This document shows positions 1-64,000 of a stretch of 64,000 bases of DNA, one piece after another (the stretch's first letter is position 1; each line of letters opens with the position of its first letter). The notes under the pieces were generated by a model. That model had not been told where the DNA came from. It did no database searches and saw only the letters and a list, made by a program, of their open reading frames with translations. The DNA comes from Clostridia bacterium (GTDB taxonomy: Bacteria > Bacillota > Clostridia > Christensenellales > CAG-138). Location of the stretch: positions 31,116 through 95,115 of the forward strand of contig JAFWMS010000002.1 of the NCBI GenBank assembly GCA_017545535.1, given 5' to 3'. Both the position numbers and the translations under genes were made by a program.

Positions 1-141
1 CTCTGCCCCATCCGCCAGTGCGCTTTACAGCAGGGTGTGGAGACCTGCGGCGGCTGCGGGGAGATGGATAGCTGCCCCAAACTGGCCATGATCGTCGTCA
101 ACAACGCCGACGCCCGCCGCCGGCTGGAACAGGCTCGGTGA
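1..141 (+). CDS. C-terminal fragment of a Cys-rich protein (DUF3795-like) entering from upstream
   Basis: Frame +1 is open from base 1 to TGA at 139-141. Translation is LCPIRQCALQQGVETCGGCGEMDSCPKLAMIVVNNADARRRLEQAR, with a C..C/CxxC pattern. The N-terminus lies outside the window. Confidence 0.35.
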   Translation, partial: LCPIRQCALQQGVETCGGCGEMDSCPKLAMIVVNNADARRRLEQAR

Positions 142-233
142 GCCTTCGACCATGGGCGGACGAAGCGGGAGGCCGAAGCGCAGCGCCGTTTGGAGCTGAA
201 ACGGCAGCAAAAAAGGGGAAAGAGGCGAGGGCA

Positions 234-860
234 TTGACCGCAAAAGAGGTGGATCCCAAACAAACCAGCCGAGGGGCGGCATACGACCTGTGGATGCAGG
301 CCCCCAACCCCATGGTCACGTTCCTGAAGACTCTGGACGTGACGAACCTGGTCAGGGTCGGCCGAAAGCGGGGGCTGAAGTTCAATATGCTGATGGACTG
401 GTGCATCGGCAAGGCCGCCGCGGGGATAGATGAATTCTATCTGCTGCCTGTGGGGCAAAAACTGCTGCGGTACGACAGTCTGGCGGTCAACACCATCGTG
501 AGGAACCGGGCCGGGGGCGTCAGCTCCTGCGATATCCGGTTCAGTGAGGATCTGCGCGCCTTTACCGAAGAATACCTGGCCTGCACCGCCCAGTCGGCGG
601 AAACGGGCCGGGACCGGGACCTGTCGACGGATCACATGGTCATCGGCACCTCCGCCATCACGGAAACGGAGCTGGACGGGGCCGTGGGCATGAACAGCGG
701 CGTCTTCAACAACCCCTTTTTGATCTGGGGCCGTTACCGGAAAAAGCTGTTTCGATACCACTTGCCCCTGTCCTTTCAGTTCCACCACACCCAGATGGAC
801 GGGGCCCAGGCGGGGCTGTTTTTGGAAACGCTGCAGCGGGAGATGGACGCGCTGATATAG
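234..860 (+). CDS. Chloramphenicol-acetyltransferase (CAT)-fold acyltransferase
   Basis: ORF 138..860. The C-terminal LPLSFQFHHTQMDGAQAGLFLETLQREMDAL matches the CAT catalytic HH..DG region. TTG at 234, preceded by aggggaaagagg, gives a CAT-typical ~208 aa; the start is uncertain (138, 234 or 291). Confidence 0.7.
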   Translation: MTAKEVDPKQTSRGAAYDLWMQAPNPMVTFLKTLDVTNLVRVGRKRGLKFNMLMDWCIGKAAAGIDEFYLLPVGQKLLRYDSLAVNTIVRNRAGGVSSCDIRFSEDLRAFTEEYLACTAQSAETGRDRDLSTDHMVIGTSAITETELDGAVGMNSGVFNNPFLIWGRYRKKLFRYHLPLSFQFHHTQMDGAQAGLFLETLQREMDALI

Positions 861-872
861 AGAGGAAACGAC

Positions 873-2021
873 ATGGAATACAAAGAGAGCATCACCTTAA
901 AGGACGGGCGGACCTGCGTCCTGCGAAACGGCACCTTCGCCGACGGCCAGGCCATGCTGGACATCTATCTTCTGACCCACGGGCAGACGGATTTTCTGCT
1001 CTCCTACCCGGACGAGGCCTCCATGACCGCCGAGCAGGAGGCCCTCTTCCTTCGGGAGCGGACGTTGAGCGACAACGGGATCGAGCTGCTGGCGGAGGTG
1101 GAAGGGAGGATCGTGGGGGCGGCGGGCATCGGCCCCGTGGGCAAAAAGGAGAAGGTCCGGCACCGGGCGGACTTCGGCATCAGCGTCGACGAGCGGTACT
1201 GGCATCTGGGCATCGGCCGGGCGTTGACCCGTGCCTGCATCGCCCTGGCCCGGCGGGCGGGATACGCCCAACTGGAGCTGGAGGCCGTGGCGGACAACCA
1301 GGCGGCCCTGGCCCTCTATGAAAGCGTGGGCTTTCGGGAATACGGCCGGAACCCCCGGGGATTCCGCTCCCGGCTGACGGGCTGGCAGGAGCTGGTCTAT
1401 ATGCGGCTGGAGCTGGAAGAACAGGCGGCCGGGGAGCCGGAGGAGGAAGGCAGCGCCCTCATCCAGGCGGCCGTCGCCTATGTGCAGGACCTGTTTCAAA
1501 ACGACTTCGGCGGCCACGACGCGGCCCACACCCTGCGGGTGTATCGAAACGCCATGGACATTGCCGGGAGGGAGCCCCCCTGCGACCGGGAGATCGTGGC
1601 CCTGGGGGCGCTGCTCCACGACGTGGACGATCACAAGCTCTTTGCCACGGAAAACAATGAGAACGCCCGCCGCTTCCTGGCGGCGCAGGGCGTGGATGAG
1701 GCCCGGATCGAGGAGATCTGTCGGGTGATCAACGCCGTCTCCTTCAGCCGGAACCGGGGCCGGCGGCCCGAGACCCCCGAGGGCCGGATCGTCCAGGACG
1801 CGGATCGGCTGGACGCCCTGGGCGCCGTGGGCATCGCCCGGACCTTCGCCTACGGCGGGGCCCACGGCCGATCGCTGGAGGCGTCCATCGACCATTTTCA
1901 TGAGAAGCTGCTGCTCCTCAAGGACGAGCTGAACACGGACGAGGCCCGACGGCTGGCCGAGAAGCGGCACGGGTTCCTGAAAGCGTTTCTGGCGGAATAT
2001 GAAGAGGAGACCCGGGCGTGA
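873..2021 (+). CDS. GNAT N-acetyltransferase fused to an HD-domain phosphohydrolase
   Basis: 382-aa ORF. The N-half has a GNAT core (RHRADFGISVDERYWHLGIGRALTRACIALARRAG). The C-half has HD signatures (HDAAHTLRV, LLHDVDDHK, QDADRLDALGAVG). Confidence 0.75.
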   Translation: MEYKESITLKDGRTCVLRNGTFADGQAMLDIYLLTHGQTDFLLSYPDEASMTAEQEALFLRERTLSDNGIELLAEVEGRIVGAAGIGPVGKKEKVRHRADFGISVDERYWHLGIGRALTRACIALARRAGYAQLELEAVADNQAALALYESVGFREYGRNPRGFRSRLTGWQELVYMRLELEEQAAGEPEEEGSALIQAAVAYVQDLFQNDFGGHDAAHTLRVYRNAMDIAGREPPCDREIVALGALLHDVDDHKLFATENNENARRFLAAQGVDEARIEEICRVINAVSFSRNRGRRPETPEGRIVQDADRLDALGAVGIARTFAYGGAHGRSLEASIDHFHEKLLLLKDELNTDEARRLAEKRHGFLKAFLAEYEEETRA

Positions 2022-2566
2022 AAGGCGGAGATCGGCTGACCGTCGGCGGGGAGACGTATGCCGTCCTCCGGCTCCTGGGCCATGGGAAGGGCGGCTATTC
2101 CTACCTGGCTGAGGCCGGGGACGGGCGGCAGGCGGTGGTGAAGCAGATCCACCACGAGCCCTGCAGCTACTATACCTTCGGGGACAAGATGGCGGCGGAG
2201 CTCCACGACTACGACCGGCTCCGGGCGGCGGGGATCCCCGTGCCAAAGCTGCTTGCCGTGGACCGGGCGGCGGAGCGGCTGGTGAAGGAATACGTCGACG
2301 GCCCTACCGTCTTCGAGCTGGTCCGGGACGGGGCGGCCGTGGAGCCCTATCTGGAGCAGGTGCGCGCTATGGCGGCCCGGGCCCGGGCGGCGGGGCTGAA
2401 CATCGACTACTTCCCCACCAACTTCGTAGCGCAAGACGGCCGGATCTGGTATATCGACTACGAGTGCAACGAATACATGGACCAATGGAACTTTGAGAAC
2501 TGGGGCGTCCGCTACTGGTCCCGGACGCCGGAATTTGAAACGTATCTAAAGGAGAGAGAAACATGA
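2018..2566 (+). CDS. Small protein-kinase-like (RIO/Kdo-type) protein
   Basis: 182 aa with 4-nt overlaps to both neighbouring genes. Kinase-like elements are the Gly-loop LGHGKGGYSY, the Lys in VVKQI, and NIDYFPTNF / YIDYE. Confidence 0.5.
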   Translation: MKGGDRLTVGGETYAVLRLLGHGKGGYSYLAEAGDGRQAVVKQIHHEPCSYYTFGDKMAAELHDYDRLRAAGIPVPKLLAVDRAAERLVKEYVDGPTVFELVRDGAAVEPYLEQVRAMAARARAAGLNIDYFPTNFVAQDGRIWYIDYECNEYMDQWNFENWGVRYWSRTPEFETYLKERET

Positions 2567-3246
2567 AGATATTGGTGTTCAACGGCAGTCCCAAAGGGAA
2601 GAAGAGCGACACCATGCACGTCACCCGGGCCTTTTTGGAGGGGATGGCGGCGGCGGGGGAACAGCAGGTGAAGATCGTCACCGCCGTGGAGCAGCACGTG
2701 GAATACTGCACGGGCTGCTTCAGCTGCATGCACAACGGGGGCACCTGTATCCACGACGACGACATGCGGGGCATTTTGGAGGAGATACTGAAAAGCGACC
2801 TGCTGATCTTCAGCTTCCCCCTCTACTGCTACGGCATGCCCGCGCCCCTGAAGGCCATCATCGACCGCATCCTGCCCCTTTCCAAGATGACCATGGAGAA
2901 GGTGGGCGACCGGTACGAGCACGTGGGCCAGGCGGACTATTCCCACCTCAAATACGTGATGATCTCAGGCTGCGGCTTCCCCAACAGTCGGCAGAACTTC
3001 GAGCCCGCGGTGGCGCAATTTAAGCTCCTCTTCCCCTGCGATCACACCATTATCACCGTGCCCGAGAGCCCCATGTTCAACGCCCCCGAGGCGGCGGTGG
3101 TCACCGTCCCCCGGCTGCAGCAGGTGAAGGAAGCAGGGCGGCAGTACGCAAAGACGGGCAGGATCGACCCCGACCTCCTCTCCGCCATCTGCTCCCCCAT
3201 GATCCCTGAGGCGCAGTACGCGGCCATCGTGAACGGGGAGGCGTGA
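2563..3246 (+). CDS. Flavodoxin-like NAD(P)H-dependent FMN reductase / iron-sulfur flavoprotein family
   Basis: MKILVFNGSPKGKKSDT..CTGCFSC..LLIFSFPLYCYGMPAPLKAIIDR is typical of this family. Confidence 0.7.
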   Translation: MKILVFNGSPKGKKSDTMHVTRAFLEGMAAAGEQQVKIVTAVEQHVEYCTGCFSCMHNGGTCIHDDDMRGILEEILKSDLLIFSFPLYCYGMPAPLKAIIDRILPLSKMTMEKVGDRYEHVGQADYSHLKYVMISGCGFPNSRQNFEPAVAQFKLLFPCDHTIITVPESPMFNAPEAAVVTVPRLQQVKEAGRQYAKTGRIDPDLLSAICSPMIPEAQYAAIVNGEA

Positions 3247-3249
3247 TCC

Positions 3250-4206
3250 ATGACCATACGGACGAAACAGTTTCAGCTCCTGACCGATGCGGAATTGGCC
3301 TGGGAGCTCATGACGGACGTGTTCACTCCCGACGAGTGCAACGGCCCGGCGGCTCCCTTTTTCGAATACGCCCTCACTTCCTCCTGGCAGGACAAGACCT
3401 ACCTGCGCCTCGATCGGTTCTGGCTGGACGGGGACAAGCCCGTGGGGTTCCTGTTCTATGAGGACGATCCCAATCGGCTCCACTTCGTCCTCCGTCCGGG
3501 GTACGAAGCCCTGGCCGGAGAGATGATCGACTATGGTGAGACCGCCTTTCCCGCCTTCGGTGAGCCCCGGGAGCTGATCTTGAACAGCGGTCAACGTTCC
3601 CTTATCCAGGCAGCGGAGGCGCGGGGGTACAGGGCCGTGGATCGGGAGGAATACAAGGTCTTCGATTTTCGGACGGGGAAACTGGATCATCCCCTGCCGA
3701 CAGGCTACCGTTTCGTGGACCCGGGCCGGGTGGACCCCCTCAAAGCCGCTCGGTGCATGTGGGAGGGATTCAACGAAGGCCGGGGTCCTTTCACCGGTTG
3801 GGAGATCCCCGGCACCGGCCCTCACGAGCTATATCAGAGCGTTCTGGGCGCCTCATCGGCCCCCTCCCCCCACGCCACCTACGAGCGCACCGTGGTTATT
3901 GCCGATGAGAATGGAGACTACGTCTGCTTCGCGGGTATGTGGTGGGTGGAAAAGAACAAGCTTGCCTATCTGGAGCCCCTGTGTACCGTCCCCGAGCATC
4001 GGCACAAGGGGTTGGCCGCTGCGGCCCTATCCCAACATGACCGGCTGTTGCGGCCCCTGGGCGCCCGGATCATGACCGGCGGTGTCAGCGACTTCTACCG
4101 CCGAATCGGCTACCGGGACGCCATTATGACCCTGCATTTTGCGAAGGAGCCGGAAAATGCGCTGTGTGACTTCGGCTTCCCCGGGACAGATTTGAGCAGA
4201 GATTGA
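3250..4206 (+). CDS. GNAT family N-acetyltransferase
   Basis: 318 aa with a C-terminal GNAT core (YVCFAGMWWVE..VPEHRHKGLAAAALSQ). Confidence 0.6.
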   Translation: MTIRTKQFQLLTDAELAWELMTDVFTPDECNGPAAPFFEYALTSSWQDKTYLRLDRFWLDGDKPVGFLFYEDDPNRLHFVLRPGYEALAGEMIDYGETAFPAFGEPRELILNSGQRSLIQAAEARGYRAVDREEYKVFDFRTGKLDHPLPTGYRFVDPGRVDPLKAARCMWEGFNEGRGPFTGWEIPGTGPHELYQSVLGASSAPSPHATYERTVVIADENGDYVCFAGMWWVEKNKLAYLEPLCTVPEHRHKGLAAAALSQHDRLLRPLGARIMTGGVSDFYRRIGYRDAIMTLHFAKEPENALCDFGFPGTDLSRD

Positions 4207-4265
4207 CAGGACAGGTATCCCGGGGCCTGGTATACTGAGAACAGTCAAAGGAAAGGAGACGGCCC

Positions 4266-5159
4266 ATGGAATGGCTCACCTCGATCCGCGGGGCGGTGTC
4301 GTATATGGAGGAGCATTTGACGGAGGATGTGAGCCTGGACGACGTGGCGCGCTCGGCGCACCTCTCCCCCTTCTTCCTGCAGCGGGGATTTTCCCTGGTG
4401 ACCGGTGTGGGTGTCGGCGAGTATCTGCGAAACCGGCGCCTCTATCAAGCCGCTCTCGATCTGCAGGGGACGGGGGAAAAGGTCATCGACATAGCCCTCC
4501 GCTACGGCTACGAGACCCCTGAGAGCTTCGCGAAGGCGTTCAGCCGTTTCCACGGCGCCACGCCCACCCAGGTGCGGGAGGGGGCGGCCGTCCGGGCGTT
4601 CCTGCCCTTGACCATCCAAATCTCGATCCAGGGAGGCAGCAAGATGGAACCTAAGATCACCCCCATGTTCCCCTTCAAGCTCATCGGCTTTCAGAGGGAA
4701 TTCACCTATGAGGAAGCCTACGAGCAGATACCCAGGTTTTGGAACGAGACCTGTGAGAAGTACGCCAACAACGTCTACGCCGGGAACCCGCCCGCCAACC
4801 CCTACGAGCAGGCCCTCATGGACAACTGCATCGGCGAGTACGGCGTCTGCATCGACGATCTGAACGGCGGTCGGTTCCGCTACCTGATCGCAGGCAAATA
4901 CACCGGCGGTCCCGTGCCCGAGGGCATGGTGCTCTACGAGTTCCCTCGGCATGAGTGGGCCGTGTTCGACTGCGTGGGGCCCAACCCCCAGACCCTCCAA
5001 AGCGTCAACACCCGCATCTTTCAGGAGTGGCTGCCCGGAAACCCGGACTACGAGCTCTCGGGCAACGCCACGGTGGAATGGTACGACTGTCTGCACGGGG
5101 AAATGACGGACGTCGACTATCACAGCGCCATCTGGGTGCCGGTGAAGCGGAAGGATTAG
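4266..5159 (+). CDS. AraC-family regulator with GyrI-like effector-binding domain
   Basis: N-terminal dual HTH (LDDVARSAHLSPFFLQRGF.., IALRYGYETPESFAKAFSRFHG) and a C-terminal GyrI-like half. SD aaaggaaaggagac lies upstream, with extended -10 tggtatact at 4228-4236. Confidence 0.8.
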   Translation: MEWLTSIRGAVSYMEEHLTEDVSLDDVARSAHLSPFFLQRGFSLVTGVGVGEYLRNRRLYQAALDLQGTGEKVIDIALRYGYETPESFAKAFSRFHGATPTQVREGAAVRAFLPLTIQISIQGGSKMEPKITPMFPFKLIGFQREFTYEEAYEQIPRFWNETCEKYANNVYAGNPPANPYEQALMDNCIGEYGVCIDDLNGGRFRYLIAGKYTGGPVPEGMVLYEFPRHEWAVFDCVGPNPQTLQSVNTRIFQEWLPGNPDYELSGNATVEWYDCLHGEMTDVDYHSAIWVPVKRKD

Positions 5160-5231
5160 CCTCCTGCTTTCCCCCACTCCGTTGGCTGCCATCGTCCCGG
5201 ACCCAGACGGGGACCCTCGGTCGAAAAGCGC

Positions 5232-5279
5232 TTGACAAATAAACGATCGTTTACTATATTATGGGTAAACGATCGTTTA
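5232..5279 (+). promoter_or_regulatory. SigA-type promoter overlapped by two copies of a 14-bp palindromic operator
   Basis: -35 TTGACA at 5232-5237, a 17-nt spacer, then -10 TATATT at 5255-5260. The perfect palindrome TAAACGATCGTTTA occurs at 5240-5253 and again at 5266-5279, directly upstream of the TetR-family gene. Confidence 0.65.
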
Positions 5280-5296
5280 TTTTTTAGGAGACGACC

Positions 5297-5899
5297 ATGG
5301 GAGACACGAAGGAACGGATATTGACCACCGCCCTGGAGCTGTTCGCGCAAAAAGGCTACGAAGCCGTGTCCACCGGCGACATCGCCGAGGCACTGGGGAT
5401 CACCAAGGGAGCCTTGTATCGGCATTACGAGAGCAAGCAGGCCATCTTCGACGCCATCCTCGCCCGCATGGCGCAGCGGGATGGGGAACAGGCCCAGGCC
5501 CACGACCTGCCGGAGGGGACCGCGGAAACCGATAAAGCGGCCTACGAAGCCGCCACCGTGAGCCATATCGTTTCCTTCAGCCGGGACATGTTCCGCTACT
5601 GGACGGAGGACCCCTTCGCCGCCCCCTTTCGCCGGATGCTGACATTGGAGCAGTATGCGACCCCTGAGATGGGTCGGCTCTACCAGCAGTATCTGGCCGC
5701 CGGACCCATGGGCTATGTGGCGGACCTGTTCCGGGGCCTGGGGCTCACCGACCCGGCGCGCCGGGCGGCGGTCTTCTACGGGCCCATGTTCCTCCTCTAC
5801 AGCGTCTACGACGGGGCCGCGGACAAGGAAGCGGTGACCGCCCTGCTGGATGAAACCTTGGAAAACACAGCAAAAAACCTGTTAGGAGAAGAGAAATGA
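5297..5899 (+). CDS. TetR/AcrR family transcriptional regulator
   Basis: N-terminal TetR HTH (KERILTTALELFAQKGYEAVSTGDIAEALGITKGALYRHYESK). SD aggagacg lies upstream. Confidence 0.85.
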   Translation: MGDTKERILTTALELFAQKGYEAVSTGDIAEALGITKGALYRHYESKQAIFDAILARMAQRDGEQAQAHDLPEGTAETDKAAYEAATVSHIVSFSRDMFRYWTEDPFAAPFRRMLTLEQYATPEMGRLYQQYLAAGPMGYVADLFRGLGLTDPARRAAVFYGPMFLLYSVYDGAADKEAVTALLDETLENTAKNLLGEEK

Positions 5900-6528
5900 A
5901 AGAGAACATCATCATTCGCCGGGAGCGTCCGGAAGACCATTTCGCCGTGGAGAACCTGGTGCGGGAGTCCTTTTGGAATGTGTACCGCCCCGGCTGCCAG
6001 GAGCATTTCGTGCTCCATCGGCTGCGGAAGGACCCGGCCTTCGTGCCGGAACTGGACCTGATCATGGAAAGGGACGGCCGGCTCATAGGCCAAAACATGT
6101 TCATGCGCGCCCATATCGAAGCCGACGACGGGCGACGGGTGCCCATCATGACCATGGGGCCCATCTGTATCGCCAACGACCTCAAGCGCCGGGGGTACGG
6201 AAAGCTCCTGCTGGACTATTCCCTGGAGCAGGCGGCCCGGCTGGGCTGCGGCGCTTTGTGCTTCGAGGGGAACATCCTCTTCTACGGCCAGAGCGGCTTC
6301 ACCTACGCCCGAAACTTCGGTCTCCGCTATCACGACCTGCCCGAAGGGGTCGACGACTCCTTCTTCCTCTGCCGCGAGCTGATCCCCGGCTACCTGGCGG
6401 GCGTCACCGGCGTCTACGGGCCGCCGGAGTGCTATTTCGCGGCGGACAAGGACCCCGAGGGCTTCGAAGCCTTCGACGCCCTCTTCCCGCCCAAGGTGAA
6501 GCTGAAGCTCCCCGGCCAGCTGGTTTAA
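5896..6528 (+). CDS. GNAT family N-acetyltransferase (YhbS-like)
   Basis: 210 aa with DLKRRGYGKLLLDYSLEQAARLGCGAL. It overlaps the TetR-family gene by ATGA. Confidence 0.7.
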   Translation: MKENIIIRRERPEDHFAVENLVRESFWNVYRPGCQEHFVLHRLRKDPAFVPELDLIMERDGRLIGQNMFMRAHIEADDGRRVPIMTMGPICIANDLKRRGYGKLLLDYSLEQAARLGCGALCFEGNILFYGQSGFTYARNFGLRYHDLPEGVDDSFFLCRELIPGYLAGVTGVYGPPECYFAADKDPEGFEAFDALFPPKVKLKLPGQLV

Positions 6529-6554
6529 GAAAAGAAGCGGTCCTCCCCTCCATC

Positions 6555-6583
6555 TTGCCACAGCGGCGAAAACCCGGTATACT
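6555..6583 (+). promoter_or_regulatory. Promoter of bcp
   Basis: -35 TTGCCA at 6555-6560, a 17-nt spacer, then -10 TATACT at 6578-6583. Confidence 0.5.
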
Positions 6584-6617
6584 GATATCACTATTGGTAT
6601 ACGAGGAGGAAACAGCC

Positions 6618-7082
6618 ATGTTGACGGCAGGCATGCGGGCCCCGGATTTCGCTTTGACAGACAAGGACGGAAACACGGTCCGCCTTTCGGACTTTTTGGG
6701 CCGGAAGGTGGTTCTTTATTTCTATCCCAAGGACAACACCCCCGGCTGCACCCGGCAGGCCTGCGCTTTCGCCGGCGCCTACGACGCCTTTCGGGCGAAG
6801 GATGTGGCGGTGATCGGCATCAGCCGGGATTCCGTGGCCTCCCACGTGAAGTTCGCGGAAAAATACGCTCTCCCCTTCCTGCTCCTCTCCGACCCGGAGC
6901 GGCAGGCCATCGAAGCCTACGGCGTCTGGCAGGAGAAGAAGAACTACGGCAAGGTGTCCATGGGCGTGGTCCGGTCCACCTTTATCATCGACGAAAAGGG
7001 CGTCATCGAGAAGGTCATGCCCAAGGTGAAGCCGGACACCAACGCCGCCGACATTTTGGCCTATCTGAACGGCGAAAAGTGA
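6618..7082 (+). CDS. bcp: Thioredoxin-dependent thiol peroxidase (Bcp/PrxQ peroxiredoxin)
   Basis: Internal ATG 6618 of ORF 5973..7082, with SD gaggagga upstream. MRAPDFALTDKDGN..VVLYFYPKDNTPGCTRQAC is the Bcp active-site region. Confidence 0.9.
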   Translation: MLTAGMRAPDFALTDKDGNTVRLSDFLGRKVVLYFYPKDNTPGCTRQACAFAGAYDAFRAKDVAVIGISRDSVASHVKFAEKYALPFLLLSDPERQAIEAYGVWQEKKNYGKVSMGVVRSTFIIDEKGVIEKVMPKVKPDTNAADILAYLNGEK

Positions 7083-7083
7083 G

Positions 7084-8856
7084 GTGCCCATGATCGGATT
7101 CGGGATCGTCACGGGGCTGCTGTTTTTGCTGATGGCGGCCGTGCTGGAACTGAACAGGAACACCCTGTTGGGCTTCGGCCTTTTGCTGGCCGCCACGGTG
7201 GGCTTCGTGCTCCTGTTTTGCCGGGTGCTCCAGGGGGCCCGCTGGTACGGGAAGCTCCTGGGGTATCTGGGCTATGTGGCCGTCTTCACCCTGATCCTCT
7301 TTTTGACCTGGCCCCCCATCCGGGCCGTCCCCGCCTACGAGGGGAAGGCGCCGGTGTACACGGAGCCGGTCCGCACCCGGCAGGGAAACGTGCGGGGCGT
7401 GGTCATCGCGGACGGGGCGGTGGAGCTCTACTGCGCCATCCCCTACGCCCAGCCGCCGGTGGGGGAGCTCCGGTGGCGGGAGCCCCAGGACCCCCTGCCC
7501 TGGGAGGGGGTGCGCACCGGGGACCATTTCGCCCCCATGTGCATGCAGCCCACCCATCTGCCCATCTACGACAGCCTGGCCCGGATCATCGGCTATCACG
7601 ACTACAAGATCTCCCTTCATGACAACTATGTGCCCCCCGTCAGCGAGGACGGGCTCTATGTGAACCTGTGGAAGCCCGCCGGGGCGGTGCGGGATCTGCC
7701 GGTGCTGGTGTACATCCACGGAGGCACCCTGCAGACGGGCCAGCCCTGGTACGCGGACTACGCCGGGACGGGCCTGGCCAAAGAGGGGCTGGTGGTGGTG
7801 AACCTGGGCTACCGGCTGGGGGTGTTCGGGTATCTGGCGGACGAGGGCCTGGCCGCGGAATCCCCCCACGGCACCACGGGGAACTACGGGCTGCTGGACC
7901 AGATCAAGGCCCTCCAATGGGTGCAGCGGAACGTGGCCGCCTTCGGGGGGGATCCAAATAACGTGACGTTGGCCGGGGAGAGCGCCGGCGCCGCCAGCGT
8001 CAGCGCCCTGTGCACGTCGCCCCTTGCGAAGGGGCTGTTCCGCCGGGTGATTTTGGAGAGCTCCACGGTGGCCTCCGTGACCCCGCCCCACTCCTTCCGC
8101 GGCTTTGAGGAGGCCATCGCCTCCGGCCGGGAGCTGAAGGCCCGCTACGGCGTCAGCACCCCCCAGGAGCTGCGGGCCCTGCCGGCGGAACGGATCGTGA
8201 ACGAGGCCTACACCCAGCATCACATGACCCTGGACGGCTACGCCCTCACCGAGACCCCCTACGAATCCTATCAAAAGGGTGTCCACAACGAGGAGGCCGT
8301 CCTCCACGGCTACAACGCGGAGGAGAGCGGGCCCTTCATCCTGTTCAGCCACGCGAACATGAAGAATTATGAGGGGAAGGTCCGGGCCTATTTCAAGGAC
8401 TATGCGGATGAGGTCCTCGCCCTCTACGCCCCTAAAACGGACCGGGAGGCGGACAGCTTCTGGGCCCAGATCTACGGGGCGGTGTTCTTCAACTACCCTC
8501 ATTACTGCCTGAACCGGCTGGCGGCCCAAAACGGCATCCCGGCCTGGGAATACTACTTCAGCAAGACCAACGGCCGTCTGAGTTGCTGGCACAGCGGGGA
8601 GCTGCCCTATTTCTACGGGAACATCCCCGCCGACTCCAAGCTCTTCGACGAGAAGGACCGGGCCCTGTCCGAGACCATCCTCGGCTACGTGGCCAACTTC
8701 GCCGCCGCCGGGGACCCCAACGGGCCGGGGCTGCCCCCCTGGGGCGCGGACGACGGCAGCGCCACGATCCTGGAGCTGGGCGATACCGTCTCCACGGTGC
8801 CGGAAAAGTACCTGGCTCTGTACGCCATCATGGATGAGATGAACGGCTGGAAATAG
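7084..8856 (+). CDS. Membrane-anchored type-B carboxylesterase/lipase family protein
   Basis: 590 aa. Two N-terminal hydrophobic helices are followed by VLVYIHGG and the nucleophile elbow LAGESAGAAS. Confidence 0.85.
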   Translation: MPMIGFGIVTGLLFLLMAAVLELNRNTLLGFGLLLAATVGFVLLFCRVLQGARWYGKLLGYLGYVAVFTLILFLTWPPIRAVPAYEGKAPVYTEPVRTRQGNVRGVVIADGAVELYCAIPYAQPPVGELRWREPQDPLPWEGVRTGDHFAPMCMQPTHLPIYDSLARIIGYHDYKISLHDNYVPPVSEDGLYVNLWKPAGAVRDLPVLVYIHGGTLQTGQPWYADYAGTGLAKEGLVVVNLGYRLGVFGYLADEGLAAESPHGTTGNYGLLDQIKALQWVQRNVAAFGGDPNNVTLAGESAGAASVSALCTSPLAKGLFRRVILESSTVASVTPPHSFRGFEEAIASGRELKARYGVSTPQELRALPAERIVNEAYTQHHMTLDGYALTETPYESYQKGVHNEEAVLHGYNAEESGPFILFSHANMKNYEGKVRAYFKDYADEVLALYAPKTDREADSFWAQIYGAVFFNYPHYCLNRLAAQNGIPAWEYYFSKTNGRLSCWHSGELPYFYGNIPADSKLFDEKDRALSETILGYVANFAAAGDPNGPGLPPWGADDGSATILELGDTVSTVPEKYLALYAIMDEMNGWK

Positions 8857-8902
8857 TCCCGGCAAAAGGGGCCGAAACCGGCGAAAAACGAGGCCGGGTC
8901 CG

Positions 8903-8931
8903 TTGAAGTCCTGGCGGAGGGATGGTATACT
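8903..8931 (+). promoter_or_regulatory. Promoter with extended -10, ending 7 nt before the start codon
   Basis: -35 TTGAAG at 8903-8908, a 17-nt spacer, then TGgTATACT at 8923-8931. ATG is at 8938 and no SD lies between. Confidence 0.5.
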
Positions 8932-8937
8932 TTGGAT

Positions 8938-10653
8938 ATGAAAAAGATCATTGCCCTATTTATCTGCATCTTCATGCTGCTGCTCCCCTGCCTGGTCCGG
9001 GCGGAGGAATCGCCCGCCACGCCCATCTCCTCCCTGGGGGATATGCGCAAGATCGCCCAGAACCCCTCAGGCCGGTACGAGCTCACCTGCGATATCGACA
9101 TGTCGGCGACGGAGACGCCCTGGACGCCCATCCCCTTTTCTGGGGAGCTGGACGGGAAAGGGCATGGGCTCTACAACCTGCGGATAAGGACCACGGGCGA
9201 GGACACTGCCGAGACCTATGACGGGAACCGCAAAAGGTACACCTCTGTCTTCGGAGGGCTCTTCTCCATCCTGGACGGGGCGCGGGTATCGAATCTGACC
9301 ATCGTCAACGCCACCGTCTTTGTGGACACGGATCAGCACTGCTTCCTGGGGGCGCTGGCAGGGTACGCCCAAAACGCCGTCATCGAAAACTGCACCGTCC
9401 AGACCCGGAACCGTTTGACCCTCACCTCCATCAACGCGGGCGTGGGGGGACTGGTGGGCTTCTCCTTTATGAGCAAGTTTACCGATTGCGCGGTGGACGC
9501 AGAGCTCGTTTTCACCGACGTCAATCAAGAGGTCCTCTGCGAGGAATTTTTAGGGGGTGTCTACGCCTCCGGCTGCGGAAGTATCGATCGTTGTGACGTT
9601 CGGGTCCGGGGCTTTGCCGAGGTGTACGGGTACGCTCACAGCGGCGGGGTCATCGGTATGCACAAGCTGCAACATGGATCGGATCCTCTTTCCCGCCTCG
9701 CCAATACCACCGTGGATGCCGAGATCACCTTCTTTGAGATCACCCGCTCCCGACGGGCGTACTGCACGCCATATGTCGGCGAGAATCCCGGAAAAGACTG
9801 CCGGGTCGTGGATTGTACTATCAGCAATTTCAAGAAGACCGAGGTAAAAAAAGCCGAGCCTCTGTCGCCGGAGAAATGCGATGCTCCCCGATACACCAGC
9901 GAGATCGTGGAACCCACCTGCACGGAATGGGGGTACACCGTCTATACCTGCACCGGCTGCGGCTATAGCTTTAAGGACGAGTACATCGCCCCTGAACACC
10001 AGTACCAGGTGGTGGAGACCGTGCCGGCCACCTGCACCGAGGAGGGGATGGAGACCCTCCGTTGCGTGGGCTGCGGCGACAGCTTCACCCGATCGCTGCC
10101 TGCCGCCGGGCATCGGTATCAAGAGACCGTTCTGGAGCCCACCTGCACTGAGGCTGGGGCGCGGGTGTTCACCTGCGAGGTCTGCGGCGAAAGCTATTCG
10201 GAGGAGATCCCCGCCAAGGGGCACGTGCCCGGGGAATGGGTCACGAGCCGGGAGCCTGAAATCGACGTAGAGGGCGAAGAGCAGCAGCTGTGCAGCGTCT
10301 GCGGGGCCGTGGTGGAGGCCCGGGCGCTGCCGCCGATCCCCTACACCCATGCGGAGTGGATCCAGCTGGACAGCGAAACCCTGTCTCTGACCAGCGGGAG
10401 CACCGGGCACCTGGCCGTGGAGGTGTTCCCGGAGGACGCCACGGATCGTACCGTCAGCTTCACCAGCTCCGACGAGGCCGTGGCCACGGCCCGCCCCGAC
10501 GGGACGGTCCTGGCCGAGAAGCCGGGCATCGCCACACTCACCTGCCTCAGCGCCGATGGGCGGGCATCCGCCACCTGTCAGGTGACGGTCCGCTACACCA
10601 CGTGGCAGTGGGTGCGGCATTACGTTCTGTTCGGATGGCTTTGGGAAGAATGA
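8938..10653 (+). CDS. Secreted/anchored protein: signal peptide, GLUG-like beta-helix region, CxxxG..CxxCG repeats, Big_2 Ig-like domain, C-terminal hydrophobic tail
   Basis: Signal peptide MKKIIALFICIFMLLLPCLVRAEE and GVGGLVGF-type motifs. Three full PTCTExG..C..CG repeats plus one partial. The Big_2-like segment is LSLTSGSTGHLAVEVFPEDATDRTVSFTSSDEAVA. Confidence 0.6.
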   Translation: MKKIIALFICIFMLLLPCLVRAEESPATPISSLGDMRKIAQNPSGRYELTCDIDMSATETPWTPIPFSGELDGKGHGLYNLRIRTTGEDTAETYDGNRKRYTSVFGGLFSILDGARVSNLTIVNATVFVDTDQHCFLGALAGYAQNAVIENCTVQTRNRLTLTSINAGVGGLVGFSFMSKFTDCAVDAELVFTDVNQEVLCEEFLGGVYASGCGSIDRCDVRVRGFAEVYGYAHSGGVIGMHKLQHGSDPLSRLANTTVDAEITFFEITRSRRAYCTPYVGENPGKDCRVVDCTISNFKKTEVKKAEPLSPEKCDAPRYTSEIVEPTCTEWGYTVYTCTGCGYSFKDEYIAPEHQYQVVETVPATCTEEGMETLRCVGCGDSFTRSLPAAGHRYQETVLEPTCTEAGARVFTCEVCGESYSEEIPAKGHVPGEWVTSREPEIDVEGEEQQLCSVCGAVVEARALPPIPYTHAEWIQLDSETLSLTSGSTGHLAVEVFPEDATDRTVSFTSSDEAVATARPDGTVLAEKPGIATLTCLSADGRASATCQVTVRYTTWQWVRHYVLFGWLWEE

Positions 10654-10723
10654 GGAATTGATTTTTGCCGCCATTTCCCTTCAGACGAAAGAGAAACAGC
10701 GGCAGAAAAAACAAAATGCAAGA

Positions 10724-10761
10724 GGGGCATACCTTTCGCAGGGAAGGATATGCCCCTTTTT
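10724..10761 (+). terminator. Rho-independent terminator
   Basis: GGGGCATACCTT / AAGGaTATGCCCC stem followed by TTTTT. Confidence 0.7.
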
Positions 10762-10913
10762 GGTTTCTCTTTTTGGGCGACTTTTCTTCTTTGCACAAGG
10801 AGAAAAAGCCGCAAAAAACATTAACAATCAGTAAAAAAAGAGGCAAAACCCAGCGAGCCGGGCACAAGGTGTGGTATACTGGCCTGTAAGATTTGGGAGG
10901 AAAGGCACAAGAT

Positions 10914-12878
10914 ATGGAATCCAACTACAGTGTTTCCAATATAACGGTCATGGAGGGCCTGGATGCGGTGCGTATGCGGCCCGGCATGTACATCGGCACC
11001 ACGGGCCCCAAGGGGCTCCACCATCTGCTGTGGGAGATCGTGGACAACGCCATCGACGAGGCGGCCAACGGCTATGCCAACGAGATTAACGTGACCTTGA
11101 ATAAGGACGGTTCCGCCACGGTCTTCGACAACGGCCGGGGCATCCCCGTGGGCATTCACGAGAAGATGGGCGTGTCCGGTGTGGAGGTGGTCTTCACCCA
11201 GCTCCACGCCGGCGGCAAGTTCGGCTACGACTCCTACGGCTACTCCGGCGGCCTCCACGGCGTGGGCGCCTCCGTGGTGAACGCCCTGTCCCGGTGGGTC
11301 ACCGTGGAGGTGTTCACCCAGAACCGGTCCTATAAGCAGGAGTTCGAAAGCGCCGAGGGCCCCGACGGGAAGATCGTCTCCGGCCGGCCCAAGTACCCCC
11401 TCACGGAGACGGGCCGGACCCGGAAGCAGGGCTCTCTCATCACCTTTTTGCCCGATGATCGGGTGTTCGAGACCGTGGAATGGAACTACGACGTGATCAT
11501 GCGTCGGTTGCGGGAGCTGGCGTATTTGAACCGGGGCGTGAAGCTGACGCTGGAGGATCAGCGGCCCGGGAAGAAGGACCGCCGGGACGAGTTCTGCTTC
11601 GAGGGCGGGCTTTCCGATTTCGTCCGGTATCTGAACAGCGAGAGCACGCCCCTCTACGACACGCCCATCCATATCGGCGGCAAGAGCGGCGACATCCTGG
11701 TGGACCTGGCCATCCAGCATAACGACGGCTACACGGAGAACCTGTTCTCCTACGTGAACAACATTCCCACCTCCGAGGGCGGCACCCACGAGACCGGCTT
11801 CAAGGCGGCCTTCACCAAGTGCATGAACGACTACTGCCGTCGGACCGGGCTCATCAAAGACAAGGATCCGTCCCTGGCCGGGGAGGATTTCCGGGAGGGG
11901 CTGACGGTGGTCCTGTCCGTGAAGATGCGGAACATCCAGTTCGAGGGGCAGACCAAGACCAAGCTGGGCAACACCGAGGCCCGGCCCGCCGTGGAGGCGG
12001 TGGTGACCCAGGAGCTCAGCCGATTCCTGGAGGATATCAAGAACGCTTCCACCGGCAACATCATCGCCGACAAGGCCATCAAGGCCAGCAAAGCCCGCCA
12101 GGCCGCCCGGAAGGCCAAAGAGAACGCCCGGGAGAAGAACAAGCTGGAGAACGCGCCCCTGGTGGGCAAGCTCAGCAGCTGCACCGGCCGGAACTACGCC
12201 ATCAACGAGCTGTTCATCGTGGAGGGCGATTCCGCCGGCGGGTCGGCGAAACAGGGCCGGGACCGCCGGTTCCAGGCCATATTGCCCCTCAGGGGCAAGC
12301 CGTTGAACGTGGAGAAGAAGCGCCTCGAACAGGTCCTCCAAAACGAGGAGTTCCGCTCCATCATCACGGCTCTCGGCACGGGCATCGGCGAGGACTTCGA
12401 CATCACCAACCTGAAATACGACAAGGTCATCATCCTGGCGGATGCGGACCAGGACGGCGCCCACATCCGGGCCATCCTCCTCACCTTCTTCTACCGGTAC
12501 ATGCGGGAGCTCATCAACCAGGGCCACGTGTATATCGGCATGGCCCCCCTCTATCGGGTGCAAAAGAAGGACGAGAAGCCCATCTACTGCTACGACGATC
12601 CGGCGCTGAAGCAGGCGCTCAAGTCCGTGGGCAAGAACTACACCCTCCAGCGGTACAAGGGTCTGGGCGAAATGAACCCGGAGCAGCTGTGGGAGACCAC
12701 CATGGACCCGTCGGCTCGTCGGCTCACCCGGGTGCATATCGAGGACGCGGCGGACGTGGAGCATCTGGTGACGGTGCTCATGGGGGACAAGGTCCAGTCC
12801 CGGAAGGAGTACATCTTCTCCTACGCCGATTTCAACAAGGACAAGACCGCTTTTGAGAAGCTGAGAGAACGGCAATGA
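10914..12878 (+). CDS. parE: Type IIA topoisomerase ATPase subunit, ParE-like (topoisomerase IV subunit B; GyrB not excluded)
   Basis: [51 protein letters not shown] and [10 protein letters not shown]. Segments [27 protein letters not shown] and [12 protein letters not shown] resemble Bacillus ParE (from memory) more than GyrB. ATG 10914 follows gggagga. Confidence 0.65.
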
Positions 12879-15295
12879 AAAAGAATCCTGAAGAACCGAA
12901 GAAGGAGGAGATCATCCTCTACCGCAGCATGGACGAGGTCATGCACGACTCCATGATCCCCTACGCGGAGCACGTCATTTTGGAGCGGGCCCTGCCCCGG
13001 GTGGAGGACGGCTTGAAGCCCGTCCAGCGGCGCATCCTCTACACCATGATGGAGCTGGGCCTGTCCCCGGACAAGCCCCACCGAAAGAGCGCCCGCATCG
13101 TGGGCGACTGCTTGGGCAAATACCACCCCCACGGCGACAGCTCCGTCTACGAGGCCATGGTCCACATGGCCCAGCCCTTCGCCATGAGTTTGCCCCTGGT
13201 GGACGGCCACGGCAACTTCGGCTCCATCGACGGGGACTCCGCCGCCGCCATGCGGTACACCGAGGCCAGGATGACCAACGCCGCCATGCAGCTGCTTCGG
13301 GACATCGACCTCGATACGGTGGACTATTCGTTGAACTTCGACGACACCCTGAAGGAGCCGGACCTGCTGCCCGGCCGGTTCCCCAACCTGCTCATCAACG
13401 GGGCCACGGGCATCGCCGTGGGCCTCGCTACCAACATCCCGCCCCACAACCCGGGGGAGGCCATCGACGCGGCGGTGGCCATGATCGACGATCCCCGGGT
13501 GAGCCTCAAAAAGCTTATGGAGATCATGCCCGGGCCGGACTTCCCCACGGGGGGCTACCTCATCGACTCGACGGAGCTGGCCACGGCCTATGAAACGGGC
13601 CGGGGGAAGCTGACCATGCGGGCCAAGACCCACTTCGAACAGCTGAAGAACGGGAAGACCCTCATCGTCATCACCGAGATCCCCTACGGCATCAACAAGG
13701 CGGCGGCCCTGCAAAAGATTTTGGCCGTGACCCAGGAGAAGAAGGCCATGTTCTCCGGTGTCGCCGACATCCGGGACGAATCGGACCGGCAGGGCATGCG
13801 GGCGGTCATCGAGGTGAAGAAGGATGCGGACCCGGAGAAGATCCTCCAGGCCCTGTTCAAGTATTCGGATCTCCAGTGCACCTTCGGCGTGAACATGACC
13901 GCCATCGCCGAGGGCAAGCCCCAGCAGCTGGACCTTAAGAGCATCCTCAAATACTTCATCGGCCATCAGCGGAATGTGATCACCCGGCGTACAAAGTGCG
14001 AGCTGGAGACGGCCCGCCGCCGGGAGCACATCCTGGAGGGCCTCATGGTGGCGGTGGACCACGTGGACGCGGTCATCAAGCTGATCCGGGGCAGCAAGTC
14101 CCCCAAGGAGGCCAAGGAAAAGCTGATGGCGAAATACGGCCTCAGCGAAGTTCAGGCCCAGGCCATCCTGGATCTGCGCCTGCAGCGGCTTACGAATTTG
14201 GAATTGGTGGCCATCGAGAAGGAGTATCATGACGTCCAGCGGCGGATCGCCGAGCTGGAAGGGATACTGGCCTCCGATCGGAAGCTCATGGCCCTCATCA
14301 AGAAGGAGCTTTTGGACATCAAGAAGCTGTTCCCCATCCCCCGCCGGACCCAGATCGTGAAGGGGGACACCCGGATCGAGCTGCCAGACGAGGGAGCCCC
14401 GGCAACGGAGGAGATGGCCGTGGCCTTCTGCGCGGATCTGAAGGTGCGCAAGTGGCCCTCCCGGCTCTTCACCTTGGCCGAGATCAGCGCCGACAAGCCC
14501 TGGCGGGTGGTGAAGATCATGGGCGACGGGAAGCTCCGCCTGTTCACGGACCGGGGGGACATGCTGATCCTGAACGTCAGCGACATCCCCGAGACCCGGC
14601 CCACGGCCCGGGCGGTGAGCCTCACTTCGCTCCTGGCCTTTGAGAAAAACGAGCAGATCGTGGCCGTCTTCGGCGAGGACGGAGAGGGGGACTACCTCTT
14701 CTACACCGCCGGGGGCGCCGTGAAGCGGACCGCCTGCCAGGAGTACGCCGTGCGGGTGAAGCGGACCGCGGCCTTGAATCTGAAGGATAAAGATAAACTG
14801 ATCGGTGTGGAGAAGGCCAACGGCCTGAGCCTGCTGCTGGTGACGGAAAAGGGCATGAGCATCCGCTTCGAGGCTCAGGAGGTACCCTCCATGGGCCGGG
14901 TGTCCTCGGGCGTGCGGGGCATCAAGCTGGACGAGGGGGACAGGGTCCTATACGCCGGGCAAACCGACGACGAAGGGGAGCTGGCCCTGGTCACGGACCG
15001 GGGGTTCTCCAAGCGGTCCTTCCTCTTTGAGTACGAGCCCCAGGGCCGGGGCGGGAAGGGCCTCAAGACCTTCGACTTCAACAAGAAGGGCAGCAACGGC
15101 ACCCGGCTCGTCTGGGCCGCGCCGGTGAAGGAGCCCTATGACATCGTCATCGTCCAGCGGCGGAGCCCGGAGACGAACCTGAACACGGAGCAGCTGCGGC
15201 TGGAGGACCGATTCTCCAAGGGAACCATGGCGGTCCAGGTGCTCCTGGACGACGACGTGGTGGGCGTGCGGCCGGTGCTGGCGGGAAAAATCTGA
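12875..15295 (+). CDS. parC: Type IIA topoisomerase DNA-cleavage subunit, ParC-like (topoisomerase IV subunit A; GyrA not excluded)
   Basis: [27 protein letters not shown] and the catalytic [10 protein letters not shown]. There is no GyrA-box (QxxGGxG) at the first C-terminal blade; the only QGRGGKG lies in a late blade. ATGA overlap with the upstream subunit. Confidence 0.65.
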
Positions 15296-15365
15296 AAGCC
15301 TCTGCAACCTGAGAGGACCGAAGCCGGTGTTACTGGTGAAGACACCACAAGGGAGGAAACAAAAT

Positions 15366-16433
15366 ATGAAGCGCATGAAAGCGTTTGTTGCGATCCTGTT
15401 AGTTTTGAGCATGGCGTTGGTGTTTGCAGGCTGCGGCAGCAGAAAGTCCGCGAGCTACGACAGCGCCCGGGAGTACGGATATTACGCCGAGCCCGAGGCG
15501 GCCTACGACGTGGAGATGCCCATGGAGGCGGCGGTCATGGACGAGGGGTACGCCCTCAGCTCCAACGCCAAGTCGGCCAAGGCCGCCGGCATGGTGTCCA
15601 CCACCAGCGCCCAGGACGATGGAGCGGCGGAGAATTTGACCGGGAACGCCGCGGGCCGGAAGATCATCAAAAACGGGGACCTGTCCATCCAGACCCGGGA
15701 GTTCGACGAGTTTTTGACCAGCCTGAACCGGGCTATCGCCGCCGTGGGCGGGTACGTGGAAGCCTCCAGCGTCAACGGGAACAGCTACAACAGGAACCGG
15801 ATGCGGTCCGCGGAAGTGACCGCCCGTATCCCGGCGGAGAGCCTGGACAGCTTCTGCGACCAGGTGTCCGATCTGGGAAACGTGACCTATAAGAACCTGT
15901 ACACCCGGGACGTGACATTGACCTACGTGGACCTGGAAAGCCACGTGAAGGCCCTTCGGACCGAGCAGCAGACGCTGATGGACCTGCTGGCGCAAGCCAA
16001 GCGGGTGGATGACATCATCACCATCCAGAGCCGGCTCTCCGACGTGCTCTATGAGATCGAGAGCTATGAGTCCACTCTCCGCACCTTCGACGACCAGATC
16101 GCCTACTCCTCCGTGCACCTCAGCATTCAGGAAGTGGCCCGGGAGACCGCTGTGGAGAAGGAGACCGCTTCTCAGGAGATCGCCCGCCGGTTCCGGGAGA
16201 ACTGGGAGGACGTGAAGGAGGGCGCGACCCGGTTCGGCATCAACATCGTGTCCGATTTGCCGGTGATCCTGGTTTGGATCGTGTTCCTGGGCGTCCTCGT
16301 CCTCGTCGTCATGCTGATCGTGAAGGGCGCCCCCAAGCGGAAGGAAAAGCGGGAGCGCCGCCGGGCCCTGAAGCGCCAGAAGGCCTATCAGGAGGCCCAG
16401 GCGAAGGAACAGGCGAAAACGAAGGCGGAATAA
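15366..16433 (+). CDS. DUF4349-type lipoprotein with C-terminal TM helix
   Basis: Lipobox MKRMKAFVAILLVLSMALVFAGC. RKIIKNGDLSIQTREFDEF..ARIPAESLDSF is typical of DUF4349. The tail is TM plus Lys/Glu-rich. SD gggagga precedes ATG 15366. Confidence 0.7.
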   Translation: MKRMKAFVAILLVLSMALVFAGCGSRKSASYDSAREYGYYAEPEAAYDVEMPMEAAVMDEGYALSSNAKSAKAAGMVSTTSAQDDGAAENLTGNAAGRKIIKNGDLSIQTREFDEFLTSLNRAIAAVGGYVEASSVNGNSYNRNRMRSAEVTARIPAESLDSFCDQVSDLGNVTYKNLYTRDVTLTYVDLESHVKALRTEQQTLMDLLAQAKRVDDIITIQSRLSDVLYEIESYESTLRTFDDQIAYSSVHLSIQEVARETAVEKETASQEIARRFRENWEDVKEGATRFGINIVSDLPVILVWIVFLGVLVLVVMLIVKGAPKRKEKRERRRALKRQKAYQEAQAKEQAKTKAE

Positions 16434-16518
16434 GGCAGCGCGCCCCCGCTTCGCTTCGGCAAAGGGAATCCCGCCTTTGCGTTGAAAAACGGAAGCGGAT
16501 GGGCCAAAACAAAAGAAA

Positions 16519-16558
16519 ATAGGGAATGTGGGTTTTCCACAGTCCCTATTTTTTTTTC
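16519..16558. terminator. Bidirectional terminator between convergent genes
   Basis: ATAGGGAATGTGG / CCACAGTCCCTAT stem, flanked by an A-run and a T-run. Confidence 0.6.
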
Positions 16559-16608
16559 TTGCTTCTCTATTTTTAATTCGTCGAAGAGAAGAAGGAACAA
16601 AAGCCCCG

Positions 16609-18303
16609 TCAGTACCTCTCCCGTATCTCCTCGATCACATGCCCCAGGGAGGCGGCCACGGCCCCGTCCCGGAAGGGGTTCATAAGGTTCCCCACCTCCA
16701 ACAGCTCGAAGTACCCCTTGGTGCCGCCGGCCCGGCAGAGCCGCAGATAGTCCGCCCAGGCCGCCGCCCGGTCCATCTTCATGCGGCCGTAGTACTGGAA
16801 GGCGCACATCTGGGCCAGGGCGTAGTCGATGTAATAGAACGGGTAGAGGAAGATGTGCTGCTTCTGCATCCAGAACCCGCCCTCCTCCAGGAAGGGCTCC
16901 CCGTCGTAGTCCCGCCAGGGCATGTACTCCCGTTCGATGGCCCGCCACACCTGCCGCCGCTCCCGGGCGCTCATGTCCGGCTTCTCGTACATCCTATGCT
17001 GGAACTCGTCCACCACGCACATGTAGGGGATCACGCTGAGGGCGCCGATCAGGTGGCCCGTCAGATATTTTTCGCTGTTCTTTCCGAAGAAGCCCTCCAT
17101 CCAGGGGTAGGCGAAGTGCTCCATGGTCATGGAATGGATCTCGTTGATCTCCGAGGTGGAGCCGGAGAGCATGCTCACAGGGATGGACCGCATGGCCAGA
17201 TACCCCTGGAAGGCGTGGCCCGCCTCGTGGGTGAGCACGTCCACGTCCGCGCTGGTGCCGTTGAAGTTGCTGAAGATGAAGGGCGCCTTGTAGCCCGGGA
17301 AGCGGGTCATGTAGCCGCCCATGCGCTTGCCGGGCCGGGTTTCCAGGTCGAACAGGTGATACTTCACCATGAACTCGAAGAACGCCCCGGTCTCGGGGCT
17401 CATCTCCCGGTACATGGCAAGGGCCTTTTCGACCAGCTCCTCCATGGATCCCTCCGGGTCCGCGTTTCCCTCGGGGAAGAGGAGGGCCTCGTCGTAATAG
17501 CAGAGCCTGTCCAGGCCCAGGATCTGCCGCTGCCGCTCCCGGATGGCGGCCACCGCCGGGGTGACGATCTCCTTGATCTGCCGGCGGAAGGCGGCGTCGT
17601 CGTCCTTCGTGTAGTCGAACCGGCGCCGGTCCAGATAGGCCAGGTCCGTGTAGCTCGAAAAGCCCAGGGTGCGGGCCATCTTGTCCCGAAGGTGCACCAG
17701 CTCGTCGTATTCGGCGTCCAGCTGCTGGCTGATCTTCTCATACAGGGCGGCCCAGGCGTGGAAGGCCTCCTTCCGCTCCTGCCGATCCGGGCTCTCCATG
17801 TGCTTGAGGAGGCCGTAGAAGTTGCATTGTTCTCCCCGGAATTCCGTGGCGGCCAGGGCGCTGTCCTTCTGGTACTGCTGGCACAGGTCCCCCTCCCGGA
17901 TCAGGTCCGGGATGATCCGCTCGTCGCTGGTCTTGAGGCCCGCGTCGATGAGCCGGAACATCTGTTTGCCGAACTCCGCCTCGAACTCCGGCCGGAAGGG
18001 GCTCTCCGCCAACGCCTGCCGATAGGCCTTGCCCAGGGGGATCAGGGAGGCGTTCTGGGTGCGAAGCCACTTCATCTCCCCGTCGTAGAAGGGGTCCGTG
18101 GTGTCGATGGTGTTGCGCACGGAGCAGAGCACGGCCATGGTGGCCCGCCGCTCCTCCGCGTCCTGCAGGGCGAAGAAGGCGGAGCGGGCCTCAGCGTAGC
18201 TTTGGGCCTCCTTCAGCTTCTTCGCGGTGTCCCGGTAGGCGGCCCTCAGGGCCTCAAAATCCGGCCGGGCGTAGGGCATGTCCCGAAAATCCACCATTTC
18301 CAT
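16609..18303 (-). CDS. pepF: M3-family oligoendopeptidase (PepF-like)
   Basis: 564 aa with the zinc motif VLTHEAGHAF and M3-type length and layout. Confidence 0.85.
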   Translation of the reverse strand: MEMVDFRDMPYARPDFEALRAAYRDTAKKLKEAQSYAEARSAFFALQDAEERRATMAVLCSVRNTIDTTDPFYDGEMKWLRTQNASLIPLGKAYRQALAESPFRPEFEAEFGKQMFRLIDAGLKTSDERIIPDLIREGDLCQQYQKDSALAATEFRGEQCNFYGLLKHMESPDRQERKEAFHAWAALYEKISQQLDAEYDELVHLRDKMARTLGFSSYTDLAYLDRRRFDYTKDDDAAFRRQIKEIVTPAVAAIRERQRQILGLDRLCYYDEALLFPEGNADPEGSMEELVEKALAMYREMSPETGAFFEFMVKYHLFDLETRPGKRMGGYMTRFPGYKAPFIFSNFNGTSADVDVLTHEAGHAFQGYLAMRSIPVSMLSGSTSEINEIHSMTMEHFAYPWMEGFFGKNSEKYLTGHLIGALSVIPYMCVVDEFQHRMYEKPDMSARERRQVWRAIEREYMPWRDYDGEPFLEEGGFWMQKQHIFLYPFYYIDYALAQMCAFQYYGRMKMDRAAAWADYLRLCRAGGTKGYFELLEVGNLMNPFRDGAVAASLGHVIEEIRERY

Positions 18304-18397
18304 AGCAAATCCTCCCTTTGATCCGTTTGTTTAGATAGTACGGAAAAAACCGCCCCCTGTCAAGGAATCCGGCCCGGCTTTCCCCGAAAAACCGGGC

Positions 18398-19273
18398 TCA
18401 CCGGCCCGGCTTTTTGCGATAGTCCGCCCCGTATTGCAGGGGCTGTCCGCCGCTCTCGATGAGCTCCGTCACGGTGACCAGGTCGAACCCCTGTTCCTTC
18501 AGGTAGGGGATCACGGATCCCAGAGCCGTCACCGTGGTGGGGAGCCGGTCGTGAAAGAGGAGGATGGCCCCGTCCCTGGCTTCCTTTTTCACGATCTTCA
18601 GGATGGTCGCGGGGTTCTTGTTGCTCCAGTCCCGGGTGTCCACGGACCAGCGGACGCAGGCCACCTGCCCCTCCTGGCAGGCCCGGCGCAGGGCCTTATT
18701 CACGTACCCGTAGGGGGGCCGCAGCAGACGGATCTCGTACCCGCCCTCGATCTGGGCGGAGATCCGCGCCCGCATCTTTTCGATCCGCTTCCGGTTGGCG
18801 GCGGCGGAGAACCGGGTCAGATCGGCGTGGGTGAGATCGTGGCTGCCGATGTCGCAGCCCATGTCCGCCATCCGCTGCAGGATGGGCTTCGTCTTTTCGC
18901 TGAGGCTGCTGCCGATGACGAAAAAGGTGCCCCTGGCCCCGTATCGCTCCAAAAGGTCCAGGACCTGGTCGGTGTATTCCGTGGGCCCGTCGTCAAAGGT
19001 CAGGGCCACCATGGGCCGGTTCGGGTCCAAGGTGGGCTCCGGCGTGGGCGTGGGTTCCGGCGTGGGCGTGGGCGATGGCGTCGGCGTAGGGGAAGGCAGC
19101 GGCGTCACAGTGGGTCCCGGCGTCCGGGCGGTCACCGCCAGATTTCGGGTGGGCCCCACCGTGGCGGCAGGGGCCGTGGGGCAAGGCGTGGGCGCCGGCT
19201 CCAAGGCCACGATCTCCCCCCGGCAGCCCAGCAGCAGCCCCAGGGCCAGCAGGATGCAAAAAACTCGTTTCAT
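18398..19273 (-). CDS. Polysaccharide deacetylase (NodB domain) lipoprotein with Pro/Thr linker
   Basis: Lipobox LLLGC, linker PTPTPSPTPTPEPTPTPEPT and NodB motifs VALTFDDGP and HDLTH. Confidence 0.85.
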   Translation of the reverse strand: MKRVFCILLALGLLLGCRGEIVALEPAPTPCPTAPAATVGPTRNLAVTARTPGPTVTPLPSPTPTPSPTPTPEPTPTPEPTLDPNRPMVALTFDDGPTEYTDQVLDLLERYGARGTFFVIGSSLSEKTKPILQRMADMGCDIGSHDLTHADLTRFSAAANRKRIEKMRARISAQIEGGYEIRLLRPPYGYVNKALRRACQEGQVACVRWSVDTRDWSNKNPATILKIVKKEARDGAILLFHDRLPTTVTALGSVIPYLKEQGFDLVTVTELIESGGQPLQYGADYRKKPGR

Positions 19274-19347
19274 GGGGATAGAATACCACGTTTTTCGCCA
19301 AAAAATAACCCCCTCTCCCGCGGGAAGGGGGCGTTTCGGGAAAAAAC

Positions 19348-20061
19348 TTATTGTTCCGTAAACCGTTCCCGGGCGTGAAAGACCTGGCCGATAACGGCGT
19401 AGTTCCCAAAGACGGTGAGCTTGTCCCCCGGCTGAAACACGGTCCGGGCATTGGCGGGCTCCGCCTGGCGGCCCGGGTGCTCCACCAGCATGACCATGAT
19501 GTTGTGCTCCGTTTTCAGCCCCGATTCCGACAGGGGCTTGTTCTGCAGCTCCTCCGGCACCTCATTCAGGGACACCTGGGCGATGGTCTCCTGACCGATG
19601 TAGTCCATGGGCCAAAGGCTGTTGGCCGTGTCCCGGCCGGCGATGCGCCCCGCCAGCTGTTCGATGAGCCGGTCCCCCCAGGCCCGAACCGCGGGCACCC
19701 GCATGAAGGCCAGGATGAACAGGATCACCAGCACGGGGATCAGGCTGCTGATGAGATCCGCCGCCAGCTCCGAGATCTTCAGGGAGAAGAACACGTTGAT
19801 GAACGCGGACACGATGGTGATGTTGAACACGTACCCGAAGAGCATGGTGATCCGGGTCAGCCGCCGCCGGGGCCGGGTGGTCAGCAGCAGCTCGCTTTCG
19901 TGGGTGGTGAAGCCGCAGCCCGTGAGCAGGGAGATCACCTGAAACCGGGCCTTCTCCTCGGGCAGGCCCGTAAAGCGAAAGAGCATGGCGAACAGCTCCG
20001 AAATGATCCAGTAGCCCAATATGATCAGGGCGAACAGCGTAAAGGCAAGATAGATGTTCAT
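19348..20061 (-). CDS. Membrane protein with C-terminal TrkA-C (RCK_C) domain
   Basis: 237 aa with N-terminal TM helices. The C-terminal ...VSLNEVPEELQNKPLSESGL..VMLVEH..VFQPGDKLTVFG is RCK_C-like. Confidence 0.6.
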   Translation of the reverse strand: MNIYLAFTLFALIILGYWIISELFAMLFRFTGLPEEKARFQVISLLTGCGFTTHESELLLTTRPRRRLTRITMLFGYVFNITIVSAFINVFFSLKISELAADLISSLIPVLVILFILAFMRVPAVRAWGDRLIEQLAGRIAGRDTANSLWPMDYIGQETIAQVSLNEVPEELQNKPLSESGLKTEHNIMVMLVEHPGRQAEPANARTVFQPGDKLTVFGNYAVIGQVFHARERFTEQ

Positions 20062-20202
20062 ACCGTCCTCCTCCCGTTGCCTCTATGGTAATATAGATTC
20101 CGCTTTCCTGCAAGAAAAACATGGGGAAAAGCGGCTCAACCGTTGCAAAGGGCGTCCAAGTATGCGACAATACAAGCAGAATATATGAAACCGGGAGGGA
20201 CC

Positions 20203-20874
20203 ATGACGAAAAAATTGTTCGCCCAGGCCATGGGCAAGTTCCTTATGGGCGTGCTGGGGGTGGGGCTGCTGATCTTTCTGCCTGCGGGCACCCTGCGGTT
20301 TTATGAGGGGTGGCTCCTGATGGGGGTCCTGTTCGTGCCCATGTTCCTGGCGGGGCTGCTTTTGATGGCCAAGGACCCGGACCGGCTCCGGCGGCGGCTG
20401 GACGCCCGGGAGCGGGAGATGACCCAAAAGCGGGTGATCCTCCTGTCCGGCCTCATGTTTCTCGCGTCCTTCCTGCTGGCGGGGCTCAGCTTCCGGTTCG
20501 GCTTTCTGCGCTTCCCCCGGTGGGTCAGCGTTCTGGGGGCTGTCCTCTTTCTGCTGGGGTATGGGCTCTACGCCCTGGTGCTGAAGGAGAACGCCTACCT
20601 GGCCCGGACCATACGGGTGGAGCAGGGACAGAAGCTGGTGGACACGGGGCTCTACGGCGTCGTTCGCCACCCCATGTACGCAGCTACGCTCCTCCTGTTT
20701 CTGTCCATGCCGTTGATCCTGGGGTCGATCCTTTCCCTGCTGGTCATGCTGGCCTATCCGATCCTCATCGCCCGCCGGATCGAAAACGAGGAGCAGGTGC
20801 TCCTCCGGGACCTGCCGGGCTACGGGGCCTATCGAAACAAGGTGCGCTGGCGGCTGGTGCCCTTTATCTGGTAG
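20203..20874 (+). CDS. ICMT/PEMT-family membrane methyltransferase
   Basis: Multi-TM protein with the GLYGVVRHPMY motif. ATG 20203 follows gggaggga. Confidence 0.7.
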   Translation: MTKKLFAQAMGKFLMGVLGVGLLIFLPAGTLRFYEGWLLMGVLFVPMFLAGLLLMAKDPDRLRRRLDAREREMTQKRVILLSGLMFLASFLLAGLSFRFGFLRFPRWVSVLGAVLFLLGYGLYALVLKENAYLARTIRVEQGQKLVDTGLYGVVRHPMYAATLLLFLSMPLILGSILSLLVMLAYPILIARRIENEEQVLLRDLPGYGAYRNKVRWRLVPFIW

Positions 20875-20883
20875 GAGGCGTCT

Positions 20884-21291
20884 ATGACCGTACGTGAAAT
20901 CTTTTTGGACGGGAACTACAACTGTGCCGAAGCGGTGCTGCTGTGGGCCGACGGGAAATACGGCCTCCATGTGGCCCCGGAGGACGTGAAGCTGGTCAGC
21001 GGCTTTGGCGGCGGCCTGGGCTGCGGAGAGAACTGCGGCGCCCTGCTGGGGGCCGTGGCCGCCCTGTCGAAGATGCTGGTGCAGGACAGGGCACACGAGA
21101 CGGCCGGCCTGCGGGAGGCCTGCGCCGGGCTCACGGATCGGTTCCGGGAGGATCTGGGCAGCATCGAGTGCGCGGAGCTGAAGAAAAAGTATCGGCGGCC
21201 CGACGTGCGCTGCCTCTTTGTGGTGGAGCGGGCGGCGGCCATTTTGGACGGGTATGTTCGCGAGTTGGAGGAGGCGCCCCATGAAGATTGA
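20884..21291 (+). CDS. C_GCAxxG_C_C family protein
   Basis: NCAEAVLL..GGGLGCGENCGALLGAV..CAELKKKY is the family signature. Confidence 0.8.
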   Translation: MTVREIFLDGNYNCAEAVLLWADGKYGLHVAPEDVKLVSGFGGGLGCGENCGALLGAVAALSKMLVQDRAHETAGLREACAGLTDRFREDLGSIECAELKKKYRRPDVRCLFVVERAAAILDGYVRELEEAPHED

Positions 21292-22918
21292 TCCCTTTCC
21301 CTTCGATCCGCTGCAGCAGCGGTACCCCTCCCAGCGGTTCCCCCTCTATGCCCGGGGCGGCATGGTGAACTGCTCCAGCCCCCAGGCAGCCGCGGCGGGG
21401 CTGGAGGCCCTGCGCCGGGGCGGGAACGCCGTGGACGCGGCGGTGGCGGCAGCGGCGGCCCTGACCGTGGTGGAGCCCACGGCCAACGGCATCGGCTCCG
21501 ACGCCTTCGCTCTCGTTTGGTCCGAGCAGGAGCAAAAGCTTTTCGGCCTCAATGCCAGCGGCCCCGCGCCGCAGATGCTGTCCATCGAGCGGGTCACCGC
21601 CGACGGCCGGGCCGTGAACGGGAGGATGCCCGTCCGGGGCTGGACCCCCGTCACCGTCTCCGGGGCGCCCGCTGCCTGGGCGGCGCTGAACAGCCGGTTC
21701 GGGCGGCTCTCCCTTTTGGAGGATCTGACTCCCGCCATCCGGTATGGAGAAGAGGGGTATCCCTGCTCGCCGAACCTGGCCGCCATGTGGAAGGTCAGCT
21801 ACGATCTGTTCTCCAGGACCCTGACGGACCCGGCCTACAAGCCCTGGTTCGATACCTTCGCGCCCCAGGGCCGGGCGCCGGTGGCGGGGGAGATGATCTA
21901 TCTAAAGGACCACGCCGCCACATTGCGGCGTATCGGGGAGACCGACGCCGAGGCCTTTTACCGGGGGGAGATCGCCCGCCGGATCGACGGGCAGAGCCGC
22001 CGGGACGGGGGGTACGTCCGCTTCGAGGACTACGCCGCCTTCCATCCCCGGTGGGTGGAGCCCATTTCGGTGAACTACCGGGGCTTCGACGTGTGCGAGA
22101 TCCCGCCTAACGGACAGGGGATCGCGGCCCTCATGGCGCTGAATATTCTCAAAGAGTTCCCCATGGGGGACCGGGAGGACGTGGAGACGGTCCACCGGCA
22201 GCTGGAGGCCATGAAGATGGCCTTTGCGGACGCCTTCCGGTACGTGACGGACCCGGACAAAATGGAGATCGACTACCACGACCTCCTTTCTCCCGCCTAC
22301 GGGGCCATGCGGGCCCGGGAGATGGAGGATCGGGCCCGGGTCTGGACCCACCGGCTGCCGCCCAAGAGCGGGACGGTGTACCTCTGCTGCGCCGACGGGG
22401 AGGGGAACATGGTCTCCTACATCCAGTCCAACTACAACGGCTTCGGCTCCGGGATCGTGGTGGAGGGCACCGGCGTGTCGCTGCAGAACCGGGGCGCGGA
22501 CTTTTCCCTGGACCCGGCGGCGGCGAACCGGCTGGAGCCGGGGAAGCGGACCTATCACACCATCATCCCCGGGTTCCTCATGAAGGACGGGCGGCCTGTG
22601 GGGCCCTTCGGGGTCATGGGGGGCTATATGCAGCCCCAGGGGCACGTGCAGGTGATGATGAACTATATCGACTTCCATCTGGATCCCCAGCAGGCGTTGG
22701 ACGCGCCTCGGTGGCAGTGGCTCCGGGACGGGACCGTCAGCGTGGAGAGTCGGTTCTCGCCGGATCTGGCCCGTGCGCTCCGGCGCCTCGGTCACGACGT
22801 GCGGCTGGACCTGAACACCCCCAGCTTCGGCCGGGGACAGATGATCGTCCGCCTCCCAAACGGGGTCCTGGTGGGCGGCACAGAGTCCCGGACGGACAGC
22901 AACATCGCCTGCTTTTAA
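21281..22918 (+). CDS. ggt: Gamma-glutamyltransferase family protein
   Basis: ATG 21281 lies inside ORF 21218..22918. GGT signatures are GGNAVDAAVAAAAALTVVEP, the Thr nucleophile region SGTVYLC, and GVMGGYMQPQGH. Confidence 0.85.
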   Translation: MKIDPFPFDPLQQRYPSQRFPLYARGGMVNCSSPQAAAAGLEALRRGGNAVDAAVAAAAALTVVEPTANGIGSDAFALVWSEQEQKLFGLNASGPAPQMLSIERVTADGRAVNGRMPVRGWTPVTVSGAPAAWAALNSRFGRLSLLEDLTPAIRYGEEGYPCSPNLAAMWKVSYDLFSRTLTDPAYKPWFDTFAPQGRAPVAGEMIYLKDHAATLRRIGETDAEAFYRGEIARRIDGQSRRDGGYVRFEDYAAFHPRWVEPISVNYRGFDVCEIPPNGQGIAALMALNILKEFPMGDREDVETVHRQLEAMKMAFADAFRYVTDPDKMEIDYHDLLSPAYGAMRAREMEDRARVWTHRLPPKSGTVYLCCADGEGNMVSYIQSNYNGFGSGIVVEGTGVSLQNRGADFSLDPAAANRLEPGKRTYHTIIPGFLMKDGRPVGPFGVMGGYMQPQGHVQVMMNYIDFHLDPQQALDAPRWQWLRDGTVSVESRFSPDLARALRRLGHDVRLDLNTPSFGRGQMIVRLPNGVLVGGTESRTDSNIACF

Positions 22919-22938
22919 GAGGAAGGAAGGAAAGCCTC

Positions 22939-22967
22939 TGCCCTTTTTCTTGGTAAGAAAAAGGGCA
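22939..22967 (+). terminator. Hairpin after ggt
   Basis: TGCCCTTTTTCT / AGAAAAAGGGCA perfect 12-bp stem with a 5-nt loop. Confidence 0.5.
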
Positions 22968-22983
22968 CTAAAAAGAACACAGA

Positions 22984-23015
22984 AAAGGGGAAATGCTTTT
23001 GTGGCATCTCCCCTT
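22984..23015 (-). terminator. Terminator after ypeB
   Basis: AAAGGGGAAATGC / GCATCTCCCCTTT stem, followed by a T-rich run on the minus strand. Confidence 0.5.
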
Positions 23016-23068
23016 TATGTTCTTTGTGCTTTTCTTCTTCACGAAGAGAAAAAGCGGCAAAAGCAGAA

Positions 23069-24394
23069 TTAAACCACCAGATCCCCTTCCTCGGAGTTGA
23101 TCACCTCAAAGATCTGCTCCTCCTCGCCGGTGAGGGCGTTGATGTAGACGATGTAGAAGGTGCCGTCCTTCGTGGCCTTGAACTCGTAGCAGAGGACCTC
23201 CGTCTGCTGGGTCAGAGGGATGAGGGCAAGATCCGTGTGCTCTACCTTCAGCTCCCCGGACACATACGCCCCGGCCTGCTCCTCGGTGAGCTTCGGCCGC
23301 GGCAGCGCCCGCTGCCGGTGGTTCAGCCGGTAGTTCCTGGCGTCCAGGCCCATGACCTCCCCGGTCTCCCGGTCCATATACACCTTCACGAGGTCGCTGT
23401 ACAGGATCACTCCCGCCTGCCGGGGCGCGAAGTTCAGCACCGCCGCCCCCTGGTAGTACTGGGCGTAGGCCGCCGCCGGGTCCTCGATGCCCAGCTCCTG
23501 CAAAAAGGACAGGGCGGTTTCCTTCAGCTGCAGGCTCTCTTGGTCGCTGGGCGGATCGTTTTTGTCCCCCGTGGGCGCGCCCATAAAGGAGAGCAGCTCC
23601 CCGCCCTGCTCTGTCAGCGACAGGGACACCTGCCCCCGGCTGGGGCTCTGCACGCTCAGTTCGTAGACCGGCAGCGCCCCGGGCACGTAGACCGTGTCCG
23701 CCACGGTCCCGTCGGAGAACAGCCGCCTGGCCCGTTCCGCCGCCTGCTGGGCCGTGATCCGTTCCCCGATCTCCCCCTGGGGCGGCCGGTTCTCCGCGCT
23801 CTCGGAGAAGGGCCCGTCGTAGATCAGCGTGGGGTACTCGCTGATGGCCGCCTCGCTTTGGCTCTGCTCATAGCAGCCGGCGTCCACGTTGTCCGCCGCC
23901 ACGTAGTCCCCGCTTTGGATGGCCTCGCCGGCCACCTGCCGGATCTGGGCGCAGGCGGCCCGCATGTCGCCGAGCTGCTTTCTATCCTCCTCCGTCAGCG
24001 TCCGGCCCTGGAGTACTCGACCCATGAGGGCGTGGGCGTAATCCCCACAGCGGGTGACGAACTGGCTCATGTCGCAGCTGTCCGCGTGGGAGAGGGGCAA
24101 AAGCCCCATGGCCGCCCCCGCGCTGCCCGTAGCCCGCCACACGTCGCCCAGCAGCAGCACGCTTTGTCGCGGCGAGGACGCCGCCGAAAGCTTCGACAGC
24201 GACACGTCCACGTCGTTCAAATCGTCGTCGATCCGGCGGTACAGATTCTCGATCCGGGTCCGCTCCGCCGCCTGCCGGGCCGCCAGGGCCTCCCGGTTCT
24301 CGCCCAGCTTCACCAAAGCTGCAACAAGCCCCACCGCCAGGGCCGCCCAAATTAGTCTTCTCAATCCTTTTCTCATATCATTTACCTTTTTCAA
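23069..24394 (-). CDS. ypeB: Germination protein YpeB
   Basis: 441 aa with an N-terminal TM helix. LLLGDVWRATGSAGAAMGLLPLSH and the C-terminal EVLCYEFKATKDGTFYIVYINALTGEEEQI parallel B. subtilis YpeB (PepSY repeats). Confidence 0.85.
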   Translation of the reverse strand: MKKVNDMRKGLRRLIWAALAVGLVAALVKLGENREALAARQAAERTRIENLYRRIDDDLNDVDVSLSKLSAASSPRQSVLLLGDVWRATGSAGAAMGLLPLSHADSCDMSQFVTRCGDYAHALMGRVLQGRTLTEEDRKQLGDMRAACAQIRQVAGEAIQSGDYVAADNVDAGCYEQSQSEAAISEYPTLIYDGPFSESAENRPPQGEIGERITAQQAAERARRLFSDGTVADTVYVPGALPVYELSVQSPSRGQVSLSLTEQGGELLSFMGAPTGDKNDPPSDQESLQLKETALSFLQELGIEDPAAAYAQYYQGAAVLNFAPRQAGVILYSDLVKVYMDRETGEVMGLDARNYRLNHRQRALPRPKLTEEQAGAYVSGELKVEHTDLALIPLTQQTEVLCYEFKATKDGTFYIVYINALTGEEEQIFEVINSEEGDLVV

Positions 24395-24609
24395 TAGCAG
24401 AACACGTGGTTGCCGATCCTAAGCGCCACGGGCTTGGAGAGCATCCACTTGTTGGTGGTGTTCGCCGGGTTGTAGTAGTACAGGCACCCGTAGGTGGGGT
24501 CGTACCCGTTCATGGCGTCCCGGGCCGCCCTAAGCGCCGTTTCGTTGGGCCCCAAGTCGATCTGCCCGTCGCTCACCGCGTCGAACGCCCCGGGCTGAGA
24601 GAAGGTTTG
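24391..24609 (-). pseudogene. sleB: 5'-truncated sleB (spore cortex-lytic enzyme); only the C-terminal ~70 codons remain
   Basis: The minus-strand frame reads TGA(24610-24612)-QTFSQPGAFDAVSDGQIDLGPNETALRAARDAMNGYDPTYGCLYYYNP..IGNHVFCY. This is the C-terminal half of the SleB/CwlJ Hydrolase_2 domain. It overlaps the ypeB start by 4 nt. There is no N-terminal half, signal peptide or promoter. Confidence 0.8.
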
Positions 24610-24708
24610 TCAAGTATAGTTTTACAAAAAATCATCCTCGCTTTGGCTGAATTTCGACATAAGTGGCAATAGAAAAGACTAAGTACTTACCAATGAAAGT
24701 AAAGCAAA

Positions 24709-24948
24709 GCGCCACCCGATGGGTGGCGCTTTCCTTTGGTCTCCCCGGCGGGATCCGAGCCAACGGCCTTCCGCTTAGGAGAACTGCGACTACGCATGGC
24801 TGATAAAGTTAGACGGCATATGGAAAAACCTGAAAAACCCAGTAATTTAGGGCAAAATCGACATTGTATACTATGCTCATTCAAATCACTCTATGATAGC
24901 ATGCTCATGCAAAGTACAGTCAAAATGCAGTCAAAAGTGCAGTCATTT
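24709..24948 (-). repeat. Module copy 1: GC-rich hairpin, tRNA 3'-half relic, conserved spacer, 3 direct repeats T(G/A)CAGTCA
   Basis: Hairpin GCGCCACCC-gat-GGGTGGCGC at 24709-24729. tRNA half at 24737-24781. Shared blocks GCTGATAAAG and AATTTAGGG. Repeats at 24915-24948 with an 11-12-bp period. The module is homologous by eye to 48770-49020. Confidence 0.7.
24737..24781 (-). other. Decayed 3' half of a tRNA-Arg(CCU)-like gene (anticodon loop to CCA), no 5' half
   Basis: The minus strand reads CTCCTAA GCGGA AGGCC GTTGG CTCGGAT CCCGC CGGGGAG A CCA. The layout is canonical but the T-arm is mutated relative to copy 2. Confidence 0.6.
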
Positions 24949-24949
24949 A

Positions 24950-25294
24950 ATGGAGACGGTTGTCAGCCTTTCCAAGGGTGAGATATCGAGCAAACCCGTC
25001 CGTGTCGAGTTCTCTCTGGAAGGCCTGGACACCTCCTGTCTGCTGAACGACGCCACCTATCAGCAGATCAAGGATTACGTCCTTGAGCACATAGGACTGC
25101 ATGTCTCAACTCTGTACATCGCCCAGGTGAAGGCGAAGCATGGGATCATCGAGCGGGAGTGCTATAACAAGGCGAAGACGGAGGGAAACCGTGTGCCGAA
25201 ATGTCCGCCGGAGAAGGAGAAGGCCATTGAGGAGGCGCTGAGACATTTTCAGATGATTCCGGAAGATCAAGGTTCTTCCATTCCTGCTCAGTAA
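24950..25294 (+). CDS. Small conserved protein of a type I recall from Firmicutes mobile elements (function unknown)
   Basis: ORF 24893..25294. The conserved-looking core is STLYIAQVKAKHGIIERECYNKAKTEGNRVPKCPPEKEKAIEEALRHFQMI. The start is uncertain because no clear SD precedes ATG 24950. Confidence 0.45.
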   Translation: METVVSLSKGEISSKPVRVEFSLEGLDTSCLLNDATYQQIKDYVLEHIGLHVSTLYIAQVKAKHGIIERECYNKAKTEGNRVPKCPPEKEKAIEEALRHFQMIPEDQGSSIPAQ

Positions 25295-25363
25295 CGGTCA
25301 TCAGCCTTCGTAGACTGTGCTGTCTTATGCGCATATGAAAGAGGGCTGTTAGGAGAACTCAAG

Positions 25364-25600
25364 ATGTACAACTCATTTAACAACATGTGGAATTGGGACT
25401 ATATCCAACAGCAGCAAGCACTTCAGCATCATCAGAATCAGGTTTATCAGATAGCTGATTGCGCCAAGAAACTGAAAGACTTTCTTGAAAGCGCAGAGAA
25501 AATCGATCCTTCTTATGAAAAAGCCGCTTTTGAGGCATGTTGTGCCGTATTGCTTGACCACGCAAACAAGCAACGCAAAGCCAATAACATGTGGCATTGA
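25364..25600 (+). CDS. Hypothetical 78-aa protein
   Basis: A good SD (taggagaactcaag) precedes the ATG and composition is AT-rich. I recognised no motif. Confidence 0.45.
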   Translation: MYNSFNNMWNWDYIQQQQALQHHQNQVYQIADCAKKLKDFLESAEKIDPSYEKAAFEACCAVLLDHANKQRKANNMWH

Positions 25601-25819
25601 GAGCAAGAAAAAAGGGCCTGCTTCTCCACTCACGGAGTAGCAGGCTCTGTGCTTTATGCGCCTGGCTCGTCACAAACAACAATCTCGATTTCAATCACTT
25701 CGTGTTTGCTTTCTTTTTGCGCTTTGCGCTTTAGCTAGGCCGATCTTTTACTTGCGTTCGGATGGCTTTTCGTGCTATACTTTATTGAATACTTACAGGC
25801 GGAAAGAGGGTGTGCAGCG

Positions 25820-26548
25820 TTGCAAGAGTATGTTGTCCGACCGCGTGAGGCCGCTCTGGAAGCACTTCGTGCCTATCTGAGACAAAACAGATTGAAGGCG
25901 GGCGATCGCTTGCCCGCAGAGCGGGAAACGTGCGAGATGTGGTCGTGCAACCGCAGTACGCTGCGCTCGGCGATCAACCGGCTGGTCAAGAGCGGCGAGT
26001 TGGAGGTACGTCCCGGGTCCGGGATCTACTATTCCGGGGACAAATACCGCCGCAAACTGCAGGGTCTGAAATCCTTCGAAGAGGAGACCACACTGCAGGG
26101 ACGGCCCCATGAGAGCCGTCTGCTGGCCTTTGAAAAGATCGAGAGCGACAAGCGTCTTTCCCGCCTTTTCCGGGTCACGCTGGGCACGCAGTTGTGGCAT
26201 TTGTCGCGCCTCCGTTTTGCAGACGGCAGGGTCCTGCAGATCGAGAGCTCATATTTCCTGGTCGAGCGCTTTCCGGACATCGACCGCTTCGATTTTGCAC
26301 GAGACTCGCTCTATCGCGTTTTTGAGCAGGAATACGGCGTGGTTCCCACGCAGGGCGAGGAGCGGATCTCCACCACGCGCGTGGGAGAAGAAGCCGAATT
26401 GCTTGAGCTTCCCAATGAGACGCCCATCTTTCGAATCGAGAGCCGGACCTATGATCAGGACGGAGCAATGCTGGAATACTGCCGGGTCATGATCCGACCG
26501 GACCGGGTCATGCTAATCAGCCGGATGGAAACCCGACTTGCCGAGTGA
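25820..26548 (+). CDS. GntR/HutC-family regulator (HTH + UTRA)
   Basis: ORF 25772..26548. The likely start is TTG 25820 after ggaaagaggg. HTH is LPAERETCEMWSCNRSTLRSAINRLVKSGELEVRPGSGIYY, with a UTRA-like C-half. The promoter tgctatact lies inside the longer ORF. Confidence 0.75.
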   Translation: MQEYVVRPREAALEALRAYLRQNRLKAGDRLPAERETCEMWSCNRSTLRSAINRLVKSGELEVRPGSGIYYSGDKYRRKLQGLKSFEEETTLQGRPHESRLLAFEKIESDKRLSRLFRVTLGTQLWHLSRLRFADGRVLQIESSYFLVERFPDIDRFDFARDSLYRVFEQEYGVVPTQGEERISTTRVGEEAELLELPNETPIFRIESRTYDQDGAMLEYCRVMIRPDRVMLISRMETRLAE

Positions 26549-26591
26549 CGCGCATGCCGCGGCGGCGAATGGAAAGGCGGTGTAAAGTGCT

Positions 26592-27326
26592 TTGAACGAG
26601 AAAAAAGTGAATTATCACTCCCCGCTCTATCTTCAACTGCGGGAAGTTATCCGCAGCAAAATCGAGAGCGGCGAGTATCCGCCCGGCACACCGATTCCCT
26701 CCGAGAACGCTCTGGCGGAGACCTACGGGATTCACCGCCTCTCCGTACGCTCCGCGATCTCCGCGCTGATCTACGAGGGTTTGCTGAAAAGTGTGCAGGG
26801 AAAGGGCGTGTACGTCACGAGCAGGAAGGACGAGCGCGATTTGGAGACCATCGGCGGCTTCAAGCAGACGATGGAGCAGCTCGGCCACAAGAGCTCGGCC
26901 AAGATACTCATCAAGGCAACGCGAGAAGCCGGCCCCTATTATGCAAGTCTGCTGAAAATCGATCCCCACGACAGCGTGTACTATATCAAGCGCGTTCTCT
27001 GCAGCGACGGCGAACCCTACTCGCTCGAAGAGCTGTATATCCCAACGACCGTACTGGAAAACCTTCCGCAGGTGGATCTCAATGTTTTTTCCATGTATCA
27101 GATCTATGAATTCTACGGCATCCGCATCTCCCGCGTGTGGGAGCGGCTGGAACTGGAGGAGCTTGACCCCATGGAGGCGCGTCTGCTGGACATCGACAGT
27201 TCCTTTGCCGTGATGAAGTTCCAGGGTCTGAGCTATGATCAGCACGGCCGGATCGTGGAATACGCCCGCACTTATACCAGAGGCGATAAGTGCAACTTCA
27301 GCGTCCATTACCAAAGAGAAGGATAA
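26592..27326 (+). CDS. GntR/HutC-family regulator (HTH + UTRA)
   Basis: IPSENALAETYGIHRLSVRSAISALIYEGLLKSVQGKGVYV plus a UTRA-like C-half. Confidence 0.8.
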   Translation: MNEKKVNYHSPLYLQLREVIRSKIESGEYPPGTPIPSENALAETYGIHRLSVRSAISALIYEGLLKSVQGKGVYVTSRKDERDLETIGGFKQTMEQLGHKSSAKILIKATREAGPYYASLLKIDPHDSVYYIKRVLCSDGEPYSLEELYIPTTVLENLPQVDLNVFSMYQIYEFYGIRISRVWERLELEELDPMEARLLDIDSSFAVMKFQGLSYDQHGRIVEYARTYTRGDKCNFSVHYQREG

Positions 27327-27349
27327 TTGAATCACGATCGCAGGATCAT

Positions 27350-27390
27350 AACGCCGCACGGCGGGCTTCGGCTCGCCGTGCGGCGTTTTA
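27350..27390 (+). terminator. Rho-independent terminator
   Basis: AACGCCGCACGGCG / CGCCGTGCGGCGTT 14-bp stem followed by TTTTA. Confidence 0.75.
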
Positions 27391-27558
27391 TATAATTGTT
27401 GTTATTTTTTGTACCAATTTAACAATTCGTGTCCGACCGGGCTTTTCGAAGGCGAATGCTCTGCCTCGGGCGAGCCAAACGAAGTGCTCGGAAAGAGCGA
27501 AAATATGCCATATTTTGCTGCTTCACAGGCCTTGCAATTGCCGCGCCTGTATTCCGCC

Positions 27559-27604
27559 AAAGTGGTACAAAGTTATTGACAAGTTATATGTAAGATGCTA
27601 TAGT
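27559..27604 (+). promoter_or_regulatory. Promoter of the ABC-transporter operon with an abutting AAAGTGGTACAA operator-like site
   Basis: AAAGTGGTACAA at 27559-27570. -35 TTGACA at 27576-27581, a 17-nt spacer, then -10 TATAGT at 27599-27604. Confidence 0.65.
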
Positions 27605-27676
27605 CAATTTAGCGTGAGAAACCGCTGAATACTATGGTTCTGCTTTGACGGAGCCGTGAAAAAAGGAGAGAACGCC

Positions 27677-29371
27677 ATGAAAACCTGGAAGAAGATCCTG
27701 CCGCTTTTGCTGGCTTTGCTGATGCTGGCGGGCTGCGGCGCTCCTGCCGCGCAGGAAACGGTTCCTGTTCCCGCGGCCCCTGCAGACGTCGCGTCTGCCG
27801 ATACCGCAGAGGACGGCGACTACAAGGTGTTGAATGTCGGCCGTATGGCTGAGCTGTTCGACATGGATTCCACGATCGCCACGGAAGCCGACTGCTTGGA
27901 GGTTATCTCCGCGATCATCGAACCGCTCTTCGTCACTGCTGCGGACGGCACGCCGGTCAACGCGCTGTGCGCATCCTATGAGACGAACGAGGAATCTACT
28001 GAGTATGTGTTCCACATTCGTGAGGACGCCAACTGGATGAACGGCGTACCCGTCACGGCGGACGACTTTGTTTTCGCATGGCGCCGTCTGGTCGATCCCG
28101 TGACTGCCTCCGAATACAGCTTCATGATGGAAGTGGCGGCCGTGAAGAACGCAACGCCCATTATCAGCGGCGAGCTGCCCATCGAGGAACTCGGCGTCAG
28201 CGCTGTGGACAGCAAGACCCTGAAGGTCGAGCTGGATCATCCTGTTTCCTATTTCCTGAACCTGATGACCTTCCCCAGCTTCTGTCCGATCAACGAGGCC
28301 TTTGCCACGGAGCTCGGCAGCGAGTATGCGCTGGGTGCCGACAAGCTGCTCTGCTGCGGCCCCTTCTACATGTCTGCCTGGGACGTGGGCGGCAACACCT
28401 ATCAGCTCAAGAAAAACCCCAGCTACTATGACGCGGACAAGGTCAATCTGGACGAAATCAATTTCCAGATCATCAAGGATCCGCAGCAGACGATGCTTGC
28501 CTATGAAAACGGCACGCTGGACTATGTCCGCCTCTCCGGCGACCAGATCGTGAAGTACCAGACCATGGACGGCTTTACCCGCATCGAAGAGGGCTATCTG
28601 TGGTATCTCTCCCCCAACCTCAATCCGAAGAGCGAGAAGTATTCCTGCGGCCTTGAGAACGAAAACCTGCGCATGGCCATCGCACTGAGCTATGACAAGG
28701 ACGTGATCTGCTATGAGATCCTGCAGGACGGCTCCACGCCCGCCGACTTCGCGATCCCGAACCGGCTGGCCATCGGCCCGGACGGCAAGGACTTCCGTGA
28801 GACCTCACCGCTCTACCTGCAGACCGACAAGGCCAAGGCCCAGGAGTACTGGGAGGCAGCCAAGAAAGAGCTCGGTGTGGACGAAGTCACGATCGAGCTT
28901 CTCTATGACGACTCCGACTCCACGCCGCTAATTGCCCAGTTCCTGCAGAGCGAGATCGAGAACAATCTGCCCGGCGTACACATCAACCTCAAATCTCAGC
29001 CGAAGAAGAGCCGTACCGAACTGATGCAGAACCGTGAGTATCAGCTCGGCCTGACCCGTTGGGGCCCGGACTACGCCGACCCGATGACCTATCTGGACAT
29101 GTGGACGACCGGCTCGACCTACAATTACGGCGAGTGGAGCAATGAGGAATATGACAAGCTGATCGCGGACGCCAACGGCGATCTTGCCAACCGGTACGAG
29201 GAGCGCTGGGAGGCGCTCAAGCAGGCCGAGGCACTCGTGATGGAGCACGCTGTGATCCTTCCGGTCTACCAGAAGGGTACTGCCGCCATGGTGCGGCCCG
29301 GCATCACCGGTCTGGCCTTCTTCCCCGTCGGTGTGGGCACGATCTACAAAGACGTGGATGTGAACTTCTGA
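27677..29371 (+). CDS. ABC transporter substrate-binding lipoprotein, family 5 (peptide/opine type)
   Basis: Lipobox MKTWKKILPLLLALLMLAGC. Length and motifs fit the Opp/Dpp-type SBP family. ATG 27677 follows aaaggagag. Confidence 0.85.
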   Translation: MKTWKKILPLLLALLMLAGCGAPAAQETVPVPAAPADVASADTAEDGDYKVLNVGRMAELFDMDSTIATEADCLEVISAIIEPLFVTAADGTPVNALCASYETNEESTEYVFHIREDANWMNGVPVTADDFVFAWRRLVDPVTASEYSFMMEVAAVKNATPIISGELPIEELGVSAVDSKTLKVELDHPVSYFLNLMTFPSFCPINEAFATELGSEYALGADKLLCCGPFYMSAWDVGGNTYQLKKNPSYYDADKVNLDEINFQIIKDPQQTMLAYENGTLDYVRLSGDQIVKYQTMDGFTRIEEGYLWYLSPNLNPKSEKYSCGLENENLRMAIALSYDKDVICYEILQDGSTPADFAIPNRLAIGPDGKDFRETSPLYLQTDKAKAQEYWEAAKKELGVDEVTIELLYDDSDSTPLIAQFLQSEIENNLPGVHINLKSQPKKSRTELMQNREYQLGLTRWGPDYADPMTYLDMWTTGSTYNYGEWSNEEYDKLIADANGDLANRYEERWEALKQAEALVMEHAVILPVYQKGTAAMVRPGITGLAFFPVGVGTIYKDVDVNF

Positions 29372-29398
29372 TACAGCATTCGTACAGCAAATCCGTTA

Positions 29399-29436
29399 AA
29401 GGGCGGCCGCGCTTCATCGGTTGCGCGGCCGCCCTT
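29399..29436 (+). terminator. Intra-operon hairpin after the SBP gene
   Basis: AAGGGCGGCCGCGC / GCGCGGCCGCCCTT 14-bp stem. It probably acts as a partial terminator or stabiliser. Confidence 0.5.
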
Positions 29437-29453
29437 CGTAAAGGGGAAAAAGT

Positions 29454-30395
29454 ATGTTTAAGTACGTCCTCAAACGGGTGCTGATCTCGGTGGTCACTGT
29501 CCTCATTATTCTCGCCGTTCTCTTTACCATGCTTCACAGCATGCCGGGCAGCCCCTTCAACGACGAGAAGATCACCGCGGTGCAGCGGGCAAATCTCGAG
29601 GCCAAATACGGCCTGGACAAGCCCCTTCCCGTTCAGTTTGTCAATTATCTCAAGGCCATGCTCTCCGGGGATTTCGGCGTTTCCTATGTCATCCAGAAAA
29701 ATATGCCCATCGCCTCGCTGCTGCGCGCACGCATTATGGTTTCAATCCGCATCGGGGTGCAGGCGGTGGCGCTCGGCACACTCATCGGGCTGCTGATGGG
29801 GATTGTGGCTGCGATGAAGCGCAACTCCTTCCTGGATACTTTCGCCACGGTGGTCTCCGTTATCGGCGTTGCCTTTCCCTCCTATGTGTTTGCCATGGCC
29901 ATGAGTTATTTTATCGGCTTCCGCCTCGGCTGGCTGCCGCTGCTGTACAGCACGGCGGACGCCGCGCGCTCGACCGTGATGCCCACGATCTCGCTAAGCA
30001 TGTTTTCCATGGCTACCGTCGCGCGCTTTGCCCGGACCGAAATGGTGGAGGTCATGGGCTCGGACTACATGCTGCTGGCCGACTCGAAGGGCATATCGTC
30101 GTTTCGGCTGCTCGGCGTACATGGTCTTCGCAATGCGCTGATCCCGATCGTCACGGTGCTCGCGCCCCTGACGGTCGAGCTGATGACGGGAAGCCTGGTG
30201 GTGGAGCAGATTTTTGCGATCCCCGGTATCGGCAGCCTGCTGGTGTCGGCGATCCAGTTCAACGACTATAACGTCGTGCTGGCGGTGGTGTTCGTTTACA
30301 GCATCATGTTCATCTCTGTGATGCTGATTGTGGACATCCTTTACGGTGTGATCGACCCGCGCATCCGTCTGGCAAAGGAGGATGCTTCAACATGA
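29454..30395 (+). CDS. ABC transporter permease (OppB/DppB-like)
   Basis: 313-aa multi-TM protein with MFKYVLKRVL.. and the SVMPTISLSMFSMATVARFARTEMVEV EAA-loop region. Confidence 0.85.
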   Translation: MFKYVLKRVLISVVTVLIILAVLFTMLHSMPGSPFNDEKITAVQRANLEAKYGLDKPLPVQFVNYLKAMLSGDFGVSYVIQKNMPIASLLRARIMVSIRIGVQAVALGTLIGLLMGIVAAMKRNSFLDTFATVVSVIGVAFPSYVFAMAMSYFIGFRLGWLPLLYSTADAARSTVMPTISLSMFSMATVARFARTEMVEVMGSDYMLLADSKGISSFRLLGVHGLRNALIPIVTVLAPLTVELMTGSLVVEQIFAIPGIGSLLVSAIQFNDYNVVLAVVFVYSIMFISVMLIVDILYGVIDPRIRLAKEDAST

Positions 30396-31435
30396 TGACG
30401 GCAAAGGAGTATGCCTCTCTCGTAGAGAAAGAGGATTTCGTACCGGCACAGAACCGGGATCTCGGCATCGATAAGGTTTACAGTGCACAGAGCTTCTGGA
30501 AAGACGCGCTGGGCCGCTTCGTCAAGAACCGCGGCGCGGTGTTCGGGCTTGTAATGATCGTGCTCATCGTATTCATGGCCTTTGCCGGTCCCGCGCTGAG
30601 CGGCTATAATTACCGCACGCAGGACATGTCCCAGCGCAACCTGCCGCCGCACATCGCGGGCTGGGAATCCGCTCCGGTTTTTTCCGGCGTCTATACCCAG
30701 TATGTCAACGGCGAGCCGATCCGCAGCAACGTCTATACCCAGAAGGGAATCGAGGATGTGACGCACATCTTCGGGACCGACGCCCTTGGCCGCGATCAGT
30801 TTGCGCGGACGTGGACCGGTACGCGCGTTTCGCTGTATGTGGCGCTGGTGGCCATCCTTATCGACACCTTTGTCGGTATGAGCTTCGGGCTGGTCTCCGG
30901 CTATTATGGCGGAAAGCTTGACTTCTTCCTCCAGCGAATCGTTGAGATCCTCTCCACGATCCCCACGACAGTGATCGTGACGCTTCTGATCGTGGTGATG
31001 AAGCCGGGCCTGACCAGCATCACCGTGGCTCTGATGATCACTGAGTGGATCGGCATGAGCCGCGTGACTCGTGCCCAGACCCTGCGGCTGAAGGAACGGG
31101 AATTCGTCCTCGCTTCCCGCACCCTGGGTGAAAGCACCTTTTCGATCATTTTCCGGGAAATCCTGCCGAACATCTTCGGCCAGATTATCGTCATGTGCAT
31201 GATGACGATCCCGAACGCCATCTTCACCGAGGCCTTTCTGGCATTCATCGGCCTGGGCATCCCCGCTCCTCTGGCAAGCCTCGGCTCGCTGATCAGCGAC
31301 GGCTTCAAGTCCATGACCATGTATCCCTTCCTGGTGCTCTTCCCGGTCACGGTGCTGGCACTGCTGATGCTGAGCTTCAACCTGATGGCCGACGGCCTGC
31401 GCGACGCCTTTGACCCCAAGATGAAGGAGATGTGA
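30392..31435 (+). CDS. ABC transporter permease (OppC/DppC-like)
   Basis: 347-aa multi-TM protein with ATGA overlap. The EAA-loop is EWIGMSRVTRAQTLRLKEREFVLASRTLG. Confidence 0.85.
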   Translation: MMTAKEYASLVEKEDFVPAQNRDLGIDKVYSAQSFWKDALGRFVKNRGAVFGLVMIVLIVFMAFAGPALSGYNYRTQDMSQRNLPPHIAGWESAPVFSGVYTQYVNGEPIRSNVYTQKGIEDVTHIFGTDALGRDQFARTWTGTRVSLYVALVAILIDTFVGMSFGLVSGYYGGKLDFFLQRIVEILSTIPTTVIVTLLIVVMKPGLTSITVALMITEWIGMSRVTRAQTLRLKEREFVLASRTLGESTFSIIFREILPNIFGQIIVMCMMTIPNAIFTEAFLAFIGLGIPAPLASLGSLISDGFKSMTMYPFLVLFPVTVLALLMLSFNLMADGLRDAFDPKMKEM

Positions 31436-31437
31436 GC

Positions 31438-32511
31438 ATGGAAAAGACATTGACGATCCGGGATCTCCGTATCTCCTTCCAGGCAAGCGGCGGTACGGTG
31501 CGCGCCGTGCGCGGTGTGGATCTGGACCTTTATCAGGGGGAAACGCTCGCCATCGTGGGCGAGTCCGGCTCCGGCAAAAGCGTGACCGTCAAGGCGATCA
31601 TGGGAATTGTCAGTTCCAACCAGATTGTTGAAGGCGGGACAATCCTTTATCGTTGCCGGGAGAAGGATGAATGGACGGAGCGGGATCTTCTGCGTCTGTC
31701 CCGCCGCGAGATGCGCCGGCATATCAACGGCACGCATATTGCCATGGTCTTTCAGGACCCGATGACCTCGCTCGATCCTACGATGACGATCGGCATGCAG
31801 CTGATGGAGGGGATGATCCAGCATCTGCACCTGTCCAGAGCGCTGGCCCGCCGCCGGGCGATCGAGCTGCTGGAGCTCGTCGGCATCCCGGAGGCAGAAA
31901 AGCGGATGCGGAACTATCCCCACCAGCTCTCCGGAGGCATGCGTCAGCGCGTGGTCATCGCCATTGCCCTCTCCTGCAGCCCGGACATTCTGATATGCGA
32001 CGAGCCGACGACGGCACTGGACGTTACGATCCAGGCCAAGATCCTGGAACTGATCCAGGAGATCCAGCGGAAAACCGGCATTTCGGTAATCTATATCACA
32101 CATGATCTCGGCGTCGTGGCGAAGGTGGCGGACTATGTGGCCGTCATGTATGCCGGGCGCATTGCGGAAAAAGGCACGGTGGAGGACATCTTCTACGACC
32201 CGCGCCATCCCTATACCTGGGGGCTGCTCAGCAGCATGCCGGACATCTCCGATGAAAGCAGCGAGAGGCTTTACACGATCCCCGGCTCGCCGCCGAGCAT
32301 GGTAGACCTGCCGGCGGGCGATCCGTTCGCCCCACGCAACGCCTATGCGCTGGAAGCGGATTATAAGGCGGAGCCGCCAATGTTTCAAATCAGCCAGACA
32401 CATTATGCGGCAAGCTGGCTGCTGGACGAGCGCGCGCCCAAGGTGGCGATGCCCGACTCGCTGCGCCGTCGCATCGAAAGCATGAGGGGAGGGGAAAGAA
32501 CAGATGGCTGA
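31438..32511 (+). CDS. ABC transporter ATP-binding protein (OppD-like)
   Basis: Walker A GESGSGKS, signature LSGGMRQR and Walker [13 protein letters not shown]. Confidence 0.85.
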
Positions 32512-33427
32512 ACACCTTCTGGAAGTGGAGGGCCTGAAGCAGTACTTCCGCGTCAGCAAAAAATTCACGGTCAAGGCGGTGGACGGCGTCTCGTTCTATA
32601 TTGACGAGGGAGAGACCTACGGCCTCGTCGGCGAATCCGGCTCTGGCAAATCCACGATCGGCCGCTCAATCATTCGTCTCTACACGCCGACCGCGGGCCG
32701 CGTTCTCTTCGAGGGCGTGGAAATCTCCGGCCATCTTGGCGCGGCGGAGACGCGGCACCTGCGCACCCGCATGCAGATGATCTTTCAGGACCCCATGGCC
32801 TGTCTCAATCCGCGCAAAAAGGTGGGAGATATTATCGCTCAAGGCCTTGATGTGCATCACCTCTATGTCAATGCTGACGAGCGGCAGGAAAAAGTCTACC
32901 GCATTATGGAGCGCATTGGACTGGACCGGGAGCACGCCAATCGCTATCCCCACCAGTTCTCCGGCGGCCAGCGCCAACGCATCGGCATCGCCCGCGCGCT
33001 GATCATGGAGCCCAAGCTCGTCATCGCAGATGAGCCGATCTCCGCACTGGACGTCTCGATCCAGGCGCAGGTGGTCAACCTGATGAAGGACCTGCAAAAG
33101 GAGCTCGGCGCGGCCTATCTGTTCATTGCGCACGATCTGTCCATGGTCAAGTACATCTCTGACCGCATCGGCGTGCTGCATCTGGGGCATCTGGTGGAGA
33201 CCGGGACGACGAAGGACATCTTCGATCGTCCGCTGCATCCCTATACGCAGAGCTTGCTCTCTGCTGTTCCGCACCCGGACCCGCGGGTGGAGAAGCAGCG
33301 TACAGCGATCGCCTACGATTACAAAAGCTCCGGCATCGACTACACCAAGGGCAGCTATCACGCCGTCAGCGAGACACACAGCGTCCTCGCAACGGACGCG
33401 GAATTTGCCCGCTGGTCGGCACGCTGA
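32504..33427 (+). CDS. ABC transporter ATP-binding protein (OppF-like)
   Basis: Walker [10 protein letters not shown], signature FSGGQRQR and Walker B LVIADEPISALD. Confidence 0.85.
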   Translation: MAEHLLEVEGLKQYFRVSKKFTVKAVDGVSFYIDEGETYGLVGESGSGKSTIGRSIIRLYTPTAGRVLFEGVEISGHLGAAETRHLRTRMQMIFQDPMACLNPRKKVGDIIAQGLDVHHLYVNADERQEKVYRIMERIGLDREHANRYPHQFSGGQRQRIGIARALIMEPKLVIADEPISALDVSIQAQVVNLMKDLQKELGAAYLFIAHDLSMVKYISDRIGVLHLGHLVETGTTKDIFDRPLHPYTQSLLSAVPHPDPRVEKQRTAIAYDYKSSGIDYTKGSYHAVSETHSVLATDAEFARWSAR

Positions 33428-33444
33428 GGGCAAAACTGGATAGA

Positions 33445-33479
33445 AAAGAAGGCTGACGGTGCTCCGTCAGCCTTCTTTT
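33445..33479. terminator. Bidirectional terminator between convergent operons
   Basis: AGAAGGCTGACGG / CCGTCAGCCTTCT stem with flanking A- and T-runs. Confidence 0.65.
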
Positions 33480-33490
33480 GATTGTGAGGC

Positions 33491-34555
33491 TCAATAATCG
33501 AACTGCCTGTAGTAACGTCGGATCGAGAGCGGGTGACGCAGGAACAGCTCCATATAGGCGTCCACGCGATTGTTGACCGCGTGCATCACGAGATGCGAGA
33601 TGCTGCCGCGGAACTCCTTTCGAATTCCCTCCAGCTCCAGCTCGGCCGTGTCGATGATTGTGTAGTTGGCGCAGACACGAGGCAGAAAGCGCGCGACGCG
33701 TTCTGCAAGCGGGCGCTGTTCGTCCTCGCCGATGAAGAGCGTGACGGGTGTGTCGGCGACGATGATCTCCTGCATGCCGTGGAAGAACTCCTGACAGCTG
33801 ATAGACTTGGTGCGGATCCACATCTGCTCTTCCCAGTAGCACATGGCGTAGGAGTAGGTGGCTCCGTACTGGTTGCCCGAGCCGATGAAGTAGTGCGGCA
33901 GATCGGGCCGCTCGCGGTGGAAAGCGACTGTCTTTTTCGCGTACTCATATGCCCAGGCGTCCGCAGCCTTTTCTACCTCTGCCAGCGCGAGGGCGAGATG
34001 GGCCTCGATCTCGCAGTTGTACTCCTCATAGGCGGCGAACTCGCCGTTTTTGTACATGAGATAGTTTGCGACCATATAGAACTTCAGCTGCTCGTTCTTA
34101 GGATAGAGGATCAAATAATCCTGCTTGTCCGGCGCAGTTAGTGTCGAACCCGGCGTGTCGATAAAGGCGAAGATCTTGCCTCCGATTTCCCGGACGCGCT
34201 CGACGAGCCGCACCATCTCCTTGGTGTCGCCGGAAACCGAGGAATAAATGACCACGGACCGTTCGGTAAAGCGGCGGTTGCCGGTGGTGAGAAACTCCGC
34301 GGCGTTTTCAACATAGATGGGCAGAGAAGAGCGGCCGCGCATATAGACCTCCACCTGCATGGCGGAAGCATAGGTGCCGCCGATGCCGATAAAATAGATC
34401 CCGTCAAAGCCTTCCTCCCAGATTCGGTCGATGACCGCCTCAATCTGGGGACGGAGCGCCAGAGCGCCCTGCACGCTTTCAATCGCTTCTTTTTCATCAA
34501 AATTGCGAAGGCAAGGACCCTCTGTCTCCTGCCATTTTTTCGCTTCAAAACTCAT
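33491..34555 (-). CDS. frlB: SIS-domain protein, fructoselysine-6-phosphate deglycase (FrlB)-like
   Basis: 354 aa with tandem SIS layout (IYFIGIGGTYASA.., VIYSSVSGDTKE). The C-terminal RRYYRQFDY parallels the E. coli FrlB end RRYYGGLVEY (recalled). Confidence 0.6.
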   Translation of the reverse strand: MSFEAKKWQETEGPCLRNFDEKEAIESVQGALALRPQIEAVIDRIWEEGFDGIYFIGIGGTYASAMQVEVYMRGRSSLPIYVENAAEFLTTGNRRFTERSVVIYSSVSGDTKEMVRLVERVREIGGKIFAFIDTPGSTLTAPDKQDYLILYPKNEQLKFYMVANYLMYKNGEFAAYEEYNCEIEAHLALALAEVEKAADAWAYEYAKKTVAFHRERPDLPHYFIGSGNQYGATYSYAMCYWEEQMWIRTKSISCQEFFHGMQEIIVADTPVTLFIGEDEQRPLAERVARFLPRVCANYTIIDTAELELEGIRKEFRGSISHLVMHAVNNRVDAYMELFLRHPLSIRRYYRQFDY

Positions 34556-34566
34556 AGTACGACTCC

Positions 34567-35361
34567 TTAATAGAATTCTCCGTCCGTCTCCAGTCCGAGG
34601 AAGAAACGGAGTGTGGTCTGAATAGCCCGGTCCCAGTATGGCCAGGCATGCTCGCCGGGTCCCTCGCTATAGAAGTGTCCGTATCCGGCCTCCTCCGCCG
34701 CGAGACGGAAGCGCCGGTTATGCTCGTAAAGGAAGTCCTCCGTGCCGCAGAGCTGAATCAACCGCGGCCGGTCAGCCTGTGCGGCGGCGCGCCGCACCAG
34801 CGCGATCGGATCGTCCTCCTCGGGCAGCTCGCCCGTCGGGTAGAGCGCGTCAAACTCGCCCGGCTCGATCTCCGGCAGCATCCCTGCGCGAGCCTCGTCG
34901 ACAAAACGGCGGAAGTCCAGCACGCCCGAAAGAGCGGCGATCGTGCCGAAGCGCTCCGGTCTGCGCAGACCGATCTTGAGCGCACCGTAACCGCCCATGC
35001 TCTCGCCCGCGATCATGCAGTCCTCGCGCGGCCGCCTGAGCGCGAACCATTGCTCGCACAGCTGCGGCAGCTCGTCGGCAACATAGTGGAAATAACGCGG
35101 AGCGGCAGGATAGTCGCAGTAAAAGCTGCGCTGTGCCTCGGGCATGACGACAATCAGATTGAATTTTTTCGCGTAGTATTCGATTTTTGAAAAGCGCAGC
35201 CACTCGTCGCAGTTGCCTCCGAGGCCGTGCAGCAGAAAGAGCAGCTTCGGCGTCCCGCCGAGCAGCGGCGTGACGTCGTTGGACGCATCCGGCAGGATCA
35301 GATTGATCCGCGTGGTGGTTTTCAGCTCTTCTGAATAAAAGATGCCGCTAAAGCTTCCCAT
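34567..35361 (-). CDS. Alpha/beta esterase (putative-esterase / S-formylglutathione-hydrolase-like family)
   Basis: LLFLLHGLGGNCDEW and the nucleophile elbow IAGESMGGYGAL. Confidence 0.7.
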   Translation of the reverse strand: MGSFSGIFYSEELKTTTRINLILPDASNDVTPLLGGTPKLLFLLHGLGGNCDEWLRFSKIEYYAKKFNLIVVMPEAQRSFYCDYPAAPRYFHYVADELPQLCEQWFALRRPREDCMIAGESMGGYGALKIGLRRPERFGTIAALSGVLDFRRFVDEARAGMLPEIEPGEFDALYPTGELPEEDDPIALVRRAAAQADRPRLIQLCGTEDFLYEHNRRFRLAAEEAGYGHFYSEGPGEHAWPYWDRAIQTTLRFFLGLETDGEFY

Positions 35362-35372
35362 GTTTGCTCCTT

Positions 35373-35828
35373 TCAGCGCTCGACGATCAGCTCTTCTTCA
35401 CCGCCCTCGGGAATCAGAACGCGCTGCAGCGCGATCACACGTCCCTCGCTATCAAGATACTCCCGCTCGAGACACAGGGCGGCGCGCTCCTCCCTGAGCC
35501 GCAGGATGCGCAGATCGCGCCGCTCAAGCTCGACAAGCTCAAGACTCTGGCGTGCTGTATGAACGCCCGGGAGGGGCAGCTTCCACAGCGAGCCGCGTTC
35601 GGGCAGCGGCACCCGCTTCCGTTCGGTGCCGTGTCCGGGCAGCACCAGTTCCTCAAGGAACAGCGGATCCCCACCTCGGCTGTAAAGACGGCGCAAGCAC
35701 AAAAGCTCCTCCTCCTCGCTGACGGAAAAGCGAGCGGCGTAATACGTGCCCGCCGGGCGAAGCTGCCGGCTGCAGGTCCTCATGCGCAGACGCTCGGCGT
35801 CAACGGAGGGACTGGAATAAGCGTTCAT
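35373..35828 (-). CDS. Stand-alone UTRA-like (GntR/HutC effector) domain protein without HTH
   Basis: 151 aa. The pattern ...LLCLRRLYSRGGDPLFLEELVLP...ALCLEREYLDSEGRVIALQRVLIP resembles UTRA beta-strands. No room or frame exists for an HTH. Confidence 0.45.
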   Translation of the reverse strand: MNAYSSPSVDAERLRMRTCSRQLRPAGTYYAARFSVSEEEELLCLRRLYSRGGDPLFLEELVLPGHGTERKRVPLPERGSLWKLPLPGVHTARQSLELVELERRDLRILRLREERAALCLEREYLDSEGRVIALQRVLIPEGGEEELIVER

Positions 35829-35843
35829 CTCTGTGCGGCGGCT

Positions 35844-36638
35844 TTACCATCCGCCGAAATAGCCCAGCGTCACGGTAGCGTTTGCCGCGCCCTTTGCCAT
35901 ACAATCCTCCAGCGGCAGTCCTTCAACAAGGCCGAAAAGGAACCCGGCGATATAGCTGTCGCCCGCGCCCATCGTGTCGACGAGCTTTTCACAGGGGACG
36001 ATGCCGAAGCTGTGGAAGCGCTCACCGTCAAAGCAGAGGCTGCCCTTCTCGCCCAGCATCGCGACGACCAGCCGCGGTCCTCGCGCATGGTAGTCTCTCA
36101 TTTGCTCGCGCAGCGCACCGGTATCCCCTCCGTCGCTGGAGAAAAACAGTACGTCCGTAAAAGGCATGGCCGTCTGCGCTGCCTCATCCTCGGGGCGCGT
36201 GGCGCAGTCGAAGGCTGTCTGCATCCCGCGGCGCTTGAGCTTGCAAAACTGACCCTCCACCTTGCCCCAAAGATCGCAGATCACCATATCGTGCGTGCAG
36301 ATGAAGGAAAGATCGTCCTCCGAGAGCACGTAATCGGAAAGCACGCCCTCGTCGTAATCGCCGAAAACGCGCTCTCCGTCAATCAGACTGACCTGCGTGA
36401 CGGCAGTCTTTCCCTCGCGAACGGACAGGTGCGAAACGTCCACACCCTTCTCGGCAACGGCGCGGCGCATCAGCGCGCCAAATTCATCATTCCCGACCGG
36501 GCCGATATAGGAGGCCTCGCCGCCCAGACGCACGGTGTAGACGGCCATATTGACCGGACCGCCGCCCGGATAGGCTTTTCCGCCCTCCACATTTTGATAA
36601 AAATCCACGCAGTTGCTTCCAACCGCAGCAAGTTTCAT
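35844..36638 (-). CDS. frlD: PfkB-family kinase, fructoselysine 6-kinase (FrlD)-like, copy 1
   Basis: MKLAAVGSNCVDFY..GGGPVNMAVY..DTMGAGDSYIAGFL parallels E. coli FrlD MKTLATIGDNCVDIY..GGNAVNVAVY..DTMGAGDSFIAGFL (recalled). SD gaggtgag. Confidence 0.65.
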   Translation of the reverse strand: MKLAAVGSNCVDFYQNVEGGKAYPGGGPVNMAVYTVRLGGEASYIGPVGNDEFGALMRRAVAEKGVDVSHLSVREGKTAVTQVSLIDGERVFGDYDEGVLSDYVLSEDDLSFICTHDMVICDLWGKVEGQFCKLKRRGMQTAFDCATRPEDEAAQTAMPFTDVLFFSSDGGDTGALREQMRDYHARGPRLVVAMLGEKGSLCFDGERFHSFGIVPCEKLVDTMGAGDSYIAGFLFGLVEGLPLEDCMAKGAANATVTLGYFGGW

Positions 36639-36649
36639 GTTCTCACCTC

Positions 36650-37324
36650 TCAAAGCAGCAGACGTATCCTGTCTGGCCGCAGGATCACGCGGTGGTTTTC
36701 CCTCAGAGATCCATCGTCCTCATACCCGAAGCCGCAGACCTGGATCAGCGCTTTCCCCTCCGGAACAGAGAGCAGCGCAGCCTCTTCCTTCCGTGCACGC
36801 AGGATGCCGATACGAAGCGGCCCCGCTTCGCTGTGGGGAGCGGCCATTGCGGAGAGCAGCGCGGCGCCGCGTCCATCGCATTCTTCGCCTGGCGCGTACC
36901 GCAGGACGCGGCTCTCCAGTGCGATCGGCGTCCGTTCCGAGCACCACAACGCCCGAACGTCAAGCCACTCGCCGCCCTCCTTTTCCGGAAGGGGGAGCTT
37001 CGGCGAATGCTCCCAGACGTCCAGCAGCTCACCGTGCGGGCGCAGCGCTTTTCGGCGCAGCGTTTCATACAGACTCTCTTTGCCCGCCGCGTTCCATTCC
37101 GGACGAGGCGGCGCCACCGTATAGCCCGAGCCGCCCAAAGCGACGAGCCGTCCCGCAGCGGTAAGACGCTGCAGCGCTGTGCGCAGCGTGCCGCGGCTGA
37201 CTCCCCATTTTTCGCACAGAAGGCGCTCGCTTGGCAGCCTCCTGCGCGGGGGAAGGGAAAGGAGAAGGACTTCCAGTGACTCCGCGGCGAACTCGCCCGG
37301 AGTGGGCACACGCGACATTTTCAT
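36650..37324 (-). CDS. GntR/HutC-family regulator
   Basis: HTH is LPSERLLCEKWGVSRGTLRTALQRLTAAGRLVALGGSGYTV, with a UTRA-like C-half. The likely start is ATG 37324 after ggagggagaagg (the ORF extends to 37357). Confidence 0.75.
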   Translation of the reverse strand: MKMSRVPTPGEFAAESLEVLLLSLPPRRRLPSERLLCEKWGVSRGTLRTALQRLTAAGRLVALGGSGYTVAPPRPEWNAAGKESLYETLRRKALRPHGELLDVWEHSPKLPLPEKEGGEWLDVRALWCSERTPIALESRVLRYAPGEECDGRGAALLSAMAAPHSEAGPLRIGILRARKEEAALLSVPEGKALIQVCGFGYEDDGSLRENHRVILRPDRIRLLL

Positions 37325-37416
37325 CCTTCTCCCTCCTTCTGCCCCCCACCGCGGCAAAAGGCTTGCCGCGGCGGGGCGTATTGCTTGTTGCTTGATTTGC
37401 TTCTGATCTTCTCAGA

Positions 37417-39025
<1,609 letters not shown>

Positions 39026-39040
<15 letters not shown>

Positions 39041-39454
39041 TATGACCAGAATCTCCCGCCGTGCGGGGCCGTCGAATTCGCAAAAATATACGTCCTGCGC
39101 GCCGCCTCTTTCCAGCACGCCGCCGCGGATCAGGAAATGGCAGTGATTGCCGGTCAGCATGGCTTTGAGATGCCCGGTGGGGTTGCCTGCCGTCGAGCCG
39201 TAGTCGCGCAGCATGCGTGCGTGACAGTAGGGCCGCTCCTCCGGCGCGAAGAGCGCCAGCGCGGTCTGGATGTCGCTCTCAAGGCATTCCAACGCTTCGT
39301 TGACGGTCACGCCGGTCGTCGTGTGGCGCGTGAGAACCGTCACCATGCCCTCCTGCACTCCGCTCTCGAGGACGATCTCCTCCACGCGCGGCGTGAGCAC
39401 AGTCATTTCGTTATAGCTTTTGGTGCAGAGCACCAGCGTCCTGACAAACATCAT
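39026..39454 (-). CDS. YjbQ/UPF0047 family protein
   Basis: 142 aa. VTVLTRHTTTGVTVNE..DYGSTAGNPTGHLKAMLTGNH is typical of the YjbQ family. Confidence 0.75.
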
Positions 39455-40308
39455 GCACCGTCTCCTTCACCGAGAAAAACAAGGGCGTTCTCCCCGCGGA
39501 TCAGTTCCAGCGTACTATCGCGCAACCCCAGCGTGCCCAGCGCTTCAGCCATGCGGATCTGCTCAAAGCGCGGATTGTCCGAGCCGAACATCACCTGATG
39601 GCGAAGCGACCGGTCGATCCATGTGAGCGGGATATCGCGGGTGAAGCACTGCGTATAGAACTCCCGCGCGTTGTCGAAGTAGAGCGCGGCGGTGTCCGCG
39701 TAAACATTGGGATATTTCAGCAGCAGCATCGCCGTCTCCCGAATCCAGGGCCAGCCGAAGTGCCCCAGGCAGATCCTCAGACGGGGATGCTTTTGCACCA
39801 GAGCCTCGAAGCGGAGGGGATGACCGTATTCCGCAAGCGTATCTTTTTCCCAGGACAGTCCCGCATGGAACAGCACGGGACGGTCATGCCGCTCACACAC
39901 AGCCCAGAGCGGCTCGAGCGCAGGATCGGCCGGGTCGAAGCGGGAACGCCCGGGATGGAGATTCAAGCCCTTGAGCCCCAGACGCGTAAAAGCGTCTTCC
40001 AGCCTGCCCGGAGCATCGCCGTCGTGCGGGTCGACCGAGGCCAGGCCCCAGAAGCGCTCCGGCGCGAAGGAGACGAGCTGCGCAACTTCCTCGTTGCTCA
40101 CCAGAGTCTCGCCCATCTGAGTTGAATAGTCCTGAGCCAGCAGACAGAGACGGTCGAGAGAGGCGCAGCGCATCTGGTTGAACACATGTTCCAGCGGCGC
40201 AAGACCGTTGCGGTGGATGTCCAGCTCGCAGTGGCGCAGCTCCTCGCGCGCGGCGTCAGCATTGATCGGCTCATAAAAAGCCGGGTGAACGTGGATATCG
40301 ATCGTCAT
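39451..40308 (-). CDS. Amidohydrolase-2 family metal-dependent hydrolase/decarboxylase
   Basis: MTIDIHVHP.. (HxH) and a TIM-barrel hydrolase layout of 285 aa. Confidence 0.7.
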   Translation of the reverse strand: MTIDIHVHPAFYEPINADAAREELRHCELDIHRNGLAPLEHVFNQMRCASLDRLCLLAQDYSTQMGETLVSNEEVAQLVSFAPERFWGLASVDPHDGDAPGRLEDAFTRLGLKGLNLHPGRSRFDPADPALEPLWAVCERHDRPVLFHAGLSWEKDTLAEYGHPLRFEALVQKHPRLRICLGHFGWPWIRETAMLLLKYPNVYADTAALYFDNAREFYTQCFTRDIPLTWIDRSLRHQVMFGSDNPRFEQIRMAEALGTLGLRDSTLELIRGENALVFLGEGDGA

Positions 40309-40316
40309 ACCTTGCC

Positions 40317-41147
40317 TCAGATCCCCGCGGCAGCCATCATGGCGCGGACATTGTTCACGGCGCGGCGCGCATAAAAGCGCGGCTCGTTGATGTAACCGGT
40401 GACCAGCTCCAGCGTGGCAGTGCCCTCGTAGCCGATCCGCTTCAGTTCACAGAAGAGTTCGCCCAGCGGCATGCTCCCCTCGCCGGGAAGAATGTGGCTG
40501 TCGGTGCCCTGCTCGCCGTCGATGATGTGCAGATGATCCATCTTCGCACCCAGCTTGTCGAAATAGGCCATGATACTCTCGTGCTGCACAAAGGGGGGGA
40601 CAACGTCGCACATGCCTACGATCCAGGGATTATCGACACGGCGAAACAGCTCGACTAAATCGTTGGCGCGGGTGAAGAAATTGGACTCATAGGGAGTCAG
40701 CGCCTCGACCGTGAGCTTGACCTCGCACTTTGCGGCGTAGTCGCCCAGCTCACGGATGGTTTTCTCCAGGCGCGGCCACAGCTCGTCATAGGTGGCAAGA
40801 TAGCCGCCATTGGCGGGGCTTGTCAGCATAAAGGAGGCGCCCATTTCTTTGGCCATGTCAAGACACAGCTTGAGATAGGCCACGGCGTCCTCGCGCTGTG
40901 CTTCCGAGCCGATCATGTAGTTGTACGGATAAGCGTTGTGCTCGGGCGTATACCCCACGATGGGCATTTCATAGCAGTCGATCAGGCGCCGCAGCTGCGT
41001 GATCTCGCCTGCCTTAAGGTCATGGGCATAGGCATGGGGCCGTCCACCCCAGAGTTCGATATAATCGTAGCCGTATTCCTTCGCATCCTGAAAGCAGTGC
41101 TCCAGCGGATTGCGCTGGTAGCCGGAGGTGAACATTCCGATCTTCAT
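40317..41147 (-). CDS. frlC: Xylose-isomerase-like TIM-barrel epimerase, fructoselysine 3-epimerase (FrlC)-like
   Basis: 276 aa. MKIGMFTSGYQRNPLEHCFQDAKEYGYDYIELWGGRPHAYAHDL..YPYNYM..EALTPYESN..LHIIDG..PGEG aligns along its length with recalled E. coli FrlC, which is also 276 aa. Confidence 0.7.
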   Translation of the reverse strand: MKIGMFTSGYQRNPLEHCFQDAKEYGYDYIELWGGRPHAYAHDLKAGEITQLRRLIDCYEMPIVGYTPEHNAYPYNYMIGSEAQREDAVAYLKLCLDMAKEMGASFMLTSPANGGYLATYDELWPRLEKTIRELGDYAAKCEVKLTVEALTPYESNFFTRANDLVELFRRVDNPWIVGMCDVVPPFVQHESIMAYFDKLGAKMDHLHIIDGEQGTDSHILPGEGSMPLGELFCELKRIGYEGTATLELVTGYINEPRFYARRAVNNVRAMMAAAGI

Positions 41148-41167
41148 GGCCTTACTCCTTTTATATG

Positions 41168-41992
41168 TTAAGATTCTTCCGTGACCCAGGGTTCAAATAC
41201 GGATACGACCTGCGCCGCCACACGCGAGCCGATGCGCATGCATTCGTCGATCGGCTCGTTCCTGAGCAGACCGGAGAGGAAGCCAGCGATATAGCTGTCT
41301 CCCGCGCCGACGGTGTTCACGACTTTGCCCGCAGGATAGATCCCGCAAGCGGTCCAGACCTTTCCGTCCCAGGCGAGACTGCCCTTTTCACCGAAGGTGG
41401 CCACGGCGAGCTTCATGCCGCGCTGCACCTTGTCCTGCAGAAACTGCTTCACAAAGGCGTCGGACTCGTCATGACAGGAGAAGAAACCAACGTCAACCCA
41501 GGGCAGCGTCTTCTCGATGATGGGATCACTCAGGCGGTCGCAGTAATCAAAGCTGATGAGAACCGCCGGATTGTGCGTCTTAATCGCGCCGAGCACACCG
41601 TCGGCCTTGCCCCAGAGCGCCGTGTGCACAAGATCGTGCGCCGCGGCAAAGGCGACGTCCTCCTCATCGAATACGATGTGCTCGAGTACGCCCTCCACAT
41701 ATTCGCCGTGTACACGGTCGGTGCCGTTCATATCCATATAGGTGATGGCTGTCGCCCCGTCGCCTATCTTAAGGTGAGACAGATCAAGGCCTTCCTTTTC
41801 CAGGGTCTCGACCATCCAGCGGCCATTGTCGTCGCTGCCAGTGGTGCTGATGATCGCGGTTGGTACGCCGAGCTTGCGCAGATTGACGCCGGTGTCCACC
41901 ACATTGCCGGTCGGGTAGCGCCGATTGAGCGCCTTTCCGTCGATGAAACGATAGACGTCGATGCAGTTGTCTCCGATCATGGCAGCCTTCAT
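41168..41992 (-). CDS. frlD: PfkB-family kinase, FrlD-like, copy 2
   Basis: MKAAMIGDNCIDVY..NTVGAGDSYIAGFLSG. ATG 41992 follows aaggaggc (the ORF extends to 42076). Confidence 0.65.
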   Translation of the reverse strand: MKAAMIGDNCIDVYRFIDGKALNRRYPTGNVVDTGVNLRKLGVPTAIISTTGSDDNGRWMVETLEKEGLDLSHLKIGDGATAITYMDMNGTDRVHGEYVEGVLEHIVFDEEDVAFAAAHDLVHTALWGKADGVLGAIKTHNPAVLISFDYCDRLSDPIIEKTLPWVDVGFFSCHDESDAFVKQFLQDKVQRGMKLAVATFGEKGSLAWDGKVWTACGIYPAGKVVNTVGAGDSYIAGFLSGLLRNEPIDECMRIGSRVAAQVVSVFEPWVTEES

Positions 41993-42231
41993 TGCAACCG
42001 CCTCCTTGACAGATGAGTCACTGTGTTTATTGTACCACTTTCGTCCTATTATAAAAAGGATCGGGCTGTTCGTCAAGAGGAAAAACCGAGTTCGGGGAAC
42101 AATTTTTCGTTCTGTTTGATTGTTTTATCCCGATCCGAAGGGAGAAAATGCCTGAATCTTATACCACTTTCAGCAGGAACGACAGTTTTGATGGTGCAAT
42201 TCCGAGCAAGTAGACGAAAAATATTCAAGCT

Positions 42232-42252
42232 ATTGACAATTTTGGACCAAAA
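42232..42252 (+). promoter_or_regulatory. -35-like TTGACA followed by a 15-bp perfect palindrome ATTTTGGACCAAAAT
   Basis: TTGACA at 42232-42237 and the palindrome at 42238-42252. It lies in the divergent intergenic region between the frlD-like operon (-) and the amidohydrolase operon (+). Confidence 0.45.
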
Positions 42253-42414
42253 TGATAGGCTTAACACAGATATCCGGAAACGCTGTGCGCAGGCGCTCCG
42301 GAAGCTCATTTTCTATTCTCTCTTCTTGTGATGCAAAGCCGGAAGCCGCGCTGCTTATTTAGAAAACGGTGCGGCTTTTGCACTTTTTCACGACAAACAT
42401 CAAAGGAGGACGTC

Positions 42415-43716
42415 ATGAAAGCGGAATTGATTTTGAAATCATCCTGTGTTTTTACCGCAGCCGGTGAGCCGCCCTTTGCCGGCTACGTTGCGCTGGGCGG
42501 CGGTCATATCCTCGCCGTCGGGCACGGGGAACCGGAGAGCGCGCTGATTGGGGACAACTGCCGCATTCTCGACTGCGGCGACGGCACGATCTGTCCCGGC
42601 TTTTTCGACGTGCATTGTTTTTTTACCGGCTATGCTGCGCAGAAGCTCGGTTTGGATGCCGAAAACAGCGCGCAGCAGGACGCCATGCTGCGCGACCGCG
42701 AGCGGATCCTGCCGCTGTTTCGCGACTACATGCGCCTGCTCAACAGCCGCGGTGTCACCTCCGTCAAGGAAATGGGCTTTGACGACTTCCACGGCTTTCC
42801 CGCGCTGCTGGAAGAGCTGGAGAAAAAGGGCGAGCTGACGCTGCGAGTCAGCTTTATGAGCCAGCCTTTCGACAGGCCGCTCGACCTCGCTTTCGGCAAA
42901 GAGATGAGCGCTCGCTTTCACAGCGACTATCTGCGTTTTTCAGGCTATAACCGCATGACCGACGGTTCGATCAGCCAGATGGAGGGCGCTCTCAAACAAG
43001 CATACTGCGGTACGGACTGCCTCTGCGCGATCTCCATCGACTGGGACGCTATCGCCGGGGAACTGCGTACGGCGGACGAGAACGGCTTCCGTTTTTCCCT
43101 CCACGCGCAGGGAGACGCGGCGATCGCAAAGGTACTGGATCTCTATGAGTGCTGCCGCCGCGACGAAAATGGGCGGCTGATCAACCGTCACAGCATCACG
43201 GATCTCGAGTTCAGCGACCCGGAGGATCTTGAGCGCATGGGAGCGCTCGGCGCGATTGCGGAGATCTATCCGCAGATCCAGTCCATCGCTGAGCGGGAGA
43301 GCAAGCTGGCCATGATCCGCGAAAAGATCGGCGAAGAGCGCGGCCGCTTTTACTGGAACCGGCGCAAGATGGCCGACAGCGGCGTTCTCCTGAGCTGCGG
43401 CACCGATCTCCCGCTGCTGATCGATGACATCCCGGAATCCGTCTATCACGCCGTGGGCGGCTTCTTCCCGGAGGGCGGCGAGCCCTTCAACGGACAGAAC
43501 ACGCTTACCGCCGCCGAACTCCTGACGGCATGGACGCGCGGCGGGGCCTACAACCTTTTTTGTGAAGACAAACTCGGTACGCTTGAGGCGGGAAAAAAAG
43601 CGGATATAACGGTCCTCTCGGGTGATCTTTTCGCAGTGCCGCCGTCCGCGGCGCGCACGTTGCGCGTTGTGCTGACACTGCTTGACGGAGAAGAAGTATA
43701 CAATGCGATGAGCTGA
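42415..43716 (+). CDS. Amidohydrolase-3 family protein
   Basis: ATG 42415 follows aaaggagga. An N-terminal beta-sandwich start (MKAELILKSSCVFTA..) is followed by metal-dependent hydrolase layout and the C-terminal GTLEAGKKADITVL. Confidence 0.65.
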   Translation: MKAELILKSSCVFTAAGEPPFAGYVALGGGHILAVGHGEPESALIGDNCRILDCGDGTICPGFFDVHCFFTGYAAQKLGLDAENSAQQDAMLRDRERILPLFRDYMRLLNSRGVTSVKEMGFDDFHGFPALLEELEKKGELTLRVSFMSQPFDRPLDLAFGKEMSARFHSDYLRFSGYNRMTDGSISQMEGALKQAYCGTDCLCAISIDWDAIAGELRTADENGFRFSLHAQGDAAIAKVLDLYECCRRDENGRLINRHSITDLEFSDPEDLERMGALGAIAEIYPQIQSIAERESKLAMIREKIGEERGRFYWNRRKMADSGVLLSCGTDLPLLIDDIPESVYHAVGGFFPEGGEPFNGQNTLTAAELLTAWTRGGAYNLFCEDKLGTLEAGKKADITVLSGDLFAVPPSAARTLRVVLTLLDGEEVYNAMS

Positions 43717-43728
43717 AGGAGAGGTTTT

Positions 43729-44583
43729 ATGAGCCGTATTACCATGCAGGACGTGGCCGTAATGAGTGTGCAGTATGTTCAGCACAGCTTTGACTACTAT
43801 CTGGATTCCATGGAGCGCTGCGGTCTTCGCCGGGTCGATCTCTGGGGCGGAGCGCCGCACTACTGCCGACTCGACTGCTCCTCCGCGGCCGAGGCCGGCA
43901 GCCGCGTTAAAGAGCTGCGGCATCAGATCGAGGATCGGGGGATGCGGGTCGTCATTTACACGCCGGAAACGCTTGGCTATCCCTTCAGCTATTCTGCGCC
44001 GGACACGCGGCTGCGAGGGCGCACGGTCGACTTTATGAAGGCCGCCATGGACGACGCGCTTGGCTTCGGCACAAACCGCGTCTTCCTGAACACAGGCTGC
44101 CACCTGCGCGATCTGCCGCGCGAAGAGGGCTGGAAACGCACGGTCGAGAGCTTCCGCGCACTTGCTGACGAGGCTGAGGCGCGCGGCGTGCTGCTCGTGC
44201 TCGAACAGCTCCAGCCCTATGAGAGCAATCTCGTCATCACGCTCGAGGACATGTCGCGGATGCTGCGGGATGTGGATTCGCCTGCGCTTCGCGTCTGCGT
44301 CGATCTTGTCGCGATGGAGGTGGCCGGGGAGCGGCTGGAGGACTATTGCCAGCGTTTTGGAGAGAAGCTGGAATGGGTGCACTATTCCGACAGCCATCAC
44401 CTGATCCTCGGCGACGGGGATTTCGGCCGTGAGAAGCTGGAGGAGTACGTGCGGATCCTGGAGAAGCACGACTTTGCCAACGGTCTCGATCTCGAGATCA
44501 ACGACTCGATCTACTGGGAGGATCCGCACGAGTCGATCCGCCGCAGCTGCGAGGTGCTTCGCGACTTCCTGCCGGAAGAGTAG
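43729..44583 (+). CDS. Sugar-phosphate isomerase/epimerase (xylose-isomerase-like TIM barrel)
   Basis: 284 aa with LVLEQLQPYESN and HYSDSHH motifs typical of the AP_endonuc_2 fold. Confidence 0.65.
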   Translation: MSRITMQDVAVMSVQYVQHSFDYYLDSMERCGLRRVDLWGGAPHYCRLDCSSAAEAGSRVKELRHQIEDRGMRVVIYTPETLGYPFSYSAPDTRLRGRTVDFMKAAMDDALGFGTNRVFLNTGCHLRDLPREEGWKRTVESFRALADEAEARGVLLVLEQLQPYESNLVITLEDMSRMLRDVDSPALRVCVDLVAMEVAGERLEDYCQRFGEKLEWVHYSDSHHLILGDGDFGREKLEEYVRILEKHDFANGLDLEINDSIYWEDPHESIRRSCEVLRDFLPEE

Positions 44584-44604
44584 AAAAACGCTTTAGGAGG
44601 ATGC

Positions 44605-46002
44605 ATGGCACGTTCCCCCTTTTTTTTGCTGCGCGACCGGGGGATGCAGAGACACATTCTGCGTCTGGCCTGGCCCACCATAACAGAGACCGCGCTGCAG
44701 ACGGTCGTTCAGTATGTGGATACCGCGCAGGTCGGCCAGCTGGGAGCAGCCGCCTCTGCAGCCGTGGGACTGAGCGCCACGACCACCTGGCTTGTTAACG
44801 CGCCGCTCTGGGCGGTTTCGACCGGCATTCTGGCCTGTATCTCTCAGGCCAGAGGCGCAGGAGACCGGGAGAGGATGATAAAAGCCGCAGGGCAGGCCAA
44901 GCTGCTCGTGTGGATACTCGGCGTCGTGATGACGGTGCTGACGCTGTCGATCAGTCCCCATCTCCCGGACTGGCTCGGGGCGGAGACGGCGATCCGGCGG
45001 GACGCGGCGCTGTATTTCGGTATCATCTGCGCGCCCATGCTCTTCCGCGTTTCCGGGATCATCTTTTCCGCTGTCCTGCGTGCCGCGGGAGATACCAAAA
45101 CGCCGATGTGGATTCATCTGGGGATGAACCTGATGAACATCGTGCTCAATACGCTTCTGATCATGCCGACAAGAGAGATTTCCTTTTTCGGCATAGGGCT
45201 GAGGCTTTGGGGCGCGGGCCTCGGCGTTCCCGGCGCGGCGATCGCCACCGCCTCTTCCTTCGTCTTCGGCGGTATCGGAATGTTTCTTGTCGCTTGGCGT
45301 GTTGAGGAATGCCGAAGCGCGCGGGCCGTCTATGACCGTGCGGCCATGCGCGCCTGCCTTTCTATCGGCATGCCGCTGGCGGCCGAGCGTATGATCTCCA
45401 TGTTCGGACAGGTGGTTTTTACGGCGCTGATCGCCCGGCTTGGCATGGTGGCTGTGGCTGCGCATTCGATTGCGATTACCGCCGAGCAGGCATTTTATGT
45501 GCCGGGCTACGGCATGCAGACGGCTGCCTCCACGCTGGCGGGCTTTCATTACGGCGCGGGAGATGAAAAGAGGCTGACGGACTATTCCGCCTCGCTTCTT
45601 CTGCTGGCGGTTATTCTGATGAGCGCGCTGAGCCTTTTCCTGTTTTTGTTTCCCGCGTTTTTCATGCGCATCTTCACGCCGGATGAGGACGTGATCGCGC
45701 TTGGCGCGAGGGTGCTTCGCATTGTCTCGGTGTCCGAACCGTTTTTTGCCGTGGTCATTATTCTCGAGGGTGTCTTCAGTGGGGTGGGTGACGCGCGTGC
45801 GCCGCTGCTGTTCTCGCTCTTTTCCATGTGGGGTGTGAGGCTGTGTCTGACAGCGCTGTGCGTGTTCCGACTCGGTCTCGGCCTGGAGGCCGTCTGGTGC
45901 TGCATGGTCGCGGACAACCTGACGCGGTTTTTCCTGCTGTTCAGCCGCTTTTGCGGCAGACGCTGGAAACGCGGGCTTCCCATTGCCTCCAACAATCTGT
46001 AG
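44605..46002 (+). CDS. MATE-family transporter
   Basis: 465 aa with 12 TM helices. LRLAWPTITETALQTVVQYVDTAQVGQLG is a MATE N-terminal signature. SD taggagga. Confidence 0.8.
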   Translation: MARSPFFLLRDRGMQRHILRLAWPTITETALQTVVQYVDTAQVGQLGAAASAAVGLSATTTWLVNAPLWAVSTGILACISQARGAGDRERMIKAAGQAKLLVWILGVVMTVLTLSISPHLPDWLGAETAIRRDAALYFGIICAPMLFRVSGIIFSAVLRAAGDTKTPMWIHLGMNLMNIVLNTLLIMPTREISFFGIGLRLWGAGLGVPGAAIATASSFVFGGIGMFLVAWRVEECRSARAVYDRAAMRACLSIGMPLAAERMISMFGQVVFTALIARLGMVAVAAHSIAITAEQAFYVPGYGMQTAASTLAGFHYGAGDEKRLTDYSASLLLLAVILMSALSLFLFLFPAFFMRIFTPDEDVIALGARVLRIVSVSEPFFAVVIILEGVFSGVGDARAPLLFSLFSMWGVRLCLTALCVFRLGLGLEAVWCCMVADNLTRFFLLFSRFCGRRWKRGLPIASNNL

Positions 46003-46029
46003 TACAACATAGAAAGGAAGATTATCATC

Positions 46030-46860
46030 ATGCTCTGGACTGAAGAACTCTTCGGCGTCAAAAAACCCATCCTTGCAATGCTGCATCTCGACGCGCTCCC
46101 GGGAGATCCGCGTTTTCGCAGGGGCACTCCGCTCGGCGAGATCGTGGAGCACGCCCGCGCGGATCTGCACGCCCTGCAGGACGGGGGCGTGGACGGGATC
46201 ATCTTCTCTAACGAGTTCAGCTTTCCCTATCAGCGCAAAATGGACATGGTCACGCCCGCCGCGATGGCCTATATCATCGGTGCGCTGCGCAGTGAGATCC
46301 GCGTCCCCTTCGGCGTGGACGCCATCTCCGACGGCGCAGCCTGTCTCGAGCTTGCCGCTGCGGTGGGAGCGAGCTATGTGCGGGGAACCTTCTCCGGCGT
46401 CTATGTAGGAGACGGAGGTCTGTACAACAATGACTTCTCCGCCCTGCTGCGCCGCAAGGCCGCCCTGCCGCTCGACGATCTGAAAATGCTGTACTTCATC
46501 AATCCCGAATCCGATCGCAATCTGGATACGCGGCCGCTGGCGGATATCGCGGCGTCTACGATGTCCAAGGCCGCCCCGGACGGGCTGTGTATCTCGGCCA
46601 ACGCGGCGGGCATGGATGTGGACGAGGAGCTGATCGCGTCGGTCAAGGCCGCAAATCCCGGGGTCGTTGTCCTGTGCAACACCGGCTGCCAGCCGGACAC
46701 CATCGTCCGTAAGCTGCAGGCAGGGGACGCGGCCGTCGTGGGGACCTACTTCAAGGAAAACGGTAAGCTGGAAAACAGCCGCCATGAAAATGTCCGTGTC
46801 GATCTTGAGCGCGTGCGGGAGTTCATGGCAGTGGTTTATCGTTTCCGTGAGACGCTGTGA
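46030..46860 (+). CDS. BtpA/SgcQ-family TIM-barrel protein
   Basis: ELFGVKKPILAMLHLDALPGDPRF..GVDGIIFSNEF is characteristic of BtpA/SgcQ. Confidence 0.7.
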   Translation: MLWTEELFGVKKPILAMLHLDALPGDPRFRRGTPLGEIVEHARADLHALQDGGVDGIIFSNEFSFPYQRKMDMVTPAAMAYIIGALRSEIRVPFGVDAISDGAACLELAAAVGASYVRGTFSGVYVGDGGLYNNDFSALLRRKAALPLDDLKMLYFINPESDRNLDTRPLADIAASTMSKAAPDGLCISANAAGMDVDEELIASVKAANPGVVVLCNTGCQPDTIVRKLQAGDAAVVGTYFKENGKLENSRHENVRVDLERVREFMAVVYRFRETL

Positions 46861-46870
46861 GGTCGGCGCG

Positions 46871-48418
46871 ATGGGAAAAGCTTATTTTGTCGGCATCGAT
46901 ACCGGCACCAATTCCAGCAAGGGCGCTCTCATCGGCGAGCAGGGCGAGATTCTCGCCCTGCACAGCACGGAGCACAGCATGGAAAATCCCCAGCCCGGTT
47001 ACTACGAGCATGACGCCGAGCGCGACTGGTGGGGTGATTTCTGTACGATCAGTCGGGAACTGCTGCGCAAGAGCGGCGTGGACGCGAAGGACGTCAAGGC
47101 TGTCGGGATCAGCGCGCTCGGCGCAGATTGCGTTCCGGTGGACGAACATTGCCGCCCGCTTCGCAAAGCAATCCTCTACGGCATCGACGCGCGGGCCACG
47201 GATGAGATGGCTGAACTGACCGCGCTCTACGGGGAGGAGCAGATCCTGAAATGGTACGGCCGTCCGCTCTGCTCCAGCGACGTGATGCCGAAGATCCTGT
47301 GGATCAAGCGCAGGGAGCCGGAGGTCTACGCCAGGACGCACAAGTTTCTCACGGGATCGAGCTACATTACCGCCAAGCTGACAGGCCGCTATGTCGTGGA
47401 CCGTTTTCTCGGCCTGGCCAGCTTCAATCCGCTGTATGATCCGCAGACACGCAAGCCGGTTCCGGAGTACTGCGCGCCGATCTGCCGACCGGACCAGCTT
47501 GCCGAAATCCTCGAGGCGGCGGAGGTCGCAGGCACCGTGACGGCCGAGGCCGCCGCCGAGACGGGGCTTGCCGAGGGGACGCCGGTCATCACCGGAACGG
47601 ACGATTCGGGCGCCGAGGCGATCAGCTGCGGCGTCGTGGAGAGCGGGAAAATGATGCTGCAGCTGGGCTCGTCAGTCTACATGATCCTCGGCACAGACAG
47701 CCTGATCGACGACGAGCGGCTCTGGCGCGAGGAGTTCATCGTCCCCGGCTTATGCGATATCTCGGCCGGAACCAACACGGCGGGCAGCCTGACCAAATGG
47801 TTCCGCGACGAGCTGTTTCCGGACGCCCTTGCCGCCGAGCGCTCGGGCGGAGAAAACGCCTATCAGCGCATGTTGGAGGGCGTTGCGGAGATCCCGCCCG
47901 GCAGCGAGGGGCTGATCACGCTGCCCTACTTTGCCGGGGAGCGGACGCCGATCAACGACCCCGACGCCCGCGGCGTGCTCTTCGGGCTGACGCTGCAGCA
48001 TACGCGCGCGCATCTCTACCGCAGCGCACTGGAGGCGGTCGGCTTTTCCGTCAATCAGCAGATTCGAATCATGGAATCCCATCCCGAGGCGCGCATCGAC
48101 CGGATCATCGCCGTTGGCGGCGGCGCGCAGAATCCGATTTGGATGCAGATTATCGCCGACATTCTCGGCAAGGAGATCTCAACGCCGCAGGTGACGGTCG
48201 GCGCCTGCTACGGCGATGCGCTGATGGCGGCGCTGGGCGTCTCTTTTCCGGGCTTTGAGAACTATGCCGCGCTGACGCGCTATGTCCGCGCCGGCAGAAC
48301 TTACGCGCCCGATCCGAAAGCGCACGCGGCGTATGAGCAATATCAGGCAGTCTACGACGCGCTGTACGATTCTACAAAGGAACTGGCGCACAAGCTCAGT
48401 TCTTTTGTAAGAGGATAG
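46871..48418 (+). CDS. FGGY-family carbohydrate kinase
   Basis: ATG 46871 lies inside ORF 46667..48418. YFVGIDTGTNSSKGALI.. and ..VGGGAQNPIWMQIIADILG are FGGY signatures. Confidence 0.85.
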   Translation: MGKAYFVGIDTGTNSSKGALIGEQGEILALHSTEHSMENPQPGYYEHDAERDWWGDFCTISRELLRKSGVDAKDVKAVGISALGADCVPVDEHCRPLRKAILYGIDARATDEMAELTALYGEEQILKWYGRPLCSSDVMPKILWIKRREPEVYARTHKFLTGSSYITAKLTGRYVVDRFLGLASFNPLYDPQTRKPVPEYCAPICRPDQLAEILEAAEVAGTVTAEAAAETGLAEGTPVITGTDDSGAEAISCGVVESGKMMLQLGSSVYMILGTDSLIDDERLWREEFIVPGLCDISAGTNTAGSLTKWFRDELFPDALAAERSGGENAYQRMLEGVAEIPPGSEGLITLPYFAGERTPINDPDARGVLFGLTLQHTRAHLYRSALEAVGFSVNQQIRIMESHPEARIDRIIAVGGGAQNPIWMQIIADILGKEISTPQVTVGACYGDALMAALGVSFPGFENYAALTRYVRAGRTYAPDPKAHAAYEQYQAVYDALYDSTKELAHKLSSFVRG

Positions 48419-48711
48419 CATGGAAGAAACAGCACCTTCGTTTTGGAGGACAACCACTGGCTATGCCATTGGGAAAAAGTGCTTTAGCAATGGACAAAAA
48501 GAAAGCTCCCCATTTGAGTAGTTGAATAGTATGCACTCCTGTCGAACCATACATTACATTCTTAGGAGCACATGAAGCATGCGTTAAAAAAGTCAGATAT
48601 TTAGGGACAAATGTTTATTATGAAAAATGAGTGTGTGCCTTTGATGCCGTATAATCATTGCCTCAAAAATACAATCGTTACAGCTGAAATAATGGGTACT
48701 CTTTCAAAAAA

Positions 48712-49020
48712 TGCAGTCAAAAGTGCAGTCAAAACTCTTTGTAGCCCTGTTTTTGTGAAACAGGAAACAGAAAAAAGTCCCTAATTTAGGGACTTTTTTG
48801 GCCTCCCCGGCGGGATTCGAACCCACGGCCTTCCGCTTAGGAGTACTGTATTCGAAGGTAGCTGATAAAGCCAGACAGCGTCTAGGTTTTTTCAAAAAAA
48901 CCACTGAATTAGGTAAAAATAACGTTTGTTCACCATGAGAATTCTGCGAACTCTGCATCAGTTTGCTCACGCATTGTGCAGTCAAAATGCAGTCAAGTGC
49001 AGTCAAAAGTGCAGTCAAAT
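48712..49020 (-). repeat. Module copy 2 (attP-like): 2 direct repeats, AT-rich hairpin, intact-looking tRNA-Arg(CCU) 3' half, conserved spacer, 4 direct repeats
   Basis: TGCAGTCAAAAG/TGCAGTCAAAAC at 48712-48735. Hairpin AAAAAGTCCCTA/TAGGGACTTTTT at ~48770-48798. tRNA half at 48798-48842. TGCAGTCAA(A)n x4 at 48977-49020, all in the same orientation. Confidence 0.7.
48798..48842 (-). other. 3' half of a tRNA-Arg(CCU)-like gene (anticodon loop to CCA), no 5' half
   Basis: The minus strand reads CTCCTAA GCGGA AGGCC GTGGG TTCGAAT CCCGC CGGGGAG G CCA. This gives loop, anticodon-stem 3' strand, variable loop, T-arm, acceptor 3' strand, discriminator and CCA. The upstream sequence cannot form the acceptor, D or anticodon 5' strands. 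Confidence 0.65.
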
Positions 49021-49101
49021 TCAAACCCTCACATATCCTTTCACAGAGCGACTTCCAAGTATGTTTTACTGTTTGTTTTTTCTTCTAGAAGATTAACTGT
49101 A

Positions 49102-49130
49102 TGGACTGTTGCGCCTGTTCCTGATATACT
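49102..49130 (+). promoter_or_regulatory. Promoter of the 1235-aa gene
   Basis: TGGACT at 49102-49107, a 17-nt spacer, then extended -10 TGaTATACT at 49122-49130. SD aaaggagaa precedes ATG 49180. Confidence 0.5.
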
Positions 49131-49179
49131 ATGTTCATCATCCTTCATCTTTGACTATTAGACTGACAAAGGAGAAACT

Positions 49180-52100
49180 ATGTCAAAACCATTCCCCGAT
49201 ATAACATGGCCAGTCTTTGAAGTATGCAATGCGAATAAGACAAAAGCCTTTGAAGATATGACACGAAAGCTTTTTAATTCTTATTTGGCGGGAAATCAAA
49301 CGTTAGTTTCAGATGGGATTAATCCGGGAATTGAGGTATTGCCGGTTTTGGAACCTGAAGCAAAAGATGATGCGCAAAGAAGATGGATTAGTTTTCAATC
49401 TAAGTACTTTGAAAAAAACACGAATTATAAGGACATTCTGGATTCTGCAAAACAGATAGTTAAGCATTATAAAGGTAAACTTGATTTAGTGTATTTGTTT
49501 TGTAATAATTCCCTTAAGATCTCATGTGATGGATACAAATCAGTTAAAAATCTGCTTGCAGAGGCGGGAATAGAACTACACCCAATAACCAACGAAATGA
49601 TTCTTGATCTTGTTTCCAAGTATCCTGAAATATATAATTATTATTTTCGGCCAAGAGATATCCCCGATTGTTCTCATGATAATCAATCTAGTTTCACGAT
49701 TGATCAAATAGTGTATTCGCTGAAAAACAGCCTAGATGCTGGGAAAATGCCTCCGCAAGATCCTGCTCTTTTAGTTGGTCTTATTCAAGAGAAGCTTGAT
49801 GTTTGCCGAGGTTTTGTTCTTAATATGGAACTGGATCAATTAAAACAGGAATTAGAAAAACTATTTTCTCATGATTTATGCGGAGTTGAGGGAAGTGACA
49901 CCTTACTGTTTTATCAGAACATTCTGAATATACATGAAAGAAAACCCATTCAAAATACGAACACTGATTTGATGCATAATGCAGAAATTGAATGGTTGAA
50001 AGCATTTTATGAAAATACATATGCTATTTCATTTGAGGAGTTCAATAAATACTCGGATGAAATTAGAATTCTCGTAATAGACCAATTGTTTGTCACAAAG
50101 CATTGGAACACGATAATATCTCTTCATGATCAATCGCTTACTCTGGGGAGTGCATGGGAACAGATGGAGCTTTACTATGGCCTCTCACTCTTCAATCTGC
50201 AGCGTTATGAAGAAGCAAGTGCCGTATTACATGGTTTGTTTGAAAAAACTAAGTGTCCAGCGCATGAAATGTATTCTAAGTTTGCGGATATTCAAGTTAT
50301 AAACAGTTTGTTCAGAACAGGAATGAATGCAAATGCCGATATGCTTGCCGAACTGGTCTCTTCTTTAGATGCCTATAAATGCATTAAGCAATATCAAGCA
50401 TCTGATCTTTTGATAGCCTTGCTGACCTTGGAGTCGTATTGTTATCTTGGGTTATCAAAAAAAGAGTATTTGGAAAAGGCCATTTCAACATATGACTCTT
50501 TTTCTGAGAGTGTACGCCTTAATGATATCGTTCGATTCTACTATGCATTATCCGTTGAACTTAATGGGAACATAGATAAAGCGCTAGAACTATATGAAAC
50601 GATGGAATGGAAAGATGACGAAACCATTGCGTATAGATACCTGTTCTGCCTAATCATGATCGGGCAAACCGAAACAGCCTATCAGAAATTCTATCTATTA
50701 CATGATGTTGCAAAAACAGAAAGGATATATGCACTTTCTTTGCTTGCTCTTCATAAAACAGACGTACAGATGGCTCGAAGTCTAGCAAAGAAGTGGCTTG
50801 AAGGGCATTCCAGCGATTTTTTGAGTATTGTTTCATTCATCGTGTATGTGGAAGATCGCGAGATTATTTCTTCGTTGATAATGCCACAATTACATGAGCT
50901 TATGACAACAGAAAGAATATCTTGTTTACCTTTTCGTCAACGTATTGAACTGATTATTTGGTTAGCTCAAAACATTGAAATTGAATTGATGGAACAAGTA
51001 CTTAAAACGATTGATGATGTTAATAACCTGAATGAATCGACAATAGTAGGAATATACCGGTCTTTAGCAGCAGCATGTGAAAAACCGAATGTTTTTATCA
51101 ACCCGATTCTTGAACCAACTACTATAGCCAAGTCAATTGAAACAATTACTGACAGATTCCTTAATGCAGGGATAAACAGAGAATTGTTTTTGCGAATCAA
51201 AATAGCGTGTGTCAATGCCAGACAAAGTTATATTAGCGCATTACAGTATTCAAAAGAATTGTTTGAACTTACTCAAGACGAAACAACCGCTAAAAACATA
51301 ATTAGTATTCTGGTATTACGTAAAGATAGTAATGAAACTGATTATCACCCATATATTGACATTTTGAAGGATTCTGAAGAACCTGACCAATGCATTACTG
51401 TTGCAGCAGGTTTATTGATGATAGGAAAGGAACAAGAAGCTGATTTATACGCATATAAAGCTATTTACTATTTAAACGGAAAAGATGACTTCAGTATCTA
51501 CAATAGTTTCTTTCAACTTGATAGTTTCAAAATGAGGTGGTTACAGGAGGATGAAGTCGTGCCCATTCGTTCTTCAAAGGGAAATGTGATTGTTACCCTC
51601 GAAGCATCTTCTTCAACTACCCAAGAAGCAAAAATGGACGTATGCCTGGATTCAGAAAAAGAATTCTCGCAAGACGGAAATAGAAGCATGGGTGTCTGCC
51701 ATATAAACTCAACAGATACAGATTATCTCAAAATCAAAAGTGCTGGACTGAATCAAGTTATAAAGCTAAAAAACGGAACATTTCAAGTAAAAAGAATCAT
51801 CCCCAGGAAAAAATTCTGCAGGGCTTTTGTGTTTAGCAAATTGCAGGCAAACCAAGAGTATTTTTCTGGGGTGATTATTTCCACGTTGCCTGAAAACCCA
51901 AAGGAAGCAATAGAACAGCTCCGAAAGCTTAGCGACAGGTCTGAACAAGCAAATACGAACCTGAAGATGTATCATTTTGAAGATAGTACCAATCTTGGCC
52001 TGCCAATTGAAGTTGTTGGATTTATGGATTATGATCGCTATCTTGGTACATCAAAGTATTTATTATTTCAACCTGATGAAGCTTTTTATTCTGGTGAAGT

Positions 52101-52887
52101 TGTTTACAGGTTTGATAGTGGAGAAGGTTTGAAGTATGTCATTACACTTTCAACTCTTGTGCTACTTAGCATATTAAATAGACTTGATGTTCTGGATGTA
52201 ATTAAGCAGAACATTATTATTCCAAAGAGTTATCTTCCTTTTTTTCATGATTTATTTGAAAAGGCACTTAATGATCAAGCAATGGACGCCAAAACGCTCT
52301 ATTTCGATGGAGATAAAACCATATTGTCTGACCAAGACCCCACTATCCCCGAAATATGGGAACGGATAGTACGTTTCTGCGACGATTGCGAAACTTATGA
52401 AATAATAGATCAAGAACGAATAGATTATTACATTCAAGAGTCATTAAGAGGTGAAGACTTATTATCAGCATTCAAATTGAACGTTATTCAATTAGATGCT
52501 TTGATACTATCAAGCAGAGAGTCTGCGATGTATCTATGTGATGATCTCTTTTTTCGTAAATTAGCCAACTGGGCTGGCATCAAACACTGTAATACAGCTT
52601 CGCTCCTATTGCTACATGACGATCAAGAATATATCGATTCATTTGTGAAGGAACTATCAAAAACGAACTATATATATGTACCTTTGGCAGGGGTTTCATT
52701 CAGCACAATCCAAGCGATGCAGGATGATATGTTAACTGGTAAAAGAAAAAAAGAACTGAACGCAGGGTGGATCCATCAATACTATGCTGCAAGAGAAGCT
52801 GTTCTAAACGAATTAATTAAGGATGAATTGTTCCATATGCAAATAGTGGATAATACCGATGAGTCAGTGACGGATGATAATAGTTAA
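49180..52887 (+). CDS. Orphan 1235-aa protein: Mrr-like PD-(D/E)xK nuclease head, long TPR-like helical region, GreA/B-C-like beta domain, PIN-like C-terminal domain (candidate defence/conflict effector)
   Basis: aa 23-145: FEDMTRKLF..SDGINPGIEV..WISFQSKYF..LVYLFCNN..IELHPITNEMILDLV follows the Mrr_cat pattern. aa ~300-780 are helix-repeat rich. aa 791-875 have GreA C-terminal-like spacing. aa 985-1130 (KYVITLSTLVLL .. QLDALILSSRESAMYLCDDLFFRKLA) are PIN-like. No GxxxxGK[ST] is present. Confidence 0.55.
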   Translation: MSKPFPDITWPVFEVCNANKTKAFEDMTRKLFNSYLAGNQTLVSDGINPGIEVLPVLEPEAKDDAQRRWISFQSKYFEKNTNYKDILDSAKQIVKHYKGKLDLVYLFCNNSLKISCDGYKSVKNLLAEAGIELHPITNEMILDLVSKYPEIYNYYFRPRDIPDCSHDNQSSFTIDQIVYSLKNSLDAGKMPPQDPALLVGLIQEKLDVCRGFVLNMELDQLKQELEKLFSHDLCGVEGSDTLLFYQNILNIHERKPIQNTNTDLMHNAEIEWLKAFYENTYAISFEEFNKYSDEIRILVIDQLFVTKHWNTIISLHDQSLTLGSAWEQMELYYGLSLFNLQRYEEASAVLHGLFEKTKCPAHEMYSKFADIQVINSLFRTGMNANADMLAELVSSLDAYKCIKQYQASDLLIALLTLESYCYLGLSKKEYLEKAISTYDSFSESVRLNDIVRFYYALSVELNGNIDKALELYETMEWKDDETIAYRYLFCLIMIGQTETAYQKFYLLHDVAKTERIYALSLLALHKTDVQMARSLAKKWLEGHSSDFLSIVSFIVYVEDREIISSLIMPQLHELMTTERISCLPFRQRIELIIWLAQNIEIELMEQVLKTIDDVNNLNESTIVGIYRSLAAACEKPNVFINPILEPTTIAKSIETITDRFLNAGINRELFLRIKIACVNARQSYISALQYSKELFELTQDETTAKNIISILVLRKDSNETDYHPYIDILKDSEEPDQCITVAAGLLMIGKEQEADLYAYKAIYYLNGKDDFSIYNSFFQLDSFKMRWLQEDEVVPIRSSKGNVIVTLEASSSTTQEAKMDVCLDSEKEFSQDGNRSMGVCHINSTDTDYLKIKSAGLNQVIKLKNGTFQVKRIIPRKKFCRAFVFSKLQANQEYFSGVIISTLPENPKEAIEQLRKLSDRSEQANTNLKMYHFEDSTNLGLPIEVVGFMDYDRYLGTSKYLLFQPDEAFYSGEVVYRFDSGEGLKYVITLSTLVLLSILNRLDVLDVIKQNIIIPKSYLPFFHDLFEKALNDQAMDAKTLYFDGDKTILSDQDPTIPEIWERIVRFCDDCETYEIIDQERIDYYIQESLRGEDLLSAFKLNVIQLDALILSSRESAMYLCDDLFFRKLANWAGIKHCNTASLLLLHDDQEYIDSFVKELSKTNYIYVPLAGVSFSTIQAMQDDMLTGKRKKELNAGWIHQYYAAREAVLNELIKDELFHMQIVDNTDESVTDDNS

Positions 52888-52927
52888 AATATCACTCTAT
52901 CATTTACATATCGATCTTTAGACAATA

Positions 52928-53573
52928 CTATGCAAGTATTGGCACAACGCTCGTCTGTAAATCCGGTATTATACTAGAGATATCCGTATCTGGAGATAGC
53001 CATTCCTCTGCCCTACTGTAAGGCACAATAACCGGCATGCGCGGATGAATCTCCCGGATGTTGGATGCAGCATCCTGTGACAGTATAGAGAAGCAGGGCA
53101 GTCGCTGCTGATCGGATGTCTTAATGTACAGACCTGCCAAGTACAAAGGTTCTCGATTCTCAGCATAGAAAGCGTATTTATCTTTTTTGTTCTTGTCTGT
53201 CTTATGCCACTCAAAGTAGCAGGAGGCCGGAATCAGGCAGCGCCGGTCGTTGATGCTGGTGCAGAATAGCGCCTTTTGCGGTTTCGTTTTTCAGCTCCAG
53301 AGTTGCGGTTTCACTGCGGGTGTTAAATACCAGCATGCCTTTGGTTGGATGATTGAAACCCCATTGCATGGGGAACGCTCCAATCTTCCGATGAGCCGCG
53401 GATGGGGCAATGACCGGGGCTATACAGATTCCTTGATCCAAGAACGCGATGTTCATGAAGAGAAATTCCGCAAACCAAGCAGGAAATTCCACTCTGATTG
53501 GGAGCTTGCCAATTTCTGCCATGGTGGCGATTTGGACGAAGATTGATGACTTAATAATTGTATTTATTTCCAC
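52928..53573 (-). pseudogene. Decayed SOS-response-associated peptidase (SRAP/YedK-like) gene
   Basis: The upstream frame gives APVIAP..FPMQWGFN..VFNTRSETA. The downstream frame gives RRCLIPASCYFEW..LYLAGLY..FSILSQDAASNIREIHPRMPVIV. The frameshift is near the A5 run at ~53,290. The N-terminus reads KSSIF where the catalytic MCGRF is expected, and there is no Met start. Confidence 0.7.
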
Positions 53574-53602
53574 CGCCCCGCAGGGGATGACTGCGGGGCG
53601 GT
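53572..53602. other. Boundary hairpin H1
   Basis: ACCGCCCCGCAG-gggatga-CTGCGGGGCGGT, a perfect 12-bp stem, lies exactly at the AT-rich to GC-rich transition. Confidence 0.8.
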
Positions 53603-53653
53603 GCTATGTCAGCCGGAATATAGCCGCCGCGCCATTGATTTTTCCCGGGGAGG

Positions 53654-53662
53654 TGATATACT
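53654..53662 (+). promoter_or_regulatory. Extended -10 (TGaTATACT) upstream of the MATE gene
   Basis: Sequence match only. Confidence 0.4.
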
Positions 53663-53696
53663 TTTGTCAGCAAATCCATCCCGAGAGAGCGGCGAC

Positions 53697-55052
53697 ATGC
53701 AGAGTACCGACCACAAAACCAAACAGTATCTGATGACGGAGGGGCCCATCCACCAACGGGTCCTGCGCTACGCGATCCCGGTGTTCATCGGGTATCTGTT
53801 CCAGCAGCTGTACAACACCGCCGACGCGCTGATCGTGGGGAACCTGGTGGGGCGCAACGCCCTGGCCGCCGTGACCAGCACGGGCTCCATCGTCTATTTG
53901 GCCGTGGGCACCTTCACCGGGTTCTCCATGGGCGCGGGCATCGTGATCGCCCGGTATATCGGCGCGGAGGATTCGGAGAAGACCTCCCAGACCGTCCACA
54001 CGGCCGTGGCCATGGGGCTGTTCTTCAGCGTGCTCTTCACGGCGCTGGGGGTCCTGTTCTCGCCGGTGATCCTGCGTGCCATGGGTACGCCGGAGGACGT
54101 GTTCGCCGACGCGGCCCTGTATCTGAAGATCTATTTCGCAGGCTGCACAGGCCTGGTCATGTACAACATCTTCGTGGGCATCCTGCAGGCCAGCGGCGAC
54201 TCCACCCATCCCCTCTATTACCTCATCACCAGCTCCGCCATCAACGTGGTCCTGGACATCACCCTGATCGGCGTCTTTCACATGGGCGTGGACGGGGCGG
54301 CTCTCGCCACCATCGTGTCCCAGGGGATCGCCGCGCTGCTGGTCATGATCCGCCTGCTGCGCCAGTCCGGGGACATCCGCATCTCGTTCCGCAAGATCGG
54401 GTTCCACTGGCGGCGGCTCCGGGAGATCGTGCTGTTCGGCCTGCCCACAGCGGTGCAGAACACGGTGATCGACTTTTCCAACGTGCTCATTCAGTCCTAT
54501 ATCAACTCCTTCTCCGCCGCTGCCATGGCGGGCATCGGCGCCTATGCTAAGGTGGAGGGCTTCGCCTTCTTGCCGGTCACGGCTTTCTCCATGGCCATGG
54601 CCACCTTCATCTCCCAGAACATCGGCGCCCAGAAGCTGGACAGGGTGAAGGAGGGCATCCGCTTCGGCCTGCTCTGCTCCGTGGCGGCTGTGGAGGTCGT
54701 GGGGATCATCATGTTCCTCTTCGCGCCCCAGCTGGTGGCCGCCTTCAACCAGGACCCCAACGTCATCGCCTACGGGGTGCTCCGGGGCCGGGTCTGCTCC
54801 TTGTTCTTCTGCCTGCTGGGCTTTTCCCACGTGTCCGCCGCCGTGTTCCGGGGCCTGGGCAAGCCCATGGTGCCCATGCTGGTCATGCTGATCTGCTGGT
54901 GCGCCGTCCGGGTGCTGGTGCTGATGACCATCGGGCAGATCTACCACAACATCCTGCTGGCCTGCTGGATCTACCCTATCACCTGGGGCATGAGCACCGT
55001 CGTGGACCTTGTCTATCTCGGCCACGTGCGCAAGAAAGGGTACGCCCTGTAG
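53697..55052 (+). CDS. MATE-family transporter
   Basis: The likely start is ATG 53697 (ORF from 53601). RVLRYAIPVFIGYLFQQLYNTADALIVGNLVG is a MATE signature, with 12 TM helices. Confidence 0.8.
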   Translation: MQSTDHKTKQYLMTEGPIHQRVLRYAIPVFIGYLFQQLYNTADALIVGNLVGRNALAAVTSTGSIVYLAVGTFTGFSMGAGIVIARYIGAEDSEKTSQTVHTAVAMGLFFSVLFTALGVLFSPVILRAMGTPEDVFADAALYLKIYFAGCTGLVMYNIFVGILQASGDSTHPLYYLITSSAINVVLDITLIGVFHMGVDGAALATIVSQGIAALLVMIRLLRQSGDIRISFRKIGFHWRRLREIVLFGLPTAVQNTVIDFSNVLIQSYINSFSAAAMAGIGAYAKVEGFAFLPVTAFSMAMATFISQNIGAQKLDRVKEGIRFGLLCSVAAVEVVGIIMFLFAPQLVAAFNQDPNVIAYGVLRGRVCSLFFCLLGFSHVSAAVFRGLGKPMVPMLVMLICWCAVRVLVLMTIGQIYHNILLACWIYPITWGMSTVVDLVYLGHVRKKGYAL

Positions 55053-55145
55053 CGGGCAAAGCCCTTCAGTCTGGTAAAAAACTAAAGCAAAAAGGATACG
55101 CCCTGTGAGCGGCGTATCCTTTTCTGCAATCGTATTTGCGCTGCT

Positions 55146-55787
55146 TTAGTCCAGCAATCCCTTGTCGATGATCTGGAAGTTGGCCCGGTGGATATAGAGG
55201 GCCTTGCCGTCGATCATGAGCTTGGTGAACTTGGGCAGATCCTCCTGGACCTCCCAATAGACCTTGTTCCCGGAGAAAGCGTAGATGGGCGCGCCCATCT
55301 GGGACTTGATGACCACCACCATGGGCTTGCCGAAGGCGTTTTTGATGCTGTTCACCTTGCCGGCGATCAGCACCGAATCCATGATCCCCGACGAGGAGCT
55401 GTCGATGTCGTCCAGATAGAATTCATACTCCGGGGAAAGCCGCGTGTCGTAGAAGATGCAGGTGTCGCCGCAGGAAATGAGCTGCTTCCCGTCGATAGTT
55501 ATGGTGATGACGGAGCTCAGCGTCTTGGTGGTGAGCCAGCCGTTGGAATCCGAGGAATAGGACGTCTCCTCCACCACGTTGTTGTCGATGTCGATCTTCT
55601 CCCCGTGGGTCCTGAGAGTGCGGATGCCCATGTTGTCGAAGATGTCAATGTTGTATTCGTTTCCGAAGATGCTGCCGTGCAGGTCGTGGATGCCGCTTTT
55701 GAGCATGGAGCAGCCGGCTTGTCCCACCGCCAGCAGCAGAATCAGGACCAGTGTCGCGATCCTCCGTTTCATCTTTCCGCTTTTCAT
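55146..55787 (-). CDS. Lipoprotein of unknown function
   Basis: Lipobox LLLAVGQAGC. The 213-aa protein is beta-rich. Confidence 0.6.
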   Translation of the reverse strand: MKSGKMKRRIATLVLILLLAVGQAGCSMLKSGIHDLHGSIFGNEYNIDIFDNMGIRTLRTHGEKIDIDNNVVEETSYSSDSNGWLTTKTLSSVITITIDGKQLISCGDTCIFYDTRLSPEYEFYLDDIDSSSSGIMDSVLIAGKVNSIKNAFGKPMVVVIKSQMGAPIYAFSGNKVYWEVQEDLPKFTKLMIDGKALYIHRANFQIIDKGLLD

Positions 55788-55895
55788 ATCGTTTTCTCCC
55801 TTGATTCGTCGTTATCCATGAGGATACCCCCTGTTTCGACCCTTGTCAATGGGGAGCAAGAGCGATTCTTTTGACCTCTACACTCAAAAAAACAA

Positions 55896-55934
55896 AAATT
55901 ATAGGTTGATTTTATCCTATAATTTGCGTATACT
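55896..55934 (+). promoter_or_regulatory. phd-doc promoter with a 10-bp inverted-repeat operator
   Basis: AAATTATAGG at 55896-55905 and CCTATAATTT at 55916-55925 bracket -35 TTGATT (55906-55911). A 17-nt spacer leads to -10 TATACT at 55929-55934. Confidence 0.6.
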
Positions 55935-55951
55935 GTTTTCGGAGGTACGAT

Positions 55952-56203
55952 ATGAACATAGATACCAACACCATTGCCACCATGACGGAGGCGAATCAAA
56001 ACTTTTCCCGCGTGGCGAAGAAGGCGGATCAGTATGGGGAGGCCATCATATTCAAGAACAACCGGCCCAAGTATCGGCTGATCGATCTGGAACAGGCGGG
56101 ATCGTCCCCGGATCGGGAGCTTACAGACGATGAAAAGATCGACATCGTGGCCCGGCAGATCCTGAAGGAATACAAACCGGCCTTTTTGGAGCTTGCCAAA
56201 TGA
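55952..56203 (+). CDS. phd: Phd/YefM-type antitoxin
   Basis: 83 aa. TMTEANQNFSRVAKKADQYGEAIIFKNNRPKYRLIDLE matches the Phd/YefM N-domain. It overlaps doc by 4 nt. Confidence 0.8.
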   Translation: MNIDTNTIATMTEANQNFSRVAKKADQYGEAIIFKNNRPKYRLIDLEQAGSSPDRELTDDEKIDIVARQILKEYKPAFLELAK

Positions 56204-56580
56204 TTAAGTTTTCCAGAGAAAAGGTGCTGTTGCTGCACCAGCTGATCACGGAGGAAACGGGCGGCGACGCCGGAGTGCGGGATTTCGGCCTGCTGGATTC
56301 CGCCCTGGAGAATATTTACCAGACCTTTGATGGGCAGGAGCTCTATCCCACCAAGCAGGAGAAGGGGGCGCGCCTGGGGTACACCCTGATCTCCAACCAT
56401 GCCTTTGTGGACGGGAACAAGCGCATCGGCATGTATGTGATGCTGAGCTTTCTTCAGGTCAACGGCATCCATATCCACCCCTCCAACGAGGAAGTGGCCC
56501 GGGTGGGCCTCGCCGTGGCGTCCGGAACCATGAGCTGCGAGGAGCTCCTCGCCTGGATCGTGGAGAATTCGGCGGAGTAG
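56200..56580 (+). CDS. doc: Doc (death-on-curing) Fic-fold toxin
   Basis: 126 aa with the Fic/Doc motif HAFVDGNKRIG. Confidence 0.85.
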   Translation: MIKFSREKVLLLHQLITEETGGDAGVRDFGLLDSALENIYQTFDGQELYPTKQEKGARLGYTLISNHAFVDGNKRIGMYVMLSFLQVNGIHIHPSNEEVARVGLAVASGTMSCEELLAWIVENSAE

Positions 56581-56608
56581 AGAGTAAGCATCGAAGGCCT
56601 GATTTGCC

Positions 56609-56683
56609 ATCTTTACTTTCTGGGTGCTTATCTCCGAGAAAAGTAAAGATTTTTCATCAGTTTTTGCCAAAAAAGTAAAGATT
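56609..56683. repeat. AAGTAAAGAT inverted plus direct repeat cluster
   Basis: ATCTTTACTTTC at 56609-56620 is inverted relative to GAAAAGTAAAGAT at 56638-56650. A third, direct copy AAAAAAGTAAAGATT lies at 56669-56683. Confidence 0.7.
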
Positions 56684-56702
56684 CCACCCAAAACCATGAT
56701 AA

Positions 56703-56729
56703 GCCCCGCAGGGAAATCCCCTGCGGGGC
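56703..56729. other. Boundary hairpin H2
   Basis: GCCCCGCAGGG-aaatc-CCCTGCGGGGC lies directly downstream (minus sense) of the recombinase remnant. Confidence 0.8.
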
Positions 56730-56737
56730 GTTAGCGT

Positions 56738-56820
56738 TTAGGGTTCCGTATCGGGCGGGTTGTCGTCCGCCTCGGCGGGTTGGGCAGTCTTTGGGGCGGG
56801 CATTTTAGGCTTGTGTTCTT
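56738..56820 (-). pseudogene. 3'-terminal remnant (~26 codons plus stop) of a second serine-recombinase gene
   Basis: The minus frame reads EHKPKMPAPKTAQPAEADDNPPDTEP*. The intact recombinase ends EKRKPKMAAAKAAQPPEPNDDPPAPEL*. The DNA is alignable to 59710-59795, and homology is lost at ~56,822. Confidence 0.75.
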
Positions 56821-56907
56821 ACCAACAGGCGATATATCAAGGTTTCCCCATATTCTTTTCCCTGAAATAGAAAATTACCAATTATCCTATACATAACGCT
56901 TTTAAAC

Positions 56908-56916
56908 TGCTATAAT
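56908..56916 (+). promoter_or_regulatory. Extended -10 (TGcTATAAT) upstream of the DUF262 gene
   Basis: Sequence match. SD taggagaag precedes ATG 56962. Confidence 0.45.
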
Positions 56917-56961
56917 TTAGCAAAGAGAGACATGTAGTTTTTCAGAATATAGGAGAAGAAA

Positions 56962-59655
56962 ATGAACGCACAAAAAGCACTTATCACGAACATTTTTAAT
57001 GGTGCAACATTGATCGAAGTTCCATTTTTTCAAAGGCCTTACGTTTGGAATGATGAACTGTGGGCAAAGTTTATTGAAGATATGGAGTTTATCGTCTTAA
57101 CCCATAAAACTCATTTCCTGGGAGCTATTATTCTTAAGGACGCTGGTCAACCAAAACCCGGAGACAAAGTTGCACAGCACCACACTATTGTTGATGGACA
57201 ACAACGGCTTACTACTTTTCTCCTCTTTCTGAAAGCGCTATGCCTTAAGCAGAATCAGATGACCTTTTTTGATTTTCAGTTTAGGATTATGGGGCAAGAG
57301 ATTGCATTGCGTCATGGGAAGAACGATAGGGATGCGTTTGAAAAGGCTATTTCTACGACAACAACTGCAAAAATCGAGAATCCAGAGCCTGGGTCAAGAA
57401 TAATTGAAGCTTTCAACTACTTTTTAGATCATGTGGATGCTTCGAAGTTGAACATTATGGAAATCATTATGAATGCACAGTTCGTCAGGATCGACTTGGA
57501 TATAAATGAAGACGAACAGCAGATTTTTGATACGATAAACTCCTTAGGGGTTAGGCTCACTACCGCCGAGCTGTTGAAGAATTACTTCTATTCTTGGCAG
57601 GATGTGGCGCTGTATGAAAAGTCTTGGGTGGAAGTGTTCGAAAAGGACAACGATACGCGCGCTTATTGGAACCAAGAATTTGAAATGGGCCGCATGACAA
57701 GAACACTGATCGATGTGTTCTTTGATTCTTATTTTCAGTTGTTTGTACAAGATTCCAAGTACAAAGTGTCCACCGAGGACAAGATAGCATACTCCCGGTT
57801 GGAGCATCTGGCTAAGTCCTACCAAGACTTTATCAAGGTTTACTGCAACGGTGACAAGCAGGTAATGCTCGGACCGATGCAACAATACGCGAACAAATTC
57901 CGGGAGATATTCGATCCTGCTTGTGTCGATCGTCAGATGCCTAAGCATCCCGGCATTGAGCGAATCAATGTCATCATTTTCGGGTTGAAGAACGCCACGC
58001 TGATTCCGTACATCCTCTATCTGGCCTGTAACGTGGAAGATTCGGCAGAACACAACAAGATGCTGGAAATCCTCGAAGCTTACATCATGCGGCGGATGGT
58101 CATACGGGCAACGACTAAAAACTACAACAATCTGTTCGTTTCGCTGATACTTAACAAGATAAACACGTCGGAAGCTCTGCTTTCAGCGTTAAAGAAGATG
58201 GGCGATGGGACCACCTATGTGCCGTCCGATGAAGAGCTGTTGGATGGGTTCAGGACGAGTAAGCTGAGCAACCTTCAGGCAAAGGGTGTTATCTACTATA
58301 TCGAATCCGGCATACGGTCTCCCAAGAGCGCCGTCGCCCTTTTAGGCTTTAGGCAATACAGTTTGGAGCACCTTATGCCAAGAAAATGGAGGAATCATTG
58401 GGCGCCCTGCGCCTCTGAGGATTTGGCTCGAGTCAGAGATCAAAAGCTTCAAACGCTCGGCAATTTCGCCATCATTACGCAGTCATTGAACACGTCAATC
58501 AGCGATGCAGATTGGCAGACAAAGAAGGCCGGAAAGAAAGACAATCCGGGTTTGGATCAATGTGCCGCTGGATTGATAACTATGGAAAATGTACTCTCTG
58601 AAAACACTTGGAGTGAGAGCAACATCAGTTCCAGAGCAGACTGGTTATGGGAAAACGCAAAACAGCTTTGGAAAAGTATCATGCCGGCAATTCATGATGG
58701 AACTATTTCTTCCGGGAGTTTGTTTCAATCTACTAACACTATAGAATTGCGAAAACGTTATTGGGCCTACGCACTGCCAGTTATAAAGAAGGAAAACTAT
58801 TATAGGGGAACTTTTTCAAACTGCAATCCACGAGGAACAGGATATATTAGTGGATACTTTGGACTAAGTGGTTTTAGGGTTGATTGCGTAGCGAATTATG
58901 ATGTAGCACGAATAGATTTTTATCTTGGGAATAGTGATGTTAAAAAGAATAAAGCTGCTTTCGATACTTTATTCTCTCATAAGGACGATATCGAAAAAGC
59001 ACTTGGTGTACAATTATCCTGGGATCGTGCTAATGGGAATGTTGCATCTTGGATGATCCACCACCTATATGGTGTGAGCATAGGAAACGAGCAGGATTGG
59101 CCGAAGATAGCTGAATTCCACGCTAAATGGAGCCGGAAGATTTGTGACGTGATGTTGCCTTATCTTCTTTCTCCAGAAATGAAAAAGCCTTTGGAAATCG
59201 GAGCATGGACCAGAGAATGGGCTAATCAGAAAGAAGGCATAGCGTTTGACGTTGGAAATTGCAGTCTCCATTATACTCGTTTTACCACTGCTGCTATGAC
59301 TGAGATTTTGCCTAATCTAAAGGATGTTCCGAGCGCTTGGAACACGGATTCGCATTATTTCTATGAAATAAACACTATGTCTTCCGGAAAAATACTGATG
59401 CAGATGGCGATAAATTCTAAGAATATTACAAGCGACTATCGTGCCATCTGTGATGCGATCCAGAAGGTCTATCCATCAAAGCATAATCCCTCCAAAGCTA
59501 ATACGGATGAATGGGAGTATCGCGTACCTTTCATGACAAAACCGCTTAATGCTACGAAAATGGAGAAAGAAGATGTATTCAAGCAACTTGACCAATGGCT
59601 AAATGAAGTGAAATCCTTTGAAAAAGACTTAAAGCAAAAACTTGAAAATCAATAA
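56962..59655 (+). CDS. GmrSD-like DUF262 + DUF1524 (His-Me finger) protein with C-terminal DUF4268-like extension (type IV restriction-like)
   Basis: DUF262: EVPFFQRPYVWNDELW..FLGAIIL..VDGQQRLTTF. DUF1524: SLEHLMPRKW..LGNFAIITQSLNTSISDADWQTKK. The tail RKRYWAYALPVIK..FDTLFSHKDDIEKALGVQLSWDR is DUF4268-like, followed by ~170 aa I could not assign. Confidence 0.75.
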   Translation: MNAQKALITNIFNGATLIEVPFFQRPYVWNDELWAKFIEDMEFIVLTHKTHFLGAIILKDAGQPKPGDKVAQHHTIVDGQQRLTTFLLFLKALCLKQNQMTFFDFQFRIMGQEIALRHGKNDRDAFEKAISTTTTAKIENPEPGSRIIEAFNYFLDHVDASKLNIMEIIMNAQFVRIDLDINEDEQQIFDTINSLGVRLTTAELLKNYFYSWQDVALYEKSWVEVFEKDNDTRAYWNQEFEMGRMTRTLIDVFFDSYFQLFVQDSKYKVSTEDKIAYSRLEHLAKSYQDFIKVYCNGDKQVMLGPMQQYANKFREIFDPACVDRQMPKHPGIERINVIIFGLKNATLIPYILYLACNVEDSAEHNKMLEILEAYIMRRMVIRATTKNYNNLFVSLILNKINTSEALLSALKKMGDGTTYVPSDEELLDGFRTSKLSNLQAKGVIYYIESGIRSPKSAVALLGFRQYSLEHLMPRKWRNHWAPCASEDLARVRDQKLQTLGNFAIITQSLNTSISDADWQTKKAGKKDNPGLDQCAAGLITMENVLSENTWSESNISSRADWLWENAKQLWKSIMPAIHDGTISSGSLFQSTNTIELRKRYWAYALPVIKKENYYRGTFSNCNPRGTGYISGYFGLSGFRVDCVANYDVARIDFYLGNSDVKKNKAAFDTLFSHKDDIEKALGVQLSWDRANGNVASWMIHHLYGVSIGNEQDWPKIAEFHAKWSRKICDVMLPYLLSPEMKKPLEIGAWTREWANQKEGIAFDVGNCSLHYTRFTTAAMTEILPNLKDVPSAWNTDSHYFYEINTMSSGKILMQMAINSKNITSDYRAICDAIQKVYPSKHNPSKANTDEWEYRVPFMTKPLNATKMEKEDVFKQLDQWLNEVKSFEKDLKQKLENQ

Positions 59656-59677
59656 ATGATATTGAAATAGAAAACAC

Positions 59678-59701
59678 GCCCCGCAGGTCTCCCTGCGGGG
59701 C
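59678..59701. other. Boundary hairpin H3 (also the likely terminator of the recombinase gene)
   Basis: GCCCCGCAGG-tctc-CCTGCGGGGC lies 9 nt beyond the recombinase stop. Confidence 0.8.
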
Positions 59702-59709
59702 GCTTGTGT

Positions 59710-61545
59710 TTATAGCTCCGGGGCGGGCGGGTCGTCGTTCGGCTCGGGGGGTTGGGCGGCCTTGGCGGCGGCCATTTTGGGCTTGCGCTTCTCGTAGTAA
59801 TAGCGGCGGTCGTACTCCTGCCGGCGGCGGCGCTTCTCGGCGGCCAGCTCCTCCTCGGTGAGGGGGACGGGCGGCTCCTCCTCGGGCAGATCCACCTTGC
59901 CGATGTGCTTGAGCATGATCTCCACGGGCTGGATCTTCATGCCGCCCACCCGCCGGGGGCCGTGGACCAGGATCCTGTCCACGAATTCCAGGATCATTTC
60001 GTTGGTCAGCACCGAGAAATCCGTGTACCTTTTGGCCAGGAACAGGAACTGCTCCGCCCGGTCCGTGTCCTTGTCGAAGGCGGCGAGCTGCCCTTGGTCG
60101 TCCGCCAGGGCCTTCTGTAGGTCCGCCTGCTCCGCTTCGTACCGGGCGGCGATCTGCTCATAACGGGCGAGGGGCAGGCGGTTCAGGGCGTAGTCCTCGT
60201 AGAGCTTCACGGAAAGCCGGTCCAGCTCGTCGATCCGCTTCTGGGCCTTGCGGATGCGCTGGCGGACGGCCTTGGCGTCGGCGGTCTGGCGCAGGGCGGA
60301 GGCCTCCCGGACCCGGTGCAAAAACTCCGTCCGGTTCCGGATGGCGAAGGTGGCGGCGGTGCGAATAGCGTCCAACGTCAGGGAGCGAAGGGCCTGGGTG
60401 GTGATGTAGTGGGAGAAGCAGGTCTTGGTTTCCCGCCGGGAGGACATGGTGTAGGTCCTGCACTGGTAGGAGTCCGCGGGCAGCAGCCCTGTCACGGGGT
60501 CGGGGGTGAAGGTGTGCCATTGGTTCTTGGCCATGCCCCGGTGGTTGTACATTTTGCTGCCGCAGTCCGCGCAGAACACCAGCCCCGTGAACACGTTGGG
60601 CTCGCCGGTGGTGTCCGTGCGGCGGACGGTCTTGCGGATCTGCTGCACGGCGTCGAAGGTGCTTTGATCTATGATGGGCTCGTGAGTATTCTCGATGATC
60701 TGCCACTGGCTGGGGTCGCAGTAGACCTTGGGGCTCTTATAGGTCTCCTTGTCGGTCCGATGGTTCACGGTGTGGCCCAGGTACTCCGGCCGGGAGAGCA
60801 TCTTCGCCACCGTCCGGGGGGCCCAGTCGTAGGGGCGATCCAGGTCCGTGGCGTAGAGTTCCAGGCCGTGGGTGTGCATATAGTAGGAGGGGCGCTCTAT
60901 CTTCCGCTCCCTAAGCTTGTTAGCGATGACGGCGGGGCCGTAGCCCTTCAGGGCAAGGGCGAAGACCTCCCGCACCACGGCGGCGGATTCCTCGTCGATC
61001 AGCAGGTGGTGCTTCTGCTCCGAGTCCTTTTTGTACCCGTAGAGCACCTTGTTGGAAAAGGGGATGTTCGCCCGGCTCCGGGCCAGGTAGGACTGCTTCT
61101 GCTTGCGGCTGGCGTCCCTCAAATACCACTCGTTCATGATGTTGAGGAAGGGGGCGAACTCGCCGCTCTGCCGATCCGCGCTGTCCACGCCGTTGGTGAT
61201 GGCGATGAACCGGACCCCGTGCTGGGGAAAGAACACCTCCGTGTAGAAGCCGGTCTGCAGATAGTCCCGGCCCACCCGGCTCATGTCCTTCACCAGCACC
61301 GCCGCCACCTTCCCACTTTCGATGTCCGCCACCAGCCGCTTCCAATCCGGGCGCTCAAAGTTGCCGCCGGTGTAGCCGTCGTCGGTGTAGTGGGCGCAGT
61401 TCGAGAAACCATGCTGCGCGGCATAGTCCTCCAACATGCGCTTTTGCATCACGATGGAATTGCTGTCCCCCAGCTGCTCGTCGTCCCGGGACAGGCGCTC
61501 GTATAGGGCTGTAATCTGTTCTTGTTCTGTCTGCCTGACGCTCAT
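59710..61545 (-). CDS. Large serine recombinase (resolvase catalytic domain + recombinase/zinc-ribbon + coiled-coil tail)
   Basis: 611 aa with the catalytic region ALYERLSRDDEQLGDSNSI..VLVKDMSRVGRDYLQ. Cys pairs CADCGSKM..CRTY lie in the zinc-ribbon region. Confidence 0.9.
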   Translation of the reverse strand: MSVRQTEQEQITALYERLSRDDEQLGDSNSIVMQKRMLEDYAAQHGFSNCAHYTDDGYTGGNFERPDWKRLVADIESGKVAAVLVKDMSRVGRDYLQTGFYTEVFFPQHGVRFIAITNGVDSADRQSGEFAPFLNIMNEWYLRDASRKQKQSYLARSRANIPFSNKVLYGYKKDSEQKHHLLIDEESAAVVREVFALALKGYGPAVIANKLRERKIERPSYYMHTHGLELYATDLDRPYDWAPRTVAKMLSRPEYLGHTVNHRTDKETYKSPKVYCDPSQWQIIENTHEPIIDQSTFDAVQQIRKTVRRTDTTGEPNVFTGLVFCADCGSKMYNHRGMAKNQWHTFTPDPVTGLLPADSYQCRTYTMSSRRETKTCFSHYITTQALRSLTLDAIRTAATFAIRNRTEFLHRVREASALRQTADAKAVRQRIRKAQKRIDELDRLSVKLYEDYALNRLPLARYEQIAARYEAEQADLQKALADDQGQLAAFDKDTDRAEQFLFLAKRYTDFSVLTNEMILEFVDRILVHGPRRVGGMKIQPVEIMLKHIGKVDLPEEEPPVPLTEEELAAEKRRRRQEYDRRYYYEKRKPKMAAAKAAQPPEPNDDPPAPEL

Positions 61546-61796
61546 GTGTTCATCCTTTCAGGCTGCCGACAGGACGGTTGCGGTACGTCCAGTATACCAC
61601 CTTCCCCGGCCAATGCAACTGGTTGATTTTGGATCATGTGGATGATCCGATCCTCCATATTCGATCCGTCGCTGTCCACGACGGTAACTTTAACTTGATA
61701 GATGGTGTTTTTGATCCTTCGGGTCATGTTCATGCGGGCTGGGCGGTCCTCCTTCCTCAAGGCCGTGATGGGTGCAATCGTGTCGGTTGATCTCAA
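61542..61796 (-). CDS. TnpW-like small transposon protein
   Basis: 84 aa with 4-nt overlap to the recombinase start. TRRIKNTIYQVKVTVVDSDGSNMEDRIIHMI resembles the recalled TnpW-family core (..IGNTTY.V.VHFS..S.ETxxDKI). Confidence 0.5.
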   Translation of the reverse strand: MRSTDTIAPITALRKEDRPARMNMTRRIKNTIYQVKVTVVDSDGSNMEDRIIHMIQNQPVALAGEGGILDVPQPSCRQPERMNT

Positions 61797-61887
61797 TGAT
61801 GCAGATCATTTGGGTGTCTCCTTTGATTACTATTTTGTCCAAATTGGTCCCCTTCCCACGCATGTGGTGCGATGCAAGTTTTGTCGT

Positions 61888-63270
61888 TTACCGTTCCCGG
61901 TCATAATGCGAGAACTCTTCGATGAGCTCCCTATCCTCGGTCAGGAAGGGGCGGAGGTTCGATTGGATGCGAGTGCTGTCCGCCTTGATCTGCTCACATA
62001 GACGCACTTCGGTTTTCAGACTGCGGAGCGCCCGATTTACCTCCACGAGATCAGCATACAGCCTTTCCCGCTCAAGTTTGAGGATGTCGATGGGGGTTTT
62101 TGAAAGAATCTGCTGTGCTTTTTGTAATTTGTCCTGCTCCTCCGGGGAGAGAGGACAGCCGGCTTCGTCCCGGCCCTCGAACATGGCCACGGTCTGCAGG
62201 GCGTCGTAGAGGGGCCGCTGCCGCTTCTTTTGCCCGTTCAGGATGATCCGGTGCTTGGTCTGCCAGTCGATCTGTCGGGTGAGATCGGCCATGCGGGCCT
62301 CCAGCTGCTCCAGGGTGTCGATCTTGTTATTGGTCAGGTAGGCCGCCGCCTTCTTCAGCTGCTCGAATCGCTTCAGCTCCTTGGGCGGCACCACATGCTG
62401 CATCTGCACCCCGTCGTTCACCAACCCCAATATGTATGTCCAGGCCAGGACACAGGCCCGGAAACCCGTGACCTTTCCACGGGGAAAGCGGACCCGCTGC
62501 TGCCGGGGCATGATCACCTCGAAGGTGGGGTCCGTCATGGCCTTGTCGATGTAGGCGATGAGGTCGTCCTCCGTCATGGCTTTGCCCTTCACCCGGGCCC
62601 GATGGCCATGCTCGTCTCCATAGGGGACGAAGGTAGGGTAGCGGCTCCGGTGCTGGATGGTGTAGCCCCGATCCTCCATGAGAGCGTAGAACTGCCCCAC
62701 GTCCATGGCCAGGGACAGGCATTCCGCCACGTCCCGGTCCACCAGCTGCCGCTGGGTCCGGATGCCCAGCTTCTGCATCCGCCATTCCACATAGGTCAGA
62801 GCGCGTTTGTTTGGCTCGTCGATAACCGACAGGCCGTACTCCCGGCAGAGCCTGTCCGACAGGCCCCGGATTTCCTTGAAGTAGGAATTGGGTGAGGAGT
62901 GGTACTTGTGCCCGTCCCGGTCCGAGACGGAATTGAAAATGATGTGGTTGTGGACATGAGCTTTGTCCACATGGGTGCCCACGATCACCTCGAACCCGTC
63001 CAGATACCGTTCCGCGAACCGGTTCCCGATCTCATGAGCCAGCTCCGGGGTGATCTCCCCGGGCCGAAAGCTCTGGATCAGGTGATAGGCCTGGACGCCC
63101 TCCGTCCGCCCGAACCGACGCTTGGTGTCCATCCAGGTCCGGGCCGCCGTTTCCGGCTGGCAGCCAATGGATGAAACGAACACCTGTTCACCCGTCTTCT
63201 TGGGGTTCACCACATACCGAATCAGCTTGTCGAGGCGGGCATCCTTGGCCAGTATCTTCGTCACCGCCAT
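61888..63270 (-). CDS. Relaxase/mobilisation nuclease (MobA/VirD2 family)
   Basis: ATG 63270 (MAVTKILAK..) lies inside ORF 61888..63501. AYHLIQSF and the His triad HVDKAHVHNHIIFNSVS are present. Confidence 0.85.
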   Translation of the reverse strand: MAVTKILAKDARLDKLIRYVVNPKKTGEQVFVSSIGCQPETAARTWMDTKRRFGRTEGVQAYHLIQSFRPGEITPELAHEIGNRFAERYLDGFEVIVGTHVDKAHVHNHIIFNSVSDRDGHKYHSSPNSYFKEIRGLSDRLCREYGLSVIDEPNKRALTYVEWRMQKLGIRTQRQLVDRDVAECLSLAMDVGQFYALMEDRGYTIQHRSRYPTFVPYGDEHGHRARVKGKAMTEDDLIAYIDKAMTDPTFEVIMPRQQRVRFPRGKVTGFRACVLAWTYILGLVNDGVQMQHVVPPKELKRFEQLKKAAAYLTNNKIDTLEQLEARMADLTRQIDWQTKHRIILNGQKKRQRPLYDALQTVAMFEGRDEAGCPLSPEEQDKLQKAQQILSKTPIDILKLERERLYADLVEVNRALRSLKTEVRLCEQIKADSTRIQSNLRPFLTEDRELIEEFSHYDRER

Positions 63271-63575
63271 CGTTCCACCTCCTCCCGCAGCTCCCGGTGG
63301 AGGGCTTTCACCCGGTCCCACTCGGCCCGGTCGATGAGGCCGATGGCGTTGGCCCGGTGGGCCAGCTGGTTCAGATTGTTGCCGATCCGGTCCACGGCCC
63401 GCAGCACCTCCCGGAGCTCCGGGGTGGGCTTGGCTTTCAGCTCCGTGTCCGTGATCAGCTTTCGCAGCAGCCGGGTTGAGCCCAGGCCTGTGCGGCGGCA
63501 CAGCTCCATCAATTTCTTATGCTCGGCTTCATTGAGCCGGGTCCCAACGTGAATGTTCCTTGTTCTAAATTCCAT
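63261..63575 (-). CDS. mobC: MobC-type relaxosome accessory protein
   Basis: ATG 63575 (MEFRTRNIHV..) lies inside ORF 63261..63743. The motif is RIGNNLNQLAHRAN. It overlaps the relaxase start by 10 nt. Confidence 0.8.
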   Translation of the reverse strand: MEFRTRNIHVGTRLNEAEHKKLMELCRRTGLGSTRLLRKLITDTELKAKPTPELREVLRAVDRIGNNLNQLAHRANAIGLIDRAEWDRVKALHRELREEVERWR

Positions 63576-63660
63576 GATCCCTTTCCCCGCGCCTCGGCGC
63601 GGCATATGGGTCCGGGTGCCCCGGCAAGCGCATTTGGAACGCCAAATGCTATGCTTGCAA

Positions 63661-63697
63661 GGACATCCCAGGATACTGCGTATCCCTCGGGATGTCC
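63661..63697. promoter_or_regulatory. Candidate oriT inverted repeat
   Basis: GGACATCCC..GGGATGTCC outer arms enclose AGGATAC-tgc-GTATCCc, upstream of mobC. A second hairpin GCATTTGG-aacg-CCAAATGC lies at ~63630-63651. Confidence 0.35.
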
Positions 63698-64000
63698 GTC
63701 TCCTGTTAGGCGCAGCCCCTCCGGAAACCAACTTTGCGGCCATAGCCGCTGTACGATACCCGCGGGCTACAGCCCTGCGCCCGTCCCCACTCGGTCCCTA
63801 CGGACTTACTCTCAACTTTTGTGTCCAGCCAACGTGTGTACTGGAAGAATGACGAATCCTCATCTTCTGAACCTCCTTTCCTTCCTTTTTGTCCCTTTCC
63901 CGCCGCAGCGGTGCGATACGATCAGCCCTTGGCCTCACCTCCTTTCCGTAACTTCGCGCCAAGTTGGCACGAAGTTAGCTCACGGCTACTGATTTGAACT

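Follow-up and report, generated by a model that had tools for sequence, protein, structure and literature searches.

A site-specific TnpX-type mobilizable island probably splits the germination gene sleB in rumen Clostridia

Introduction

Sporulation genes that are split and then restored by recombinase-driven excision are a classic form of programmed DNA rearrangement. To our knowledge, all known cases (sigK, spsM, gerE, spoVFB, spoVR and yabG) affect mother-cell genes, and the rearranged chromosome is discarded. For skin in sigK and SPbeta in spsM, the targets are mother-cell genes and only the mother cell excises the element (PMC4191935). The gin element in gerE of B. cereus ATCC 10987 is not a prophage; it carries cargo and a site-specific recombinase, and its excision reconstitutes the gene (PMC5595907). 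In yin, which occupies yabG of C. botulinum, and in active lysogeny, integrated and excised forms coexist within a population and excision switches the host gene (PMC10747680). A further point of comparison is Tn4451, an element of about 6 kb with low target specificity and a MobV relaxase (TnpZ), whose recombinase TnpX acts on 2-bp cores without a recombination directionality factor (RDF) (PMC5704250).

Here, the sleB-ypeB locus in the window (the whole stretch of 64,000 nucleotides that was analysed) is compared with these systems. No sleB-splitting element was found in the literature searched. Three traits of the skin, SPbeta and gin class are present at the locus: the island lies within a germination gene, has its own recombinase and, in relatives, joining of its flanks restores the open reading frame (ORF). 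As with skin (sigK; B. subtilis and C. difficile) and SPbeta (spsM), a large serine-recombinase element splits a sporulation-related gene and persists in its lineage, and precise excision would restore the frame. Unlike skin and SPbeta, the sleB island is not prophage-like, its recombinase resembles TnpX rather than SpoIVCA or SprA, no RDF has been identified for it, and its sleB-ypeB target looks forespore-expressed, as judged by promoter motif and synteny. It resembles gin in each of the respects given above; it differs in target gene, host class and recombinase lineage, and excision of gin during sporulation has an experimental basis, whereas that of the sleB island is presumed.

With Tn4451 and Tn4453, the island shares a TnpX-type large serine recombinase with a DUF4368 tail, mobilizability, a very short common att core, TnpV at the left end (in relatives) and a promoter across the circle joint (here in silico). 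Unlike Tn4451, it measures 40-55 kb or more, is specific for one sleB codon boundary, carries a MobA/VirD2-type relaxase with MobC, and gathers defence and metabolic cargo as well as tandem copies. Like yin and active lysogeny, it would have integrated and excised forms and a host gene that excision switches; yin is prophage-like and comes from a single strain, whereas the sleB island is clade-wide and found on hundreds of contigs. At this locus of uncultured rumen Clostridia, a mobilizable element of Tn4451 type would have become a large hotspot, locked to one site, where defence and metabolic cargo collects, and a selectively maintained, clade-wide split of sleB-ypeB raises the question of how such an element stays in the germline. 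Automated annotation will call sleB missing or a pseudogene, and these organisms may be mis-scored as germination-deficient.

Results

The frame at 24391-24609 on the minus strand of the window translates to QTFSQPGAFDAVSDGQIDLGPNETALRAARDAMNGYDPTYGCLYYYNPANTTNKWMLSKPVALRIGNHVFCY* and is preceded by an in-frame TGA, the complement of tca at 24610-24612. The earlier note had read this frame as the tail of a truncated sleB lying before ypeB, and this reading holds. The 3' part of sleB (24391-24597, minus strand), on the host side of attR, comprises 68 codons and a stop (QPGAFDAV...HVFCY*); it matches Pfam Hydrolase_2 (PF07486) at profile positions 32-100 of 100 (E = 6e-17), which leaves the window without a complete SleB, with signal peptide, PG-binding domain (PG_binding_1) and entire Hydrolase_2 domain. 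In a tblastn search with intact SleB, residues 183-250 gave the sole match in the 64 kb, and a SleB N-terminal half was absent from the window, as had been claimed. Downstream of the sleB remnant lies its partner gene ypeB (23069-24394, minus strand; Pfam YPEB_N, YPEB_PepSY1-2 and PepSY), called at 435 or 441 aa; the real start is likely the ATG at 24376, giving 435 aa.

The break had been placed at the TGA. The in-frame stop is indeed there, but homology to intact sleB ends at 24597/24598 (minus strand ..TCTCAG|CCCGGGG..), 13 nt before it, so the residues QTFS and the TGA are element sequence. The TGA itself sits within a conserved TTGACA hexamer (24608-24613). The reported shift in composition is also seen, GC content being about 0.65 up to the junction and only 0.50-0.56 on its right side. 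The true breakpoint falls between sleB codons 158 and 159 (..VIYQ|PGAF..), midway through the catalytic domain. Comparison of attB (L034-L036), attL (L024-L031, L117) and attR (the window, L002-L008) gave a common core of 3 bp, CAG on the sleB strand (24595-24597, minus), which is the probable crossover site and within which the dinucleotides CA and AG are not distinguishable by sequence.

The same break, with the same 37-nt element end, occurs in seven GTDB species representatives (L002-L008) and nine further contigs, and the break recurs in hundreds of metagenome contigs of the rumen Clostridia group. In more distant relatives (L009-L013), sleB-ypeB is uninterrupted. The 5' half is found elsewhere in the relatives' genomes, as an ORF of 155-158 aa adjoining spoIIR, in the order spoIIR, sleB N-half, TAG ATATACT..., 56-aa ORF, TnpV, variable cargo. 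Among the best 120 protein matches, (A/S)G(V/I)IYQ is the C-terminus of the short N-half form of SleB in 101/101, and the full-length proteins read VIYQPGAF in 19/19. The split form is the commoner one, with 101 of these 120 best matches and 207 and 250 index blocks; in the contig collection, 207 index blocks list the 61-aa ORF within sleB-3'.

Two of the split species also have intact alleles, namely P0111 (L034-L036) and P0093. Positions 1-760 of L034 match split L025 and L031 at 99.1-99.2%, positions 758-4193 match L004 at 96.4%, and the two homologies overlap at positions 758-760. In these relatives, as distinct from the source genome, attL and attR joined at CAG give exactly the natural intact alleles P0111 of L034-L036. 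The protein encoded by the joined allele P0111 aligns with SleB of B. anthracis/cereus (4fet; E = 8e-61) over residues 30-224, which is almost all of its mature length. Two proposals of the earlier note are thereby supported: that a recombinase-bearing element splits sleB, the separate 5' ORF ending at the break and being followed by the other element end, and that comparison with intact relatives would define the insertion point, which it did at 24597/24598 and the CAG core. Intact and split sleB-ypeB alleles occur in the same strain background. Contigs with the intact allele are few and short. P0002 was rejected as an intact allele of the source species, its DNA identity being only 86.6%.

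A search beyond the island for the missing half, which had also been suggested, succeeded in relatives and failed in the source genome: the 5' half is absent from the window and from the 3,086 nt of contig beyond it, and it was not recovered because the contig stops there. On contigs of 445-640 kb with the same 3' half, no SleB-N was present among the listed members of ten SleB-N clusters. We infer that the source genome still has its 5' half, which would end VIYQ*, followed by TAGATATACT, next to spoIIR. The full span is visible in a related contig of 93 kb (NODE_351_length_93322), in which sleB-5' lies at 30.0 kb, the island right end at about 85.6 kb and the recombinase at 79.5-81.4 kb on the sleB-5' strand; this recombinase is near-identical to that of the window, falling in a 90%-identity cluster in which the representative shares 98% identity with the window enzyme. 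The island is 55 kb in that contig, and more than 42 kb in the source contig.

The right end of the element, TTTTTTGTAAAAC-N5-TTGACAAACCTTCTCTCAG (24598-24634, minus strand), is a putative recombinase half-site of 37 nt that carries the TTGACA hexamer. It occurs once in the window (0 expected by chance), and it is the sole element sequence common to all lineages despite at least six different cargo neighbours. A second or hybrid copy of the element ends was not found inside the window. The interval 24391-24634 is probably attR, in which the 3' third of sleB is joined to the right end of the island.

TTGACA is unchanged in all right ends, and TATACT is unchanged 4 nt past the core in 11 left ends, including those of the divergent L118 and L122. 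When the element ends are joined in silico, these two parts, from the right and left end respectively, create a near-consensus promoter, TTGACA-17 nt-TATACT, with TTGACA as its -35 hexamer. The circle joint would form a strong vegetative-type promoter reading into a small ORF and the genes for TnpV or the recombinase and, following Tn4451 logic, would favour re-integration; the title of Lyras & Rood 2000, as cited in PMC13023037, points to a precedent for a joint promoter in a Tn4451-type circle. The predicted attP circle junction (TTGACAAACCNNCTCTCAGTAGATATACTGT) had no match in IMG/VR or the metagenome contig collection. By eye, dyad symmetry in the in-silico attP is not convincing. Transcription of ypeB by a sigma-70 promoter in the element end was considered and rejected: TTGACA has no -10 partner when integrated, and the sole match of a promoter scan was weak and on the opposite strand. 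About 110 nt inside the element lies a bidirectional terminator hairpin (24706-24732) with a 12-bp stem, of which 8 pairs are GC, and with T-rich tails on both strands; it is kept in L004, L006 and L007 and is predicted to insulate ypeB and the joint from element transcription.

The earlier note had pointed to a serine recombinase at the right of the window. This gene (59710-61545, minus strand, the same as sleB) encodes a TnpX-type large serine recombinase, whose domains are Resolvase, Recombinase, Zn_ribbon_recom and DUF4368, and no other recombinase is present among the window's candidate coding ORFs of at least 150 aa. Its closest solved relative is the TnpX catalytic domain (2mhc, E = 1.3e-43); SprA/YokA reaches only E = 4e-6, against 1e-43 for TnpX. 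Close homologues form a tight group of 72-98% identity, with the next at 61% or below. A tblastn search of plasmids for a named relative returned only unnamed recombinases of at most 47% identity. Consistent with a role at this locus, orthologues of 74-76% identity directly adjoin the sleB 5' junction in L118 and L122, and every copy of the island seen occupies the same sleB position. Around homologues of at most 60% identity, no sleB piece lay within 10 kb at 80 metagenome loci, and these homologues therefore use other sites.

The recombinases have not diverged strictly in step with their hosts: those of L118 and L122 share 76% identity, the SleB-N halves 93%. Because the L118, L122 and window recombinases are only about 75% identical to one another and the L118 and L122 hosts are close, horizontal spread, not co-descent alone, is indicated. 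The window recombinase presumably recombines attL and attR at the CAG core. A search for an RDF gave no homology to a known one; the 56-63 aa ORFs and TnpV are candidates for this role.

As an integrative mobilizable island, the insert carries defence and metabolic cargo that changes fast. Nearest to attR are two small ORFs of 114 and 78 aa (24950-25600, plus strand; gene calls in L001, L124 and L128), for which there was no Pfam match. The metabolic cargo (25772-48418; Pfam) comprises four GntR/UTRA regulators, an Opp-type ABC transporter and an amino-acid permease, together with SIS, two PfkB kinases, two sugar-phosphate isomerase-like proteins, amidohydrolases, BtpA and an FGGY kinase. A segment of 35% GC (0.35-0.37) follows, with a 1235-aa ORF (49180-52887, plus strand) that has only weak PIN-TPR-GreABC and TPR matches, under Pfam cut-offs, and that may be defence cargo. 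L002 (RUG14713) lacks 29.0 kb of the window (24632-53629) and has 131 nt there instead; the missing stretch takes in the 114-aa and 78-aa ORFs, the metabolic cargo and the segment at 48.4-53.6 kb. The block on the recombinase side (53664-59655) encodes MATE efflux, a DUF5052 lipoprotein, a Phd-Doc toxin-antitoxin and a GmrSD type IV restriction enzyme (Pfam), and it holds the same position between recombinase and sleB-3' in L002, L123 and L125.

Overlapping the recombinase start is a 63-aa ORF (61542-61733, minus strand). Its paralogue, an ORF of 56-60 aa, lies in relatives at the element's sleB-5' end; the two have the N-terminus MNMTRxIxNTxYQVKV in common, and the L122 counterpart of the 63-aa ORF has a weak TnpW match. 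The mobilization module (61888-63605, minus strand) has gene calls in L015, which is the same contig as the window (window position = 67087 - record position). It consists of a MobA/VirD2-type relaxase (61888-63270; Pfam Relaxase, E = 3e-39) and a MobC/NikA-like protein (63261-63605; Pfam NikA-like and MobC). The island continues through 63606-64000 past the window end, where the contig adds its 3,086 nt with a Fic gene and a partial ORF.

Discussion

Taken as a whole, the data make it likely that a site-specific TnpX-type island splits sleB at one codon and that precise excision would restore the gene. Inserted between codons 158 and 159, the island would separate the sleB promoter from sleB-3' and ypeB. 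The recombinase would join attL and attR at CAG, giving an exact sleB-ypeB operon and a circular element.

The timing of such a reaction may depend on the host promoter. Upstream of sleB-5' is a conserved promoter motif, GTTTA/GGTTA, N14-15, GGGCAYACT, that is also found upstream of spoIIR, and sleB begins within about 14 nt after spoIIR in L118, L122 and L010, so that the two are apparently in one transcript in some cases. As spoIIR is sigmaF-dependent (PMC3738446) and SleB is made in the B. subtilis forespore (PMC13556211), sleB-ypeB appears, from promoter motif and synteny, to be forespore-expressed here. The 56-63 aa ORFs and TnpV lie downstream of this promoter, as does the recombinase itself in the compact L118 form, where it is among the element's first genes; no predicted terminator separates these genes from the host promoter. 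We infer that excision is coupled to sporulation, the forespore-type promoter reading via sleB-5' into the first genes of the element. In the window, however, attR is 35 kb away from the recombinase, and attL is probably more than 20 kb away, too far for read-through from the host promoter to reach this gene.

One tentative extension, to which we give rather little weight, is that excision occurs in the forespore, that is, in the germline, leaving a spore with intact sleB-ypeB and a non-replicating circle that re-integrates at germination. The sigmaF/G-type host promoter would drive excision through sleB-5', and the sigmaA-type promoter at the circle joint would express the recombinase at germination and return the island to sleB. 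If true, this would be a reversible, once-per-life-cycle rearrangement of the inherited chromosome.

Comparably doubtful is a skin-like switch, in which excision and sleB-ypeB expression are confined to the mother cell, so that the island stays in the spore genome. Every characterized sporulation gene-intervening element follows this rule (PMC4191935; PMC5595907), and it accounts for stable vertical inheritance without a re-integration step. The spoIIR-like motif upstream of sleB-5', with spoIIR sigmaF-dependent and B. subtilis SleB forespore-made, and the close placement of sleB behind spoIIR in three relatives argue against it, and neither a sigmaE- nor a sigmaK-like promoter was recognized for sleB.

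Somewhat less probable again is a dead-end insertion of an ordinary mobilizable element with a chance preference for a site in sleB, by which sleB-ypeB is permanently inactivated, excision is not programmed and the intact alleles come from strains that were never invaded, the cells using other cortex-lytic enzymes or rarely depending on spores. The missing circle junction in IMG/VR and the metagenome contigs agrees with this, as do the few, short intact contigs, the recombinase lineages that are not strictly co-divergent with their hosts, and the relaxase and MobC, which point to horizontal mobility; in L005, sleB-3' also has a frameshifting 40-nt deletion. However, both sleB halves and ypeB remain open with dN/dS of 0.05-0.34 over dS up to about 1: the ratio is 0.05-0.13 for sleB-3' (at dS 0.26-0.97), 0.08-0.34 for sleB-5' and 0.11-0.31 for ypeB among split lineages, compared with 0.16-0.47 for spoIIR. 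These values indicate purifying selection on both halves of sleB. The prevalence of the split form and the retention of the 37-nt end, while adjacent cargo was replaced at least six times, likewise speak against a dead end. Bacillus YpeB is unstable without SleB (PMC13556211), and retention of ypeB therefore implies that SleB is made. If cells often gain and lose the element, selection on those free of it could account for part of the low dN/dS.

Much less likely is that the 5' part of sleB was deleted in the source genome, leaving a decaying pseudogene fused to the island, an option the earlier note had raised. The lack of an N-half in the window and the 3.1 kb beyond, and of any listed SleB-N variant placed on the large contigs with this exact 3' half, would fit. 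Set against this, the break nucleotide and the conserved element end are the same as in contigs that hold the 5' half, simple deletion sits poorly with one break that recurs in the genomes of seven related species and in hundreds of metagenome contigs, and the sleB-3' protein, under purifying selection, is identical across two species-level backgrounds. Finally, the 61-aa ORF (GTG at 24576) is conserved and is called by gene callers, but it is most improbable as a stand-alone small gene: the sleB frame is conserved from the junction onward, and the 8 codons that precede the GTG there show synonymous changes only, the GE(S/A)RGE catalytic region is in the other half, and the intact alleles show this ORF to be the sleB tail.

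Truncation of sleB in front of ypeB

Only the 3′ part of sleB is retained in front of ypeB. The minus-strand frame at 24391-24609 translates as QTFSQPGAFDAV...IGNHVFCY* and is preceded by an in-frame TGA (complement of 24610-24612). The peptide matches positions 32-100 of 100 in Pfam Hydrolase_2 (E = 6e-17), and the next gene encodes YpeB by Pfam (23069-24394, minus strand). In the ORF listing ypeB overlaps the sleB stop with its TTG start (24394); on near-identical contigs the start is called as TTG (441 aa) or as ATG at 24376 (435 aa).

The earlier note had described this truncation and reported no SleB N-terminus elsewhere in the window. Both points hold: tblastn with intact SleB matched residues 183-250 only, and the N-terminal half is absent from the whole 64 kb. 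The note had also set the junction at the TGA. The TGA is in frame and GC falls to the right, but DNA alignment with intact-sleB relatives places the insertion point at 24597/24598, where homology is lost (..TCTCAG|CCCGGGGCGTTCGA..). Nor was the sleB 5′ half found in the 3,086 nt that the contig extends past 64000 before it ends; this stretch, read from ENA contig ERZ27256856:k141_857689 (73,969 bp; the window is its reverse complement), holds a Fic gene and a partial ORF. A true deletion of the 5′ half from this genome is a main rival explanation.

A shared break and a separate 5′ half

A YpeB scan of GTDB species representatives returned 12 loci. Seven of these (L002-L008; YpeB 77-96% identical), all rumen 'RUG' MAGs, share this sleB truncation, and the five more distant loci (L009-L013) carry an intact sleB of 236-250 aa directly upstream of ypeB. 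Beside the break, every truncated locus has a non-sleB block of ~37 nt, TTTTTTGTAAAAC-N5-TTGACAAACCTTCTCTCAG, beyond which the loci are wholly different; the TGA upstream of the remnant is part of the block's TTGACA. In the contig collection, a 61-aa ORF within the remnant occurs in 207 index blocks, including contigs of 445 and 525 kb, and the 37-nt block is invariant in these copies too, though they have at least six different cargo neighbours.

The 5′ half exists elsewhere as a gene of its own. With the first 155 residues of SleB from an intact relative as query, the best 120 matches comprised 101 proteins of 155-170 aa, all ending in (A/S)G(V/I)IYQ, and 19 proteins of 221-225 aa, all reading VIYQPGAF at the corresponding point. 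The gene for the commonest short form (P0069; 250 index blocks) is located downstream of spoIIR and other core genes and is followed by TAG ATATACTGTGAA..., a 56-aa ORF, a TnpV-family gene and variable cargo (SIR2, TerB_N, Macro, AAA_14, type I R-M). We infer that the genome of the window likewise still has its 5′ half. The intact protein P0111 consists of P0069 plus the C-terminal half, with ypeB directly next on three contigs.

Locus L034 matches split loci L025 and L031 over positions 1-760 (99.1-99.2%) and split locus L004 over positions 758-4193 (96.4%), the two homologies overlapping by exactly CAG. Both forms likewise occur in a second species, whose intact P0093 matches the C-half of L008. 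These data assign the empty site, attB, as ..GTCATCTACCAG|CCCGGGGCG.., the left junction, attL, as ..GTCATCTACCAG|TAGATATACTG.. and the right junction, attR, as ..GACAAACCTTCTCTCAG|CCCGGGGCG.., with a common core of 3 bp. As sequence, such a core fits a serine recombinase, a type of enzyme in which strand exchange takes place at a 2-bp overlap (for TnpX: PMC5704250). Assembly of the intact contigs as chimeras via shared k-mers is ruled out, since attL and attR have only the core in common. Three conclusions are well supported: the remnant is the attR of a TnpX-family integrative mobilizable island; this island is locked to one position in sleB and widespread in a clade of rumen Clostridia; and its precise removal is possible in nature.

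The recombinase

The large serine recombinase noted earlier further right (59710-61545, Pfam) lies beside a 63-aa ORF, a MobA/VirD2 relaxase and MobC, all on the sleB strand; the ORFs scanned in the window part of the island include no further recombinase. Its architecture is Resolvase, Recombinase, Zn-ribbon and DUF4368, and the solved structure it matches best is TnpX (2mhc, E = 1.3e-43; SprA/YokA, E = 4e-6). Its close homologues cluster tightly at 72-98% identity, after which the values drop to at most 61%. Two members of this cluster adjoin the sleB-5′ junction, in the orders spoIIR, sleB-5′, 58-aa ORF, recombinase (L118) and spoIIR, sleB-5′ (ending VIYQ*), 60-aa ORF, 5 kb of cargo, 63-aa ORF, recombinase (L122). 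The recombinase end is only 6.3 kb from sleB-3′ in L002, L123 and L125, and no sleB pieces occur near homologues of 60% identity or less. The pair formed by the 63-aa ORF and the recombinase is preceded by a conserved ~40-nt motif, CGACAAAACTTG(C/T)ATCGCACC(A/G)CATGCGTGGGAA (window ~61745-61785, minus strand; L122 ~9600-9640, partly repeated at ~9680-9720), which could be a candidate operator or oriT-like site.

Recombinase P0326 falls in a 90%-identity cluster represented by a protein with 98% identity to the enzyme of the window, and was confirmed to lie on the same 93,322-bp contig as locus L029. There, sleB-5′ (29,997-30,473) and the recombinase (79,539-81,374) share a strand, and the conserved right end at ~85.6 kb adjoins, in place of sleB-3′, a degenerate left end, CAGATAGAGGTTGACGG... 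The joint ..TCTCTCAG|CAGATAGAGGTTGACGG.. is found at L133 15990-16060 and, in a second sample, at L134 15980-16050; it would be the expected product of tandem accretion of a second element at the same site. Genes of this putative second element include an ABC transporter and MCRA.

Predicted promoters and possible timing of excision

TTGACA stands 13 nt before the core end in every right end, and TATACT 4 nt after the core in 11/11 left ends, including the divergent L118 and L122; each is without a partner in the integrated state. Joined in silico as in an excised circle, the ends give TTGACA, 17 nt, TATACT, an 11/12 match to the vegetative consensus. Downstream of this joint promoter would come the small ORF, followed by TnpV or, where the form is the compact one of L118, by the recombinase. 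The predicted circle joint is in this respect like that of Tn4451/Tn4453, where, by the title of Lyras & Rood 2000 (cited in PMC13023037), the tnpX promoter arises in the circular intermediate.

A conserved motif, GGTTA(A/G), N14, GGGCAYACT, lies upstream of sleB-5′, and the same type precedes spoIIR in L118 and L122. It resembles forespore sigmaF/G promoters (-10 GGnnAnAnT / CATACTA), and its assignment to this class is tentative, being read from the motif. In L118 (8611-9713), L122 (2727-3774) and L010 (4620-5995), sleB lacks a separate promoter motif and starts ~14 nt past the spoIIR stop, which suggests a spoIIR-sleB(-ypeB) operon in these Clostridia. In B. subtilis spoIIR depends on sigmaF (PMC3738446), and the developing spore is where SleB is produced (PMC13556211). 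Between the motif upstream of sleB-5′ and the first genes of the island, no terminator is predicted.

A skin-like mother-cell switch is another main rival. The SPbeta, gin and yin papers describe mother-cell targets only and make no mention of sleB. The sleB island is akin to these gene-intervening elements of sporulation genes, but differs in target, in recombinase and element type and, probably, in cell compartment. We infer both that its excision is tied to sporulation and the compartment in which this takes place. Full-text literature searches found no description of a sleB-splitting element.

Selection on both halves

The remaining main rival is a dead-end insertion. Among split lineages, dN/dS is 0.05-0.13 for the sleB 3′ fragment (68 codons; dS 0.26-0.97), 0.11-0.31 for ypeB (dS 0.17-0.89), 0.16-0.47 for spoIIR (dS 0.21-1.84) and 0.08-0.34 for the sleB 5′ half (dS 0.24-1.45), the last range given without the near-identical pair L024/L029, which has zero non-synonymous changes. 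The split cuts the catalytic domain: P0111 residues 30-224, nearly the whole mature length, align with SleB 4fet, and the 128-aa catalytic domain 4f55 covers residues 98-224. The 8 codons from the junction to the GTG of the 61-aa ORF show synonymous change only; selection therefore acts on the sleB frame, and the ORF is rejected as a stand-alone small gene. The sole damaged copy seen, with a frameshifting 40-nt deletion in the 3′ fragment (L005, the RUG11425 representative, 5229-5393), may reflect genuine decay or a MAG error.

Island content

Inside the right end, a predicted bidirectional terminator (24706-24732) is followed by two small ORFs and a 23-kb metabolic block (25772-48418) with four GntR/UTRA regulators, an Opp-type ABC transporter, SIS, two PfkB kinases, two xylose-isomerase-like TIM barrels, three amidohydrolases, an amino-acid permease, BtpA and an FGGY kinase. 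In content the block resembles a sugar-amine (Amadori-type) utilization island; RUG14713 (L002) lacks window 24632-53629 and so lacks the block. GC then falls sharply to 35% (48400-53200) over a single 1235-aa ORF (49180-52887), whose TPR and PIN-TPR-GreABC matches are all sub-threshold and which may be a defence gene from a low-GC donor. MATE, DUF5052, Phd-Doc and GmrSD genes (Pfam) lie to its right.

Defence genes accumulate in the island (window 56962-59655; L014 1-6102; L117 19476-20468), among them GmrSD with a DUF4268 tail, Phd-Doc, Fic, a TIR-domain protein and type I R-M HsdM/HsdR. Strains with the same island ends differ in cargo, which in other strains includes SIR2, TerB_N, Macro/ADP-ribosylglycohydrolase and MNT-HepT.

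Follow-up and report, generated by a model that had tools for sequence, protein, structure and literature searches.

The window, by which we mean the whole 64,000-nucleotide stretch of Clostridia DNA analysed here, carries two related modules, one at each end of a metabolic gene island (Table 1). The first, copy 1, contains the 240-bp stretch under study, and copy 2 lies 24 kb further along. The whole array sits inside a split sleB gene: when the intact 223-aa SleB of locus L073 was used as a tblastn query, only amino acids 156-223 were matched, and ypeB is the next gene. The short segment just past the sleB break is also common to strains and species without modules, and the variable region begins at 24632; loci L066-L072 align to the window as far as 24631 and then diverge. 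An earlier view of the copy 1 flank as plain chromosome beside ypeB was dropped, the flank lying inside the insertion that splits sleB. Relaxase and serine-recombinase genes neighbour the array (59710-63575), the large serine recombinase occupying 59710-61545. No tRNA or repeats were found past 64 kb, where all five contigs with the window's relaxase end about 3.8 kb on.

Table 1. Features of the split sleB locus and its array (positions are those of the window)
Feature	Coordinates	Strand	Basis or remark
ypeB, next after the sleB fragment	23069-24376		Pfam YpeB domains
sleB 3' fragment (codons 156-223 only), chromosomal border of the inserted region	24394-24597	-	tblastn
Conserved 34-bp segment just past the sleB break	24598-24631
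B'-type flank of copy 1, AT-rich, without TGCAGTCA repeats	24632-24736		terminator scan
Copy 1 module, whole	24706-24957		240-bp stretch under study, 24709-24948
Core of copy 1, displaced tRNA-Arg(CCU) 3' half running from the anticodon loop to CCA	24737-24781	-
Spacer of the copy 1 element-side (P) arm, 133 nt	24782-24914	+	alignment of nine distinct arms
Three direct repeats of copy 1, TACAGTCAAAA, TGCAGTCAAAA, GTGCAGTCA	24915-24945	+
Outer end of the conserved copy 1 arm (TTTAATGGAGAC)	24946-24957	+
Island X cargo	24958-48419		Pfam scans
Third, heavily decayed tRNA-Arg half, ending CTTAGGAG	about 48506-48567
Truncated arm of another type, joined to the third tRNA-Arg half	48568-48651
P' (integrase-proximal) type arm of copy 2	48652-48798	+	two repeats, 48712-48722 and 48724-48734
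Core of copy 2, intact-looking tRNA-Arg(CCU) 3' half	48799-48843	-
P arm of the next island, 133-nt spacer and four repeats	48844-49029	+	repeats, 48977-49020
First gene of the next (AT-rich) segment, 1235-aa protein	49180-52887	+	weak PIN-TPR matches

Read on the plus strand, the core of copy 1 corresponds to the 3'-terminal 45 nt of tRNA-Arg(CCU) in reverse complement, extending from the anticodon loop CTCCTAA to CCA. Its AT-rich flank terminates in a GC-rich bidirectional hairpin (24706-24732; terminator scan) and is kept beside sleB' in L022 and L030. The spacer on the element side contains the conserved blocks GCTGATAAAG (24799-24808), CCAGTAATTTAGGGCAAAAT (24839-24858, a AATTTAGGG-like block) and ACTATGCTCA. 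Beyond the outer end of the arm, the cargo of L022 and L058 departs from the window. The decayed version of the core is common to L001-L016 and L022, and an undecayed version is present in L030.

Copy 2 is a composite. Its P' arm, whose end overlaps an AT-rich terminator hairpin (48771-48799), shares 96% identity with the DNA downstream of L019's intact tRNA-Arg, and its core matches the 3' halves of the intact L019 and L063 tRNA genes without a single difference. Beyond the core, GCTGATAAAG recurs at 48861-48870. Just before the P' arm lie the remnants of a third junction, and the arm coming after the L063 core shows 87% identity to 48561-48651. BLAST searches of copy 2 against plasmids and phages gave matches limited to the 45-nt tRNA part. 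ARAGORN found no intact tRNA in the window; in relatives, the other end of the array carries an intact tRNA-Arg(CCU), a copy-2-type terminator and two repeats (L019, L024, L046, L057, L063, L064); in L046 it stands about 360 bp from sleB codon 156. One metagenome-assembled genome, RUG14781, holds both array ends (L022 and L046), and L079 shows the unoccupied tRNA-Arg(CCU) site, in the order murC, tRNA, mnmE.

The preliminary description of this DNA had proposed that the two copies bracket the metabolic island as direct repeats, and all the features on which it relied are in place. Segments 24737-24945 and 48799-49020 are co-oriented copies of one module, composed of a 45-nt tRNA half, a spacer and repeats; the spacing, first put at about 134 bp, is exactly 133 nt in both. 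The cores are identical at 41 of 45 positions, and three of the four differences fall in the T-arm (GGGATCCGAGCCAAC in copy 1, GGGATTCGAACCCAC in copy 2), the fourth beside CCA; the T-arm of copy 1 is thus mutated, as had been suggested. A 39-nt core pattern matches twice in the 64 kb, once in each module, with no match expected by chance. Confinement of the similarity to the tRNA-derived 45 nt, which would have counted against the proposal, was not observed: the spacers agree at 85 of 133 positions with gaps and 74 of 133 without, at a z-score of 6.5, and none of 500 shuffles reached the observed score. With up to one mismatch, TGCAGTCAAAA occurs seven times in the window against 0.63 expected, every time inside one of the two modules. 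The GC-rich hairpin of copy 1 and the AT-rich hairpin of copy 2 both score as minus-strand terminators just past CCA. The hairpin side of copy 1 has no repeats, as had been noted, whereas copy 2 has two there, so that the repeats number zero and three around the first core and two and four around the second. Each arm is closer to arms in other genomes than to its counterpart in the window.

Those other arms define a family with a constant architecture. In all nine distinct Arg(CCU) arms exactly 133 nt separate the core from the first repeat, even though the identity of the spacers drops to 56-70%. Every arm ceases to match tRNA directly behind CTTAGGAG, which in tRNA sense marks the anticodon loop's 5' edge; the position of this break was checked in the nine distinct arms and in arms of other families. 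Repeats occur on the element side only in junction copies and on both sides in attP-like copies, a pattern that holds across loci.

The repeats also keep company with integrase genes. At about 25 related loci they flank a tRNA-derived core and lie beside a tyrosine-integrase gene, at its 3' end, and because of this association the TGCAGTCAAAA repeats are most likely arm-type integrase sites, not operators; on this comparative basis, those at 24915-24945 would be integrase-binding sites of the same type. The motif is found at the 3' end of the gene in four integrase lineages, and the order of two repeats, tRNA-derived core and three to four repeats recurs in integrase-bearing lineages. A 389-aa tyrosine integrase (PF00589), whose nearest solved structure is Tn1549 Int, stops about 30 bp before two repeats at no fewer than 12 loci in Clostridia genomes, and a tRNA-Leu 3' end comes next. 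Loci L023 and L050 represent the matching junction, with an intact tRNA, a terminator and then four repeats. Among 17 viral contigs, 13 carry an integrase (27-30% identical) with two repeats in or just past its 3' end; in the viral contigs read, L098 and L085, two repeats lie inside the 3' coding end and three more about 150 bp later. P0329 has xis, int, two repeats and tRNA-Arg(CCG) in succession. In L101-L110 an integrase C-terminal remnant precedes two repeats, a terminator and the tRNA-Arg(CCU) core; there and in L038 only 70-95 aa of the integrase remain, and in related cassettes the remnant adjoins a truncated IS605-family OrfB (TnpB) gene. A literature search for the TGCAGTCAAAA motif returned incidental primers only.

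No tyrosine recombinase was detected in the window by Pfam analysis of the main ORFs of 20-64 kb, by tblastn with the L047 integrase or by a catalytic-motif scan. Likewise, no integrase gene stands beside an arm in any Arg(CCU)-type locus examined, although one is present in sister lineages. A word-index search starting from the L038 remnant yielded 86 homologs, all of 40-123 aa and none full-length. An exhaustive HMMER search did recover full-length relatives of up to 67% identity, and the two examined, P0328 and P0329, are located at tRNA-Arg(CCG); neither search returned a cognate integrase for the Arg(CCU) core.

The first description had also allowed that the repeats could be operators of a regulator shared by the genes at 24950 and 49180, in which case the tRNA halves would be incidental. 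Both repeat clusters do lie upstream of plus-strand ORFs, as had been stated, and an ORF (MTNTNITYTQQGDY...) which we take to be TnpV-like comes after four repeats in L023 and L050. The accompanying statement that both genes are AT-rich does not apply to 24950-25294, which has about 50% G+C. The geometry, however, is fixed with respect to the core and variable with respect to the genes: the start codon is 5 nt from the repeats in copy 1 and 160 nt in copy 2, and across the nine arms the genes are unrelated, yet the core is 133 nt away in every case. Near copy 2 a single promoter-like site was detected (49102-49130), downstream of the repeats, and none was found in copy 1. Further repeats stand across the core, where they face no gene, and inside integrase coding ends. 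A role as operators is consequently very improbable. Plasmid iterons and DnaA boxes were likewise rejected for lack of support, the motif travelling with integrases.

Between the two modules, island X encodes a 114-aa and a 78-aa ORF, GntR/UTRA regulators, an Opp-type ABC transporter, SIS, PfkB and FGGY kinases, amidohydrolases, xylose-isomerase-like proteins, an amino-acid permease, MatE and BtpA. All ORFs of the cargo with Pfam matches are metabolic, transport or regulatory, and in gene content the island is a cluster for using Amadori compounds or amino sugars. It holds no integrase or transfer genes and no remnants of integrase, relaxase, mobilisation or conjugation genes; the cargo was covered by Pfam scans and, for tyrosine recombinases, by tblastn and a motif scan.

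Comparison with other lineages, where the island is 99.4-100% identical and its flanks are 88% identical (left) or unrelated (right), shows that both copies mark the edges of an exchanged block. At the left edge, L011, L013 and L016 share 87.8% identity with the window over sleB' and flank; this rises to 100% in the core and arm and to 99.8-100% in the cargo, and the flank differs for the last time at 24700. The 85-nt block 24701-24785, which holds the switch between L011 and L022, is invariant in all three lineages, and homologous recombination within it would yield the same switch pattern. At the right edge, L062 matches the window at 99.4% identity over 48191-48844 and departs from it directly after core 2. 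L022 and L058 have arm and cargo in common and differ on their left sides. L101 and L106 share a cassette, integrase remnant and P' arm (about 99%), and their right partners differ from just past CGCTTAGGAG. The same cassettes thus occur in different flanks, and the same flanks with different cassettes, with the switch at the core.

A rival view is that the modules arose by internal duplication, or by homologous exchange of a repeat, without the action of an integrase, the island being ordinary chromosome between two repeats. The island's G+C (58-61%) near the host's 62%, the lack of an integrase in the window and an absence allele that arose by some other deletion would all suit such an origin. 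The spacers, however, are only 56-64% identical and yet of identical length, which speaks for old functional sites that evolved separately and against a duplication. Moreover, copy-1-type arms occur in other hosts at 88-89% identity with other tRNA halves, flanks and cargo, and the right end of island X is 100% identical in the L063 array, which ends at a murC-linked tRNA-Arg. The asymmetry between the copies also fits an attR (repeats on one side, foreign terminator) and an attP (repeats on both sides). We therefore regard such an origin as highly unlikely.

Strains without the interval (L066-L070) had been proposed as a place to look for a single hybrid module. In these strains 24632-53629 is absent, so that both modules and more are gone, and the absence allele is therefore not a product of recombination between copies 1 and 2. 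Their junction contains 131 unrelated bp, with no tRNA half and no hybrid module, and no precise excision product carrying a single hybrid site was found among them; theirs was the only absence allele found. This allele says nothing either way about the sites.

It is scarcely credible that the module specifies a minus-strand RNA of about 210 nt, either a tRNA-like ncRNA or an intron-containing tRNA-Arg, whose final part would be a tRNA-like T-arm, acceptor and CCA with the terminator behind it: both copies do have a terminator past the CCA end, and the conserved TTTCCCT block pairs with the 3' acceptor strand in RNAalifold, but no Rfam family reaches its gathering score in the window (group I introns included), the T-arm of copy 1 is broken, the nine-arm consensus fold, at -20.6 kcal/mol across 232 columns, is weak and its covariation term is +0.43, and compensatory changes appear only in the inherited T-arm and one 3-bp stem, the TTTCCCT/acceptor pairs never covarying. 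We also rejected a tRNA-Arg(CCU) interrupted by a group I intron, a fragment of tmRNA and other known RNAs, since Rfam and ARAGORN gave no hits and the tRNA 5' half is absent beyond the repeats.

Taken together, copy 1 is very probably an attR-type junction left by a tyrosine integrase of the lambda/Tn916 class, and copy 2 an attP-like junction between stacked islands. The comparative data, namely the link to integrases, the shared layout and the exchange at cores, agree with the original proposal of a displaced junction-type site and an attP-like copy. In this scheme, a tyrosine integrase would have inserted a circular element into a tRNA-Arg(CCU) gene, leaving copy 1. The attP of the element would have borne its own copy of the last 45 nt of the tRNA, with an integrase-proximal arm of two TGCAGTCAAAA repeats on one side and a distal arm, consisting of the 133-nt spacer and three to four repeats, on the other. 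Strand exchange at the 5' edge of the anticodon loop would join the element's tRNA half to the gene, and the original half of the host, together with its terminator, would end up at the opposite end of the element. Cut off from any tRNA, this displaced half would then have gained its three T-arm substitutions. A second insertion into the same tRNA would have created copy 2 from the P' arm of island X, the core and the P arm of the next island, and copies 1 and 2 are accordingly the two ends of island X (24958 to about 48650), which today is an integrase-less, CIME-like cassette. The anatomy, the architecture common to the family, the association with integrase genes and the exchange breakpoints at cores are direct observations; integrase binding to the repeats and a site-specific rather than homologous mode of recombination are inferred.

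Copy 1 is, in short, the worn end-junction of a 24-kb nutrient-utilisation block that a phage-type integrase in all probability inserted into an arginine-tRNA gene. Scars of this sort are commonplace and belong to a known kind of feature, tandem accretion of CIME-like elements. The junctions nevertheless mark the island as a horizontally exchanged unit with defined ends, and explain its presence or absence among strains of this ruminant-gut Clostridia lineage. What is new is an undescribed family of integrase-less cassettes stacking at tRNA-Arg(CCU) in ruminant-gut Clostridia.

The modules share several features with the att sites of heterobivalent integrases such as lambda Int and Tn916/Tn1549 Int, including a core formed by the 3' part of a tRNA, a homology break at the anticodon loop and an attP whose core has arm-type sites, in the form of short direct repeats, to either side. 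In lambda the integrase gene abuts one arm, and the same holds for relatives of the Arg(CCU) modules. The TGCAGTCAAAA motif and the fixed 133-nt spacer, by contrast, were not described in the literature searched, and no Arg(CCU) module examined has an integrase in cis.

Tandem accretion of CIMEs, as in ICESt1/ICESt3 of Streptococcus thermophilus (PMC5704250), similarly places successive elements at a tRNA 3' end, with a chimeric att site between neighbours. Island X resembles a CIME in having att sites at both ends and lacking integration and transfer genes. It differs in having no conjugation, mobilisation or integrase remnants. The complete cassettes seen between such modules, five in all, are purely metabolic and integrase-less. 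The arms, in addition, are 88-96% identical across hosts, and no functional partner ICE or IME of the same core specificity was seen. The tycheposons of Prochlorococcus offer a further parallel: repeated integration at one tRNA drives older elements inward, leaving only partial tRNA copies between neighbours and scattering degenerate remnants and extra partial tRNAs (bioRxiv 10.1101/2020.12.28.424599). Stacking at one tRNA, partial-tRNA separators and remnants are all seen in Arg(CCU) arrays. Tycheposons, however, were found by and carry integrases, which the Arg(CCU) units lack, and the host phylum and integrase lineage differ. The ssrA-specific genomic islands of Dehalococcoides (PMC3146451) use a different target gene from the Arg(CCU) arrays.

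It is possible, though doubtful, that the Arg(CCU) modules define integrase-less nutrient-utilisation cassettes of 4-24 kb, each with a complete attP and moved in trans by an integrase. Such a cassette would typically comprise a transporter, catabolic enzymes and a regulator, and its attP two repeats, a tRNA-half core, the 133-nt spacer and three to four repeats. The proposal draws on the absence of an integrase from five of five complete cassettes, on arms that stay similar across hosts with invariant spacing, on truncated-integrase cassettes joined to several partners exactly at the core, and on the near identity of island X where its flanks are 88% identical or unrelated. An integrase acting in trans might still insert, excise and shuffle cassettes at tRNA-Arg(CCU), giving an integron-like array built of lambda-type sites. 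If so, whole catabolic pathways could spread simply, with no recombinase of their own. The likeness to integron arrays, with their promoter-poor, recombinase-less cassettes carrying their own sites at one locus, is a functional analogy only: no intI/attI platform lies beside the array, the sites consist of core and arms rather than attC hairpins or palindromes, and the cassettes are multi-gene units of 4-24 kb with their own regulators.

The 20-mer TGCAGTCAAAAGTGCAGTCA, combined with the fixed geometry, provides a signature for finding such cassettes and integrases in gut metagenomes. The nesting of the array in a split spore-germination gene, sleB, ties this mobile DNA to sporulation genes. 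L041 and L045 are two stretches of one contig and, if contiguous, may form a 3.8-kb cassette.

The two modules that bracket the metabolic gene block (island X) were both found as the preliminary description had set them out, with tRNA halves, spacer blocks, repeats and terminator-like hairpins in place. In the left module, copy 1, positions 24737-24781 read on the minus strand as CTCCTAAGCGGAAGGCCGTTGGCTCGGATCCCGCCGGGGAGACCA, which is the last 45 nt of a tRNA-Arg(CCU), from the anticodon loop through the 3′ anticodon stem, variable loop, T-arm and 3′ acceptor strand to the CCA. The half in copy 2 (48799-48843) has a canonical T-arm (GTGGGTTCGAATCCCGC), from which copy 1 differs by three substitutions that break the T-arm; a fourth difference lies beside the CCA. 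Both are half genes, since ARAGORN detects no tRNA gene in the window and Rfam returns no family at its gathering score. To the right of each half, hereafter the core, a 133-nt spacer with sequence blocks common to both copies leads to TGCAGTCAAAA-type repeats. The seven matches to this motif, against 0.63 expected in the window, all fall within the modules. The proposed pairwise alignment shows that the copies resemble each other outside the tRNA part too, with 85 of 133 spacer positions identical when that part is left out (z 6.5, significant).

Coordinates, extents and contents of the features discussed
Feature	Position or locus	Size or number	Description
Terminator-like hairpin, copy 1	24706-24732		after CCA end; GC-rich
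Terminator-like hairpin, copy 2	48771-48799		after CCA end; AT-rich
TGCAGTCAAAA-type repeats, copy 1	24915-24945	3 units	right of 133-nt spacer
TGCAGTCAAAA-type repeats, copy 2	48977-49020	4 units	right of 133-nt spacer
Extra repeats, copy 2	48712-48734	2 units	opposite side of core
Island X	window	about 24 kb	metabolic, transport, regulatory genes
Island X ORFs 1 and 2	24950-25294, 25364-25600	114 and 78 aa	
1235-aa protein gene	from 49180		AT-rich, 35% G+C; weak PIN-TPR matches
Phd/Fic pair	about 56029-56697		
GmrSD	56962-59655		
Large serine recombinase	59710-61545		
L059 unit		10.5 kb	lactonase, TRAP transporter, LysR, PrpF, aconitase
L030-L020 unit		11.3 kb	Opp-type ABC transporter, amidohydrolase, RpiR, creatininase
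L063 Z unit		10 kb	other metabolic genes
L045-L041 unit		3.8 kb	if two stretches contiguous
Class (a)		≥12 loci	integrase beside 2 repeats
Class (b)	L023, L050		intact tRNA-Pro or tRNA-Leu, terminator, about 100 bp, four repeats
Class (c)	e.g. L019		intact tRNA-Arg(CCU), copy-2 terminator, two repeats
Class (d)			half tRNA-Arg, 133-nt spacer, 3-4 repeats; copy 1 layout
Viral in-gene repeats	L098 1440-1690, L085 1960-2210, L087 13490-13530		encode ...NAVKMQSN...
Integrase remnant	L101-L110; L038 3167-3379		beside Arg(CCU) P′ arms
sleB 5′ part	L024 741-1211, L046 741-1214, L057 4031-4504, L064 715-1110		
Intact sleB	L073 9319-9990	223 codons	uninterrupted, relative

Related loci (L-numbers) change partners at the cores. 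At the left edge, L011, L013 and L016 carry the sleB fragment and flank at 87.8% identity to the window, the last flank difference lying at 24700, whereas core and arm match it at every position (100%) and the first 0.9-1.5 kb of cargo at 99.8-100%. The L011 flank matches L022, which from the arm onward has a different arm variant and different cargo; L022 and L058 have arm and cargo in common and differ on their left sides. At the right edge, L062 is 99.4% identical to window 48191-48844 and diverges directly after core 2. The final 305 bp of island X recur at 100% identity in L063. After them come a P′ arm (the two-repeat, integrase-proximal arm) and a core, then a different arm, other metabolic genes over 10 kb, another P′ arm and, adjoining murC, an intact tRNA-Arg(CCU). 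A GH2/MFS/AraC cassette, an integrase remnant and a P′ arm are about 99% identical between L101 and L106, whose right-hand partners differ from directly after CGCTTAGGAG. The site is unoccupied in L079, which reads murC, tRNA-Arg(CCU), then mnmE. Together, the edge comparisons, core switches and unoccupied site identify copy 1 as an attR-type junction (flank, core and P arm, the latter being spacer plus repeats) and copy 2 as an attP-like junction between two stacked units.

The switch between L011 and L022 falls in an 85-nt block without any difference among the three lineages (window, L011 and L022). Homologous exchange within this block would look the same as site-specific recombination. 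An origin of both copies as integrase att junctions is very probable, and the att-site reading of the preliminary description is borne out by the switches at core edges together with the repeat and integrase layout in relatives.

Strains lacking the region do not owe its absence to recombination between the copies. In the closely related strains L066-L070 the sleB fragment is 99.6% identical to the window, yet 24632-53629 is missing, a 29-kb loss that takes in the two modules with island X between them and the PIN-TPR-like gene. The fragment is joined to MatE via 131 unrelated bp (L066 9547-9801), with neither a tRNA half nor a single hybrid module at the junction, which rules out a copy 1 by copy 2 product. 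MatE through the serine recombinase also lies beside the sleB fragment in L074-L076 (YpeB identity 81-82%), with other small inserts between.

The geometry of the arm is fixed. Each of the nine distinct Arg(CCU) arms has its first repeat exactly 133 nt past the core, with repeat offsets of 133/144/156 or 133/144/154/166, and this spacing is kept even where spacer identity drops to 56-70%. Two spacer blocks conserved among arms, CCAGTAATTTAGGGAAAAAT and ACTATGCTCA, may be candidate binding sites for accessory factors. The minus-strand consensus RNA fold is weak, with no covariation support.

A 20-mer common to all three repeat clusters, scanned against one genome per species, recovered 34 stretches, nearly all from rumen or gut Clostridia MAGs and falling into four classes (a-d). 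In class (a), the gene for a 389-aa tyrosine integrase (nearest solved structure Tn1549 Int) stops about 30 bp short of two repeats, and a tRNA-Leu 3′ end follows about 45 bp beyond. The class (c) locus L019 is 96% identical to window 48650-48843. Among viral contigs with a related 18-mer, 13 of 17 have an integrase, only 27-30% identical to that of class (a), with two repeats at or just past its 3′ end. In the contigs read (L098, L085, L087) these repeats lie inside the coding end, which couples the site to the protein C-terminus; L098 and L085, in which the sequence extends further, have three more about 150 bp on. A fourth integrase lineage (P0329) is arranged as xis, int, two repeats, tRNA-Arg(CCG). 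The layout common to the integrase lineages (integrase, two repeats, tRNA-derived core, 3-4 repeats) is that of an attP with arm-type sites, and TGCAGTCAAAA is therefore read, from its position, as the putative arm-type site of a broad integrase group. The integrases of these relatives lie beside the two-repeat arm, much as int of lambda abuts the P′ arm.

The window and the related loci yielded no integrase specific for the Arg(CCU) core, nor did the remnant's close database relatives. The remnant beside Arg(CCU) P′ arms comprises only about the last 135 codons of an integrase and is 55% identical to the viral type; its 86 close relatives (word-index homologs P0241-P0326) are all only 40-123 aa. 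It adjoins a truncated IS605-family OrfB (TnpB) gene in L101-L105 and L109, and lies behind a GDSL/GH2/MFS/AraC cassette in L101-L104, the loci with enough upstream sequence. At least three different partners are found joined to this cassette at the core. Full-length relatives of the remnant exist at up to 67% identity, and both of those inspected target tRNA-Arg(CCG).

Other arm families cross over at the same point of tRNA-Arg(CCU) (L041 6900-7047, L051 4100-4250, L101 about 6560-6800), which makes this gene a hotspot common to several element families. One has AATAAGTATATAT repeats, beside conjugation-type genes in L041, and another TGCAGTAAAT repeats. Downstream of an intact tRNA-Arg(CCU), L077 (8457-8700) carries a mini-insert some 150 bp long; a 17-bp direct repeat of the 3′ end of the tRNA (TCGCGCCGGGGACGCCA) bounds it, and a ParA/SpaA-bearing element comes next. 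The insert marks a second position for integration within the gene, and the terminator that follows it equals the flank of the L020 module.

All five complete units seen between two modules (the fifth if its stretches are contiguous) lack an integrase and carry nutrient-utilisation genes, and the arms are 88-96% identical across hosts. Integrase-less units with conserved arms fit what has been published on CIMEs and tandem accretion (PMC5704250), and the array of stacked elements and partial tRNAs resembles tycheposon islands (10.1101/2020.12.28.424599). The system is of a known kind, an integrase junction at a tRNA gene with tandem accretion and a CIME-like island. It is undescribed in three respects: the arm motif, the fixed 133-nt geometry and units consistently without an integrase. 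Because no member bears an integrase and the sites are conserved, mobilisation by an integrase supplied in trans is conceivable, if rather doubtful.

A tyrosine recombinase was not detected in any part of the 64-kb window. Left of copy 1 lies host-like DNA (62% G+C) with ypeB and a 61-codon sleB fragment; the genes between the copies are all metabolic, transport or regulatory. The 114-aa and 78-aa ORFs opening island X have no Pfam or NCBIfam match; the former has a single weak PHROG match of unknown function, and its ATG falls within the conserved arm end, 5 nt past the last repeat, with no visible ribosome-binding site. Further in, a truncated UTRA-domain ORF (35373-35828) precedes a second GntR/UTRA gene (36650-37357), near which scaffold_33 of one assembly, ERZ28655075, ends; this suggests an internal repeat or strain variation. 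The stretch 48506-48651 holds a third tRNA-Arg half, strongly decayed (CTCCCC...TCGAACC...CTTAGGAG), and after it a truncated arm of another type, 87% identical to the post-core arm of L063, where that arm carries GATGCCG repeats. These remains point to a putative further unit, mostly deleted, between island X and copy 2. To the right of copy 2 follow the 1235-aa gene, MatE, DUF5052, the Phd/Fic pair, GmrSD, a large serine recombinase, relaxase and MobC; 49180-59655 holds a defence-type cluster (PIN-TPR-like protein, Phd/Fic, GmrSD). In related species, different genes occupy the interval from Fic to the serine recombinase.

The intact-tRNA end of this strain's array is not reached on available contigs. 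The sleB fragment (24394-24597, conserved border to 24631), beside ypeB, retains codons 156-223 only, the gene being broken at codon 156. In L024, L046, L057 and L064, codons 1-156 are found about 360 bp away from an intact tRNA-Arg(CCU). The tRNA-Arg gene and the whole array therefore lie inside an insertion that splits sleB, a spore-germination gene; the insertion spans 40 kb or more and includes the large serine recombinase. Both junctions carry CTG (gggCTGagag and ctaCTGgtag, versus gggTTGgtag in the intact gene). The insertion could be a skin-like intervening element, or sleB could simply be disrupted. The tRNA-Arg(CCU) at the sleB locus (303-379 in both L024 and L046) has a G1-G72 mismatch (5′ acceptor GTCCCCG versus 3′ CGGGGAG), whereas the acceptor of the murC-linked gene (L019, L063) pairs normally (CTCTCCG/CGGGGAG).

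Follow-up and report, generated by a model that had tools for sequence, protein, structure and literature searches.

Downstream of an FGGY kinase gene in the 64,000-nt stretch of Clostridia DNA analyzed here (the window, numbered from its first letter) lies an AT-rich islet that carries a tRNA-derived att-like module, one large gene encoding a 1235-aa protein and the remnant of a SRAP (YedK-type) gene, and that ends at a perfect hairpin, H1, close to a MATE gene (Table 1). The initial annotation had placed this islet at 48,419–53,602 and described it as the relic of a small integrative element with the 1235-aa gene as its only maintained cargo. The single large gene it reported is indeed intact, and no recombinase was found among the scanned islet ORFs, in keeping with the annotation. 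The SRAP gene is likewise dead, as proposed: its minus-strand reading is split over three frames by at least two frameshifts, the Pfam SRAP match (PF02586) is restricted to a 72-aa piece, and the Met-Cys start is absent, leaving no N-terminal Cys2 nucleophile. The islet adjoins genes for GmrSD, Phd/Doc and a Type I RM system with TIR, and a second AT-rich block, at 56,962–59,655, carries GmrSD.

Table 1. Features of the islet and its edges, in window coordinates (a dot marks a feature listed without strand)
Feature	Position	Strand	Basis or remark
AT-rich intergenic tail past the FGGY kinase stop	48419–48534	.	Native; common to L006, L047, L053 and L054 (alignment, BLAST ends at 48,534)
Unit A, decayed att module	48535–48745	-	Pattern search, alignment, repeat list
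Unit A pseudo tRNA half and core, TCGAACC-N12-CTTAGGAG	48542–48568	-	Pattern search
Unit A arm box	48586–48608	-	Alignment
Unit A, two GCAGTCAA repeats	48709–48733	-	Repeat list
Intrinsic-terminator-like hairpin, directly 3′ of the tRNA half	48771–48799	-	Terminator scan, sequence
Orphan tRNA-Arg(CCT) 3′ half (anticodon loop, T-arm, acceptor 3′ strand, CCA)	48799–48843	-	Sequence reading
Core/crossover region TTCCGCTTAGGAG	48831–48843	-	L063 joins a different half at the same core
Unit B element arm, conserved boxes and four GCAGTCAA direct repeats	48844–49025	+	Alignments with the 24.7 kb arm, L102, L103 and L105
Unit B GCAGTCAA repeats (four), candidate arm-type integrase binding sites	48978–49019	+	Repeat list
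Promoter-like site TGGACT-17-TATACT, extended -10 TG, 50 nt upstream of the 1235-aa gene	49102–49130	+	Consensus scan only
Intact 1235-aa gene (PD-(D/E)xK, TPR-like, putative GreA/B-C, PIN)	49180–52887	+	ORF, Pfam, AF2, Foldseek, literature
SRAP (YedK-type) pseudogene, GC 0.48	52928–53573	-	Pfam on fragment, three-frame translation
Hairpin H1, perfect 12–13 bp stem, no T-tail	53571–53603	.	At the right GC change point
Last window-specific bases	53604–53627	.	L056 homology resumes at ~53,628 (alignment, BLAST)
MATE promoter-like site, just downstream of the L056 homology restart	53635–53662		Promoter scan

The compositional shift on which the islet was first recognized is confirmed by sliding-window GC and k-mer analysis, with a GC of 0.364 in the islet versus 0.600 ± 0.059 outside it (z = −4.0, 500-nt windows) and a tetranucleotide correlation with the bulk genome of −0.4, compared with +0.6 to +0.9 for the flanks. 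GC3 follows the same pattern, at 0.32 for the 1235-aa gene against 0.80 for the FGGY kinase and 0.93 for the MATE gene. On the left, GC falls from ~0.63 to 0.36 directly past the kinase stop, just as had been described, with the maximum-likelihood change point at 48,332 (0.66 to 0.40). On the right, the abrupt rise said to coincide with H1 is matched by a maximum-likelihood change point at 53,570 (0.48 to 0.63), 2 nt from the hairpin, but this is the second of two steps, the first lying at 52,941 (0.35 to 0.48) at the SRAP pseudogene.

Comparison with related genomes moves both borders slightly. Homology to nine MAGs, ~98% identical upstream, stops at 48,400–48,534 (BLAST, alignment), and in L056, a 94% identical relative, it resumes at 53,628. 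DNA specific to the window therefore begins at ~48,535 rather than 48,419, the first 116 nt being common to relatives, and although H1 sits at the GC change point, window-specific DNA continues beyond 53,602 to 53,627. The islet sequence is missing from every related genome apart from the same strain (BLAST). Low GC, low GC3, odd tetranucleotide usage and absence from relatives together mark the islet as foreign, horizontally acquired DNA; it is not part of a conserved syntenic core.

At its left end the islet carries a module composed of a terminator, the 3′ half of a tRNA-Arg(CCT), the core, an arm of ~130 nt with boxes in the order GCTGATAAAG...CCAGTAATTTAGGG...GCAGTCAA, and the GCAGTCAA repeats themselves. 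Two copies stand in tandem, one of them decayed, with their cores 275 nt apart. The pattern TCGAACC-N12-CTTAGGAG has two occurrences, at 48,542 and 48,817, and none in 100 shuffles (pattern search), and the GCAGTCAA repeats begin at nearly the same distance from the two cores, four copies at +142 nt and two copies at +148 nt. Conserved across five loci by alignment, these repeats are putative arm-type integrase sites. ARAGORN detected no whole tRNA in the module and Rfam matched the T-arm only, with no known RNA family in the module, while the ORFs at 48,704–49,024 (−) and 48,976–49,161 (+), which cross the tRNA half and repeats, were rejected as spurious. The attP-like site of the initial annotation is thus a genuine, non-random att-like module, but one made of two tandem junction modules and not a simple attP. 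With one of them decayed and the other retaining an intact tRNA 3′ half, the arrangement is as compatible with serial accretion or a hybrid junction as with an attP.

The same arm and gene recur elsewhere. In contig L063 they are 99.8% identical and are joined to a different tRNA-Arg half, which differs at 6 positions, compensatory T-stem changes included, and to an unrelated, GC-rich coding flank; identity starts in the anticodon loop, and the switch of flank falls exactly at the anticodon-loop core. Arm and gene are linked in contig L104 as well, where the gene is largely deleted, which qualifies its description as maintained cargo. Related arms are present in the window itself, in a homologous att module at 24,710–24,946, and in L102, L103 and L105, the last of which has the L063 flank beside its arm. 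Both types of tRNA half occur with both types of arm, one related arm sits at a pseudo-core lacking a tRNA half, and a truncated Phage_integrase (PF00589) fragment lies 2.5 kb from the related arm in L102. None of the four related loci recovered in a metagenome scan (0/4) has an intact integrase. Because arm and gene recur with a different tRNA-Arg half and flank, we interpret the left end as an att junction of a tyrosine-integrase-type element.

We consider it probable that the islet, at ~48,535–53,627, is the decayed left end of such an element, one that targets the anticodon loop of tRNA-Arg(CCT). After insertion there into a gene for this tRNA, what would survive of the element is the att junction with its two tandem modules, one intact cargo gene with a promoter-like site, and the dead SRAP gene; having lost its integrase and other junction, the islet would no longer be autonomously mobile. 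Decay is evident in the SRAP frameshifts and in the deletion derivative in L104. The proposal of an integrative-element remnant accordingly holds as regards the tRNA-derived att junction, the missing integrase and the decayed SRAP gene, but the element can no longer be called small with confidence, its right end having been lost. Searches for the missing parts were negative. No intact tRNA-Arg gene was found in the window, in the same-strain loci or within 10 kb past the right end of the window, no second (attL-type) junction in the window or within that same 10 kb, and no core near 52,900–53,630. Nothing in the window resembles a Tn916-type integrase, and the 10 kb past its right end contain no integrase. 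An intact tRNA-Arg gene or integrase had been expected just past that end, but the DNA there instead encodes Fic and Type I RM with TIR. A parent element with an integrase beside the arm was not found in viral or metagenome collections; viral-contig scans (for repeats, core plus arm, and arm boxes) returned nothing or unrelated tandem repeats, and a phage database search gave 45-nt tRNA-like matches only. In view of the missing integrase, second junction and intact tRNA-Arg gene, site-specific integration at this place is something we infer rather than demonstrate, and the involvement of an integrase and the order of events are to be taken in the same way.

A different reading of the same anatomy, which we regard as unlikely, takes the module for a genuine attP that never recombined (P′ arm, tRNA half/core, P arm). 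Its circular element would have opened elsewhere and entered by illegitimate or homologous recombination, and L063 would show what regular integration into a real tRNA-Arg gene yields. In its favor, GCAGTCAA repeats flank the tRNA half on either side, as 25-mers that are 96% identical, and the tRNA half is perfectly preserved with its own terminator, a requirement for any attP; the left flank (48,535–48,796) is AT-rich like the element, and the L063 flank is GC-rich coding DNA. The left part opens, however, with a second core, T-loop box and arm box at the spacing of the main module, which a second tandem module explains better than a P′ arm, and the L063 flank, which recurs beside another arm in L105, need not be pristine host attB.

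The surroundings of the islet raise a further alternative. Among relatives at least six alternative continuations follow the kinase gene, no simple empty site was found, since relatives carry alternative DNA in place of the islet, and L056 lacks the whole 24.6–53.6 kb interval. The suggested comparison of the segment as a unit thus established its absence from relatives without yielding an empty site. Position 25,739 was rejected as a precise boundary common to nine contexts; relatives share the left flank with one another, so that this boundary reflects a single event in the lineage of the window. The islet is one tile of a mosaic, strain-variable, multi-element hotspot, which lies between a conserved sugar-utilization block and the MATE gene. 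Conceivably, then, there is no integrative-element remnant at all, and homologous or illegitimate recombination with other strains' DNA swapped a defense cassette into a hypervariable defense-island hotspot, the tRNA-half modules being unrelated older debris. The variety of post-kinase contents is what such swapping would produce, and the staggered breakpoints seen in the alignments resemble illegitimate or homologous recombination more than one precise site-specific event; a similar hotspot upstream of a GntR gene holds CBASS, SIR2, SAVED and other genes; and DNA similarity to the nearest homolog (the P0002 loci) is limited to the 1235-aa gene itself. Against this stand the linkage of arm and gene at 99.8% identity in L063 and again in L104, and the flank switch in L063 exactly at the anticodon-loop core of the tRNA, which make a simple swap distinctly unlikely.

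The large serine recombinase at 59,710–61,545 (Pfam), 6 kb to the right of the islet, belongs to a mobilizable element that carries GmrSD and adjoins the MATE gene, and the islet was considered as distal cargo of this element (MATE to GmrSD, recombinase and relaxase), with H1 as one of its end hairpins. A 12-mer, CCCTGCGGGGCG, is common to H1 and to two further hairpins, H2 and H3, located after the recombinase stop codon and after its relic, with only these three exact occurrences in 64 kb, and the MATE-to-relaxase block co-occurs in several contigs. L056 nevertheless has a 94% identical MATE-to-relaxase block but neither islet nor H1, the junction lying at 53,628; islet sequence is found in other contexts in L063 and L104; and the DNA right of H1 does not align to the 3′ relic of the recombinase. 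Cargo status within the serine-recombinase element was rejected on the strength of L056 and is very improbable.

We also rejected as highly improbable a functional RNA gene partnering the PIN protein, such as a decoy or regulator, since although the tRNA half starts at the anticodon loop, the site of tRNA cleavage by VapC-type PIN toxins, has its own terminator and adjoins a PIN-domain gene, the module is found elsewhere beside unrelated genes (RlaP, radical-SAM/MarR, ABC1 kinase and two small ORFs), is missing beside homologs of the 1235-aa gene, and is decayed in one of its window copies.

The cargo gene encodes a large predicted antiphage nuclease with a putative REase-TPR-GreA/B-C-PIN (TGP) architecture, a described class whose antiphage role is mostly predicted. 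The AF2 model of its C-terminal region has a PIN fold (VapC match probability 1.0, TMt ~0.63, Foldseek), although Ser/Thr seems to occupy the first of the canonical PIN acidic positions, and PF20698 aligns to residues 990–1130 over profile positions 4–137 of 138, at 22–25 bits versus the Pfam cut-off of 27.8; precomputed PF20698 matches are present in 24 of the 28 homolog clusters. Residues 1–160 (pLDDT 86) adopt a PD-(D/E)xK fold whose best Foldseek match is Avs4 (8dgf, E 9e-7, TM 0.65), followed by MspJI, EcoT38I, Card1 and Can2. E25, E52, Q73 and K75 are invariant in this N-terminal nuclease among homologs, giving a conserved E...E...QxK, and the same domain heads the STAND NTPases P0029–P0034 at 42–48% identity. 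Matches to TPR-type repeats are all sub-threshold (ANAPC3 8e-5, TPR_14 1.5e-3 and others; MamA TPR E 0.59 in a PDB profile search). The GreA/B-C assignment is putative; the AF2 model places a beta-rich domain at residues ~803–876, and hhalign pairs the invariant ICLDSE.EF with IVGDDEADF of GreA, without significance (E 0.13, probability 0.5%). The subfamily is small (~28 clusters) and is distributed in gut and rumen Firmicutes; the six homolog neighborhoods examined have no gene in common and include ICE, IME and defense islands.

These properties resemble those of TGP (PMC8195603, PF20698) and Agp proteins, which are likewise large and standalone, combine a C-terminal PIN of PF20698 type with an N-terminal effector that varies, and are located on mobile elements and in defense islands; they also have TPR-like repeats, which are putative in the 1235-aa protein. 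The 1235-aa protein differs in lacking both an amyloid (BASS11) motif and a Bab-like partner gene, and in being headed by an Avs4-like PD-(D/E)xK nuclease with a GreA/B-C domain that is putative. Likeness to Avs4 (AVAST type 4, PDB 8dgf) is confined to residues 1–160 and their PD-(D/E)xK-type core, at ~20% identity, and the sensor part is TPR/GreA/B-C/PIN where Avs4 has a STAND ATPase. Thirteen effector types, REase among them, are listed for TGP fusions, whose variable N-terminal domains also include EAD10, HNH, TIR and SIR2 (Kaur, Iyer, Burroughs and Aravind, eLife 2021, PMC8195603), and Agp of the E. coli Bab/Agp system, a distant TGP relative, is experimentally antiphage (bioRxiv 10.1101/2024.11.07.622273). 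By analogy, the 1235-aa protein may have an antiphage function. On the published model, its GreA/B-C domain would dock on phage-hijacked RNA polymerase, its PIN domain would cut transcripts, and the Avs4-like N-terminal DNA nuclease would be released as an abortive back-up.

The tyrosine-integrase reading places the islet beside known tRNA-associated islands. CIMEs are integrase-less derivatives of tRNA-gene-targeting genomic islands, and tandem accretion has reportedly been seen with ICESt1 and its CIMEs in Streptococcus thermophilus. The islet shares with them a duplicated tRNA 3′ segment, direct repeats in the arm, tandem junctions, loss of the integrase, and accessory or defense cargo beside the att site. 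It differs in showing one side of an element only; with neither an intact tRNA gene nor a second att site, it counts as a truncated remnant rather than a CIME flanked by att sites. The hotspot also matches the broad outline given for E. coli integration hotspots by Hochhauser et al. 2023, with a fixed position between conserved genes and different mobile elements or defense genes per strain; it differs in its host, an uncultured rumen Oscillospiraceae, in being bounded by a sugar-utilization block, and in being known from the MAG and metagenome contigs on which our comparison is based.

A more speculative extension, in our view quite doubtful, is that the modules of tRNA-Arg(CCT) half, arm and GCAGTCAA repeats mark a family of cassettes in rumen Oscillospiraceae that are small and lack an integrase. 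These would be captured in trans at the anticodon-loop core and shuffled there, even into one another, producing arrays that deliver single defense or accessory genes. Were this so, they would constitute a tRNA-att gene-capture platform, functionally akin to integrons or to CIME accretion, with three sites in the window (one at 24.7 kb and two at 48.5–48.8 kb). The REase-TGP gene, which has a 99.8% identical copy in another host context, would be one such cassette, transferred recently.

The islet is a fairly ordinary, if well-documented, instance of horizontal acquisition of a predicted defense gene, and current understanding is not overturned by these findings. They provide a base-pair-level record of a rare TGP subfamily, with an Avs4-like head, moving among uncultured rumen Clostridia, and they place the recombination in the anticodon loop of tRNA-Arg(CCT). 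For the proposed sensing of phage-hijacked RNA polymerase, the 1235-aa protein makes a reasonable test candidate, and the 24.6–64 kb region is a useful example of a defense hotspot in a gut anaerobe.

The sharply bounded AT-rich islet that the initial annotation had drawn at 48,419-53,602 is compositionally real. GC content falls from 0.61-0.66 in the FGGY kinase gene to 0.34-0.42 within ~200 nt past the stop codon and holds at 0.35-0.39 up to ~52,900, with an islet mean of 0.364 versus 0.600 ± 0.059 for the rest of the 64-kb window (z = -4.0, 500-nt windows). Tetranucleotide usage correlates with that of the bulk genome at approximately -0.4 within the islet and at +0.6 to +0.9 in the remaining sequence, and the 1235-aa gene has a GC3 of 0.32, compared with 0.80 for FGGY, 0.93 for MATE and 0.90 for the recombinase. 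Maximum-likelihood GC change points were placed at 48,332, 52,941 (0.35 to 0.48) and 53,570 (0.48 to 0.63). Because the last of these lies 2 nt from hairpin H1, the right border proposed at this hairpin is correct in position, but GC rises there in two steps and not one, the intermediate step being the SRAP pseudogene. Elsewhere, within the conserved metabolic block, GC dips locally to 0.44 near 42.2 kb (42,000-42,400), and AT skew is strongly negative (-0.3 to -0.49) between 45.0 and 46.0 kb.

Features of the islet and its surroundings (window positions), with the points at which related contigs diverge from the window
Feature	Position	Strand	Detail
Divergence point, L008 and L009	48,400
Divergence point, L007	48,419
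Divergence point, L012	48,432
Divergence point, L005	48,477
Divergence point, L006, L047, L053 and L054	~48,534
Direct repeats left of tRNA half	48,709-48,733		two further GCAGTCAA
Intrinsic-terminator-like hairpin after tRNA half	48,799-48,771	minus
tRNA-Arg(CCT) 3' half, from anticodon loop	48,843-48,799	minus	CTCCTAA-GCGGA-AGGCC-GTGGG-TTCGAAT-CCCGC-CGGGGAG-G-CCA
Arm (~130 nt) and direct repeats right of core	repeats 48,978-49,019		four GCAGTCAA
1235-aa ORF	49,180-52,887		intact
Dead SRAP gene	52,928-53,573	minus	PF02586 match, three-frame reading
Hairpin H1	53,571-53,603		exact 12-mer CCCTGCGGGGCG
DUF5052 lipoprotein gene, beside Phd/Doc pair	55,146-55,787	minus
Hairpin H2	56,701-56,730		exact 12-mer CCCTGCGGGGCG
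Hairpin H3	59,677-59,702		exact 12-mer CCCTGCGGGGCG

Comparison with relatives upheld the foreign segment itself and shifted its left border. Judged by the FGGY kinase, the DNA comes from an uncultured rumen Oscillospiraceae. Nine MAG contigs, 97-99% identical to the window across 36.7-48.4 kb, all part from it at staggered points just past the kinase stop, and their 6-10 kb downstream of divergence has no match anywhere in the window. Since the divergence points reach ~48,534, the intergenic stretch 48,419-48,534 is native, and window-specific DNA runs from ~48,535. The relatives' downstream DNA comprises at least six different contents in which ordinary and accessory genes are mixed (Fic, Prok-JAB, a VWA/AAA_5 pair, esterases, PGM, GGDEF-EAL). 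Same-strain contigs (L055, L057 and L058; 99.9% identical) are arranged as in the window. L056, a 286-kb contig from a lineage 94-95% identical to the window, has the MATE, DUF5052, Phd/Doc, GmrSD, serine recombinase, relaxase and MobC block in common with it; homology begins at ~53,628, 25 nt right of H1, which L056 lacks. On its other side L056 matches 23,044-24,630 (YpeB), such that the entire 24,631-53,627 interval is missing, and between the YpeB and MATE sides it carries 3.4 kb (HTH/ImmA/DUF4417) versus 29 kb in the window. In none of the contigs examined does the kinase tail run straight into the MATE promoter. Presence or absence of the islet as a unit, the pattern the initial annotation proposed to look for, was not what related genomes displayed: there is no simple empty site, relatives carry other DNA instead, and the locus is one of alternative occupancy. 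Megablast homology is lost in all relatives over ~130 nt (38,781-38,912) with surroundings 96-98% identical, possibly a short segment that varies or has been replaced. A 94-nt 'tRNA-Phe(aaa)' called by ARAGORN inside an AAA_5 ATPase ORF downstream of the kinase in two of the relatives (L053 4,740-4,833; L054 4,511-4,604) is probably a false positive.

The att-like module is likewise real, but it is better read as tandem junctions than as the plain attP-like site first described. ARAGORN detected no whole tRNA in the window, and the Rfam match covers the T-arm only. The pattern TCGAACC-N12-CTTAGGAG occurs at 48,542 and 48,817 (0/100 shuffles); at the former position a second, decayed module opens the window-specific DNA, with its own arm box and two repeats spaced from the core as in the main module.

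Related modules recur elsewhere. The most telling is that of L063 (4.3 kb, assembled from a different sample). From the anticodon-loop core onwards, taking in the arm and the complete 1235-aa gene as far as 52,995, this contig matches the window at 99.8% identity, while its tRNA-Arg half carries six differences, including compensatory T-stem changes (GCGCG/CGCGC versus GTGGG/CCCGC), and its terminator and GC-rich flank bear no relation to those of the window. Judged from this alignment, such a pattern would be expected of site-specific recombination at the core TTCCGCTTAGGAG. Within the window, a homologous module at 24,710-24,946 comprises a terminator, a tRNA-Arg half with decayed T-loop, an arm ~72% identical to the main arm, and repeats, and lies just 100 nt from the L056 breakpoint. 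Together with two small ORFs (no Pfam match) it makes up a second element remnant, 24,631-25,738, bordered on one side by the core gene YpeB and on the other by the conserved metabolic block. In relatives (loci L106-L115) the equivalent of ~24.7-25.7 kb, which immediately precedes the GntR gene of the conserved sugar-utilisation block, forms a hypervariable hotspot, with CBASS (DncV-like), SAVED + MqsA, SIR2, Apyc1/KptA, TnpV/Bro-N, or a Tn916-type integrase with Xis and VapE as alternative contents.

A metagenome scan with the core-plus-arm pattern returned four more loci (L102-L105). L102 and L103 combine a GCGCG-type tRNA half with the 24.7-kb-type arm; L105 has three sites, at one of which a tRNA half joins a third arm type and at another of which an arm sits at a pseudo-core CTTCAGCGTCGGAG without a tRNA half, beside a flank identical to that of L063. 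From the pairings in the window and these contigs, therefore, both half types occur with both arm types. No intact integrase adjoins any module found, no tyrosine integrase is detectable in the window, the 10 kb past its right end (read in contig L128) hold neither tRNA nor integrase, and viral-contig scans and a phage-database search did not find the parent element. The arm of L102 lies 2.5 kb from a truncated piece of a Phage_integrase (PF00589, 27.8 bits); beside this piece, at ~440-500 (minus), are four direct repeats of TTGGCATAC, which may be arm sites of another integrase.

The islet holds what had been listed for it, namely an att-like module, an intact 1235-aa gene and a dead SRAP gene, with no recombinase among the ORFs scanned with Pfam. 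Of the SRAP gene, just 72 aa match PF02586; its coding sequence is spread over three frames and has lost the Met-Cys start. The 1235-aa gene is preceded, at 50 nt, by a promoter-like site. L104 (1,005 nt) is an islet derivative by collinear deletion (48,790-49,394, 50,274-50,565 and 53,177-53,235), in which the arm, a 292-nt internal piece of the 1235-aa gene and the SRAP relic follow one another, joined at short direct repeats. Such a derivative suggests that the gene is undergoing loss in some populations; alternatively, the arrangement may be a misassembly.

Among 5.8 billion proteins, the 1235-aa protein has ~28 full-length homologue clusters (33-63% identity), nearly all of which carry PF20698 "PIN-TPR-GreABC"; its own score falls just under the model cut-off, and PADLOC and NCBIfam hold no model for it. 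Residues 1-185 (AlphaFold2 pLDDT 86) best match the Avs4 N-terminal nuclease (8dgf; E 9e-7, TM 0.65), followed by MspJI, EcoT38I, Card1 and Can2, and E25, E52, Q73 and K75 are invariant both in the family and in STAND NTPases with the same N-terminal domain (42-48% identity). Residues 800-1235 (pLDDT 77) contain a PIN fold (VapC, probability 1.0) after a beta-rich domain, for which comparison with GreA/B-C did not confirm identity. Homologues occur as ICE cargo adjoining PIN_12 and Schlafen-AlbA genes, in a serine-recombinase IME beside SIR2, AAA_21 and HNH genes, and in a defence island, with no conserved partner gene among the neighbourhoods examined. The protein corresponds to the predicted TGP (TPR-GreA/B-C-PIN) system described by Kaur et al. 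2021 (PMC8195603), in which the genes for the most part stand alone, the TPR/GreA/B-C/PIN region is constant and the N-terminal effector varies, REase being one of its types. They propose that the protein docks on phage-hijacked RNA polymerase, the PIN domain cutting transcripts with the N-terminal effector as back-up. Agp of E. coli Bab/Agp, a TGP relative, is antiphage by experiment, and GreA/B-C mutations abolish defence (bioRxiv 10.1101/2024.11.07.622273).

To the right of the islet lie a Phd/YefM-like antitoxin and Doc/Fic toxin pair (55,952-56,580) and a second AT-rich cassette (56,701-59,702) with an 897-aa GmrSD_N/GmrSD_C/DUF4268 Type IV restriction-like gene (56,962-59,655; GC 0.43). 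The cassette sits between copies of a 95-nt direct repeat (56,719-56,813 and 59,691-59,785, 80% identical); this repeat is a serine recombinase gene 3' end plus terminal hairpin, so the cassette is preceded by what remains of a second recombinase gene. Within 64 kb the exact 12-mer CCCTGCGGGGCG is confined to the three hairpins, H2 and H3 following recombinase stop codons and H1, perhaps a third element-end relic, marking the right border of the islet. Beyond them, an integrative mobilizable element (59,710-64,000 and L128 1-10,000) encodes a large serine recombinase (Resolvase/Recombinase/Zn_ribbon/DUF4368), a MobA/VirD2 relaxase and a NikA/MobC protein, and past the window Fic and a Type I RM system in which a TIR (or RES) gene is embedded; the stretch covered stops short of the element's right end.

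The reading as a small integrative-element remnant was essentially right in kind, but needs correcting on the exact left border, the nature of the site and the lack of an empty site, and left the mosaic context unstated. On the best explanation, the islet would be the truncated left end of an integrative element targeting tRNA-Arg(CCT), which has presumably lost its integrase and far junction and keeps tandem att junction modules, one intact, predicted REase-TGP defence gene (TGP with a nuclease N-terminus) and the dead SRAP gene, in a hotspot where many elements accumulated. Neither the particular REase-TGP subfamily nor, as far as a limited literature check extends, the tRNA-Arg att family of rumen Oscillospiraceae seems to have been described; the element type, hotspot behaviour and protein architecture are all of known kinds.
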